Below, in pieces: positions 1 through 45,449 of a stretch of 45,449 nucleotides of DNA. The notes under the pieces are model-generated. The model saw only the letters and a list, made by a program, of their open reading frames with translations, searched no databases and was not told the DNA's origin. Numbering within the stretch: the stretch's first letter is position 1; every line of letters starts with the position of its first letter. Source of the DNA: a virus. Its lineage: Duplodnaviria > Caudoviricetes. The stretch is from positions 1 to 45,449 of IMG/VR virus record IMGVR_UViG_3300010047_000002, one strand, 5' to 3'. A program made the translations under genes and the position numbers.

Positions 1-123
1 GTTATCGTTCTGACCGGCGATGCGTTGGAACGTGCCGCCGGCCGCGTTGCACTTGAACCAAAAATCTATCGTCAGATCGCTGGTGCCGAGCGTAAAGTCG
101 GTGGTGTCCGGCACCGTCCACCA
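1..123. repeat. Terminal direct repeat, copy 1 (circular assembly overlap)
   Basis: Bases 1-123 (gttatcgttc...gtccacca) are identical to 45327-45449. The repeat lies inside a continuous ORF. Confidence 0.95.
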
Positions 124-2454
124 GTCGCCCGCGCCATCGAAGAAACCGCTAGACCCGCCGAATTTACTGTCAGTGGTGTCAATCTTCGCATTGCCGGCGA
201 CGGTAAAGACCTTGGAGTTCACCATGCCGCTGGCAAACTCATCGCTAACGAGCGAGGTCGAGTTGTTGGGTCCGCTAAAGTGAATAAGAAGCCTGGTGAA
301 ACTGTCGTTGCCGTTGATCGCCAGCGCGCTCCAGCGTGCGACGCCGATAGACAAACGCATCTCATCGAGCCAACCGAACCACGGATTGGCTATTTCATCA
401 CCGAACGAACCGATGCCGAGCGGGCCCGTCAGATCGTTGACGGTTGGCGAGGCCAAGGTCAACGCCTGGCCGTCCTGCGAGCCGTCGATAAACTGCCAGA
501 GATTGTTGCCGCTGCGCACGAGGGCATAGTGATGCCAGCCGGTATTAAACCCGCTATCGACCTGGAACGAGCCGTTGATCGCGAACGATGATGCGCCGGA
601 GAAGATATTGCCGCGCATCGAATTGGTCGTGTTGTTGCGATAGACAGCATAAGAACGCTCAGCATTGGTGCCGGCGCTCGCCGTATTGGTCTTGCCAATC
701 GCAACCCTGAATGAGCCGCTCGCCGACGACACGTTGAACCAAAAATCGATGGTGAAATCGCCCGAGCCGAGCTCTAAGTCTGAGCTATCAGGCGTGCGCC
801 ACCAATCGCCGGCACCATCGAACAACATCGAAGCACCGCCGAACTTCGAGGCCGCCGTGTCGATCTGCGCGTTGCCCGCCACCGTGAAAACATGCGCGAA
901 TGCAGCGCCCTGATCCGCAATAACCGTCGCCGTGTCGGCGCCGTCTCCATGCACCAATAGCTTGGTGAAGCTATCCGGCAATCTACCGGCGTAGAGGCTT
1001 GAATAGCGGTCGATGCCAACGCTCAAGCGGAATTCATCGATCCAGCCATTCCAAGTCGTGGTGGCGCCGCTCGTGCGCCCGCCAATCACCCAGTCCTGCG
1101 CGCTGTCGTTGACGGCGACACTGATCGCAACGTCACCACCCTCCTGCAGCCCATCGATAAACATGCGCAGGACATTGCCATTCCTCACCACTGCGAGGTG
1201 ATGCCAACCCGTGTTGGTAACGTTGGTGAATTGCGTCGCGCTGGTGATGCTATAAATATTGGTGCCATCCGACACAAACACCCGCATGACATCAGAGGAG
1301 TTGCGCTGGCAGTAGATCGAGCTCGCCGCATTGGTCGGGCCTGCATCGCTCTGCCCAAACAGCGCAGCCGTCGCGCCACTCGCCGCGAGGCATTTGAACC
1401 AACACTCGATTGTCCAGTCGCCGGAACCGAGGGTCAGGTCAGTGCTGTCTGGTATGCTGATCTGATCGCCGACACCATCAAAGAGGCCAGAGGCACCGCC
1501 GAATTTTGAGTCAGCGGTATCGACCTGGGCGTTGCCGGCAGCAGTCCAATTATGATTAGTCGAAGTGCCGAGCGCGCTATCACCGAATGCAACCGCAGCG
1601 TCCGCGCCATCCATGTGTGGCAGAAGCTTTGTAAATGCATCATTGCCGGTGGCGTAGCCGGCGGTCCACCTGGCGATGCCGACGGAGAGACGGAACTCAT
1701 CCAGCCAACCGAACCAACTGTTGGCGCCGCCACCGTCGCGAGCTCCTACAGTGAGACCGTTGGCACTATCATTGACGGCTCCCGTGAAGGAGATGTTGTT
1801 GCCCTCCTGGGCACCATCAATGAACATCTTCAATACGTCCCCCGTGCGCACCACCGCGAGGTGATGCCAGCCGGGGTTCACCGTGTTGGTGTACTGCTTG
1901 ACGCTGAACATCGAGCGGAATGCAGCGCCAGTGCTCAGCGAGAATTGGATTTGATCGCCTGCGGTCTTGAAGAGACCCCACGCGCTCGCCGCTGCGGTGA
2001 ACCCCGCATCGGCCTGGCCGGCGATGCAGCGGGTCGTGCCGCCGGCTGTATTCATCTTGAACCAGACATCAATCGTGAAATCATTCGCGCCTAGCGTGAA
2101 GTCCGCGCTGTCTGGGGTCGTGACAAAGTCGCCCGTCCCGTCGAAGAGACCTGAGGCGCCGCCGAATTTGGAGTCGGCGGTGTCAATCTGGGCGTTACCG
2201 TTCGTGGTCCAGGTATGCGCCGGGCTCGTCGGCGCGTCGTCATAGAACGTGGTCGTGGCGTCAGCCCCATCCATGTGCAGCAACACCTTCGTGAAGCTGT
2301 CGATGGTCGAGCTCGGGCCATACTGCTGAATGTCCGGAAACGGAGCGTATTGACCGGCGACGGAGTAAACGCCCTTCGCCTCGGTGCCCGGATCGGCGCG
2401 GTCGCTCTTATCGGGTTCCCAACTCTCGAACGGGATCGGGTTTGGATCGGTCAT
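1..2454 (-). CDS. 5' part of a ~1,680-aa tail nozzle/DNA stabilisation-type protein with LamG (concanavalin A-like) repeats; continues across the junction
   Basis: ATG at 2454 overlaps the upstream TGA (ATGA). Hand translation shows no stop down to base 1, and the frame matches ORF 42738..45440. N-terminus MTDPNPIPFESWEPDKSD; repeats of DSFTKxLLHxDG...GWHH...GWxDEFRxSVG. Confidence 0.9.
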   Translation of the reverse strand, partial: MTDPNPIPFESWEPDKSDRADPGTEAKGVYSVAGQYAPFPDIQQYGPSSTIDSFTKVLLHMDGADATTTFYDDAPTSPAHTWTTNGNAQIDTADSKFGGASGLFDGTGDFVTTPDSADFTLGANDFTIDVWFKMNTAGGTTRCIAGQADAGFTAAASAWGLFKTAGDQIQFSLSTGAAFRSMFSVKQYTNTVNPGWHHLAVVRTGDVLKMFIDGAQEGNNISFTGAVNDSANGLTVGARDGGGANSWFGWLDEFRLSVGIARWTAGYATGNDAFTKLLPHMDGADAAVAFGDSALGTSTNHNWTAAGNAQVDTADSKFGGASGLFDGVGDQISIPDSTDLTLGSGDWTIECWFKCLAASGATAALFGQSDAGPTNAASSIYCQRNSSDVMRVFVSDGTNIYSITSATQFTNVTNTGWHHLAVVRNGNVLRMFIDGLQEGGDVAISVAVNDSAQDWVIGGRTSGATTTWNGWIDEFRLSVGIDRYSSLYAGRLPDSFTKLLVHGDGADTATVIADQGAAFAHVFTVAGNAQIDTAASKFGGASMLFDGAGDWWRTPDSSDLELGSGDFTIDFWFNVSSASGSFRVAIGKTNTASAGTNAERSYAVYRNNTTNSMRGNIFSGASSFAINGSFQVDSGFNTGWHHYALVRSGNNLWQFIDGSQDGQALTLASPTVNDLTGPLGIGSFGDEIANPWFGWLDEMRLSIGVARWSALAINGNDSFTRLLIHFSGPNNSTSLVSDEFASGMVNSKVFTVAGNAKIDTTDSKFGGSSGFFDGAGDWWTVPDTTDFTLGTSDLTIDFWFKCNAAGGTFQRIAGQNDN

Positions 2455-3116
2455 AGATCCCAAGCCCTCTGCGTGCCGGTGTAGAGTTTGCCGGCGGCTT
2501 TACGTTCGAGCTGCCACTGCGCCTCCTGCAGGCCTTCGGAGGCCAGCGCCTTGCCTTCGGCGTCCCTGGTGATGTCGCGATAGATCAGATACTTCGCCTG
2601 CTGCCGGATGAGGTGTTCGCCCTCCACCATCCAGGCGTTGGTGTCGCCATCAGCGCTCAAGGGATTGGGCGAGAGGCGCGCCAGACCATCGATGTTGATG
2701 GGATAGGCGGCAGCGGGAACCGGGAATAGCCGGAGCTGGTCATTGAAAATCGTATAGCTATCGGGCTGCCCGGTGTACTGCGAGGCGGGCGCGGCTTTGC
2801 GCGTGAACCATTCCTGCGTGCGCGGCGTGAGTGGATAGAAAGAATTGTTGACGGTGGCGGAGATGTTGTCGATCTCCAGGAGCTTCTCGCCCGTACCCAC
2901 CGCGCTGCCGTCGTAGATCTTCAGGGTGGTGCCAACGAGGTCGTAGTATTCTTGGCCCTGCACGGTGGTGATCAGATACTTGCGTTCGTTGAAGACAAAG
3001 CGCAGCCCTTCCCAGGTGCGGATCGCGTCATTAATCGCATTGCGGATCTGGCCGGCGAGATCATCGCGCACGATCTCATCCGCGATGCGCGTCTGCATCA
3101 CGAGGTATGTCGTCAT
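2451..3116 (-). CDS. Head-tail adaptor (tail tubular protein A-like), 221 aa
   Basis: Start taken at MTTYLVMQTRIADEIVRDDL; GQPDSY...LRLFPVP...DTNAWM motifs; lies between capsid and nozzle genes. Confidence 0.75.
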   Translation of the reverse strand: MTTYLVMQTRIADEIVRDDLAGQIRNAINDAIRTWEGLRFVFNERKYLITTVQGQEYYDLVGTTLKIYDGSAVGTGEKLLEIDNISATVNNSFYPLTPRTQEWFTRKAAPASQYTGQPDSYTIFNDQLRLFPVPAAAYPINIDGLARLSPNPLSADGDTNAWMVEGEHLIRQQAKYLIYRDITRDAEGKALASEGLQEAQWQLERKAAGKLYTGTQRAWDL

Positions 3117-3122
3117 ATGATG

Positions 3123-3148
3123 AAAAAAGGCGCCGGTTGCCCGGCGCC
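3123..3148 (-). terminator. Rho-independent terminator after the capsid genes
   Basis: Minus strand GGCGCCGG-GCAA-CCGGCGCC-TTTTTT: 8-bp stem, GNRA loop, U6 tract. Confidence 0.8.
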
Positions 3149-3162
3149 AGTTCCCACGCCAA

Positions 3163-3558
3163 TTATGGGGTTTCGTCGGGCGGGACGTAGCCAACCTGGA
3201 TGTCGGCCGTTCCCACCGTGCCGCCGGTCACCGTGAACGTGGCCAGCACCTCGATGTCGGTGTCCGGATTGTTCCCGATACCGGCCACCAAGGCCACGTT
3301 GGTGAAGCCCAGCGTCGCCAGGCCATTGGCCGCCGAGGCGGCAATGTTGGCGAGCGAACCCAACACACCCAGCGAGTAGACCGGTGTCGTGCCATCGAAT
3401 GCGACACGCACGTTGGTGTTCGCCAGGATGATGTTCGAACCGGCCGGGATGCGGCCGATCGATACCGTTTGTGAGGCACCGCCAGCGCGCGTCATGCGCG
3501 TGCGGAGAAAGTTGATCTGCTGACCAACGGGTTTGCGTGCAGTTGAGCCTAGTGCCAT
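3163..3558 (-). CDS. Probable capsid decoration/minor head protein, 131 aa
   Basis: Directly after MCP with an AGGAG SD; beta-rich; IGRIPAGSxI...VAFDG motif. Confidence 0.6.
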   Translation of the reverse strand: MALGSTARKPVGQQINFLRTRMTRAGGASQTVSIGRIPAGSNIILANTNVRVAFDGTTPVYSLGVLGSLANIAASAANGLATLGFTNVALVAGIGNNPDTDIEVLATFTVTGGTVGTADIQVGYVPPDETP

Positions 3559-3590
3559 AGCGGCATACTCCTTTGTTCGTGTCCGGAGGA

Positions 3591-4697
3591 TTAGGAGACG
3601 TTGCCGGCGGTGGCTTTAGAGCTCATCACAACGGTGCCAAAGTCGACGCTGTTGTAGACGCTCTTTTTCAGGCCCGAGATGCAGCCCGCCTTGACGCCTA
3701 ATTTGTTACCATAATCAAAGAGTTGCTCGAACCAATCATACGAGTTCTGATCATGGCCCTGACCGAACGCAGCGACCGCTGCTTGCGCGCCGCACAGCAC
3801 TGCGCGGCGTGCTGTCGTGACGGCGGCACCAGCGTTGGTGACGCCCTGCGTGACACGATAGCTTTCGTGAAGGATGCAGCCATTATACGTGCCCAACGCG
3901 CCCGTGAAGATCGGATTTTGCTGGCTGCCATTGCCCTGCAAAAATGATTTTTGCAGATCGTACCAAGTCACCTGCGCGGTAGCTGTCACAGGCCAGGCGC
4001 GCAGCGATGTGGTCTGATACGGGTGAATAAAAACCACGTACCATTTTTCACCATCGACCAGCAGCGGCCGGATCGGCGGCGAACCCGTCTTCGCCATTTC
4101 CACTGCCTTATCGATCAAGGTCAGCGTGAACACGTCGGTGACGCCGGTTGCAGCGTTGATCGTGCCATCGTCCGTGTTCGTACCAGGACGGACAATCCTG
4201 GCGTTGGCGGTGCCGCTACCGGTCGCGGCAGAGACCGTATTGTGGCCGGTATAGCGGGTATCCGTCTGCACCGTGTAGCCGCAGACTTGGTTGAAAAACC
4301 ATTGATCCCAGCGGTCGGCCCACCAATCCGAGAGCCCCATCATCGCTTCCTCGCGGATGCTGAATGGGATTCTCTGCTCCGTCATTTTTCCTTCGCTGCG
4401 GACTGCGTGGCGGAGCTGGTTGATGATCAAATCGTCGGTGAAAGTGGTCAACGATTCTTCGTTGCCCTCTTGCACACCGTCGCCTTGAGTACCAGCACCA
4501 GTGAGCTGGTAGCGCAGCGTGACGCGGACCCTGTCGCCTGGTCCCTTACTCGTCTCGGGCTTGATCTGCACGAGACTGTCGGAGCCAGGGCCCATGAAAT
4601 TTTTGATATAGCACTTCCGCAAAGCCTCCCTGGCCAGCTTGCGCGACCAGAGTTTCACGGCTTCTACGGCATTCACGCCATATGCTGTGTCTGCCAT
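3591..4697 (-). CDS. Major capsid protein (N4-gp56/DUF4043 type), 368 aa
   Basis: VKLWSRKL, KGPGDRV, EGNEESL, INQLRHAV, NPIFTGALG, CGAQA and FDYGNKLG motifs; downstream of scaffold. Confidence 0.92.
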   Translation of the reverse strand: MADTAYGVNAVEAVKLWSRKLAREALRKCYIKNFMGPGSDSLVQIKPETSKGPGDRVRVTLRYQLTGAGTQGDGVQEGNEESLTTFTDDLIINQLRHAVRSEGKMTEQRIPFSIREEAMMGLSDWWADRWDQWFFNQVCGYTVQTDTRYTGHNTVSAATGSGTANARIVRPGTNTDDGTINAATGVTDVFTLTLIDKAVEMAKTGSPPIRPLLVDGEKWYVVFIHPYQTTSLRAWPVTATAQVTWYDLQKSFLQGNGSQQNPIFTGALGTYNGCILHESYRVTQGVTNAGAAVTTARRAVLCGAQAAVAAFGQGHDQNSYDWFEQLFDYGNKLGVKAGCISGLKKSVYNSVDFGTVVMSSKATAGNVS

Positions 4698-4860
4698 TGG
4701 GGCACACCTTCAGTGATCCCCGCAATTCCGTGCGGGGTGTTGGAGACAATCGGTTGCTAGGTGCGCCGGTTAACGTCTCGGGCTGACGGGCTCCCTCGGT
4801 TTAACGACGCAAGGGAGAGCGTCGAGGCCGCCGTTTAACGCCGGGCGGCAAGGCGAACTG

Positions 4861-5265
4861 TTAGGCGACGTAGGGATCGGCCGTGAGATAGAGGTCCGAG
4901 GTCAACGTCATGTTGGTGTTGGCGCTCATGTTGAGCTTGAGATAGCGCCAGGGATGATCGCGCCGCAGGATGTACTGCGTGACAGCGGTTGCGCTCAGCG
5001 TCAGCGCTGCCACCGCCACGGTCTCGGGCGCTGTGACGATGGCGTAGGCGATGTTCCAAAAGTTGGTGCCGTCGATGGAGCCCAGGATGTTGACCGTGAC
5101 CGTCGGCGTGCCGCCGGCTGTCGCGTTGATCTGCAACACCGCCGCGCCGCGAAGGCTGCCGCGATCAATCGTGTTGGTGCTGTCGGCGTTGCCCGTCTGG
5201 CCCGTCTGCAGGTTGGCGACGGATGTGAGATTTGGCCCGAGGCCGGTCGGCGCAATGGTAGCCAT
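4861..5265 (-). CDS. Hypothetical beta-rich virion protein, 134 aa
   Basis: Lies between scaffold and MCP with a GGAGG SD; T/G/A-rich; GSIDGTNFW and WRYLKL motifs. Confidence 0.6.
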   Translation of the reverse strand: MATIAPTGLGPNLTSVANLQTGQTGNADSTNTIDRGSLRGAAVLQINATAGGTPTVTVNILGSIDGTNFWNIAYAIVTAPETVAVAALTLSATAVTQYILRRDHPWRYLKLNMSANTNMTLTSDLYLTADPYVA

Positions 5266-5276
5266 TTATCCCTCCG

Positions 5277-6323
5277 CTATAGCTTGCCCGCGCGTTTCAT
5301 TCGTTCCCACTGCTTATCGAACTCATCGGGGTCCTCGGCCCAGAGGTCCGAGAGATCCGAGATCGTCATGTCGTTGGCGGTCTTGCGCCCCTCGCCGCCC
5401 GAGATCGTCATCGACGCGCGCTGGCCGCGCTTGGCGGCCTCGATCTTGCCGTTGGCTCCGTTGACCTTCGGCGCGGCTGGCGTGACGTAACCCCTGGTCT
5501 TCGCCGCCTCGTAGTAGAGCGCGGCCGGCGCCACGCCGAGCTGGAAGGCGCGCTGCGCGATGCCGGCGGCGTCGGCCTGCAGGATCGCGGCGCGCATATG
5601 CGCCGGGCTCGGGAAGCCCTGCTGGTGCGCCTCCTGCTGCGCGAGCTGGGAATTGTCGGGATAGAGGTGCTGGAGCTCGCCCATGCGGTGCGCCTTGAGA
5701 TGCTCGCAGGCCGCGTCGTAGTCGCTGATTTTCTGGCCATTGATCTCGACCACGGGCGAGGTCTTGCGGAACTCATTCTCACTCGCCCGGATGTGGTCCC
5801 AGAACACCTGCTCCTGATGTTGTTGCTGCAAGTGCTGCTGCGTTGCCGCCGCGCCCCGGTGCGTCTCGGCCAGCGCGCGCTCCAGCATGGCGGTGCGCGC
5901 CTGGAAGTGACCGATGGGGTCCTCGTTCACATCCGGGATCTTCGGCTCGTCCTGTGGTGGCGGCGCAGCCGGCCGGCGCGATGCCCTGAGATCCTCGATG
6001 AGCTTGTTGACCGCCTGCAGGCTTTCCTCGGCGCGGCGGGCTCGCTCGCGCTCATAGGTGAAGGCGCCCTGCGCGTTGCGGTAATTGCTCTCTAGCTGCT
6101 CGTAGGAGAGCTTCGGTTTGTCGGTCGGTTGTTCAGGGTCACCCTCGCCAGGCGATGGCTGAGCTTCAGTGCGTGCGCCTTTGTCTTGAGGCGCCGCCTC
6201 CCCTTCTTCGCCTTCGCCATCTTCGCCGAGCTCCTTGGCCAGGTCGGCCCATTGCTTACTATCGTCCGGCAATAGGGGTTCGGTCCCCGGCGCCTCAGGC
6301 GCCGTGGTTGCTTTGTCTGCCAT
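5277..6323 (-). CDS. Probable capsid scaffolding protein, 348 aa
   Basis: Acidic disordered N-terminus, coiled coils and a basic/aromatic C-terminal end; lies between portal and MCP. Confidence 0.7.
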   Translation of the reverse strand: MADKATTAPEAPGTEPLLPDDSKQWADLAKELGEDGEGEEGEAAPQDKGARTEAQPSPGEGDPEQPTDKPKLSYEQLESNYRNAQGAFTYERERARRAEESLQAVNKLIEDLRASRRPAAPPPQDEPKIPDVNEDPIGHFQARTAMLERALAETHRGAAATQQHLQQQHQEQVFWDHIRASENEFRKTSPVVEINGQKISDYDAACEHLKAHRMGELQHLYPDNSQLAQQEAHQQGFPSPAHMRAAILQADAAGIAQRAFQLGVAPAALYYEAAKTRGYVTPAAPKVNGANGKIEAAKRGQRASMTISGGEGRKTANDMTISDLSDLWAEDPDEFDKQWERMKRAGKL

Positions 6324-6341
6324 GTGCGAGATCGTCCTTCT

Positions 6342-6770
6342 CTAGTCGTAGAAACCGAGGGCGCGCATCACCGCCTCTTCCTCCTCCCGCTCCTCCTCAT
6401 CGGAGAGCGGCAGTTCCGCCGGATCTGGCGGCGGCGGTGGTGGCGCGGGCCGCTTGGGGAGGCGTGGCACCTCTGTCGAGAGCGGCGGCATGACCGGCGG
6501 CGCGCGCCGGAATGGCATGATCGTCGGCCCGGCCGGCGCCACGTTGACCGGGTCACCCTCGCTGTAGGGCTGATCTACAACCGGCTCTTCCGGCGCCTCG
6601 GGCGGTGGCGGTGGCGGCCGGAAGAGGTCCGGATCATCGTAGCGATTGCGGAATGGGAACTGCCGCCGGCCGCGCGTGCCACCACTGCCAGCGCCGCCAG
6701 CTACTGCCGCTGAATAGCCCCAGGACACGCCCCACGCGGCGCCCCAGGACCCGCCCCATGCGTCGGCCAT
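6342..6770 (-). CDS. Hypothetical protein with N-terminal WG repeats, Pro-rich middle and acidic end, 142 aa
   Basis: MADAWGGSWGAAWGVSWG; starts 1 nt after the upstream stop. Confidence 0.7.
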   Translation of the reverse strand: MADAWGGSWGAAWGVSWGYSAAVAGGAGSGGTRGRRQFPFRNRYDDPDLFRPPPPPPEAPEEPVVDQPYSEGDPVNVAPAGPTIMPFRRAPPVMPPLSTEVPRLPKRPAPPPPPPDPAELPLSDEEEREEEEAVMRALGFYD

Positions 6771-6771
6771 G

Positions 6772-8079
6772 TCACGCAGGCCTCCACGGATCGCCCGCCG
6801 TGCCGCTGCCGGTGATGGCGATGCCCTTCACCTGCGTGATGTTGGCGTTGGTGGCCGGCGGCGGCGCCGCGCCCGACGGACCCCACGGGTCGCCCGCCGT
6901 ACCGCTGCCACCAACCTGGAGACCATTGACGTGCGTGACATTGACATCGGTGACGCCGGCAGAACCGATATCGAAGGCCGAGAGGCGCACGCCCATGTTG
7001 TACATTGTCAGCGCCGGGCTCTCGGCGGTGAAGGCACCCGTCAGGTTATTGCGCGTTGCCTTCTTGATCGTCGTGCCGGCCGGGAAGAGCGCCCGATGCG
7101 CGGCGTTCGCAATCGATGAATAGCCGAGCGCGATATCGTCTCCTGGATTTACCTTGAGCGCAACGCAGTAGTCTGTATTCGGCGTCAGCGTGACCGGCGT
7201 CGTTAGCGGAAGCCCAATCCACCCATTACCAAAATTGACCGTATTCATATGGTTGCCGGTCTCAGTGACGCTGCCTATCGAGGTGGGCGTACCGAGCGGG
7301 TCCGAATAGAGCGTAAAGGTAAGGTTCGAATTGGACCTCACGCTCAAAAGGTATGCCTTGAAGGCGTCGAACTGACACGCAAACGGAAGCTGAAAGATCA
7401 GGCCCCGTTCATCCGGGTTTGTTGCATCTTGATAGCCTTCTGAGTTTGTTGCCCCCACAAACGCTGTCTGATCGAAATAGCCCACCGTTCCGTCGTCGAA
7501 CGTGATCAACATCAGCGGCACGTAGCTTCCTGATGTTGACCAGGCGCCGCCTGTGAAGAAGTTGGCGCCAGGAAAGTGCTGCTGGTTGCTGTTCGTTTGT
7601 CCGAACGCGCCGGTATTGCCGTAGACGTTTACAGCGACGGTATCGACGCCACCGCGTCCGGTTAGGTCGAACACAACCGAAACCAAATCACCATGCGACA
7701 GCGTCTTACTGCCGGTGTCCATCGTAACGGTCGTAAAGTTATTATTGTTTATCGTATCGATACCGCCGGTCAGAGTGCGCTTAACATCAAATACACCATC
7801 CGGCCTGGTCGGATTGCCAGTCGCGCTTGTGTCCTGCAGACCAATGTCGAGCGTCGTGGCACCGTTCGCAAATACGACGCTCGTAGACCAAAAAGTGATT
7901 GATCCGCCTCCGGCTGCGCTCAGCGTCTTGTTGGTCGCGCGTCCTGCGATGTAGACGCGACCGAACATATGGGTCTTCATCGTCGCCGCGTTCATCGTCG
8001 TGACGGCGCCAGCACCAATTAAACCCTCCGATAACTGATAGGGCCACCAGAGCCCCTGCGGGATCGTGACCAGCGCCAT
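6772..8079 (-). CDS. Putative virion fibre/spike protein, 435 aa
   Basis: T/G/N-rich beta-type body; C-terminal motif GSGTAGDPW present twice; directly after portal. Confidence 0.55.
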   Translation of the reverse strand: MALVTIPQGLWWPYQLSEGLIGAGAVTTMNAATMKTHMFGRVYIAGRATNKTLSAAGGGSITFWSTSVVFANGATTLDIGLQDTSATGNPTRPDGVFDVKRTLTGGIDTINNNNFTTVTMDTGSKTLSHGDLVSVVFDLTGRGGVDTVAVNVYGNTGAFGQTNSNQQHFPGANFFTGGAWSTSGSYVPLMLITFDDGTVGYFDQTAFVGATNSEGYQDATNPDERGLIFQLPFACQFDAFKAYLLSVRSNSNLTFTLYSDPLGTPTSIGSVTETGNHMNTVNFGNGWIGLPLTTPVTLTPNTDYCVALKVNPGDDIALGYSSIANAAHRALFPAGTTIKKATRNNLTGAFTAESPALTMYNMGVRLSAFDIGSAGVTDVNVTHVNGLQVGGSGTAGDPWGPSGAAPPPATNANITQVKGIAITGSGTAGDPWRPA

Positions 8080-8080
8080 C

Positions 8081-10366
8081 TTATTGCTCGGCGATCTCGG
8101 TCATGCGCCCGGTCTTGTCGCGGTTGACCTTAAACCGCTTCTTGGTGGGCTTGCCGTCGCTGCCGAGCTCGATGCCCTTCTCACGCGCCTTGGCCTGCGT
8201 CTCGCGCTGGCTCTTCACATCCTGGAAGGCAAGATCATTGCGCTGTTGATGGTCTTGGAAGGCGAGCGTCTCTTGATGTTGCTGCGTGTCGAAGGCGAGC
8301 TTTTGCTGGTGCTGTTGGTTTTGGATCGCGAGCTTATGGCTCTCGTGCTGCATCTCCATGTTGTGCTTCTGCGATTGCTGCAGGATCTCCTGGCGGCCCT
8401 TCTCCACCTCGATCTGCAGCTTGGCCTTCTCGATCTCAAGCTCGTTGAGCATCTTCTCTTTTTCGAGCTGGAACTCCGCCGCCTGCTTCTGTTGATCGAT
8501 CACGGCCTGCTGTTGCTGCTGCTCGGCCTTCTGCTGCAATTCGAGTTGCTTGCCCTGCAACTGCGCCTGCGCCTTGACCATGTCGGGATCGGGCGGTGGC
8601 GGCTGCTGCGCGGCATTCGTGATGGCTTGATTGATCTTGAGCGCGACACTCGATGGCAGCGGTGAGTACTCGATCAGGATCGTCCAGACTTCCGGCGGGA
8701 CGTTCAACTTCGCCAACATTGGCATCATGTTTTGCATCATGAGCCAGGTCATCTCTTTTTGATTCGGACTCATGGGCGCGTCGTCGACAATCACGTCGTA
8801 GGTCGCCGTATCCGCTTGCTTGACGAGCGGCACATACTGCTCCGTGCTGTCCTTCCCCTTGATGCGAATAAGTCTGCCGTCCGAGATATAGTTTTGAATG
8901 AAAAATAACCTCACCCTCCCCTTCATTTTCCGATAGCGCCTGAGTGAATCAAAAAAGGTCGCGAGGATCGCGTATCCGGCTTTCTTGCGCTGCGCCTCCA
9001 ATACGCCGGGCTGATCGCGCTCAACGAGGCCGAGCATTTCCGGATTAATGCCGCTGGTTTGCGGCAAGTTATTCAAGGCGAATTCCATCATCTTGTCCAA
9101 GCCCACGGGAAATACCGCAGGCTGGCGTTCTTGCACCGCCGCTTTTTGTCCGCTTAATGCGCCGCGCTGCAATTCGATGGCTGCATCAGGTTTGCTCCAG
9201 TCTTCGAGCGCCTTGCGCGGATTTGAAAACGATCCGGCCTCGTAGAGTAAGCCTCCCTTCGCCGCCGTATTCAAAATGTGCATGATTTGGCAGAAAAATT
9301 TGTTGCCCCACATTTGCGGGTCAACCATTGCTCTGACCACGCCATAAAATGTGTTGGCGTTGCGGTCGCGTTTGCCGGTGATGGCTTTAAATGTGAAAGC
9401 CTCACACTCGATGTCATCGAGCTCCAGGATGACATCGCCGGCAATGATCGCCTGGCGGTAACGGTTGGTCTGGAGCTTGACGAACGGCGGCGGCTTAATG
9501 CCCTGCGCCAACATCATGTCGCCGATGGCCTTGAGTTTGGGCTTATCTACAACGACAGCCTGGCCCGTCATCTCGTCGGCGATCCGGTAGACCTCCTTTT
9601 TCTCGATCCACTGAAAGTGCCGGACCCAGACCATGCTCTTGTTGGTCGAGCCGATGGCCTTGGCGTCCTCGCGCTCGTAGTCGTCGCGCGGTCCCGTATG
9701 CCCGGTGCCAACCTCATCATCGATGTAGTCGGGCCCGCCGGTCGGTCCCTCTTTGATTTTCGCGCGCCACGCCGGCTTCAAATCGCTCTTGCTGCGCCAG
9801 CGCGAGCGAATGACGAAGCGGGCATCGGCGACGTTGCGCTTCTTTGCCTGCGGGTCGGAGAGCATTTCCAGCGGGTCGACCCTGTCATCGACGATGCGAC
9901 CCTCCGGATCGTCCTCGTAGTCCATCTTGGTTTCAGTCCAGGCCATGCCGCAGATGATGACATCGGCAAAGGCATCCGACTCCTCGTCCTCGGTATCGGC
10001 GAGATTGCGCGCCCACTCATCGGCGGCGGTCACGATCTCCGAGACCTGCACATCTCCCTGCTCGCGCGGGCTGTAGCGCACCTCTTGCCGGTTCAGCACC
10101 TCGGCGCCCGAGACGGCATCCACCATGGGCGCAATTCTGTTGAAGACGACGGGCTGCCGCATCTGATCGAGGAGCGCGGCTTTATCGTCGGCGGACCATT
10201 GTTTGCCCGCGACAAAATCGTAGGCCTGGCGCGCTTCCTGGCGCCATTCGCTCCAGTGCTGCTTGGCCTGCTTTTCCCAACGCTTCAATTTGCGCAGCAG
10301 GGTCTCGTCGTCATCATCCTTCGTAGGCCCGGCTTCCGCCGTCCCATCGTCGTCTTGGTCTGCCAT
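8081..10366 (-). CDS. Portal protein (P22-like), 761 aa
   Basis: YDFVAGKQW, RQPVVFNRI, YGVVRAMVDPQ and YDVIVDDAP motifs; Q-rich C-terminal barrel. Confidence 0.92.
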   Translation of the reverse strand: MADQDDDGTAEAGPTKDDDDETLLRKLKRWEKQAKQHWSEWRQEARQAYDFVAGKQWSADDKAALLDQMRQPVVFNRIAPMVDAVSGAEVLNRQEVRYSPREQGDVQVSEIVTAADEWARNLADTEDEESDAFADVIICGMAWTETKMDYEDDPEGRIVDDRVDPLEMLSDPQAKKRNVADARFVIRSRWRSKSDLKPAWRAKIKEGPTGGPDYIDDEVGTGHTGPRDDYEREDAKAIGSTNKSMVWVRHFQWIEKKEVYRIADEMTGQAVVVDKPKLKAIGDMMLAQGIKPPPFVKLQTNRYRQAIIAGDVILELDDIECEAFTFKAITGKRDRNANTFYGVVRAMVDPQMWGNKFFCQIMHILNTAAKGGLLYEAGSFSNPRKALEDWSKPDAAIELQRGALSGQKAAVQERQPAVFPVGLDKMMEFALNNLPQTSGINPEMLGLVERDQPGVLEAQRKKAGYAILATFFDSLRRYRKMKGRVRLFFIQNYISDGRLIRIKGKDSTEQYVPLVKQADTATYDVIVDDAPMSPNQKEMTWLMMQNMMPMLAKLNVPPEVWTILIEYSPLPSSVALKINQAITNAAQQPPPPDPDMVKAQAQLQGKQLELQQKAEQQQQQAVIDQQKQAAEFQLEKEKMLNELEIEKAKLQIEVEKGRQEILQQSQKHNMEMQHESHKLAIQNQQHQQKLAFDTQQHQETLAFQDHQQRNDLAFQDVKSQRETQAKAREKGIELGSDGKPTKKRFKVNRDKTGRMTEIAEQ

Positions 10367-10372
10367 TTGTCC

Positions 10373-10813
10373 TTAGAACCCCGGCGGAAGGATCGGCGGG
10401 TCGAGCAACATCGACTGATTGGTGTTGGCGCGGTTAGGCCGGAAGTAGTCGCCCATCGGCATGGGCCCGTAGCGCGGCATCGGATTGCCCGGGATCTCCA
10501 TGCCGCGCTCCAGCGGCGGGTAGGGCATGTCCATCACTGCATTGGGACCGCCGGCAAGATCGCGTGCTGTGGCTTGCCTGAAGTCGCCCATGCGGAGATT
10601 GCCGCCGCCCCGCATGCCACCCATGAATGGAAACCTCGCGCCCGGCATCGCCGACATTGCCAGGGGTATCCCCTGCCTTACAAATTGCTGAAACAACGAT
10701 GGCGGTGGCCCCGGCGGCGGCTGAGCCGGCGCAAACTGATAGGGATTGGCAGGGTTGGCGTTGAGGCGGTTGCGGAGGTTCGCCATGTAGTCCGCCATCG
10801 TCAGGTCGGCCAT
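10373..10813 (-). CDS. Hypothetical Pro/Met-rich protein, 146 aa
   Basis: Tightly packed in the minus-strand operon; low complexity. Confidence 0.6.
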   Translation of the reverse strand: MADLTMADYMANLRNRLNANPANPYQFAPAQPPPGPPPSLFQQFVRQGIPLAMSAMPGARFPFMGGMRGGGNLRMGDFRQATARDLAGGPNAVMDMPYPPLERGMEIPGNPMPRYGPMPMGDYFRPNRANTNQSMLLDPPILPPGF

Positions 10814-10814
10814 G

Positions 10815-12350
10815 TCATTGTTCCACGTACGTGCCGGGGAGCTGCGTCGCGGCGGCGCCGAGGGCGCCGGCAGCGCCGAGCGGCGCGGCGAACGAGCTCC
10901 AATCGTAGATCTTGCCCTTCATGAACAGCGCCAGCGCGCGCTCCGGCGAGATCCCCCATCGTGGCGCGACATTCTCCACGATGTGCTTGGCGAGGAGCTC
11001 TAACTTCGGAGCGCCGAGCGGGGTATCGACGCCGGTCTGCGGCCCGTACATCGCCCACTCGATGGGTTGCCCCATGCGCGGCGTCAGCCCTTGTGGTCCG
11101 TACACGTTTTCACGCAGCCAGGGCCCGAGATCCTGCACCTCGGCCATCGATGCGTCGGCCTTGCGTCCCTTGCTCTCGGGCAGGCCACCGCGCGTCATGT
11201 GCAGCCCGAGCTGGCGCGCCTTGTGGCTATCGAAGACGTTGAACTCATCGAACATGCCGAGGCCTGGGACGCGCGGCACGCCAAAGGCGCGGATGTAGGA
11301 GGCGACCTTCGGGTTGTCGGAGAGATGCCCGTAGGGATCACCCAGCCACTTGAAGACCGGCGACACCTGGGCGCCGTGATAGGAGTGGCCGGGGATGCCG
11401 GTGACGTTCTCGCCGGGGATGTTCGTCATTTCCTCGCCGGAGCCGCCGAACCTCTTGAAAATCTCCGCGCCTCGCTCGGGACCGTGCTTGGCCATCAGGT
11501 AGTTCAGCAGACCGCCGCGCGCGAGCTCCTCCGGCACGGGATTGCCGGCCGACATCGGTGATGTGGCGAAGTTCCAGCGCCGGAAGAGCGGCATGGCCGA
11601 GGCCGGGCCCGACTCCTCGATCATCTTCGACAGCAGCGGGCGCGAGACGTACCAGCCTGCCATGCCGCGCCAGAGGTCCGGCATATTCCGGCGCACGTAC
11701 TCGAGCGCCTCCTGCATGCGCTCGGCGTTGGCCGGCGTCATCACCCCGCGCGCCGTCTCCGAGCCGCGCGGGTTTTTCGCCATCGCCAGGAAGCTCTTGG
11801 CGGCGATATCGCCCGTCTCCTTGCCGGCAATGTCGGCGAGCTCCTCGCGCGAGGTGCCGCCGAACAACCGGCTGAGCGCGGGGTCCTCTTTCGAGATCAG
11901 CGGCCTGACATCTTCGGCGAGCTGCTGCGGCGTTTTCCAGACCCCGGGGAAGATGTCCTCGTCCTTGCGTGCGCCCGTCAGGAAATCGCGCGCGCGGCGC
12001 ACGCCGGGAATGTTCTTGCGTCCGCCGGCCATGCCGGCGATGCCGACTGCGCCCTCGCCCAGCGCCTCGCCGTAGTCGCCTTGGCGCAGGAGGTCATACA
12101 ACGATGCCCCGAGCGCCCCCATGCCGTAGCCGGCGGCCGGCAGCATCGCAATGGGTGGCGCGGTGCCGAGCTCGGCGAGCGGACCCGCGACCGGATCGTT
12201 AGGCCTGGGCGGCAGGTTGCGCACCTCGTGGCGCGGCGGTGGGGTGAACCGGTAGGGGTCGTAGGGGCCCTGCAGCCAGCGCGGCGCCATGCCCGCGACG
12301 ATATCCGCTGTGGTGATATCGCCGTCGAACATGCCCATAATTGCGAACAT
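10815..12350 (-). CDS. Hypothetical 511-aa protein with a possible HhH/EndoIII-like motif
   Basis: Long ORF in the operon; WY...SAGN...PKVASY...DSHKARQLG...QPIEW pattern. Start uncertain (12350 or 12338). Confidence 0.7.
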   Translation of the reverse strand: MFAIMGMFDGDITTADIVAGMAPRWLQGPYDPYRFTPPPRHEVRNLPPRPNDPVAGPLAELGTAPPIAMLPAAGYGMGALGASLYDLLRQGDYGEALGEGAVGIAGMAGGRKNIPGVRRARDFLTGARKDEDIFPGVWKTPQQLAEDVRPLISKEDPALSRLFGGTSREELADIAGKETGDIAAKSFLAMAKNPRGSETARGVMTPANAERMQEALEYVRRNMPDLWRGMAGWYVSRPLLSKMIEESGPASAMPLFRRWNFATSPMSAGNPVPEELARGGLLNYLMAKHGPERGAEIFKRFGGSGEEMTNIPGENVTGIPGHSYHGAQVSPVFKWLGDPYGHLSDNPKVASYIRAFGVPRVPGLGMFDEFNVFDSHKARQLGLHMTRGGLPESKGRKADASMAEVQDLGPWLRENVYGPQGLTPRMGQPIEWAMYGPQTGVDTPLGAPKLELLAKHIVENVAPRWGISPERALALFMKGKIYDWSSFAAPLGAAGALGAAATQLPGTYVEQ

Positions 12351-12419
12351 CTCCGGAACAAAAGGCCAAACGTCGTCGAGCTCGGCGCCGCCGATCGTGC
12401 CCAGGCTGGACGGGCTCGC

Positions 12420-12851
12420 TCAGAATTGCTGGTCGAACTGCAGTTGCGGCGTCCAGTAGCGCGGCTGCACGCCCTGGCGGAGCTCGCGGCCGGTGTTGCC
12501 GGCACCGCCGATATCGACGCCCACGCGCGGGCGGCCTTGATTCTGCTGCAGAAACCGCATGAACGGGTTAGGCTGCGCCTGGCGGGGCTGCGGTGGCAGT
12601 TCCGGCAGCGGGTCCATGAAGTAGCCGGCCGGCGACATGGGTGCGCGCAGGCCCGCCATCGGCACCCGCGAATAGTCGGGCACATAGCCGGGCGTGGGCG
12701 CGTACCGCTGCCGCAGAAATTGAAGCCCCTGCTTGCCCTGCTCTGCCTCTTGCGCTCTCACGTCGGCGTTGGGCGGGGGATAGAGCGCCTCAACGCCCCA
12801 GCGCACCGTTGGGTCGAGATCCCAGTAGGGGACGGCGGGATTGCCAGGCAT
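12420..12851 (-). CDS. Hypothetical Pro/Gln-rich protein, 143 aa
   Basis: Starts 5 nt after the upstream stop. Confidence 0.6.
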   Translation of the reverse strand: MPGNPAVPYWDLDPTVRWGVEALYPPPNADVRAQEAEQGKQGLQFLRQRYAPTPGYVPDYSRVPMAGLRAPMSPAGYFMDPLPELPPQPRQAQPNPFMRFLQQNQGRPRVGVDIGGAGNTGRELRQGVQPRYWTPQLQFDQQF

Positions 12852-12856
12852 TTCTA

Positions 12857-13117
12857 TTAACCTGGGTGGACCCAGTTGCGGTTTTTATTCCACTCCGCAA
12901 GCTCCTCCAGCATGGCGTTCATGGTGTTCTCGTCGACAATGCCGGTCGGCTTGATTTTGTTGAACCAACCGCCGCGATGCATGACTTGGAACTGGCGAAT
13001 GGCCTCCTGCGTCTGATCACCCATCACGCCATCGATTGTCAGATCGCTGCGCTGGATCAGCGCCAGCGACGCCTGCACAAACCGAATCTCGCGCTCGTTC
13101 ATGCCTAGTTCCATCAT
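12857..13117 (-). CDS. Stand-alone peptidoglycan-binding domain protein, 86 aa
   Basis: VQASL...IDGVMGDQTQEAIRQFQ...PTG motif; ATGA overlap with the endolysin stop. Confidence 0.8.
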   Translation of the reverse strand: MMELGMNEREIRFVQASLALIQRSDLTIDGVMGDQTQEAIRQFQVMHRGGWFNKIKPTGIVDENTMNAMLEELAEWNKNRNWVHPG

Positions 13118-14517
13118 GCTTCTCCTGGTTCTGGTCGCGCCTGGTTCCAGGCCATGACCTCACTGATGAGCTCGTCGACCGTCTCCTTGCTGGCGTAGCC
13201 GGTGACGGGGAGATCGTTATCGCGCTGATAAGACGTGATAGCGCCGTGCGTCATCGGCCCATATTCGCCGTCGACATCGAGACCGGCAGCATCAACCAGA
13301 TTGAGTGACGCCTGCACCCACATCAAATCGATGGCGCTTAGTTTCAGCGTTGGCCGTGGCGGCGGTGCCTGGGTGCCAGGCCACACCAGCGCAATCGCGT
13401 TGGCGGCCGGGAATGAGGCCACGTTGACCATATCGCTTTGATTACCGCCGCGACACTTATAGTTGCTGCCCTCGGTCGACTCGTACAGCGTCACATGATG
13501 CGAGCCGCTGTCCCAGCGGAACACAACGATGCAGCCGAGGCGCGGCTCATCGAGATGCACGCTATTCGGCCACCGTGACCAAGACTCGGCCCACATCCAC
13601 TTATCGGTGTCGGTCGGCCCGAACACCGGCTTGATGTCGGCCACCGACACACAGTAGGCGACGGTTACACCGCACCAAGCAGTGGCATCGGCTGTGTACT
13701 GATCACTGTAGGATTTTTGCTCTGGCCATTTGTCGCCGACATAGCGTGCCATGCCGATAATTTTGGGATTGTCAGCCGATCCGGGCGCCTCGGTCATGCC
13801 CGTGATCGAGCGCATGGCGGTGAGCCAAGCCGGCACGCCCGGGTCGGGCGGCGGCGTCGGTGGATCGGGTGGGGACGGCGGCGCGACGCCGGCCTGCGCC
13901 CAGGTTTGCTGCAGTTGTTGCGGCGTGCCCTCGTAGCTATTGATGTCGCAGCGGCCGATGCCGTTGATGGAGTGCGGCGAGGGCCCGACGTTGCCATCGG
14001 TGAACTGCCACAGCCAGGGCCCGCGTGGCCAGGTCGCCGGCGCCTCGGCCTCACTGCCGTATTGCGCCAGCCACAGGCGCGTGCCGGCCAAATACGAGTC
14101 GATGCGATTACCGAGCTGCTCTTTGATGACGTTGCCGGAGTAAAGCGCCGGGCGCTGCCCCGTCTGCTGCTCGACCAGGCGCAAAAACTCCTTCACATCT
14201 TGGACCGAACAGCCCTCGTCCTCGTGATCGAGCACCAGCAGGGTATCAGGGCCAGGCATGGCATTTTCGAGAAAATGGTCGACCTGGCGCTGCACGTTGC
14301 CCGGCCGAAAGAAGTGATATGCACCCCAAAGTAAACCGACAGCCTTGGCCTGGCGTCGCGACTCATCATACGTCGGATCGACGTAGTCGTCCGATTCGGT
14401 CGCCTTATAGATCACGCCCCAAATGCCATCCCTTTTGGCGGCGCCCCAATCGATCTCACTGCCGTCGTCGGTGTTGTGATGCGAAAGGTCCACCACATGC
14501 GGGAAGATTTCGGTCAT
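13114..14517 (-). CDS. Modular endolysin: GH25 muramidase, CHAP/NlpC-like (TIGR02594-type) domain, PG-binding domain
   Basis: VDLSHHN, KATE, GAYHF, LDHE, LWQFTD and DIN (GH25); Pro linker; AWCG...HHV...GGNQSD; VDGEYGPMT. Start placed at the ATGA overlap. Confidence 0.9.
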   Translation of the reverse strand: MTEIFPHVVDLSHHNTDDGSEIDWGAAKRDGIWGVIYKATESDDYVDPTYDESRRQAKAVGLLWGAYHFFRPGNVQRQVDHFLENAMPGPDTLLVLDHEDEGCSVQDVKEFLRLVEQQTGQRPALYSGNVIKEQLGNRIDSYLAGTRLWLAQYGSEAEAPATWPRGPWLWQFTDGNVGPSPHSINGIGRCDINSYEGTPQQLQQTWAQAGVAPPSPPDPPTPPPDPGVPAWLTAMRSITGMTEAPGSADNPKIIGMARYVGDKWPEQKSYSDQYTADATAWCGVTVAYCVSVADIKPVFGPTDTDKWMWAESWSRWPNSVHLDEPRLGCIVVFRWDSGSHHVTLYESTEGSNYKCRGGNQSDMVNVASFPAANAIALVWPGTQAPPPRPTLKLSAIDLMWVQASLNLVDAAGLDVDGEYGPMTHGAITSYQRDNDLPVTGYASKETVDELISEVMAWNQARPEPGEA

Positions 14518-14735
14518 TGCCAGTTTCCACACCAATCGTTGGGACCAACCTCAGGCCAAACGCGCCCGAGGAGTTGACCGCCGCCGCCCATCTGTACGTA
14601 CGGAGGGATGGCGCGGCAGCGCGTCTTGCCGTTTTCCGTGAAGTAGTACTGACAGGTCGAACACATCTCGCCGGCCGGCGGTGTCGCGCGCGGCGTCGGC
14701 TCCGCTTCTGCCGTCTTAGATTTTGTCGGCGTCAT
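14514..14735 (-). CDS. Small Cys-rich protein, 73 aa
   Basis: CxxC...C...PP...WPxV...DWCG pattern; stop overlaps the endolysin start. Confidence 0.7.
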   Translation of the reverse strand: MTPTKSKTAEAEPTPRATPPAGEMCSTCQYYFTENGKTRCRAIPPYVQMGGGGQLLGRVWPEVGPNDWCGNWQ

Positions 14736-14941
14736 CTCTGCGTGCCTTTTGAGTTGTCAATACAGTGTTACCCACCCTTGCAGGATCATGACGGTTGTGC
14801 CAACAGTACAAGTCTGCCCCTGTGGCGGAAGGCAGGGAAGCAGGCGCTGCGGCCGTTCATCCCCCTCGGCCGCCCCGCAGCCCGGGCGAGAGTGGCTGCC
14901 CCCGGTCGCTCTCGCCTCTCACATTGCGAGAGGCCAAAATC

Positions 14942-15190
14942 ATGATGAAATGTGATGTCTGCGGCGCCGAACGCGCCTCCGTCGACTGGCGTCAAGAGCA
15001 AGTGCCGGTCAAGCTCGGCGAAGACGTTGAAGTGACGATTTGTCCGACTGTACCGGTCGTATTCTGTGACGCTTGCGGTGAGGCCTACACGGACGAGCGC
15101 GGCTGTGACATTCGCGATGAGGCCGTGACCAAGCTCCGCATTGCCTACGAGGCGGGACGACTGAAAGGATTCATCCCGGAGGGCGTATGA
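14942..15190 (+). CDS. YgiT/MqsA-type zinc-finger protein lacking an HTH domain, ~82 aa
   Basis: MKCDVCG...VPVVFCDACGEAY; GAGAGG SD. Confidence 0.7.
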   Translation: MMKCDVCGAERASVDWRQEQVPVKLGEDVEVTICPTVPVVFCDACGEAYTDERGCDIRDEAVTKLRIAYEAGRLKGFIPEGV

Positions 15191-15429
15191 CCCTGACATT
15201 TTTCGAGCTCGCCAAGAGACTCGATGAAATTGTTGATATGCTGCGTATTGAGACCCATTCGCCTGCCGCGCTCGCGCTTGTGATTGATACTGAAGGCGGC
15301 GTGCATTTCACCGTCCAAGGCGACCTGGAGCTCATCACCGTGGCCGACGTGCCCGCCATCCTGGTGCGCGTGGCGCTGGCGGTGGCGGAGGATCTTCGCG
15401 AGAAGAAAACGCTGAGAGGCAAACACTGA
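15187..15429 (+). CDS. Hypothetical protein, 80 aa
   Basis: ATGA-coupled; similar to the next ORF. Confidence 0.65.
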   Translation: MTLTFFELAKRLDEIVDMLRIETHSPAALALVIDTEGGVHFTVQGDLELITVADVPAILVRVALAVAEDLREKKTLRGKH

Positions 15430-15647
15430 TGGCACGCGGCGGCGGCAGATACGGTGGCGTGGCCACGGAGGTCTTGCTGGAGACCCAGGCCGACGGCATC
15501 ATCATGATCGTTCTCAACGGCAACCTCGGCAGCGGCTTCTCCGTCGCGGTCGCCGAGGACATCGTCCTCAACGTGCCGAACGCCTTGCGGCGGCTCGCCG
15601 ACGAAATCGAGCAGGATCTCGTGCTCGGCGCCGACAGCGTGCAATGA
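15429..15647 (+). CDS. Hypothetical protein, 72 aa
   Basis: TGATG-coupled with a GAGAGG SD. Confidence 0.7.
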   Translation: MARGGGRYGGVATEVLLETQADGIIMIVLNGNLGSGFSVAVAEDIVLNVPNALRRLADEIEQDLVLGADSVQ

Positions 15648-15793
15648 GCATCCTGGATGCGCTCATGATCATCCTGGGCGTCGTTGCCGCTCTTGGCATG
15701 CTGTTCGCCGTTTTGGCGATGTTGGTGCTCGGCGTGCTCATCTACAAACACGGCAAAAAGGTCAAAGGGCGCGGTATGCGCGAGGTCCCATGA
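15644..15793 (+). CDS. Small membrane protein, 49 aa (not in ORF track)
   Basis: MSILDALMIILGVVAALGMLFAVLAMLVLGVLIYKHGKKVKGRGMREVP; ATGA overlaps at both ends. Confidence 0.7.
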   Translation: MSILDALMIILGVVAALGMLFAVLAMLVLGVLIYKHGKKVKGRGMREVP

Positions 15794-15984
15794 TCACGCT
15801 AACACTGCCGCCGACCATGATTGAAGAGTGCATTCGCTTTACACGGCTTACCCGTAACGTGACGCGGCGCGTGCTGCTACGTGAAACCCTTTCTGCCGAC
15901 GACAGACGCAGATTTGAGGCCGCACACAGCTCGGGTGCCGATTTTCTTGACGCCCTTCTCGCCTACAAACGGGACCAACTCTAA
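15790..15984 (+). CDS. Hypothetical protein, 64 aa
   Basis: ATGA-coupled with a GAGGT SD. Confidence 0.6.
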   Translation: MITLTLPPTMIEECIRFTRLTRNVTRRVLLRETLSADDRRRFEAAHSSGADFLDALLAYKRDQL

Positions 15985-16370
15985 TGGGTCGTGAACAACG
16001 CGCCAACGCCGAGCGCCGCGCGGAGATCCGCAGAATAGCCCAGGAGCTCACGGGACGCGCCGTCGATGACGGTCAGATCGTCATGCTCGGCTTCGTCACC
16101 ATGATCTCGATGGTTTTTCGCGACCAAGTGCACGAGGTGCCGAAAGAGCAACTCAACCAACTGCGCCTCGCCTTCTTTGCCGGCGCGCAACACCTGTTTG
16201 GCTCGATCACCAGCATGCTCGATCCTGACGCAGAGGCGAGCGAGCGCGATTTAAAGCGCATGACGCTGATCGCCCACGAGCTCAACGCCTTTATCGATGA
16301 GTGGAAGCAAATTCACGGCATCACCGATCCCGACGTTGGCTACCACGGGCCACCGGAGACCAAGCAGTGA
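15984..16370 (+). CDS. Hypothetical protein, 128 aa
   Basis: TAATG-coupled; LRLAFFAGAQHLF motif; abuts a convergent gene. Confidence 0.7.
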   Translation: MGREQRANAERRAEIRRIAQELTGRAVDDGQIVMLGFVTMISMVFRDQVHEVPKEQLNQLRLAFFAGAQHLFGSITSMLDPDAEASERDLKRMTLIAHELNAFIDEWKQIHGITDPDVGYHGPPETKQ

Positions 16371-16583
16371 TCAGGGCTTGCTCTCGTGCAGCACGCAGCG
16401 CTCGACCAGCGACTTAACCAGTTCGCTGCGATGTTGCTCGGCGGTGCTGATGTTGCTGAGCAGCACTTTCGCCGAGTAGAGCCCGCCCAGCAAAAACATG
16501 GCGTTGACGACGATCAGCGCCAGCGCGAGGGGTTGGCTCTTCAGCCCGTCGACCACATTGCTGGCGATTTCTTTGCCGTTCAT
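16371..16583 (-). CDS. Membrane protein, holin candidate, 70 aa
   Basis: One hydrophobic segment (PLALALIVVNAMFLLGGLY); ATGA-coupled; upstream of the endolysin. Confidence 0.5.
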   Translation of the reverse strand: MNGKEIASNVVDGLKSQPLALALIVVNAMFLLGGLYSAKVLLSNISTAEQHRSELVKSLVERCVLHESKP

Positions 16584-16876
16584 GGGCGTTTCGTCGGTAG
16601 TTTGCTTTCCACCATCGCGCACGGCTCCAGCACGGTGAGAAACTTGCCGTCGGCCAGATTGATAATGCAGTGCACATCCATGCTCAAGAGGCGTTTCGCC
16701 CGGTCCTTTTGCGGCGTGCGCAAGCCAACGATGTGGTTGGGATTGATCTGCACCAGCCCGCCGTCGAGCGTGTGCAGTTCCACCAGATCCATACCGCGTG
16801 CCTCATACCAGATGAGAAACACCATCAGCGCCGCCACCAGCACGATGAAGACGGCGCGCGCGATTAAGCCGCCCAT
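16580..16876 (-). CDS. Membrane-anchored/secreted protein, 98 aa (possibly lysis-associated)
   Basis: N-terminal hydrophobic segment AVFIVLVAALMVFLIWY; TGATG-coupled start at 16876. Confidence 0.65.
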   Translation of the reverse strand: MGGLIARAVFIVLVAALMVFLIWYEARGMDLVELHTLDGGLVQINPNHIVGLRTPQKDRAKRLLSMDVHCIINLADGKFLTVLEPCAMVESKLPTKRP

Positions 16877-17115
16877 CAAGCCTCGCCCATGAAGTTGCGT
16901 ATATACGTCTTGCGCAGCGCCTCGCGTGCAAGTTTGCGTGACCATAGGCGCACCGCCTCGTTGGCCTCCAGCGTATACAAATCCACCGCAACCTCGGGCG
17001 GCAACAGCGCCGGCAATACCTTGACCGGCATAATGTTGGCCACGCGCACAATCGCGGGCGCCGCCAAGAACCCAAACACCCCCGACAGAAAGCCGCGCCG
17101 GTCTAGGCTGCCCAC
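16876..17115 (-). CDS. Twin-arginine-signal protein carrying a copy of the MCP N-terminus, 79 aa
   Basis: GTG at 17115 with an AGGAG SD 6 nt upstream; LDRRGFL...LAAPAIVR; C-terminal EAVRLWSRKLAREALRKTYIRNFMG. Confidence 0.85.
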   Translation of the reverse strand: MGSLDRRGFLSGVFGFLAAPAIVRVANIMPVKVLPALLPPEVAVDLYTLEANEAVRLWSRKLAREALRKTYIRNFMGEA

Positions 17116-18611
17116 GCCGAGCTCCTGGTGGTGCGGCGTTTGTAGCGATCGACGGTGGGCGGGACAAATTCGGGCATGAACCCGCAGGCCCCGGTCATGT
17201 AGGCGTCGGCCCCATGGCTCGCCCAATTGTGCAGAGGCTCCGACTTGTACGTGCCGAGGCGCTCGTCCCAGACCTTGGTGTAGTTGTCGAGGCATCGCAC
17301 ACCTTGCGCGCAATTCGCCTCGTCGATCCAGCACATGGCTAACCAATTGCGCGCCGCCTCAATCGCGTCGGCCTTGTTTTGGATGCGGGGGACGACGATG
17401 AAACTGATGCCGAGGTTATATGCCACGTCCTTAATTTTCTCTCGCCCTGGTAATACCCAATGGGAGGCGTCCAGATCGTGAGGCCCGTAGTGTCTGCCGT
17501 AGTGCCATCCGTTAACATCAGCAAGGCGTCGGAGTTCGTTGACGTAGTGGGCGACGCCTTCACCGGTATCCTCCAGGTAGTAGATGAAATGGACCATCTG
17601 CCCGTGGCTCTGAAAAAACCAGACCGCGGTGTTATCGGATTTGCCGATATCCCAGCAGGTGTGCACGGGCCGGGTGATGTCGCAGGTGACGCGCCCGAGG
17701 CGCCGGTCCTCGCGCATCTTGGTCATCTGCGCGCGGAAGTAAGCACCCTCAAGCGAGATTTTAAACGCCTCTTCCGCCGTCGAGGGATACTCACGCCACA
17801 TATGATCAGGACCAATGGCGCGTTGTCGTGTGACGTACCAGGCCTTTTGCTCGGGCGTGAGATCGATGCCGTTTTTGGCCTTGAGGGTGGCGAAATACTC
17901 CTCAATCTCCTTTGAAAGCACGACCACAGCAGGGTCTTCGTTGTAGGTCTCGTGCTCCCACCAGGGCAGGAAAATCAGCCGAAACTGTTGGTCCGCAAGA
18001 GGTCGCCCGGCTTTGGCCGCAGCATCGGCGTCCTGCACGAGGTCGTAGAAATCGCCGGCCGCGCCTTCGGCTGTACTTTCAACGAAGACCAACGAACCCT
18101 TGTGCACAGTACCGAACGCCCCGGTCCGTATTTCCTTAGACCGCTGGGGAGCGGTGGCGGAAATTTTCCCCATCTCGGATACATGCAGTATCTGGAGCGT
18201 GCCACCGCGATGACTGGTTCCCACGTCGATGCGAGACCCGTTGCTCCACTCCAGAGATGTCGCATTGTCGCTCACCAATCTGCGGATCGATTTAATCTCG
18301 CGCGGGAGCTTCTCATAGGCAAAGCGCACCTTGTCCAGTTTTTTCGTGGCATCGGTCAGGGTCGCGTCGATCAAGCCGCAGTGGGTGTTCGAGTTGAAGA
18401 GGCAAGCATCGAGCATCAGGATTGCAATGAACGTGCTAATCCCACGCTGCCTGGCCTTCAGTACGAGGTTCCAGTAGTGCACCTGCGACCACAGCGCCCT
18501 TTGCGCTTGGTTGCGGGTGAAGATCACTTCCTGGCCGCGCTCGTCGACAATCGAGTAGAGGTTGTCGAGGCGCCATTCGCGGTCGGCAAAGTAGGCGACG
18601 TTGTCAGCCAT
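17103..18611 (-). CDS. terL: Terminase large subunit, 502 aa
   Basis: KARQRGIST (Walker A), LHVSE (Walker B), ESTAEG, WDIG and HGADA nuclease motifs. Confidence 0.95.
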   Translation of the reverse strand: MADNVAYFADREWRLDNLYSIVDERGQEVIFTRNQAQRALWSQVHYWNLVLKARQRGISTFIAILMLDACLFNSNTHCGLIDATLTDATKKLDKVRFAYEKLPREIKSIRRLVSDNATSLEWSNGSRIDVGTSHRGGTLQILHVSEMGKISATAPQRSKEIRTGAFGTVHKGSLVFVESTAEGAAGDFYDLVQDADAAAKAGRPLADQQFRLIFLPWWEHETYNEDPAVVVLSKEIEEYFATLKAKNGIDLTPEQKAWYVTRQRAIGPDHMWREYPSTAEEAFKISLEGAYFRAQMTKMREDRRLGRVTCDITRPVHTCWDIGKSDNTAVWFFQSHGQMVHFIYYLEDTGEGVAHYVNELRRLADVNGWHYGRHYGPHDLDASHWVLPGREKIKDVAYNLGISFIVVPRIQNKADAIEAARNWLAMCWIDEANCAQGVRCLDNYTKVWDERLGTYKSEPLHNWASHGADAYMTGACGFMPEFVPPTVDRYKRRTTRSSAWAA

Positions 18612-19066
18612 CAGTAGCCCCCGCGCCGATAACGCGCCTGGGCATCGGGTGGCCCGGTGTCGCCGGCAATGTCATCCCAGATGCTGCCGGCCTGCATGCC
18701 AGAGCTCATCCCAACCGGGATCGCGGGCAGCGCCTGCCTGAAGAGATACGAGAGCGGCAGCCCTACGCCATAGCGCGCGCCCATGTAGGCACCAGCGCCC
18801 ATACCACCTGCCAAAGCTAGCGGGGCCCCGGCACCAAGGCCTGCCGCCGAACGCGCCCGGCGCATGTTCTCTCTGGTCTGGCGATCAAACAGGTCCGCTT
18901 TTTCCGGCGAGATCACGCTGGGCGCGAGCTTGGCAACCTGCTTAGCCGCTAGACCCGACATTCCCAGCGGATTGGCAAAGCCAGACGCAGCGCCCGCGAA
19001 CTGCCGGCGCCACCAGGCACCGATGTCCTCCGGTTCTGGATTGGCGAGGTAGTCCTCATCGGCCAT
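18611..19066 (-). CDS. Hypothetical Gly/Ala-rich protein, 151 aa
   Basis: TGATG-coupled to terL. Confidence 0.65.
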   Translation of the reverse strand: MADEDYLANPEPEDIGAWWRRQFAGAASGFANPLGMSGLAAKQVAKLAPSVISPEKADLFDRQTRENMRRARSAAGLGAGAPLALAGGMGAGAYMGARYGVGLPLSYLFRQALPAIPVGMSSGMQAGSIWDDIAGDTGPPDAQARYRRGGY

Positions 19067-19312
19067 CGGGTTGCTGCTTCAAGAGTTGCTGGGAGAACAA
19101 AAAAAATTTTGCAGATTTGGCGGGGTGACCCCCCTGCCCATGCAAGTGCACCCCCCCCCCGGCCTCCGGACCCATGGGGGGTCGATTTCCTAGCAAAAAG
19201 CATGCTTTTTTGCCCATCCACTCCTGCTCAAAGGGATGGGCCAGACCAGCGCTATCAACGCCTTAGGTCGAGCTCGTCGGGTTCGGTGAACCCAGAATGG
19301 GTCGATTCACGC

Positions 19313-19717
19313 TCAAGTTGCGCCGCCATCTTCGCCCGGCTCTTCTCTGAGCGACGGCAGTCGCGTCATTTCATGCTCAATCACATGGCCATTGCCGTGA
19401 CCATTGCGCGCTGGGATCGAGCGGCTATCGCCATCGTGCTGCTGCAGCAAGCGCGAGAGCTCGGCGCTCACGCCAAACAGCATTTGCCCTTCGATCGGCT
19501 GTGAGGCTTTGCCGAGTATCCTGTCGAAACACTCACGAATGGCCGCAACGCGCGTCATTTCGTGCTTGGCGTATTTAGTCAAGCGCACGAGCTCATTGAC
19601 CATATCGGGCGCATGCAATGCCAATGCGGCCTTGATGTCCGCATTTGCCTTGCTGCGCGGGCTGCCTTTCTTGCGGCCCGCATTGGCTGGTCGAGGCTGG
19701 CCTTTGACGAACGGCAT
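19313..19717 (-). CDS. terS: Terminase small subunit, 134 aa
   Basis: MPFVKGQ...AGRKKGSP and DRILGKASQ motifs; upstream of terL. Confidence 0.75.
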   Translation of the reverse strand: MPFVKGQPRPANAGRKKGSPRSKANADIKAALALHAPDMVNELVRLTKYAKHEMTRVAAIRECFDRILGKASQPIEGQMLFGVSAELSRLLQQHDGDSRSIPARNGHGNGHVIEHEMTRLPSLREEPGEDGGAT

Positions 19718-19919
19718 TTACGTTATGACTGCATGTGACTTTAACGGGCAATCACGTGCAAAGCGCATGTTATGAGATGCCGGATTGGATCGATTATCAC
19801 GCCGTATACATGACCCCTCGCGCCTACCACCGAAAACGCGAGGACACGGGCTGGCTGGCATCGATCAATCCTTGGTTTGCTGGGATCTCCGGCGAAGCCC
19901 CTGGATAGCCGCCCATGCA

Positions 19920-20243
19920 CTACCTTTTCGAACCAGCCTTAATATCGTCGTGCTTCATTTCCGGCACTGGCTTAGGCTGAGCTGCTTGCTCCGGAGGTTT
20001 ATTGGCATCCTTAACGGCTTTGGATTTATCCTCCATCGCCTTTTCCTCGGCCTTGAAGTCGACAGGTGCCAGATCCATTGGCGAAAACTTATAGACCCCA
20101 CCGGCCGGCGCGCCTTCGAACGTGCAGGTGATGCCGCTATCGTCGATCTCCATGATGATCATCGGCACCTTGACGCGCTGCTCAGCCGGAACTGCAGCCT
20201 GGGGACGATGATGCACCCAATCACCTACGGCATAATCGGTCAT
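19920..20243 (-). CDS. Hypothetical protein with SH3/YodC-like N-terminus, 107 aa
   Basis: Start MTDYAVGDWV, 1 nt after the upstream stop, with a GAGG SD. Confidence 0.55.
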   Translation of the reverse strand: MTDYAVGDWVHHRPQAAVPAEQRVKVPMIIMEIDDSGITCTFEGAPAGGVYKFSPMDLAPVDFKAEEKAMEDKSKAVKDANKPPEQAAQPKPVPEMKHDDIKAGSKR

Positions 20244-20244
20244 T

Positions 20245-20448
20245 TCAGCCTCGCTTGTTGATAGGGGTGCCGCTAACGTAGGCGCCGCCGTAGCGATCGC
20301 CTTCCTTTTTTTGACGAATGCCACTGCCTTTGTCCGCTTCGTTGAATTCTTTGGCGACGCTTTGGGGGATGCCGGCTTTGGCGGCGAAGGCTTTGTCGTG
20401 CGCGGCGGCCGCCATGAAGCGCGCTTGCGCTGGACTTTTGGAGGGCAT
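20245..20448 (-). CDS. Small phage protein, 67 aa
   Basis: MPSKSPAQARFMAAAAHD...GIPQSVAKEF, a pattern recurrent in phage late regions. Confidence 0.75.
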   Translation of the reverse strand: MPSKSPAQARFMAAAAHDKAFAAKAGIPQSVAKEFNEADKGSGIRQKKEGDRYGGAYVSGTPINKRG

Positions 20449-20463
20449 GGCTTGGCCTTTGCT

Positions 20464-20658
20464 TTAATAGGTTTGCTTTTTGGGTTGCGACGCGGGCGCC
20501 GGACCATCGGGATCACTCCTGACGCCGCCCGAGCCGGCTTTTGAACCGTCCTGATACTGTTTGCCGCCCCGGTTCACATTGTCGTTCCCCGAGTACGTGT
20601 CCGACCTCGGGGCAATCGAGTCCTGTGTTTGGCTCGCGAAGCTGTCGTGCTTCGGCAT
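20464..20658 (-). CDS. Hypothetical protein, ~64 aa (frame ambiguous)
   Basis: Ends 15 nt before the next start; a competing frame 20746..20513 exists. Confidence 0.35.
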   Translation of the reverse strand: MPKHDSFASQTQDSIAPRSDTYSGNDNVNRGGKQYQDGSKAGSGGVRSDPDGPAPASQPKKQTY

Positions 20659-20831
20659 CTTCTGCGTTGACTTGTGCAGCGGCATCTGCGGCCTCCTTTG
20701 CTCGGCGCTCAGCCAGGATCTGGTCAAGGTTGTAGGTGCGCGGCATGGCCGGGCCCTTTTCGAACAGATTTTTACGGATGGAGTTTTCGAGTACATCCGG
20801 GGTGCCCCCACTGTCAATGGAGGAAATGCCC

Positions 20832-21047
20832 ATGATCGCCGCCTTGATAACCTTGGTGATCTACTTGCTGGTGATCGGCTTGGTCATCTGGCTGCTGACC
20901 TATCTGATCGATGCCATCCCAATCCCCGAGCCATTTCGCACGGTGGCGCGCACCGTCTTGATGGTTGTTGGCGTGCTGATCTGCATTGTGCTGTTGCTGC
21001 AGTTTGCCGGCGTGAGCGACGGAGGCTTGCCAAGGCTGACGCGTTAA
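20832..21047 (+). CDS. Two-TM membrane protein (Thivi_2564-like), 71 aa
   Basis: GGAGG SD; LVIYLLVIGLVIWLL...IPIPEPFRT...VLICIVLLL. Confidence 0.75.
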   Translation: MIAALITLVIYLLVIGLVIWLLTYLIDAIPIPEPFRTVARTVLMVVGVLICIVLLLQFAGVSDGGLPRLTR

Positions 21048-21147
21048 GCGTAAGCGGGGTCCCAGCTCCAAAGATGAGGGAGGTTTGGGCTGAGACCCCT
21101 GTTGCCAGCGCCGTCAGCGGGGAGCACAGGGCGCCGACAATTCGCAA

Positions 21148-21441
21148 TCATTCCTCGAACAGATCGAGGGTGTGCTTGCAGCGGTCTTGATCAGGCTCCT
21201 CCTCCGTAGCACTGCGCCGGGCGCAAAATGCCGTACAGGTTGGGCGCCCATCACCATCATATTTCCACTCCGGCGGATAATCTTTTTCGCCAATATTGAA
21301 CAGGACCGCATTTGTTAAGACCGCGCACGTCGTCTGATCCTCGGTGCAGTGATTGCAGAACCGTTCCATAAAAATCATGCCCTCCGTGCCATTGCTGGGA
21401 CGGTAGGGTTCGCCGGCACAGTCCGGATAATGCACGGGCAT
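21148..21441 (-). CDS. Cys-rich hypothetical protein, ~97 aa
   Basis: AGGAG SD; PSNGTEGMIFMERFCxxC motif. Confidence 0.7.
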   Translation of the reverse strand: MPVHYPDCAGEPYRPSNGTEGMIFMERFCNHCTEDQTTCAVLTNAVLFNIGEKDYPPEWKYDGDGRPTCTAFCARRSATEEEPDQDRCKHTLDLFEE

Positions 21442-21446
21442 CGAGA

Positions 21447-21653
21447 TCACTCCTGGGCTGGCGTTGACGCAACATCATCTTCATCACTTGCAAGCGGGTT
21501 CTCCCGGATAGTTTGGATGGCGATACGCGCGGCCTCGCGATAGTACTCGCCGAGGTGTTTCCAATCGTCATTCCACTGCGCCAGTTGGCTTTCATCCTGC
21601 ACTTGGTCATATGCGAATAGCGCTTTGGCAACCTTATCGACGAGCTCGCTCAT
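21447..21653 (-). CDS. Hypothetical protein, 68 aa
   Basis: GGAG SD; LVDKVAKAL...YREAARIAI. Confidence 0.65.
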   Translation of the reverse strand: MSELVDKVAKALFAYDQVQDESQLAQWNDDWKHLGEYYREAARIAIQTIRENPLASDEDDVASTPAQE

Positions 21654-21834
21654 ATTTTTTCTCCGGCGCGATATCGATGTAGATGCTGAATGGCTCTTCC
21701 TTCAATGCGGCATCAGCCAATGCTCTGAACACGGCCTCGAACCTGCGGTAGCGTGTGGTGCCATGCGGCGTGATCTGCATCGCCGAAAACAAGGCATCAA
21801 GCAGCATGTCAAGCTCTTGTCGTCTCCAGCGCAT
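21634..21834 (-). CDS. Hypothetical protein, 66 aa
   Basis: GGAG SD; within the operon. Confidence 0.5.
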   Translation of the reverse strand: MRWRRQELDMLLDALFSAMQITPHGTTRYRRFEAVFRALADAALKEEPFSIYIDIAPEKKYERARR

Positions 21835-21846
21835 ACGTGAACTCCA

Positions 21847-22152
21847 TTAACACTGGCGCCCGCCCGGTCGAACGAGCGCCAGCAGGCTTTTCAGCAACAT
21901 CCGCCTCGGCCCATTGTTGGGGCGCGGGCGTAGCACAGTCCCACTTCCATCCTTTCGAGCAACAAGGGGAATGCTCGCCGCTTGCTGCGAGGGCGAGCTT
22001 GCCGCACGAGCGAGGCGAGCGCGATGCTCAGCATGGACGCGCGCTCTCACTGCGTACCAATCAGCCCAATTACGTTTGTCCTCCTCAACGGCCACCAGAT
22101 GCGGCTGCGTTGGTAAAAGGTAGGGGTTCGACGGGATGTTGTCGTATTGCAT
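21847..22152 (-). CDS. Hypothetical protein, 101 aa
   Basis: Strong AAGGAGGAG SD, but overlaps the upstream gene by 68 nt. Confidence 0.45.
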   Translation of the reverse strand: MQYDNIPSNPYLLPTQPHLVAVEEDKRNWADWYAVRARVHAEHRARLARAASSPSQQAASIPLVARKDGSGTVLRPRPNNGPRRMLLKSLLALVRPGGRQC

Positions 22153-22465
22153 CGAGCTCCTCCTTCGGCACCGCCTGCCACACCACCGCCTTGCGGCCCG
22201 AGTGCGTGCGGCGCTCGATGCCGCTGTCGCGCACGAGACCAGCCTCCACGAGCTCGACGCGGCGCGGCCGTTGCGTTGATGGGTTCATGTCGAGAATATC
22301 CTGCATCTGCTCATCGGTGAGACCGCTGGGCACCTCGCGCAGGAGCGTCAGGATTTTAGCGCGCTGCGTGCCGGCCGCCGGCTCAGCGGCTTCCATTGCC
22401 GCCCGGCTGGTCGCACTGCCGCGCACAAACTTGCGGCCGAATAGATCGCCTTGGTCGTCTTTCAT
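22085..22465 (-). CDS. Winged HTH protein, 126 aa
   Basis: GLTDEQM...STQRPRRVELVEAGLVRDSG...SGRKAVVW. Confidence 0.75.
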   Translation of the reverse strand: MKDDQGDLFGRKFVRGSATSRAAMEAAEPAAGTQRAKILTLLREVPSGLTDEQMQDILDMNPSTQRPRRVELVEAGLVRDSGIERRTHSGRKAVVWQAVPKEELDAIRQHPVEPLPFTNAAASGGR

Positions 22466-22809
22466 TTTTTCTCTGGCTTGTAATGCGGCTCCGCGACCGA
22501 TGTGTAGATGAGCTCCACCGCTGCGTTTTTATCGACCGGTCGGCGCTGCTCTAAATCGTCCCAAACCTCATTTTCCAAAGACTGCTTTCTCTCCTCACGC
22601 CGCGCCGCGCGTAATTGTGCCAGGTTCTCCAACTCGCGGCCGTGCTTTCTCTCAGCGCGCAGTTTGTCTGCTGTTGCAACGTACGCCGCAGCACTTTTGG
22701 AGGAGCGGAAAATCTCACGCGCCCTTGCTGCGTGTTCCTGCACGCGCGGATCTGTCAGCAACCGCAATCGTCGTTTTTCATACCAGGCCTTGCTTCTGCT
22801 TCTGGCCAT
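22462..22809 (-). CDS. Hypothetical basic protein, 115 aa
   Basis: Coupled to both neighbours. Confidence 0.55.
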   Translation of the reverse strand: MARSRSKAWYEKRRLRLLTDPRVQEHAARAREIFRSSKSAAAYVATADKLRAERKHGRELENLAQLRAARREERKQSLENEVWDDLEQRRPVDKNAAVELIYTSVAEPHYKPEKK

Positions 22810-22810
22810 G

Positions 22811-23377
22811 TCACTTCACCAATCTGAAATGCATGGCGAGATTGCCCAGCCATTCACGCATGGTGCCGAGCGCGTAGGCCGGCACTTTCCTCGAGTTTGC
22901 ACCGTAGGTATTGGTGAGCTCGTGCGTGATCTCAGCCAGCGATGGCATGTCCTCGGTCTGCGCCACGGCGCTCACCAAGATCACGGCATGTTTGCGATTG
23001 AGCCGGCGCTCGCCGATCTCGTCGTAGACGCCAACGGCGGCAGTAAGGGCGTCGCGCAGCCTGATGGTATTGCTCTCGGGCCGCCGGCCCCCAACGAACG
23101 ACGCCCTTCCCTCAAAATCAATGATCCACCCCGTTAAGCGCCGGCCGAGGCGGTCTGCTTTACTGTGGGGAGCGTCGCCCCGGCCGGCATCGTCGCCATA
23201 GCTGGAGATACCTGACGAGGAGGGCATCTCCGCCATGACGAGCATGCGCAGCATATCGGCTGCTGCGTATTGGTCGAATGAAATTAGCTTTTGTTTGTGC
23301 AGGCGATCAGCAAGGCTCAGCACACGCTGGCGCACTTGCCCGGCATGGGCTGTCGGTTCCTCGCTGATCTCGCGCAT
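22811..23377 (-). CDS. Hypothetical protein, possible late-gene regulator, 188 aa
   Basis: DRLHKQKLISFDQYAAA motif and HTH-like C-terminus; function inferred from position only. Confidence 0.6.
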   Translation of the reverse strand: MREISEEPTAHAGQVRQRVLSLADRLHKQKLISFDQYAAADMLRMLVMAEMPSSSGISSYGDDAGRGDAPHSKADRLGRRLTGWIIDFEGRASFVGGRRPESNTIRLRDALTAAVGVYDEIGERRLNRKHAVILVSAVAQTEDMPSLAEITHELTNTYGANSRKVPAYALGTMREWLGNLAMHFRLVK

Positions 23378-23379
23378 GA

Positions 23380-23610
23380 TTAGCTCACGATCTCATCAAC
23401 GTCGGACTCGGTTGCCATCGAGCGGAAGGCGAGCGAGACAAACTTCGTGCCGTGCTTGTCTGACCGCACCCAGCCGCGCACCTGATAGGCCTGCCCGTCA
23501 ATTTCGCAGTCACCCAAAAAATCCGAGTGATGCGGTAGCTCTTTCGTCATGTTTTTGAAGATCGCGCCCGTGCCGGCGTCGCCGGGGCGGAGATGTTGAC
23601 TCAAACCCAT
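23380..23610 (-). CDS. Small SSB-like (DUF736-type) protein, 76 aa
   Basis: GAIFKN...DFLG...IDG...Y...GW...KFVSL pattern; GGAGG SD. Confidence 0.6.
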   Translation of the reverse strand: MGLSQHLRPGDAGTGAIFKNMTKELPHHSDFLGDCEIDGQAYQVRGWVRSDKHGTKFVSLAFRSMATESDVDEIVS

Positions 23611-23633
23611 TACGTCCTCCTACCGCGCTGGCT

Positions 23634-24329
23634 TTACCTATCGGAGATCGAGGGCGCGCCCACGGGCACGTGGATCGTCTCCAAGTCTTCGAGCTTGAAG
23701 GCTCCCGTGAAGGCGCGCATGCCAAACTCCCGCCGCCGCCCCGGATGCCCGCTGGTCGGCGCCCGAGGTTTAGATCCTGCCGGCGTCGAGGCGGTCGGAC
23801 CGCCTGTCCGCCCGCGCAATCCAACCGAACGGAGCTCGCCGAGTGGAACACCGGCTGCGCCGCCAATGGTGCCCGCCACTTCACCATTACTCCTCGGCAC
23901 GAGCTTGCGCCGCCCGAGTTTGTGAATGGCTTGTTTGCCCTCCTTGCCGCTCGGCAGCACCGTGCGTTTGAAGCTGGTGGCGACGTGCCCGCCGCCGAGC
24001 GTGAACTCGAACGGGGGAACTTTCTTGCCTTGATCAAAGGCAATCAACGCAAGTTGCGCGGTGCGCGGCGTTAGGTAGGTGTAACGCAGGCCACGGCGCG
24101 GATCGGTAATCCTGATCGATTGCAGATCACTCGCGATGTGATCAGCCCACGGCGCCGCTCGCTTCACCGCATCGCTCACCATGCAGTGAAATGAATTGGC
24201 CCGGCACGCCGTGGCAACAATCTCCTCGGTGACCTTGACCCTGATTTTTGGCGCCCTGAAGCTGCGCAACCTTTTGACGGCTAGTCCGCCTGTGGCGCCC
24301 TTCGTGATCTGCGTATTTTTTAGCGACAT
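23634..24329 (-). CDS. Hypothetical protein, 231 aa (paralogue of 29909..30343)
   Basis: AAGGAGG SD; VT...C...LRY...FDQG motif. Confidence 0.75.
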   Translation of the reverse strand: MSLKNTQITKGATGGLAVKRLRSFRAPKIRVKVTEEIVATACRANSFHCMVSDAVKRAAPWADHIASDLQSIRITDPRRGLRYTYLTPRTAQLALIAFDQGKKVPPFEFTLGGGHVATSFKRTVLPSGKEGKQAIHKLGRRKLVPRSNGEVAGTIGGAAGVPLGELRSVGLRGRTGGPTASTPAGSKPRAPTSGHPGRRREFGMRAFTGAFKLEDLETIHVPVGAPSISDR

Positions 24330-24344
24330 GAGAACCTCCTTTGG

Positions 24345-25229
24345 TTAGCCGCTATTGCAGTTTCCATCGTTGCCTCCTTGGCTCGGCTTGAACTTGCCTT
24401 CCGCGATCATGCGTGCCGTATAGGTGCCGATGCTTTCGCTGGTGTCGCGGATGGTGGTGGTGTTGGCGGGACTGCCAAGCCGGCTGGTCGACTTAGAGTA
24501 GTAGCTGCCATCAATGAGCTTATTGAATGAGCTCGCGCGCAGCACGAAGTCCAGGTTGGCGCGAAAACCGCTATCGTTCTCTCCGCGCAGGAACGGGCTC
24601 GCTTTGAGATTGTCGAGCGCTCGGTGCCAACCGGTGAGGCCACCGTGCTCCCTGAGGCGCGCCTTGAGGAGCTGCCGGCGCGATGGTGTGAGCGTTGAGG
24701 CTTGGGGAAGACCGAGTTGGAGGGCAAGTGAGTTGTAGCTAGTGAAGGCTTCCAGGGCTTCTAGATCATGGTTGTGTTCGTGTTCTTTGTTATACAGTGC
24801 GCCCTTTTCCGTCCCGGGGGTGTGCCCATCGTGCGCCTCCGGCGTGCCCTGCTCTTGCACCCAGCGCTGATATCTTGCGTAATTCAGGATGGTTATGATC
24901 TGCGCGCGTGTGCCCTCCTGGTGCCTGAGGGCGACCATCTCAGCGTGCTCTAGTCGGCCCAGGAAAGTGCGCACGGCTTTGTGCGACCAAGCCCAATCAT
25001 GCGCGAGGGCTCGGATGCTGCCGTAGAGCTCGCCGCGCCGGAGCTCGCCCGCGCCTTCCTGGAGCCAACAGGCGTGCGAGATTAACCATTGCCAGGCTTC
25101 GAAACGGCTATAGCGTCCGCCGCTGCCGCCATTGCCGGCGCCAACGATTGGATGCTTGAACATCGCGTGAGAAACAGCGAACCAGCCGTTGACGCCGAGG
25201 CCGCTTGCGTCGTATCTACGCGGACGCAT
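24345..25229 (-). CDS. Replication initiator (lambda O/DnaD-like), 294 aa
   Basis: AAGGAG SD; SRFEAWQWL, LAHDWAWS, ITILNYARYQ, SPFLRGEND and NLDFVLR motifs. Confidence 0.8.
   Translation of the reverse strand: MRPRRYDASGLGVNGWFAVSHAMFKHPIVGAGNGGSGGRYSRFEAWQWLISHACWLQEGAGELRRGELYGSIRALAHDWAWSHKAVRTFLGRLEHAEMVALRHQEGTRAQIITILNYARYQRWVQEQGTPEAHDGHTPGTEKGALYNKEHEHNHDLEALEAFTSYNSLALQLGLPQASTLTPSRRQLLKARLREHGGLTGWHRALDNLKASPFLRGENDSGFRANLDFVLRASSFNKLIDGSYYSKSTSRLGSPANTTTIRDTSESIGTYTARMIAEGKFKPSQGGNDGNCNSG
24797..24916. repeat. Candidate replication-origin iterons
   Basis: GYGYGCCCW copies at 24797, 24820, 24842 and 24908 (first three ~22-23 bp apart), next to an AT-richer tract at ~24770-24796, in the middle of the initiator gene. 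Confidence 0.5.
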
Positions 25230-25322
25230 AAAAGCTCCTTTCGGTTGAGACTTTGTGTTCCCTTCTTTGACTTCCCCTCCACTGCAACGGCGCGGCCACA
25301 AACCGCGCCGTCTCCTTGTGCC

Positions 25323-26177
25323 TCACATCAGGCCTGGCACCGGATAGCTTTGCCGGGGGGAAGCTGGGATGCGCAAAAAAGCTCTCAGGCAGTGCACTTC
25401 GCAGTAGGGCAAGCCAGCAACGCGGGGCTGTCCGCAATAGAGCGGCGCGTGATTGGCCACCGCTTCTGAGGCCTCGCCCACCGGCCAGCGGCAGTGCTTG
25501 CTCTGAAGCTCGTCGTGGCTGATCCGGGCGATATCCCGCGCCGGCCGCACAGAGAACACCACCAATGGCGGCTTTTTCGGCGTGGCCCCAACGGTGGTGC
25601 AGGCCTTGCGCGCGTGACGGTTTCGCTTGGCCTGCGCCTGCTGCTCCAGCTTGTGCTGTGGCTTTTTCCGATTCGGATCGTTGCGTAGCCGGCGGTGCAT
25701 CATGCCGATCACCGCATTCCTGCTGACGCCGAGCTGATCGCCAATCCAACGCGCCGATTTGCGCTCGCGCCACCAAGTCTTGGCTTGTTCGACGGTGGCC
25801 TGGCTCCAGTCGGACTTGCTGCGGCCATGAAAGCCCGGGCGCACCACCGCGCGCTGCTCCGGCGTCATGAAGCGCCAACCCAACTTGTTGGCATGGAAAC
25901 GACAGCCGTGCGCGCCACGTTTGAGAACCGCGCTCGCCTCGTACATGGTCGCACCCTCGGCGAGTAGCGCGTAGAGGCGCGCGTCCTCCTCCTCGGTCCA
26001 CGGTTGGAAGCGCGGGTGGTCCTTGAATTTGACGCCGAGCAAGCGCGCCCGCTTCACAGTGCCGTCGTAACTGCGGCCTAATCTTTCGGCCGCCACAGTG
26101 CGGCTGATGCCGAGCGCCGCGTATCTTTGTAAGGCCTTGTCCTGCGCATCTGTCCATAACGGTGGGAGCCAACCCAT
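25323..26177 (-). CDS. gcrA: GcrA-family regulator with three N-terminal HTH repeats, 284 aa
   Basis: LGVSRNAVIG and CRWPVG...YCG...PYCEVH signature motifs. Confidence 0.85.
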   Translation of the reverse strand: MGWLPPLWTDAQDKALQRYAALGISRTVAAERLGRSYDGTVKRARLLGVKFKDHPRFQPWTEEEDARLYALLAEGATMYEASAVLKRGAHGCRFHANKLGWRFMTPEQRAVVRPGFHGRSKSDWSQATVEQAKTWWRERKSARWIGDQLGVSRNAVIGMMHRRLRNDPNRKKPQHKLEQQAQAKRNRHARKACTTVGATPKKPPLVVFSVRPARDIARISHDELQSKHCRWPVGEASEAVANHAPLYCGQPRVAGLPYCEVHCLRAFLRIPASPRQSYPVPGLM

Positions 26178-26265
26178 CGCCTAACCCCAACGTGCCCCGC
26201 TGCACGAGCATGCCCAACCTCCCAAGCGCGTGTGGCTCTTTGCACGCGCCAGCCGTGATTTGGTC

Positions 26266-26532
26266 TTAGGCAGTCGGCTGAACGTCGACTGCGCGTTTCT
26301 TGCGAGTTGGGCGCTGCCTTCGCCGCTTGCGCTTGTCACTCATGGCGATCAAGTCCGTGGGACTGACCCGGATCTTGCGTCGCCTAGCCGCCTTCAGCAG
26401 TCGCTGCCAATGATGCGGGTGCACAAACGAGCGCCCGTACATTGCCGCCGCAGCCTCGTAACCGATGCGCAATTCTTCAGCGAAAGCTGCTCGGTCGGGC
26501 CATTGTTCGATGAGCTCCCGAAAGGTTCGCAC
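26266..26532 (-). CDS. cro: Cro-like HTH protein, 88 aa
   Basis: Divergent from cI; GTG start with a GAGGAG SD; FRELIEQWP...FAEEL. Confidence 0.7.
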   Translation of the reverse strand: MRTFRELIEQWPDRAAFAEELRIGYEAAAAMYGRSFVHPHHWQRLLKAARRRKIRVSPTDLIAMSDKRKRRRQRPTRKKRAVDVQPTA

Positions 26533-26561
26533 TGGCGTGCTCCTCGGTTGCCCTCATGCAT

Positions 26562-26575
26562 GTACAGATTGTGCT
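26562..26575. promoter_or_regulatory. Candidate repressor operator GYAC-N5-GTGC
   Basis: gtacagattgtgct matches gtactgtttgtgct at 27420-27433 at 12/14 positions; a weaker copy lies at 27376-27388. Confidence 0.4.
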
Positions 26576-26585
26576 TCCCGAACAA

Positions 26586-26615
26586 AGCCTAGGCAGGGTA
26601 CAGCGGACTTGTCAA
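26586..26615 (-). promoter_or_regulatory. Candidate sigma70 promoter for the cro operon
   Basis: TTGACA-18 nt-TAGGCT on the minus strand. Confidence 0.5.
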
Positions 26616-26664
26616 TGCCGGGCGAACAGGTGACACTAGCGCTCCAGGTGGGGAGCGCCCGGAC

Positions 26665-27333
26665 ATGAGCACACTTGCAGCAAGACTAAAGCGCGCGCGC
26701 AAAGAGGCTGGCTTCGATACCGCGACTGAGGCCGCCGAGAAGTGCGACTGGAACCCCAACACGTATCGCTCGATTGAAAACGGGACGCGCGGTCCTGGTT
26801 TCGAAAATGTGATCGAGTACGCAGATACGTTTAACGTGCGACTTGATTGGTTAATGACCGGGCGCGGGCCGATGCGCCGAGGAACAACTAGGCAGGTCCC
26901 GATATTTCAGTTAAGTGACATTCTCGGTCGTACCAAATCGTACGGTCCCAACTCAGTGATAATCAGGGGGGATGCCAGAGGGTATATTTCCGTGCCCGAG
27001 GAACAAGGTGTTACGCGGCATACCCGCGCCTTTGTCGTCGTCGACAGGAGCATGGTTGATCCCAGCGGCTCCGAACACTCCATCTACCCCGACGACCTCG
27101 TCGGCATCGAGCTCGGCGCCCAAGCCTACGCTGGCTGCGTCGTGCTGGCCGAGGTCAAAGGCGAGTTCGTCTTCCGCAAGGTGCAGATCAGGCGCACGAG
27201 CGAGAGCGGCAAGCCCACCCAGGTCGCCCTGGTGCCACTCAATTCCGACTACGCCACCGAGATCGTACCCGCCCACGCTATGGTCGGCGTCAAGCTTTGG
27301 CTGCAGCGGCGCGACCGCCGCCCCTCCTCTTAA
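26665..27333 (+). CDS. cI: CI-like repressor (XRE HTH plus S24-like domain), 222 aa
   Basis: RLKRAR...IENGTRG...WLMTGRG; DRSM...IYPDD...LVPLNSDY. Confidence 0.9.
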   Translation: MSTLAARLKRARKEAGFDTATEAAEKCDWNPNTYRSIENGTRGPGFENVIEYADTFNVRLDWLMTGRGPMRRGTTRQVPIFQLSDILGRTKSYGPNSVIIRGDARGYISVPEEQGVTRHTRAFVVVDRSMVDPSGSEHSIYPDDLVGIELGAQAYAGCVVLAEVKGEFVFRKVQIRRTSESGKPTQVALVPLNSDYATEIVPAHAMVGVKLWLQRRDRRPSS

Positions 27334-27464
27334 CCAAAGTCGGCTAACCCCTACGCCTAAATAACAGTGCGCGTAGCACTGGCTGCGCCCTGGCATATTG
27401 CGCCTAAATTGTGCGCGCAGTACTGTTTGTGCTCATCAACAAGCACGCAAAGGGGTACAGCATC

Positions 27465-27719
27465 ATGCCGGATCTGACCGTCGTGCAGGGTGGCAAGAAG
27501 TCTGACGAAGAGCTCAACCTCGAATACGCGCAACGCCGAGGTATCAGCGAGCTCAACAAACTCCAAAGAGAGCTCGGCCTTGAGATCGATGAGGTGCACT
27601 CGCTGCGCGCGCGCCACCGCGTGCTGCACACCATGCTGCACCTGATCGAGGTGCACGGCAGCGAGACTGCCGCGCGCTTGCTGCGCCAGGAGCTCGAATA
27701 TCTGGAGGGTTTGCTATGA
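27465..27719 (+). CDS. Hypothetical protein, 84 aa
   Basis: First gene of the rightward early operon; LTVVQGGK motif. Confidence 0.65.
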   Translation: MPDLTVVQGGKKSDEELNLEYAQRRGISELNKLQRELGLEIDEVHSLRARHRVLHTMLHLIEVHGSETAARLLRQELEYLEGLL

Positions 27720-28567
27720 CCACCGACATCGTCAAGAAGACGGAGAAGGCGCCCGCCACGAGCGATACCGCCGCGCTGATTGAGGCTATCACCAAGGCGT
27801 CGCGCGATCCCAAGGTCAACATCGACAAGATGCAATTCCTGCTCGACACCAGGCGCGCCATGCTGGACGAGGAGGCGCTGGTGGAATGGCGCGACGCCAT
27901 GACGGCAGCCCAGGCCGAGATGCGGCCCATCAACAAGGATCTCGCCAACCCGCAGACGCGCAGCCGCTACTCCTCGCTCGCCGCGCTCGATACCGCCATT
28001 CGCCCGATCTACTCCTCGCACGGTTTTGCGGTGACGTTCGACACCGAACCATGGGAGGGCAAGCCCGAGCACATCCTGGTGGTCGCCTATGCCGAGCGCA
28101 GCCGGCACAGCCGGCGCTACCAGATCCCCATGCCCGCCGACGGGAAGGGACCGCAGGGTCGCGATGTGATGTCGAAGACGCACGCCACCGGCTCGGCCGT
28201 TAGCTATGGCCGGCGCTATCTGCTGTGCATGATTTTCAACTTGATCACCGCCGACGACGACGGCAACCGCGCCAGTGGCTATCACGGGCCGCCAGGTGAT
28301 CGGGCTGACAATTACGTTGAGCCGCGCGCCGAGCACACGCGCCAGGCCATGGGGCAAGCGAAGACCAAAGATGATCCGCCCCCGGCCATCGATGAGAAGG
28401 AGCTCGCCGAGCTCAAGAAGCTGATGGTGAAAGCCGGCGTCGCGCTGACGGGCGAGCAAGCCATTTGTGAGTTTTTCAGCGTCGAGAGCTTGCAGGATCT
28501 CAACCTCGACCAATTCGAAGACGCCTGCCGGCAACTACGCGCCCGCGCCAAGGAGCCCAAGCCATGA
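27716..28567 (+). CDS. erf: ERF-family ssDNA annealing protein, 283 aa
   Basis: GSAVSYGRRYLL...DDDG signature. Confidence 0.9.
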   Translation: MTTDIVKKTEKAPATSDTAALIEAITKASRDPKVNIDKMQFLLDTRRAMLDEEALVEWRDAMTAAQAEMRPINKDLANPQTRSRYSSLAALDTAIRPIYSSHGFAVTFDTEPWEGKPEHILVVAYAERSRHSRRYQIPMPADGKGPQGRDVMSKTHATGSAVSYGRRYLLCMIFNLITADDDGNRASGYHGPPGDRADNYVEPRAEHTRQAMGQAKTKDDPPPAIDEKELAELKKLMVKAGVALTGEQAICEFFSVESLQDLNLDQFEDACRQLRARAKEPKP

Positions 28568-29259
28568 TCACTGAAGAGGAGCGCGCCTATGCCCTCGCGC
28601 TGGAGCAGAACACGCCGGAATGGCTGCAGTACAAAGTCGGCAAGGTCAGCGCCTCCAAGATCTCCGACATCACCGCCAAGCTCCGCAACGGCATCCCGAG
28701 CGCGAGTCGGGCGACCTACCTGGGCGAGCTCATCGCCGAGCGGCTGACGGAGGTGCGCACCGACAACGTGCGCGTCACCCCGGCGATGGAGTGGGGCACG
28801 GCGATGGAGCCGGTGGCGCGCAAGGCCTATCAGTTCCACGCGATGGCGCTGGTGCAGCGCGTGGGCTGCGTATTGCATCCCTTCATCGACGGTGCGCTAT
28901 GCAGCCCCGATGGTCTCCTCGCACCCAATGGCATGGTCGAGATCAAATGCCCCAATACCAACACGCACGTTGATTTTGTCTTGGGTGCCGCCATTCCCTC
29001 CCGTTACCTGCAGCAAATGCAATGGCAACTGGCGTGCACGGGACGGCAATGGGTCGACTACGTCTCATTCGATCCGAGGCTGCCGGAGCACCTGCGGCTC
29101 TGGGTGCAGCGCGTCCCGCGCGACAACGAGATGATCGATCTCCTGGAGTGGGAGGTCAAATCCTTCCTGTACGACCTGGAGCAGCGCCTCGCCGCGCTCG
29201 GCAAGATCGACGCTACCGAGGTGGCCTATCAGACCCGCCAGGCCGAGGTCGCCGCATGA
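28564..29259 (+). CDS. YqaJ/lambda-type exonuclease, 231 aa
   Basis: QNTPEW, SAS, MEWG, SPDG, EIKCP and QMQWQ motifs. Confidence 0.92.
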   Translation: MITEEERAYALALEQNTPEWLQYKVGKVSASKISDITAKLRNGIPSASRATYLGELIAERLTEVRTDNVRVTPAMEWGTAMEPVARKAYQFHAMALVQRVGCVLHPFIDGALCSPDGLLAPNGMVEIKCPNTNTHVDFVLGAAIPSRYLQQMQWQLACTGRQWVDYVSFDPRLPEHLRLWVQRVPRDNEMIDLLEWEVKSFLYDLEQRLAALGKIDATEVAYQTRQAEVAA

Positions 29260-29597
29260 ACCAGCCCATCTCCGAACAGTTTCGCCTCGTCGCCAAGGCA
29301 TGGGCGGACGCGGAGAGCGCCGCCCACCTGTTGGAGGAAACCAAGACGACGGTGCTGGAGCAGAGAAAAACTAAGCTGATCGAGGCGAGCGCCGCCAAGG
29401 TGAGCGAGGCGGCGGCCGAGCGCCTGGTTAAGTCCAGCAAGGAGTGGGCGGAGTTTGTGCACGGGATGTGCCGGGCGCGCAGCAAGGCAAACCTACTCAA
29501 GGTTAAGATGCGATATGTGGAAATGCGGCACCGGGAGTGGATCGGCCACAACGCCGATGCGCGCCAGGAGATGCGGCTGGGGGTGGTCGATCCATGA
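29256..29597 (+). CDS. Helical hypothetical protein, 113 aa
   Basis: ATGA-coupled to the exonuclease; WADAESAAHLLEETK. Confidence 0.75.
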   Translation: MNQPISEQFRLVAKAWADAESAAHLLEETKTTVLEQRKTKLIEASAAKVSEAAAERLVKSSKEWAEFVHGMCRARSKANLLKVKMRYVEMRHREWIGHNADARQEMRLGVVDP

Positions 29598-29728
29598 TCA
29601 TGCTGGATGTTAGCGGGCCCCTGCTTTTCGCTGGGCTATTCGTGGCCAACCTGCTGGTGGCCCTCCTTGCCCTCGGCATCGTGCATGGCCTGGAGGCCTT
29701 CCACAGGCGCCGGAACCGGCGACCGTGA
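29594..29728 (+). CDS. Small membrane protein, 44 aa
   Basis: Coupled at both ends; one hydrophobic segment and a basic tail. Confidence 0.55.
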   Translation: MIMLDVSGPLLFAGLFVANLLVALLALGIVHGLEAFHRRRNRRP

Positions 29729-29907
29729 CCACGGGGCACCGCATCAAGGTTAAGCACTACCGGCTCGACAAAGCCGGGCGCCTGGTGCGCACAAACTATC
29801 ACAAGGATGTATCGGCCAGGCTGCGGGAGCGCGGCAGTAAAAAGGTCCGCGTGGTCAAACCGAACAATGCTATGAGTACAGGGCGAAGGCAACGAAAGGA
29901 GACGTAA
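29725..29907 (+). CDS. Small basic protein, 60 aa
   Basis: GTGA-coupled. Confidence 0.5.
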   Translation: MTTGHRIKVKHYRLDKAGRLVRTNYHKDVSARLRERGSKKVRVVKPNNAMSTGRRQRKET

Positions 29908-29908
29908 G

Positions 29909-30343
29909 ATGTGGCAATCATTACTACGCAAGAGCGGATACGACCCCGCCAAAGTAAGAGACGGGACAACCAAGCTTGAGGCCGGCGAGGTCACGCGCCA
30001 GGATCTCAATGGCAGCATCGTGGGCGACCCCTGCAATTGCTGTGGCGCGAAATTAATAAGACGTACACTGAATGCGGAGATGGCTTGGGTCGGCGCTGAG
30101 TTTGCGATCGTTGTGTACAACAAAAACCGGATACTCCGTTATCGGCATAACGGCGGCATCCCATCGCGATTCGACCAGGGGTTCTTTCCTCTCGGTGTGC
30201 CGCTGCGCCTGAACCCGCCGGCCAAGTATGAGAAGCTTGGTAGCGCACGGCATCAAGAGAACCGCAGCAAGGTCCCGCCCGAGAAGCGCAAGGTGCCCTT
30301 CAAGAACCGGTTCCCGAGCATCGTTGGGCAGTTCCGGCGCTGA
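29909..30343 (+). CDS. Hypothetical protein, 144 aa (paralogue of 23634..24329)
   Basis: AAGGAG SD; VT...C...LRY...FDQG motif. Confidence 0.7.
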   Translation: MWQSLLRKSGYDPAKVRDGTTKLEAGEVTRQDLNGSIVGDPCNCCGAKLIRRTLNAEMAWVGAEFAIVVYNKNRILRYRHNGGIPSRFDQGFFPLGVPLRLNPPAKYEKLGSARHQENRSKVPPEKRKVPFKNRFPSIVGQFRR

Positions 30344-30426
30344 ACCTGGAACTGCGGCAAAATCGTGATTTGTCAGTGGGGAGAAGACTTAACCTCTTGG
30401 AGATGAGGGAGAAAGCGCGTGGCGAA

Positions 30427-30729
30427 ATGGACACGGCTACTCCTTATTCTGTGAGCATGTTGGCAAAACGCTGGAACTGCTCGCGGTCACATATACGTAA
30501 TCTGGTCAATGCGGGCCGGCTCCAGCACTTCAGGATAGGCCACTTGGTCCGCATACCAGCACACGAGGTGGAAAGATGGGAAGCGCAGTCGAATACACAG
30601 TCGGGGGTCGAACCTACCGCATCGGCAACCTCACCGGCAGAAAGTGCGTCACCTGGTGGGAAGGGACCGAACGTAAACGTTTTAGATTTAGTCCGGAGAT
30701 CAACGATGCGAACGTCGTCGAAGCCTTGA
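30427..30729 (+). CDS. xis: Excisionase (HTH_17-type), ~100 aa
   Basis: YSVSMLAKRW...GRLQHFRIGHLVRIP; overlaps the int 5' end. Confidence 0.8.
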   Translation: MDTATPYSVSMLAKRWNCSRSHIRNLVNAGRLQHFRIGHLVRIPAHEVERWEAQSNTQSGVEPTASATSPAESASPGGKGPNVNVLDLVRRSTMRTSSKP

Positions 30730-31682
30730 TGAAATTCATCAAGGGGCACACGTTGGCGGAGGAGATCGCGAGCCCAGCCGCACGCGTGGCCACGTGCGGC
30801 ATCCTGATGGCCGACTACATTGCCGAGCGCAAGGCCGACGGCAAACCGGTTGTGAAGCAGGAGGCCAGTTGGAAGGCGCTCAAACCCTACTTCGAGAACG
30901 TCATGCCCGAGCACATCACCAAGGAGATGTGCAAGCAGTTCGACAAGGACCGCCAGGCAGCCGGGCGCAAGCCCGCCACCGTCTGGGGCGATCTGGGCGT
31001 GCTCAACGCTGCCCTCGGTCTGGCGGTCAAGAGCAAGAAGCTAACCAAGGACGCCAGGCCGCATATTTGGATGCCTGAGACCCCCGCGATTAAGGACCGC
31101 TGGTGCACCCGGGAGGAGGTCGACCGCCTCCTGGCGGCCACGCTCAGCCCGCACATGCGCCTCTTCGTCGAGCTCGCCGTCGGCACCGCCGGCCGGCACC
31201 AGGCGATCCTGGAGCTGGAGTGGACCAAGGTTGATTTCGAGCTGCGCCAGATCGATCTCCGATCGCCCCGGCAGACCAAGAACAAGCGCCGCGCCCTAGT
31301 GCCGATGACGGAGACCTTGTTCGTGCTGCTGACCGAGGCCAAGCGCGCCGCCACTACGCGCTATGTGATCGAGTACAAGGGGGAGAAAGTCGGGCGCGTG
31401 CACAAGTCCTTTACGCGGGCGGCCGAGCGCGCCGGCCTTAAGGGGGTGACGCCCCACACCCTGCGCCACACCTCGGCGGTCTGGATGGCGGCGGCCCGCA
31501 TCCCTATGTCGCAAATATCACAGTACCTGGGCCACACCTCCACCACCATCACCGAGCGCGTCTATGCGCGCTACCACCCAGACCACCTCCGTGATGCGGC
31601 GGCAGCGCTGGAGACGCGCCCCACCGTGCGCATGAATGGCATGGGTCACAACGGCGGCCCGCCGCTGCGCGATGCGGCCTAG
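30576..31682 (+). CDS. int: Tyrosine integrase, 368 aa
   Basis: TAGR, HTLRH, LGH and VYA catalytic motifs. Confidence 0.95.
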   Translation: MGSAVEYTVGGRTYRIGNLTGRKCVTWWEGTERKRFRFSPEINDANVVEALMKFIKGHTLAEEIASPAARVATCGILMADYIAERKADGKPVVKQEASWKALKPYFENVMPEHITKEMCKQFDKDRQAAGRKPATVWGDLGVLNAALGLAVKSKKLTKDARPHIWMPETPAIKDRWCTREEVDRLLAATLSPHMRLFVELAVGTAGRHQAILELEWTKVDFELRQIDLRSPRQTKNKRRALVPMTETLFVLLTEAKRAATTRYVIEYKGEKVGRVHKSFTRAAERAGLKGVTPHTLRHTSAVWMAAARIPMSQISQYLGHTSTTITERVYARYHPDHLRDAAAALETRPTVRMNGMGHNGGPPLRDAA

Positions 31683-31944
31683 GTTCAATGAACCTGTGAC
31701 CCCTCCTTTTTTTGGTGAACCTGTGACCCCTCCCGTATCCGAGGAGGGGTCTAGGTTCGGTGAACCTGACCAGTTAGGCGGGATGGGCCATAGGTTCAAT
31801 TTGCGCGAAATCCGTGCGCAAATTGCTCGATTTATCAAGCATTTAGCAGACGGAGCCTGGGTTCACACGGGGTGGGCCACGTCAATGATATCAATAACTT
31901 ACGGCGCTGGCGCAGGTTCAACGAACCTCGGCGCCGCTGAACCT
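31681..31944. other. attP region: arm-type repeats, two IHF sites, TTCACAC core
   Basis: AGGTTC/GAACCT motifs at 31681, 31689, 31716, 31753, 31761, 31792, 31914, 31922 and 31938; WATCAANNNNTTR at 31833-31845 and 31889-31901; TTCACAC at 31862-31868. Confidence 0.75.
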
Positions 31945-31945
31945 A

Positions 31946-32020
31946 GGGCGGTTAGCTCAGCGAGAGAGCGTGCGCTTCACACGCGCGAGGTCGCAGGTTT
32001 GATCCCTGCACCGCCCACCA
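31946..32020 (+). tRNA. tRNA-Val (anticodon CAC) with encoded CCA
   Basis: Acceptor stem GGGCGGT/ACCGCCC; D-stem GCTC/GAGC; anticodon stem TGCGC/GCGCG with loop TTCACAC; T-stem GCAGG/CCTGC. Confidence 0.9.
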
Positions 32021-32101
32021 ACCACCTGTACTCAGGGCACAGATCAGAGTAGCTTCACCCTTGCCGGCGCCTCGCGGTTCACTCTGGGGCTGGAGACTAA
32101 A

Positions 32102-32389
32102 ATGCAACAAGCCAACCACCCAAAGCGCGGGAGGACATTCTGGTATTACAGCCCGCGCGGCTTCGCCAACGAGTACGAGGTCGGCATCGCCAACAACGAG
32201 ATCTACGCCAAGGCGTACAAGGATCACGGGTTCGAGCGTATCGACCGGGAGCGTGCCATTCGCGAGCTCACCTACCGGGGGGACGAGGCCACCCAGGCCT
32301 ACGTGACCGTGACCGTGAACGGCGACACGCAATCCAAGTATGCCCGGTTCGAGCTCGCCCGCATCGTCCGGCAGGGAGGGTTGATCTGA
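32102..32389 (+). CDS. Hypothetical protein, 95 aa
   Basis: GGAG SD; SPRGFANE motif. Confidence 0.7.
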   Translation: MQQANHPKRGRTFWYYSPRGFANEYEVGIANNEIYAKAYKDHGFERIDRERAIRELTYRGDEATQAYVTVTVNGDTQSKYARFELARIVRQGGLI

Positions 32390-32634
32390 TGGGCATCTAC
32401 AAAGTGCGCACCAGCGACGGCTGCCGGTTCCGGATGCGGTACACCCCGGACCATCCCGAGCTCCCCATCATGGTTGACCACCGCAGCGATGGGGACTGGG
32501 AGGAGGGCGCGCGCTGGATCACCACCCCCTATCAGTCCTGCGAGGCGCGCGACGGCAACCACGCCGCCGAGCTCGTGCAGGAGTATTCCGGGGATGACCT
32601 GACCTGGGTGAAATCCGTCGAGAGGATCGATTGA
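32389..32634 (+). CDS. Hypothetical protein, 81 aa
   Basis: TGATG-coupled with a GGAGG SD. Confidence 0.65.
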   Translation: MGIYKVRTSDGCRFRMRYTPDHPELPIMVDHRSDGDWEEGARWITTPYQSCEARDGNHAAELVQEYSGDDLTWVKSVERID

Positions 32635-32957
32635 TGGCTACCATCGTCAAGACCCGTCAGCACTACCTGACCATGCTTGAAAACAACAAAGGCGCCAGCG
32701 TGGGGCACACGCTGGCGGCCTACATGATTATCTCCGGCCCGTACAGGATGGTGCTGGCCGAGAGCGTGCTGGATGAGTGGCGGGCGATCTCGCGCCGCCT
32801 TAAGCGTCAGTATGGGGAGCTGCTAACGCCTGATGAGGTGCGGTTAGAGATGGGGTTCGAGGCGGCGACGCAATTGTCCAAACATGCTGTGCGTGACATC
32901 GAGACCAGAGATCTTGACGATTGGATCTACGGTCACTGGTGCCGCGATCACGAGTAA
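32634..32957 (+). CDS. Hypothetical protein, 107 aa
   Basis: TGATG-coupled with a GAGGA SD. Confidence 0.6.
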   Translation: MATIVKTRQHYLTMLENNKGASVGHTLAAYMIISGPYRMVLAESVLDEWRAISRRLKRQYGELLTPDEVRLEMGFEAATQLSKHAVRDIETRDLDDWIYGHWCRDHE

Positions 32958-34057
32958 TCGCCGATGAACCGCCCCCCGATCTTATTGCCTCGCACATCCT
33001 TGGCACCCTTCGGATGCCTCGGCGGCGTTGCGGGGGGTGCGGGTGCCCCCGAGGCGGGAGGCGGTCCCCCGCCGCCTCCCTTCTTCGGCGGAATGAACGG
33101 CTCGGGCGCAGGCTCAAACACCCCGCGCTCCGGAGCCGGCGGCGGCCCCACGGGCGCCACCTCTGGCTTCGGCGGCTGTAGTGCCGGCGGCGGTCGCGTG
33201 AGCTTCTCCAGCGTGCTGGGTGCGTATGGCTTGATGCCCTTCGTGCTGGCCGCCGGATTGTCGAGGAAACGATCATAAATGCCCTCGGGGCTCCTGGGCT
33301 TGAAGGGAGCATCGATGGACGGAGGTTCAGATGGTCTTTGCAGAAATCTTGGTAGCGGCTCCTGCATCTCTCCCGGCCTCGGCTCCAGCGTCACTGGCAC
33401 TGGCGGCGGGGGTGGAGGTTCCGGACCTGTCAAGGCTCCTGGCGGCATGCCAGGCCCCGGCGGCGGCGCTGGGGGGATGGGACCCGGTTGTGGGCCTATG
33501 GGCCCTGGTTGAGCTCCTCCAGGCAAACCTGGCGCAGGTGATAGCGGTGCTGGCTGTGGTGCTGGCGGCGAACCAGGACCGCCTAATACACCGATGGCGC
33601 GGAGGTAGCGGAGGACCGGGAGCGCCTGGACGCCGACGTTCGCCGCCGTCCCCGCCGCCTCCGCCGCGCGATATGCGCCAGGGCGCACCGCCTGCGTCAG
33701 CGCCTTGGCATACGCCATCGCCTCCGGCGAATACTGGCCCTTCTGTCCCTGCGTCAGGAGGTAGTCGCTCAATCCTTGGTCGGGGCCGCCCGGCAATTCA
33801 TTGAAGCCCAAGTATTGCGGCAGATGGGTCGCGCGGTTGAGACCGACGGCAAACAAACTCCGCCCGTAGATGTCCATGTAGGCCTGCGCGCGCTCGCGGT
33901 CGGCCTTGATCGGACTGTTCGCCAGGCGCTTGATCTCGGCGATCATCGCCGCCTGCTGTGCCTGCGGCGGCGGCGCGAACATGCTCTCAGGTGTGATCTC
34001 GCCGACATCGAAACCGGGAGCGCCGGCCGGGCTCATGGGTGCGCCAGGGTAGGGCAT
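32948..34057 (-). CDS. Pro-rich protein, possibly ejected, 369 aa
   Basis: Last gene of the late operon, after the ejection-like genes. Confidence 0.6.
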   Translation of the reverse strand: MPYPGAPMSPAGAPGFDVGEITPESMFAPPPQAQQAAMIAEIKRLANSPIKADRERAQAYMDIYGRSLFAVGLNRATHLPQYLGFNELPGGPDQGLSDYLLTQGQKGQYSPEAMAYAKALTQAVRPGAYRAAEAAGTAANVGVQALPVLRYLRAIGVLGGPGSPPAPQPAPLSPAPGLPGGAQPGPIGPQPGPIPPAPPPGPGMPPGALTGPEPPPPPPVPVTLEPRPGEMQEPLPRFLQRPSEPPSIDAPFKPRSPEGIYDRFLDNPAASTKGIKPYAPSTLEKLTRPPPALQPPKPEVAPVGPPPAPERGVFEPAPEPFIPPKKGGGGGPPPASGAPAPPATPPRHPKGAKDVRGNKIGGRFIGDYS

Positions 34058-34060
34058 CGC

Positions 34061-36418
34061 TTATTCCTCACTGAGCCGTCGGTCGGAGGTATGCACGGCG
34101 CCCGTCGCCCGCTGGCCATAGCGCGCGTTGAGCTGCTCCAGCTTGTCGGCGAGGCGCCCGGCCCGACCGCGACCCATCAGCATAATGATCTGGTTCATGG
34201 CCTGCTGATTGCGGAGTGGGTTGGCGGAAGTGAGATCATTGACGATGGAGACGGAGACGCGGCTGTTCTTCCCAAACAGCGATTGTAAGGTGTATTCGAG
34301 CGCGCGCTTGGGAATGCCCGACAAGCCCTCGCCGGCAATGTCGCGGAGGCGGTGCATCACATCGCGCAGCTTGTCGTCGGCAATGTTCTGCGCCGTCTGC
34401 GAACCGCCATACGCGGTCGTGCGCGTGGGCTGCTCCTTGCCGACGCGTGAAAGATATTCGAAGAACCGTTCCGCCTGTTCGCCGCGTTCGCCGGGCACCC
34501 CTGGCGTATTGTCGAGAATATCGCGCAGCATGCGCTTTTGGTTGGTCGTCTCAAACAGCTTGGCGACATCCTGCCGCTCGCTCTTGCCGCCCATCTCGCG
34601 CAGCACCTGACCAATATAGCCGTGGCGCACGAGCTTCTTGGACTCGCGGTCGAGCGTGGCATATTGCTCGATGCCGACGCCCTCGGTGCCTTTGCGCAGA
34701 TCTTCGCCGAGCTTCAGATGCCTGAGGAGCTCCGCCTGGTCGCGATGCTCCACGCGCGCCTTGCTGTAGAGGTCGCCAATCTTGTTCGTTTTAATCGCAT
34801 CGGCCGCTTCCAGGATCGTGTCGCGCGCCTCTTCCATTCTGTCGGCGATCTTGTAATTGCCAGCACGATAGGCCTCGCCGATGCGGTCGTTGACAAACTG
34901 CTTACCCTTATCGAGGTCGTCGATGTGGGGCGAAACCGAATGGTAGCTGTTCTGGCCGGTGCCTACCCTCGGCGCCATTTGATCCAGCACCATCTGGATC
35001 GCCCCCTTCTCGTCCTTCGGCAGGCCCGGGCGTTCCATGCTGGCGACGACGGTATTGACAGCGTCAACGAGCCCCTTCTCCTGCGTGAGATCGACGCCCT
35101 CCGCTGCGTTGCGTAGCGCGCCGTAGTTCCTATTCGACGTGAGCTTCTGATTGGCGGTGATATTGGCGGCGGTCTCCTCCGCCGTGCGACCGTGACCGTG
35201 ATACATGCGGTCCTGTGTGATCGTAGCGCGATGCAACGTCTCGGCCACGCGCTCCTGCTGTCCCGCCGCCTCGGCACCTTGCGCGCCGCCCGAGCGATAG
35301 GCCAGCAGACGCGGGTCGCCCTTCGGGTAGGTAGGCAATCCGAAATCGGTATCGAGTGGGATGGGTGGCGTCTCGCCGGTCTGCCGCGCGGTCAGGCGCG
35401 ACTGTCCCATGTTCGAGGCCTCGGAGTGCAGCCGCATCTCGCGGCCGGCGAGACGCGCGACGTTGGGATCGATGTCGGCGAGCATCTCCGCGCGCGGCGC
35501 GGAGTAACCGGAGGGCCAGAAGAGATGCGCGCCTTCACCGCGCTGTTGATAATTTTGCAGTTGCTCGGGCGTAAACCCGGCGCGTGCAAATTCATCAGCG
35601 ATGTCCTGCCGTCCCAGCTTGATATCCTCCGGCATGAGCTGACGCGCTGCGGCCGCCTCCTCCGGGACGAGGTGCTCTGGGAACTGCCCCATGGTGGTTG
35701 CGCCGCGCTCGTTGCGCGGCCGCCAGTCCGGCATGACGCGCTCGCCAGCCGCAGGAGGCGGCGGCCCTCGACCCCGGCGCCCCATGAACAGCGCGCCCTC
35801 ATCACCGAGCCCACGATAGGCACGCAGCGCCGCTAGGGCTGGTGTCGGCGCCAGCATGCCGCCGGCAATGCCGGCCGCCAACTGCCAGCCTGGTCCCAGA
35901 TCGGCCTCCTCTGCTGCCTGCGCAGCGACACCGCCGCCGGCAGCGGAAGTGCCCTCGACGAGCGCCTGCCGGCCTGCGCCCGTTCGCCCGAGCGCTTTCA
36001 AACCCCACATCTGCGGCGCCAGGCGCGACAGCCCAAACATGCCGCCGCCAATCGGCAGCGCGCTGCCGGCGAACTCACCGACGCGGCCGGCGTAACGGCC
36101 ATACGCCGTCTCCGCCTCGGGCACGGTGGTGGCCCGCTTATACAGATCCCCCATTCCAAACTCTGGGCGATTCTCAATGTCGGTCCAGTCCCAGCCGCCG
36201 GTCTTCTCGCCGATCCAATCAAGCAATCGGTAGGGCGCAGACAGCGTCTCCAGCGCCCCCTTGCCAGCGCCGCGCGCGAATTGATAGCCGACATCTTTTA
36301 GGGTCGCATAGGGGTCCTCGGCCTCGGACGATACGCGCACGGTGCCATGGCTCGTCGTGCCGCCGCCAAATTTGGGTTTGCCCTTGGGGATGTCTTCGAT
36401 GTCGACCCACCTGCCCAT
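34061..36418 (-). CDS. Probable DNA ejection (internal virion) protein, 785 aa
   Basis: A/G-rich helical protein ending in GSQTA; podovirus synteny. Confidence 0.7.
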   Translation of the reverse strand: MGRWVDIEDIPKGKPKFGGGTTSHGTVRVSSEAEDPYATLKDVGYQFARGAGKGALETLSAPYRLLDWIGEKTGGWDWTDIENRPEFGMGDLYKRATTVPEAETAYGRYAGRVGEFAGSALPIGGGMFGLSRLAPQMWGLKALGRTGAGRQALVEGTSAAGGGVAAQAAEEADLGPGWQLAAGIAGGMLAPTPALAALRAYRGLGDEGALFMGRRGRGPPPPAAGERVMPDWRPRNERGATTMGQFPEHLVPEEAAAARQLMPEDIKLGRQDIADEFARAGFTPEQLQNYQQRGEGAHLFWPSGYSAPRAEMLADIDPNVARLAGREMRLHSEASNMGQSRLTARQTGETPPIPLDTDFGLPTYPKGDPRLLAYRSGGAQGAEAAGQQERVAETLHRATITQDRMYHGHGRTAEETAANITANQKLTSNRNYGALRNAAEGVDLTQEKGLVDAVNTVVASMERPGLPKDEKGAIQMVLDQMAPRVGTGQNSYHSVSPHIDDLDKGKQFVNDRIGEAYRAGNYKIADRMEEARDTILEAADAIKTNKIGDLYSKARVEHRDQAELLRHLKLGEDLRKGTEGVGIEQYATLDRESKKLVRHGYIGQVLREMGGKSERQDVAKLFETTNQKRMLRDILDNTPGVPGERGEQAERFFEYLSRVGKEQPTRTTAYGGSQTAQNIADDKLRDVMHRLRDIAGEGLSGIPKRALEYTLQSLFGKNSRVSVSIVNDLTSANPLRNQQAMNQIIMLMGRGRAGRLADKLEQLNARYGQRATGAVHTSDRRLSEE

Positions 36419-39289
36419 CTACTCCTCCCCAGGCTCTGGAATGTAGTACTGGCCTTTGCCGGTCATCGGATTGCGCCGCACCTTTCGCTTCTGGCCGTTG
36501 TATTCCCGGGTGACGGTCTCGCCCGGTTTGAGGTCGCGCACCTGCTCCTCCAGCCAGGTCGCCTCGTCGGCCTTCGCCGCCGCCGCCTGCTGCGCTTCGG
36601 CCCTGCGCCTTTGGCTCTTGGTCAGCCTGGCCTCGGGGGGCACTTCCTCGGCGCGTGACGGATAAGGTATCGGCTCGTTGCCACCGGGCTGCTTGAAGGG
36701 TTCGCGATATTGTTCTTGCCAGCCCTGGAGCAGGCGCTGCTTCAGGTTTTCGGTGGCATTGAGAATGATGTTAAGGTTGTGCTGGTAGTCCTCCGTCCTG
36801 ATCGTTGGGTCGAGCACACCGACGGTGGCGCTCTTCAGCATGTTAATCTCTTGCTCGCCCGTGCTGCCGAGACCTGATGCGCCGGTCTTGTTGGAAGCCT
36901 GCAGCGCATGCAGCGCGGCGAGACCGAGCTGATTAGCGAGGGTCCGCATGTTGTCGCTGACCCGCCGCGCCGGATCACCCTGCGCTTTGATGTTCTCCCA
37001 GTGCCACGGCATGGTGGTGAATGGGATCTTAGTCACACGTTCCTGACGTGGGTCATCGTAGGGGTCGGCGTTCTTGCCGGTCGCGCGCGGCAATTCCGGA
37101 TCATCGTGGATCTTCTTCGCCAGCGCCTGCACGCCACTGATCGTTTCGATTGCGGTCGAGAGCGCAACCCGCGCCGCCGGCTTGCTCGCCTCCTGCTTGG
37201 CCTCGGACTCCGCCAAGGTCTTGGCGTATTGCTGGCCAGGCGCGCCGGCCTGCTCAATTGCTTTCTCCAAACCAGTGTTCTTGATGCCAACCGCCTCCAG
37301 CGCCTGTTGGTAGCCCTGTGCTTCCGAGTACGGCATCCATTCGCCAAACGCGTATACCCACGGCTCGGCGCCGAAACCGCCGGGCCCACCCTGCACGCCC
37401 GTGTACCCGGCGCCCCTGCCTCCGATGGGCGGCAACTGCGGCATCGCTCCAGCCGGTGGCAAGGTGGCGCCACCCCCGGCGCCACCTCCGCCAGCCGGCG
37501 CCGCTGGCGCCGGAGCTCGCGGTGCGGGCGCAGCACCGAGCCGCTGCGAGACCGCAGCGCCGGTCGAGATCGGCACGCCGCCCATGATCGACGGCTGGCC
37601 ATAGCCGGGGAGGTCCGGCGGCACCACAGGGCCCGTTGGCGCAAGCTGTGGCGGTGCCGTTGGCTGAGCCTGCTGGCCCCCGCGCCCGCGCAGCGTCTGG
37701 ATCGTCTCCAGCTTGCGCAGCATTTCGGCGCGACCCTCGGCGTCTTTGAGCTGATATTCGCGCAGAAACTTGGTGCCATCGACAACGCCGGCCGAGGCCA
37801 CCGTCTGCGCTGCCTGCGGGGTCAGCCCCTTGAGCAGCGGATGATCCATGTTGGGCGGACCCTCGGGCCCGTTGGGGAAGGCGGCGTTGTAGGCGGCGAG
37901 CTGGCGGTTGTAGTCGGCCGTGCCGCGTCCAAAGAGCTCCGCTGCACGTCCTTCTTGGCGCTGGGCGATATCCAGGTGGCCCGCTGCGGTCGCCCCGCTG
38001 AGCCCGGCAGAGAAGCCTGGCGCCCCATACATCAAACCGCCGAGTCCGCCCATGAACGCCGGGCTGGTTTGGACGGCGCGGCCCCACGCCGCAACGCCTG
38101 GGAAGCCCATGCGCGCCAGGATGCTGTTATCAACAGGCGCCTGCGCCTGTGGCTGCGCCGGGCCCGTGGTCGTGGTCGGCACCGATTTCACCGGCACCTG
38201 CGGCAGCCCCGGCACGGCCGGCGCGGCGCCCTGCTCGGTCACCATACCGGGCCCTGGAATGATGGAGCGGCCCTGGAAAGCTCTGATACCCTCTTCCAGC
38301 GCTGCCCGCTCCTCGGGGGTGTAGGGTCGCCCGCCCGGCATCGGCGGCCCTGGCGGCTCTGGTTCGCCAGGTGCCAGATCGGGTGGAGGTGCCGGCGGAG
38401 GTGGTGTCAGATCTCCCGACAGCGCGCCTCCGGTGATGTCGGGACGCTGATCGCCGTATGGCCCCGGCGCCGGCATGTCCGGATAATACGGGAGCGGAAT
38501 ATTCGGCTGCGGCGGCGGATAGGAAAACTCGCGGTCGGCAAGGGGTGGCAGCGGCGGTGAGGGATCGGCATATTCCTGCGGACCTACCGTTGGCCGGCGG
38601 CCTGGTGCTCGCGAGAGCAAGTCCTGCGGCATCGGAATGCCAAAGCTGCCGCCAGTCGATGGCTGGATCAGGGAGCTCAAGCCGGCACCCATCCGGCCGG
38701 GGATCGGCGCGCCGCTCGCAACCTGCAACAGCGGCGGCTGCTCTGCCGGCGGCTGAACCGGCGGCGGCACACCCAGCGGCGCACCAATCTGACGCTGAAA
38801 TCGGTCGCGCCACATATCCCGGAATTGCCCGGCGGTGATCGCCAGCGGGTTGGGGAACTGCGAACGCAGATTGCCCAGCACGTTATTGCTAATGGCGGTC
38901 TGCGCCTCGCGGTCGCTGCGATAGAGCGGCCGCAGCACCTGCCACGCCAGCGCGTTGGGATCGGCGGCCAAGAGCGCGCCACCGCCACCCCGTGGCGGTC
39001 CCTGCTGGTGATAGAAGTAGCCCTCGTCGCCGGTCATCTCGCGGCCAAAGCGCGCCTGATGCGCCTTCGCATTGGCGGCAAACTCGCGCTGGGCAGCGGC
39101 GCGCGCATCAGCGTAGCTGAAGACGTTGCCGCCTCCACCCCACTGCTGCCAATCGCGTTGGCCATACTGCATCGGGCCAAGGTTGCCCTTGGTGTTGCTG
39201 TAGTTGTAGTCGCCGCGCCGGGGCCCGCTCTCCAGATATTGCGTGGCGTCGTAGGTTCTGGGGTCCCACCAGGGGATCGCGTACGGCAT
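36419..39289 (-). CDS. Probable ejection protein with N-terminal lytic-transglycosylase-like domain, ~956 aa
   Basis: LES...GPMQY...W...YFYHQQG; ATG 1 nt after the upstream stop. Confidence 0.65.
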   Translation of the reverse strand: MPYAIPWWDPRTYDATQYLESGPRRGDYNYSNTKGNLGPMQYGQRDWQQWGGGGNVFSYADARAAAQREFAANAKAHQARFGREMTGDEGYFYHQQGPPRGGGGALLAADPNALAWQVLRPLYRSDREAQTAISNNVLGNLRSQFPNPLAITAGQFRDMWRDRFQRQIGAPLGVPPPVQPPAEQPPLLQVASGAPIPGRMGAGLSSLIQPSTGGSFGIPMPQDLLSRAPGRRPTVGPQEYADPSPPLPPLADREFSYPPPQPNIPLPYYPDMPAPGPYGDQRPDITGGALSGDLTPPPPAPPPDLAPGEPEPPGPPMPGGRPYTPEERAALEEGIRAFQGRSIIPGPGMVTEQGAAPAVPGLPQVPVKSVPTTTTGPAQPQAQAPVDNSILARMGFPGVAAWGRAVQTSPAFMGGLGGLMYGAPGFSAGLSGATAAGHLDIAQRQEGRAAELFGRGTADYNRQLAAYNAAFPNGPEGPPNMDHPLLKGLTPQAAQTVASAGVVDGTKFLREYQLKDAEGRAEMLRKLETIQTLRGRGGQQAQPTAPPQLAPTGPVVPPDLPGYGQPSIMGGVPISTGAAVSQRLGAAPAPRAPAPAAPAGGGGAGGGATLPPAGAMPQLPPIGGRGAGYTGVQGGPGGFGAEPWVYAFGEWMPYSEAQGYQQALEAVGIKNTGLEKAIEQAGAPGQQYAKTLAESEAKQEASKPAARVALSTAIETISGVQALAKKIHDDPELPRATGKNADPYDDPRQERVTKIPFTTMPWHWENIKAQGDPARRVSDNMRTLANQLGLAALHALQASNKTGASGLGSTGEQEINMLKSATVGVLDPTIRTEDYQHNLNIILNATENLKQRLLQGWQEQYREPFKQPGGNEPIPYPSRAEEVPPEARLTKSQRRRAEAQQAAAAKADEATWLEEQVRDLKPGETVTREYNGQKRKVRRNPMTGKGQYYIPEPGEE

Positions 39290-39290
39290 C

Positions 39291-40055
39291 TTATCCAAAT
39301 CCCAAGCTTGATCTGAAATTGCCTAACTGCCCCGACCACGACCACGGGTTCTGCGCCGGCTGCCCGCCATAGCCCGTAGCACCCTGTTGCGGTGACATGC
39401 CGCCATACGGGCTGCTACCGCCGCCACCGGACAGGCTGCCGAGACCGGCCGCCATCATCTGTGGGTTCGATGAGAAGGCGCCGAGCGCAGTGAGCGCAGT
39501 GCCGGCGATGGACGACAGCAGGCTCGGGTTGGTCGTCTCGTCGGTCTTCGTCGTGCCGCTCTTCCCGGTGCCAGAGAGACCGATGAATTGTTGGTTCGCC
39601 CATTCGGTGGGGCTCCCGTACGCCGCGACGTTATAGGCCGGTGCCGCGAGCGCCATATTCTGGAGCTGCGACATGCCCTGATTGTAGGCACCGAAATAGA
39701 TCGGCGCTGCCGCAGCGGTAATGCCCTGCGCGAGCTGCGACTGCGCATCGCCGCCGGTAAAATTGCCCCGGCCGGCGCGACCCATCATGCTGTTGAATTG
39801 GTTGGTGACATCTCCAATCGCCTGACGGGCATATGGCTGCAGATAAGGGTTGCTGGCAGGATCGAGGAACTCGCCGCTAAGCGCGCGGCTCATAAAGTCC
39901 TGGCCCTTATTGACGATGCCGCCAGGCGCGAGGCCAGCCTGCATTGCGTCTTGCGCGTTCGCCGTCTGACCCAATTGTCCGACCACGTACGGTCTCGCTT
40001 CCTTGAGACCCGCCAGGTCATACGTTGTCGTCGATGATTTCTTACTGCTGCTCAT
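39291..40055 (-). CDS. Probable ejection/pilot protein, 254 aa
   Basis: MSSSKKSSTTT, NPYL and G/A/Q-rich segments; follows the GNAT-like gene. Confidence 0.65.
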   Translation of the reverse strand: MSSSKKSSTTTYDLAGLKEARPYVVGQLGQTANAQDAMQAGLAPGGIVNKGQDFMSRALSGEFLDPASNPYLQPYARQAIGDVTNQFNSMMGRAGRGNFTGGDAQSQLAQGITAAAAPIYFGAYNQGMSQLQNMALAAPAYNVAAYGSPTEWANQQFIGLSGTGKSGTTKTDETTNPSLLSSIAGTALTALGAFSSNPQMMAAGLGSLSGGGGSSPYGGMSPQQGATGYGGQPAQNPWSWSGQLGNFRSSLGFG

Positions 40056-40470
40056 CGTCGAGCCTCATTTCCAAGATCGTGCGTAGATGCAACCAGCCGT
40101 CGGCCTTCGCGTGGCGCTCCCATCCCTTGCGCCCCGCCGCCTCCAGGCGCACGCAGCCCTGCAACCTGGCGAACGCCTTGACCGCCTCCGTCAGGTGCTG
40201 CCAGCAACCAAAGTCGCGGCCAGCGACGAGCGCCAGGTTGCAAGCTTTGCCGCGCGCGCTCTCGTAGAGCTCGGTGATGCACATGCCGCGCGCGCGGCCG
40301 AGCTCCTCGTCCCAGGCCAGCCAGAGCTGCTGGGCACCAGTGAGCAGGCGCTGTCGGATCTCCTCCGGCGTTTCATCTGCCTTGCCCTTGGTGAGCGCCT
40401 CGGTCACCCATGCGACCACGAGGGGCCAGGCCTTGGGGACCAGCGCGACCGGCACTCCGCGCGCCTGCAT
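40042..40470 (-). CDS. GNAT-like protein, 142 aa
   Basis: QLWL...FARLQGC...GRKGWER; TAATG-coupled. Confidence 0.65.
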   Translation of the reverse strand: MQARGVPVALVPKAWPLVVAWVTEALTKGKADETPEEIRQRLLTGAQQLWLAWDEELGRARGMCITELYESARGKACNLALVAGRDFGCWQHLTEAVKAFARLQGCVRLEAAGRKGWERHAKADGWLHLRTILEMRLDDEQQ

Positions 40471-41366
40471 TAGGCAAGCCCGTAGATCGCATACGTGCCG
40501 CTGGTGATGTTGCCGCTCGAAAAGAAGAAGCGCACGGCATCGGTGTCCTGCGCCGCATTGCGATGCCCGCTTGAGGAGGAGCGCGCGCAGAAATCTGCCG
40601 CGCCATAAAAGACGGCATCGCACCAGACCTTGGGTTTTATTGCCGTGTTGGTCTGGTCCATCAACATCACCTGCGCGTTGATGCCCTCGGAGCTGCCATT
40701 GCCGATGTGTGAGGTTGCCGATGTCGAGCCCGCCAACATCATCTGCGTGGTGCCGGCGCTGCCGAACGTGAGGTTGGTCGCGTTCGAAAAATTGGAGATG
40801 CCGCCGTAGCGATAGTCGGTCGCCCCGGCGTCGTAGCTTGAGCCGGCGTTGGTTGACACCCGCATGTACAGATCAACGTCATCCGTGGCAGGTATCCAAT
40901 TTATGAGCTCAAAAATGAGCCCCCGATATGCGGTGTAGCTGGTGAGCACGAAGTCTTGCTGCGCCGAGCCACCGCTGACCGAGCCCGAGGTGAGAAGCGT
41001 CGCCCCGGGGCGCGCCCAGGTCGCATCCCCCCGCAGAAACTTGAGCGCATCGCCTGCGGCGGGTGCAGGTACAAGGCCTTTAGTGCCGCCGCTGCCGCTG
41101 TCGCCGACGAGGGCATTGAGAATGGCCGTTGCCTGTGTCGCCGTCAGATCCTGCGGTGATCCAGTGCCGGCGCCGACTGCCCTGCCCTTGATCGTGCTGT
41201 CCGCCATGTTGGCGAGCTGGGCATTCGCGATCCCGGTGCCGATGGCGTTCGAGAGGTAATCACCTTTGCGGAGCTCTTTGATGAGATCCTGCGCCCATAG
41301 ATAGAGATCCTCGGCCTTGTTACCTTGCGGGTTTTTCCAGCGGGTATCGAGATCACCGAGCGCCAT
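40470..41366 (-). CDS. Tail fibre/needle-type protein, 298 aa
   Basis: KGLVPAPAAG...FLRGDATW fibre motif; ends FSSGNITSGTYAIYG. Confidence 0.7.
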   Translation of the reverse strand: MALGDLDTRWKNPQGNKAEDLYLWAQDLIKELRKGDYLSNAIGTGIANAQLANMADSTIKGRAVGAGTGSPQDLTATQATAILNALVGDSGSGGTKGLVPAPAAGDALKFLRGDATWARPGATLLTSGSVSGGSAQQDFVLTSYTAYRGLIFELINWIPATDDVDLYMRVSTNAGSSYDAGATDYRYGGISNFSNATNLTFGSAGTTQMMLAGSTSATSHIGNGSSEGINAQVMLMDQTNTAIKPKVWCDAVFYGAADFCARSSSSGHRNAAQDTDAVRFFFSSGNITSGTYAIYGLA

Positions 41367-41787
41367 GCATTGCCTCGTATGCTGCCCAGGCGCGAGCCTC
41401 ATCGATCTTCATGGCGGCGAGCTCATCGATGTAGATCGGACCACCGTTGTGGCTGCGGCGCCAGGCGTCGCGATAAGTGCGGTCGATGGGGATGTCCTCC
41501 ACGTCCCAGAGCTCGCAGCCGGTGCCACGGTGCGCGCAATCCCTGTCGCGGAAGACTGCGTAGGCCTCCGCATCGGTGAGACCGCCGAACTGCATTGCCC
41601 GCACAAAGCGCCGCGCTGCATCAGCATGATGGCCGGCAGCGATCTGCCGCTCGATCTGCACCTGCAGAAACCCTCGCGGCAGTCCATCCCAGCGCCCGCC
41701 GCCCTTGGTCATATAGGCGAACGCGGTTGCCGATGGGGTGCAGATTGAGACGAGGCCGCCGGGGCGCGTGTAGACGATGTGCCTCAT
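41353..41787 (-). CDS. Tail-fibre-associated protein, 144 aa
   Basis: IVYTRPGG...DIPIDRTYRDAW; lies between two fibre genes. Confidence 0.6.
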   Translation of the reverse strand: MRHIVYTRPGGLVSICTPSATAFAYMTKGGGRWDGLPRGFLQVQIERQIAAGHHADAARRFVRAMQFGGLTDAEAYAVFRDRDCAHRGTGCELWDVEDIPIDRTYRDAWRRSHNGGPIYIDELAAMKIDEARAWAAYEAMHGAR

Positions 41788-42734
41788 TGGTCGCCGAAAG
41801 CCGCCATGCAGATAAGGGCGAAGTCCACGCGCGAGCCCCCGCTCGTCGCGTAGTGGGTCATCGCCTCCGTTGTGGTGGTGGTCTGGAGAAAGATCTCGAA
41901 CGTGCTGTTGCCAACGGTGTTCGTCTCGCTGACGGTTCCCACAACAGAGTAGGCGCCGTTGAACGCGGTATCGTAGGTGTAGAGATAATCGCCGGTCCCA
42001 TTATCAGTGAGCGAGGCGACGCCATAGTCAGGCGTGGAGAGCGAGGCCGGCGTGGCCGTCCCCACGACCGATGCCCAGGCTTTGGGATGGCCGGGATGAC
42101 GATGCTGCAGGCCGGGCGTGACAAACCGATTGGTGGCTGTCGCCGCTTCCATCTCGGCGGCCGTTGCCGCTGGATAGGAAAACACGGTGACGTTGCCGCT
42201 ACCGTCAGTAAAGCGCAGACGCGTGACACCGCTGTCATCGAAGGCAGATACGCGCGCGGTATCCGCGCTCGGGGTGCCGGGCGTCGCGTTCTCATTCAGA
42301 TCAAAGAACATATTCGCCGTGTTTGCGGCGAGCGCCGACAGCATGAACCACTGATCGCTGGCTGACTTGTAGAGCGCCAGGATTGGCTGTCCCGAAATGA
42401 TGTCACCCTGCGCCAGCGGGTCGCCGTTAAACCGTTTGAGGTTCTTTGCACCGAGCCCGTTCAAGTTGAGCGTCGTCGCCCCGGTGATGCTGAAGTTGGC
42501 GGTGAACGCCATCAGGCAGTTATTGAATAAGGATGCGATCACGCGATTGGATGTAATGGCGAACGCATTGGTGGAGCCGCTCGCGGTGATCGAGGCATTC
42601 GTGTCCTGATACCAGCGCGCCATAAGTCCTTCGTCAGCACGGCCAGCGTCATTCACGCCGCTAAACGGCATATTCTCAGGCCAGCGCGCGATATTGCTGG
42701 CATCCAGAGCGAGGAGGTCTTGGATCTCAGCCAT
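41784..42734 (-). CDS. Tail fibre protein, 316 aa
   Basis: ENMPFSGVNDAGR, GATTLNLNGLGAK, PKAWA and LTDNGTGDY motifs. Confidence 0.75.
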   Translation of the reverse strand: MAEIQDLLALDASNIARWPENMPFSGVNDAGRADEGLMARWYQDTNASITASGSTNAFAITSNRVIASLFNNCLMAFTANFSITGATTLNLNGLGAKNLKRFNGDPLAQGDIISGQPILALYKSASDQWFMLSALAANTANMFFDLNENATPGTPSADTARVSAFDDSGVTRLRFTDGSGNVTVFSYPAATAAEMEAATATNRFVTPGLQHRHPGHPKAWASVVGTATPASLSTPDYGVASLTDNGTGDYLYTYDTAFNGAYSVVGTVSETNTVGNSTFEIFLQTTTTTEAMTHYATSGGSRVDFALICMAAFGDQ

Positions 42735-42737
42735 TGG

Positions 42738-45449
42738 CTATCTCTTGCCCGTTTGCGTTGAGGTGACATGCACGCCTTCAGCGCGGCGCCAGACCGCGCC
42801 CGCCGTGATTGACTGGCGAATGCGAAGGAACCTGCCGTCGATGCGGTGCGGGCAGTAGCCTGCCCGGTTTATTGCCTTTGCATTGCTGAATACAACGCCC
42901 TCGCCCGGCAGCGCCTTGCGCCGGCCAATCGCGGTCGAGAGCGCCGTGGGATCGTTGTATTCGCCCATCGGCCACACCTCGGTGATCAGGCCTCGGCTTC
43001 CCGGCTGCGGTTCAAACTCTTTGGTGTCCATCGTCGCGGCACGCGCGCTGCCAGTGAATAGCTGCATCAGGTGACTGCGGTTGAAAGCGCCGAGACGGAT
43101 GCGCCGGTCATCGAATGCCGCGCTATCGATATCGTTGGGGCTAATCGAACCGTCGAGATTATTGGCAGGGAAAAGTAGGTTGAAATTATCAACGGTGACG
43201 GGCTCGGCCGGCGTGTCGAACAAAAACTCAAGGTCGATCACGTCATGCGTCCAGCGCCCGTCGAGCAGGGAGAAAATCAGGAGATCAGTCGGGAGCTGCG
43301 CGGAACCAGAGGGCCAGGCCCAGACGATAATCTTTTTCTGATAGTCCGCGCCAACACACACTTTATGGCGCCAGGCATAATTCAGGTTGCTGGTAAAATA
43401 TTGGTCCACCTTACCGTAGCCGATGGGTGTGGATTGCTGCCCATCAAATGCGTAGAAACCGTCATCCGCCGCGTAAAATATAATGCGGCCGAATGCCATC
43501 GCCGCGTTGCGGGCAATACAGCCCCTGGCCTTTTCAACATAATCTTGGCCAAAATCCCAGACCACGGGACTGCCCACGTAAATGGCGCGCCGCACGCCGC
43601 GCTCCTGGAATATCGCGGCGTAGTCGAGACCGATCAGCGTCATGATCTCGCCGCGCTCCTGGTCGAGCTGCTGGCTGCCGGCTTGTGTCACCGTGCTCGG
43701 TGCCCAGTCCAAGCAATTGTTAAAGGCGCTCCAATAGACCGTGTACGCCTTGCCCATCCAGAGGAAGTCACCGACGCGGGCAACGCTCGTTGCGTTATTC
43801 GGCGGGCCGCCGGCCATGTTGGCGAAGTCAACGCTCGTGCCCATCACGTAATGCTGCGGCGCCGAGCTTGCCGTCACGGCGGCGACATTGTCGCCGAATT
43901 GCGCGAACTGCCAGGTATCGGATGAGCCGACGGTATAGCCACCGGCCTTGGAGATGTCAGCCGCCAGCCGGCTCTGCAGCGTATAGAGGCGATGCGCATC
44001 GCCGTAGAAGACGTGTGGCGCTGTGCTGCTGTCGTAGAACGTGTCGGCGCCCTGCACAATATTCTCGGCACCCCCGCCATAGGTGTAGGCCACGATGGGC
44101 GGCGTGAATGTAGCTGCATCCGCTCCAAAGGCGCTCGCCGGCAGTGAGGCCGAGAAGCCTGCATAATACGCAGCGCTCGGCGGCGTGAACGATGCGCCAC
44201 CATAGGCCGCTGTTGGTGGCGTGAACATTGCCGTCTGATTAAAGCCGGTCGTCGGCGGCGTGAACGGAACGCCCGTCACGGGATAACGTGCAACGCCAAC
44301 GCTCATCCTAAATTCATCGATCCAGCCATTCCAAGTCTGCGTTGTGATCTCGCCCATTGAGCCAATGCGGAATTGGTTAGCGCTGTCATTAATGACGGCA
44401 GTAACCGGGAGCGTGCCGCCGGCCTCAAGCACGCCGTCGATAAACATATAGATCGACGCCAAGCCCGAGGTGCCAGCGTTCTCCGATGATTTCACAAGCG
44501 CAAAGTGATGCCAGCCTGGGTTATCGACGTTACTGAGGATCGTAAAGACGCCGTTAATGAAGAGAACGCTGCTGGTGTTGTAGCCAATGACGGCGGTCAA
44601 TGTGCCGGCGCTCTCCCGGCGGACATAGACGCTCGTATTGGCCACCGCGCCGATGCTATTGGTTTGACCAAAGAGACCGAGCTGTGAGCCTAGCCCCGTG
44701 TTGAGCTTAAAGAAGCATTCAAAGGTCCAGTCATCATCGCCTAGCGTAAAATCGGCGTGGTCTCCCGTTTGAATCCAATCGCCGCTGCCATCCAACAACA
44801 GACTAGCGGTGCCATACTTGAAGTCTGCCGTATCCAATTGGGCATTGCCGGCGACGGTCCAATTGCGCGGACTGCCGCCATAGTTGACATCATTCATGTT
44901 GGCGCTGACCCCCGCATCAGGGCCATTAAAGTTCATCAGGATTTTGGTGAAGACATCGTTGTCTGCCGTCGGCGTCGGGACCCAGCGCGCAACGCCTACC
45001 GACATCCTGAATTCATCAAGCCAACCGGTCCACGGATTGCCGGTGACCTCGCCGCCGGCACCAATGCCGAGATTGTTGGCGCTGTTGTTAACGCTGATAG
45101 TGGCGGTGTGTTTGAATTGACCTTGCAGCCGACCGTCAATGTAGAGGCGCATTGTGTCGCCATTGACGCGCGTCCCAACGCAATGGTGCCAACCGGTGTT
45201 GAGCACATCGGTGTATTCCGTATCGCCGGTACAAGCAAAGACGGTGGTCGCATTGCAAAGGCTGAACTGGATACAGTTGCTTGTCAGCCGCTGAAATAGG
45301 AACGCGCGCGTCGCAACGGTAAACGCGTTATCGTTCTGACCGGCGATGCGTTGGAACGTGCCGCCGGCCGCGTTGCACTTGAACCAAAAATCTATCGTCA
45401 GATCGCTGGTGCCGAGCGTAAAGTCGGTGGTGTCCGGCACCGTCCACCA
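42738..45449 (-). CDS. 3' part of the nozzle/stabilisation protein (LamG repeats 4-5, FTPP tails, nozzle body)
   Basis: C-terminal body has WQFAQFGD, VYWSAFNN, RGCIARNA, DDGFYAFDG and GRFLRIR motifs typical of podovirus gp10/tail-tubular-B-like proteins. It follows the adaptor gene. Confidence 0.85.
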   Translation of the reverse strand, partial: WWTVPDTTDFTLGTSDLTIDFWFKCNAAGGTFQRIAGQNDNAFTVATRAFLFQRLTSNCIQFSLCNATTVFACTGDTEYTDVLNTGWHHCVGTRVNGDTMRLYIDGRLQGQFKHTATISVNNSANNLGIGAGGEVTGNPWTGWLDEFRMSVGVARWVPTPTADNDVFTKILMNFNGPDAGVSANMNDVNYGGSPRNWTVAGNAQLDTADFKYGTASLLLDGSGDWIQTGDHADFTLGDDDWTFECFFKLNTGLGSQLGLFGQTNSIGAVANTSVYVRRESAGTLTAVIGYNTSSVLFINGVFTILSNVDNPGWHHFALVKSSENAGTSGLASIYMFIDGVLEAGGTLPVTAVINDSANQFRIGSMGEITTQTWNGWIDEFRMSVGVARYPVTGVPFTPPTTGFNQTAMFTPPTAAYGGASFTPPSAAYYAGFSASLPASAFGADAATFTPPIVAYTYGGGAENIVQGADTFYDSSTAPHVFYGDAHRLYTLQSRLAADISKAGGYTVGSSDTWQFAQFGDNVAAVTASSAPQHYVMGTSVDFANMAGGPPNNATSVARVGDFLWMGKAYTVYWSAFNNCLDWAPSTVTQAGSQQLDQERGEIMTLIGLDYAAIFQERGVRRAIYVGSPVVWDFGQDYVEKARGCIARNAAMAFGRIIFYAADDGFYAFDGQQSTPIGYGKVDQYFTSNLNYAWRHKVCVGADYQKKIIVWAWPSGSAQLPTDLLIFSLLDGRWTHDVIDLEFLFDTPAEPVTVDNFNLLFPANNLDGSISPNDIDSAAFDDRRIRLGAFNRSHLMQLFTGSARAATMDTKEFEPQPGSRGLITEVWPMGEYNDPTALSTAIGRRKALPGEGVVFSNAKAINRAGYCPHRIDGRFLRIRQSITAGAVWRRAEGVHVTSTQTGKR
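45327..45449. repeat. Terminal direct repeat, copy 2
   Basis: Identical to 1-123. Confidence 0.95.

What the first reader, a model, noticed from the sequence alone, without database searches (positions are those of the whole stretch)
16876..17115. Twin-arginine signal peptide fused to a conserved copy of the phage's own major capsid N-terminus: candidate capsid mimic/decoy
Seen: a 79-aa gene coupled behind terL begins MGSLDRRGFLSGVFGFLAAPAIVRVA and ends EAVRLWSRKLAREALRKTYIRNFMG (16885-16959). MCP residues 12-36 (4590-4664) read EAVKLWSRKLAREALRKCYIKNFMG. That is 22/25 identical, with two K>R changes and one C>T. Of the 20 identical residues with degenerate codons, 13 use a different codon (e.g. 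AGG/CGC, TTG/CTG, TCG/TCA), so this is not a fresh DNA duplication and the peptide looks maintained at protein level. Established: RRxFL is the Tat motif, Tat exports folded proteins and their bound partners, and some defence systems (CapRel, Lit) sense capsid protein. Inference: the protein may be a decoy that binds a capsid-sensing immune protein and sequesters it at or across the membrane, a membrane tether for procapsids, or an assembly inhibitor of related phages.
Basis: partly seen in the sequence, partly recalled or inferred. Interest (0 to 1): 0.92.

Follow-up and report, generated by a model that had tools for sequence, protein, structure and literature searches.

The report
Export-tagged capsid-arm mimic in phages
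A small optional phage gene joins a bacterial export-type leader to a conserved copy of the first helix of the phage's shell protein, a design shared by a very large family of phage genes that each copy a piece of their own shell type and likely act as decoys against host defences that sense shell proteins.

Summary
Observation confirmed: the 79-aa gene (16876-17115, minus) ends in a 22/25-identical copy of capsid residues 12-36, with saturated silent sites (pS 0.83, pN 0.18). The copy is the capsid N-arm helix. It tracks the phage's capsid clade, not its exact allele: 24/26 to two relatives, 22/26 to its own.
The gene is one member of a large family (1,827 clusters at 90%; 6,071 at 50%, E<=0.001). 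Members share a leader resembling host periplasmic-binding-protein signals (RR present in 114/114 pattern hits) and carry variable tails. Of 251 tails, 57 match a phage protein and 52 of these are capsids, from nine PHROG families. In 38 genomes, 22/40 tails match their own genome (2 expected). Control small ORFs match their own capsid 3/8,138 times.
Tat export, translation and function are untested; no member reaches the TIGR01409 cutoff (0/30). Best reading: a decoy that binds a capsid-sensing host protein and removes or pins it at the Tat translocon (0.45). Main rival: titration of scaffold or assembly partners (0.25). No paper describing the family turned up in eight searches; this scan noted it before on at least 14 other genomes.

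The parts
16876..17115 (-). 79-aa leader + capsid-fragment gene (GTG start)
   Evidence: identical 240/240 nt in L001 and L043 (likely the same genome); full-length homologue P0004 at 67%
17023..17115 (-). Constant leader, residues 1-31: RRGFL, a 16-residue uncharged stretch (mean hydropathy 1.9), APAIVR, NIMPV; Tat-type by motif, no -3/-1 signal peptidase site by my rule
16978..17022 (-). Variable Pro-rich linker, residues 32-46
   Evidence: sequence; differs in P0004 and P0020
16885..16977 (-). Copy of the MCP N-arm, residues 47-77 (core 16885-16959); net charge +5 over the last 26 residues, as in the MCP
17122..17126 (-). Shine-Dalgarno-like AGGAG inside the terL 3' end
   Evidence: sequence; function inferred
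4590..4682 (-). Source-like segment: MCP residues 6-36, N-arm helices (model H11-28, H30-34)
   Evidence: colinear with GP4 MCP 8H89, whose N-arm is residues 2-47 (PMC9698820)
3591..4697 (-). Major capsid protein, PF13252 / phrog_334
17103..18611 (-). Terminase large subunit, overlapping the gene start by 13 nt
   Evidence: phrog_2, E 3e-25
5277..6323 (-). Likely scaffold protein with a conserved acidic C-terminal motif; candidate partner under rival 1
   Evidence: position between portal and MCP, conservation in relatives; no family hit, identity inferred

Best explanation
The gene joins a constant twin-arginine leader to a selected copy of the capsid N-arm helix, and its product likely works as a decoy that binds a host protein sensing capsid monomers and would carry it to, or through, the Tat translocon. 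Shown: the fusion, purifying selection on the copy, the N-arm identity of the copied stretch, the invariant RR leader with homology to host signal peptides, family-wide tracking of the cognate capsid family, and optional presence. Inferred: translation with the late packaging genes (coupled stop/start), TatC recognition, and binding of a short-motif capsid sensor. Also inferred: small partners would be co-exported, large ones held at the membrane, and export of the free peptide would spare the phage's own assembly. This member lacks an obvious peptidase site, so it would stay membrane-anchored.
For: pS 0.83 vs pN 0.18 for this gene; pooled 0.71 vs 0.34 over 24 tail-target segments, none above 67% nucleotide identity. 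57/251 tails hit a phage protein at E<=0.01 and 52 are MCP, though MCP is 1.4% of database residues; shuffled tails 1 and 0. Fresh set: 12/55 hit, 10 MCP. Targets span nine MCP PHROG families, portals and a tail collar, the classes that pattern-recognition systems sense (PMC13581612 passages; Lit and CapRel detect short MCP motifs). 22/40 tails hit their own genome vs 2.0 expected; 19 of 20 targets are MCP or MCP homologues, one is a portal. Only 3/8,138 other small ORFs hit their own MCP, and one is a missed leader gene. No true out-of-frame copies (2/200, both antisense mirrors). RR in 114/114 hits of an RR-free pattern, background 20%. 9 of 11 best cellular matches are solute-binding proteins. 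Gene optional: 0 of 79 other terL loci. Tat exports pre-assembled complexes up to about 135 kDa (PMC10267130 section 6). Precedent for competitive blocking of a sensor: DSAD1 (PMC11087589 passages).
Against: No sensor or binding partner is identified, and the host is unknown. 0/30 members reach TIGR01409 and this ORF has no TAT hit in NCBIfam or Pfam. A faithful trigger peptide could activate rather than block a sensor. Avs7 wraps the whole HK97 fold, so a 30-residue piece cannot mimic that target, and complexes of IgG size were expected to exceed Tat capacity. 35 of 52 MCP hits lie in the first fifth of the MCP, which in P22 is the scaffold-binding N-arm; that fits rival 1 equally. 194/251 tails and 18/40 whole-genome cases have no detected source. 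The strongly conserved S-x-M-P-V after the hydrophobic stretch is not explained by export.
Confidence: 0.45

Rival explanations
1. Assembly modulator: the N-arm copy binds scaffold (or another head-assembly partner) and titrates or removes it through the leader, tuning the phage's own head assembly or poisoning that of co-infecting relatives.
For: The N-arm and the start of the spine helix are scaffold contacts in P22 (bioRxiv 2022.12.13.520362 passages). Tails of G012 and G045 join an internal segment (about 126-148) to the N-terminal segment. The tail is basic (+5) and the candidate scaffold C-terminus is acidic and conserved. The tail is closer to relatives' MCPs than to its own. The gene is in the packaging operon; 24/35 members lie on the MCP strand.
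Against: Tails also copy C-terminal strands, portal and tail-collar pieces. The own genome ranks first for 17/40 tails, so a phage would mostly target itself. The relative-vs-own gap here is two residues. The gene is dispensable.
Confidence: 0.25
2. Membrane tether: the leader docks at TatC or in the membrane without transport, and the tail nucleates or holds procapsids on the cytoplasmic face.
For: No -3/-1 peptidase site in this member; 76/251 lack both candidate sites. Late-operon position.
Against: 175/251 have a compatible site by the same rule. Small unstructured Tat substrates are tolerated by Tat (PMC13673990 passages), which would put the tail outside. An assembly tether would be expected in most relatives, but 0/79 other terL loci and 0/96 MCP loci (flanks up to 10 kb, shorter than the 12-kb distance here) carry one.
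Confidence: 0.1
3. The leader itself is the effector (it occupies TatC or a signal-peptide chaperone such as SlyD), and the capsid piece is only a stable carrier or a localisation handle.
For: The leader is far more conserved than any tail; many tails have no detected source; SlyD binds Tat signal peptides with help of the RR motif (PMC13673990 passage).
Against: It does not explain why tails follow the cognate capsid family in frame and under selection.
Confidence: 0.12
4. Trigger rather than decoy: a resident prophage uses the capsid epitope to prime or set off host defence against competing phages.
For: The window encodes an integrase; MCP motifs are known triggers.
Against: The gene is coupled to terL in a late operon, unlikely to be expressed in lysogeny (inference); the epitope is self-like.
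Confidence: 0.05
5. Neutral recombination debris of capsid genes.
For: Three quarters of tails have no detected source.
Against: Saturated silent sites with conserved residues, no recent high-identity copies among 24, no out-of-frame copies, and exclusive link to the leader.
Confidence: 0.03

Closest known systems
Twin-arginine (Tat) signal peptides of periplasmic solute-binding proteins (TIGR01409, PF10518)
   Same: N-terminal RR-x-F/L, 15-17 mostly uncharged residues, then a basic residue; the leader profile's best cellular matches are such proteins.
   Different: Phage-borne, below the curated cutoff, followed by a conserved S-x-M-P-V motif and a short virion-protein fragment in place of a folded enzyme or binding protein.
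PF13252 / phrog_334 major capsid protein N-arm (GP4 8H89, Pam1 7EEL)
   Same: Tail is 24/31 identical to the N-arm of the phage's MCP; model TM 0.72 to 8H89.
   Different: Only about 30 residues, in a separate gene, behind an export-type leader.
DSAD1, competitive inhibitor of the tail-tube sensor DSR2 (PMC11087589, passages)
   Same: Small phage protein that occupies a sensor's site for a virion protein; the logic of the best explanation.
   Different: The passages seen do not describe DSAD1 as a copied fragment of its trigger or as carrying an export leader; no inhibition is shown here.
Short-motif capsid sensors Lit and CapRel; fold sensor Avs7 (PMC13581612, passages)
   Same: They define the kind of target a capsid-fragment decoy would need.
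   Different: They are host proteins; no link to this family was tested, and Avs7 needs the whole fold.
Engineered Tat-antigen fusions and hitchhiker export (PMC10267130, section 6)
   Same: Tat leader plus short epitope that binds a cytoplasmic partner.
   Different: Laboratory constructs; this would be a natural phage counterpart.
SaPI capsid-size redirection proteins CpmA/CpmB (PMC5644958, search listing only)
   Same: Small proteins of a mobile element that interfere with head assembly; model for rival 1.
   Different: By the title they are competing scaffolds from a satellite, not capsid fragments, and no export leader is mentioned in what I saw.

Membership tests
Tat signal peptide | RR-x-F-L-type motif near the N-terminus | tested here: met
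   RRGFL at residues 6-10; RR in 114/114 hits of an RR-free DNA pattern, 108 at spacing 13-14, all with a start codon within 12 codons
Tat signal peptide | Moderately hydrophobic uncharged h-region followed by a basic residue | tested here: met
   16 residues, mean hydropathy 1.9; 240/251 have 15-17 residues; 26/251 contain a charge (set selected with an RR-containing pattern)
Tat signal peptide | Score above the curated TIGR01409 / PF10518 cutoff | tested here: not met
   0/30 reach 16.7 bits, 4/30 sub-threshold, this ORF none; no Pfam hit
Tat signal peptide | Signal peptidase I site | tested here: inconclusive
   Absent in this ORF by a simple -3/-1 rule (rule recalled); present at one of two sites in 175/251
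Tat signal peptide | TatC-dependent, RR-dependent export | not testable with these tools
   needs experiment
PF13252 major capsid protein | Full HK97 fold, about 370 aa | tested here: not met
   only the N-arm; phrog_334 positions 8-37 at E 0.42
Anti-defence decoy (DSAD1-like) | Binds a sensor and blocks activation | not testable with these tools
   no sensor known for this host
Anti-defence decoy (DSAD1-like) | Small, accessory, selected gene | tested here: met
Any curated protein family | Hit in Pfam, PHROGs or NCBIfam | tested here: not met
   nearest ESM Atlas clusters are unnamed; PADLOC was not searched

The most novel reading that the evidence does not exclude
Phages run a modular 'bind and deport' counter-defence: one constant Tat leader is fused to whichever epitope of their own capsid, portal or tail the host senses, so that the immune sensor is dragged to or across the inner membrane. 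The thousands of tails would then be a natural map of the virion epitopes that bacterial immunity recognises.
Probability: 0.35. Interest if true: 0.95.

Novelty: categorically new. Interest (0 to 1): 0.82.

Why it matters
The architecture itself is shown: thousands of sequence clusters with one export-type leader and, where traceable, a selected piece of the phage's own capsid type. If these are decoys, they are a new class of counter-defence that uses protein export, and each tail is ready-made bait for finding unknown capsid sensors. If they bind scaffold, they mark conserved assembly surfaces across nine capsid families. Either way the question of which short capsid epitopes matter inside an infected cell becomes directly testable.

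Tried and rejected
Complex prediction of candidate scaffold C-terminus with the tail: no verdict (score 0.02, mark 0.32); uninformative. A TatC-leader model was not obtained, so TatC recognition stays open. First MCP model from 14 sequences failed (pLDDT 35); redone with 82 (pLDDT 80.5). Sequencing runs: no RNA holder listed. The narrow re-lay lost the diverged variant seen, so no dN/dS between close variants; DNA for P0004 and P0020 was not obtained. Region search with residues 40-79 had one candidate, itself. PHROGs on whole small proteins was insensitive (best L035 to T4-like MCP, E 2e-13). Six tblastn searches of 50,697 phage records found MCP matches but no convincing leader gene; the low-complexity filter may hide it. 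GTDB pattern scan confirmed 1 of 154 stretches. No sigma-70 promoter in 13000-21500. ESM Atlas structure search blank. Rejected: fresh duplication (52/75 nt); split or frameshifted MCP (intact MCP 12 kb away); 'N-arm is simply the most conserved part' (window 12-36 ranks 131 of 344); essential assembly gene (absent from relatives). Host not determined: integrase best hit 35% in a Sulfitobacter plasmid, one member in a Hyphomicrobiales MAG. Literature searches without a description of this family: 0 papers; 0; 2 unrelated; only CC-licensed PMC and bioRxiv are covered, most hits were judged from listings, and no supplements were read.

Full report
Setting. The window is a whole phage genome: its first and last 123 bases are identical. 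It encodes an integrase, a P22-like portal (8081-10366), a PF13252/phrog_334 capsid protein (3591-4697) and a terminase large subunit (17103-18611). Identical stretches occur in soil metagenome runs. The host is unknown; weak hints point to Alphaproteobacteria.

The gene runs 17115 to 16876 from a GTG with AGGAG 6 nt upstream; the terL stop lies inside it and its own stop overlaps the next ATG. Residues 53-77 match MCP 12-36 at 22/25, with 13 silent codon differences among 20 degenerate identical residues and 52/75 identical bases. Over 26 codons pS is 0.83 and pN 0.18 (p 8e-7). The segment was picked for similarity, but a neutral copy with saturated silent sites would not keep 88% identity. 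Among 82 MCPs of the family the tail is closest to L003 and L404 (24/26); the phage's own MCP is equal 4th (22/26), the median is 14. So it follows the capsid clade, not the exact allele. P0004 (67% identical) and P0020 carry the same leader with the same MCP motif. A model from 82 sequences (pLDDT 80.5) puts helices at 11-28 and 30-34 and matches GP4 8H89 at TM 0.72, whose N-arm is residues 2-47 (PMC9698820, passages). The copy is the N-arm.

It is one member of a large family. A profile of ten first hits found 1,827 proteins among 8,000 scored and 6,071 clusters at 50% identity with E<=0.001, 190 at 1e-10; the weak end may include host signal peptides. All share a leader of about 30 residues; tails have a median of 64 residues. 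I pooled 251 distinct tails (144 from loci, 107 from proteins; P0108 dropped because my pattern missed it; they are not phylogenetically independent). Against 4,579 ORF segments, 51 hit at E<=0.01, versus 0-2 in five shuffles and 3 reversed. By PHROGs on the 25 targets, 43 tails hit MCPs of nine families, 3 portals, 2 a tail collar and 3 unnamed proteins. With a larger database 57 hit, 52 of them MCP, although MCP is 1.4% of residues; a fresh set gave 12/55, 10 MCP. Independent tblastn against annotated phages gave MCP or coat hits for the tails of the ORF, P0017, P0092 and P0075. About three quarters of tails have no detected source.

Tails follow their own genome. I fetched 37 of 50 carrier records whole, chosen mainly for length and completeness and after I had seen many tails. 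With the window, 40 leader genes were parsed; my pattern missed some that the profile found. At 26 bits (threshold set after viewing), 22/40 tails hit their own genome; 2.0 were expected from hit rates in the other genomes and three shuffles gave 0; the own genome ranked first for 17 and in the top three for 26. Of 20 targets, 17 are PHROG capsids, two are unannotated homologues of these and one is a portal. All 24 aligned segments have 45-67% nucleotide identity, pooled pS 0.71 and pN 0.34. Of 200 off-frame translations two hit, both the antisense mirror of an in-frame match. Of 8,138 other small ORFs (many spurious) in 31 genomes, three hit their own MCP, one being a missed leader gene, against 21/34 leader tails. 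Some tails join two fragments out of order, or capsid with portal.

The leader. A DNA pattern without RR gave 114 distinct hits; all have RR upstream and a start codon within 12 codons, against 20% background. In 401 genomes of the order of G051, 25 matched the profile; of the 11 best besides G051, nine are solute-binding proteins, one an oxidase with a weak TAT hit and one another small leader gene. Against this, no member of 30 reaches TIGR01409 and this ORF has no hit. It works like a Tat signal by anatomy, but I do not file it as a member. This ORF lacks a peptidase site by a simple recalled rule; 175/251 members have one.

The gene is optional. None of 79 other terL loci has a leader gene within 4 kb, and the closest (L325, 64%) goes on to the portal after one short ORF. 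A contig end in run X4 joins the terL end to sequence resembling the next gene, which suggests a relative without it (X4 and X5 look like one data set).

Mechanism. Three things need explaining: a constant export-type leader, a self-like virion fragment under selection, and dispensability. A capsid piece has no evident target outside the cytoplasm, so the simplest reading is that it binds something in the cytoplasm and the leader removes or pins the complex (inference). Tat moves pre-assembled complexes up to about 135 kDa (PMC10267130, passages and section 6) and tolerates small unstructured cargo (PMC13673990, passages). Capsid, portal and tail proteins are immune triggers; Lit and CapRel read short MCP motifs, while Avs7 needs the whole fold (PMC13581612, passages; PMC13728456, passages; TAC chaperone sensing, bioRxiv 2024.02.24.581848, abstract). 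DSAD1 shows that competing for a sensor's site works (PMC11087589, passages). I put the decoy reading at 0.45. [quoted passage not shown] Nothing here separates the two directly.

Novelty. No Pfam, PHROG or NCBIfam family covers the protein, and eight literature searches found no description (open-licence library only, no supplements read). This scan's index lists 14 earlier findings with the same words on other genomes, eight shown, none similar to this sequence and none in this genome; these are unchecked notes and are not counted as support. Verdict: real, selected and widespread architecture without a described counterpart; export, expression and function unproven. Interest 0.82.

Noticed in passing
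window 10366-17103: About 6.7 kb of accessory and lysis genes, some on the opposite strand, separate terL from the portal, whereas the closest terL relative L325 has them nearly adjacent.
   Followed up: partly
window 13114-14535 and 12857-13117 (minus): Modular endolysin (GH25, weak CHAP, peptidoglycan-binding domain) followed by a stand-alone peptidoglycan-binding protein.
   Followed up: no
window 16580-16876 and 16371-16622 (minus): Two small genes with one hydrophobic helix each, coupled behind the leader gene; the second is holin-like by eye only.
   Followed up: no
run X2 record 10 on window 16795-17083: A variant with 52 differing letters and six single-base insertions in the linker region (net two codons), likely a diverged in-frame copy of the gene in a related phage.
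   Followed up: partly
G037, G048, G001, G013, G005, G040, G042; L049, L068, L116, L155: Several genomes carry two to four leader genes, often adjacent, with different tails; in G037 two neighbours copy three separate parts of the same MCP.
   Followed up: partly
G012:22399-22674, G045:16342-16620, G013:5976-6290: Mosaic tails: an internal MCP segment placed before the N-terminal one, or an MCP piece joined to a portal piece.
   Followed up: partly
L112:1167-1472, L135:4591-4839, L151:9959-10282, L192:259-504: A tail subfamily with a shared cysteine motif (CxxC...C) and no detected virion source.
   Followed up: no
G015:26115-26552 (minus): A 145-aa ORF without the leader that weakly matches the N-terminus of its own MCP (33.9 bits).
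   Followed up: no
P0124: A 250-aa protein with two leader-like stretches.
   Followed up: no
L491:1297-1752: A small leader-type ORF in a cellular genome (G393), possibly a prophage and so a route to a cultured host.
   Followed up: partly
L035:8130-8444: The family also occurs with a T4-like capsid: tail matches phrog_138 at E 2e-13 and the MCP 3 kb away.
   Followed up: yes
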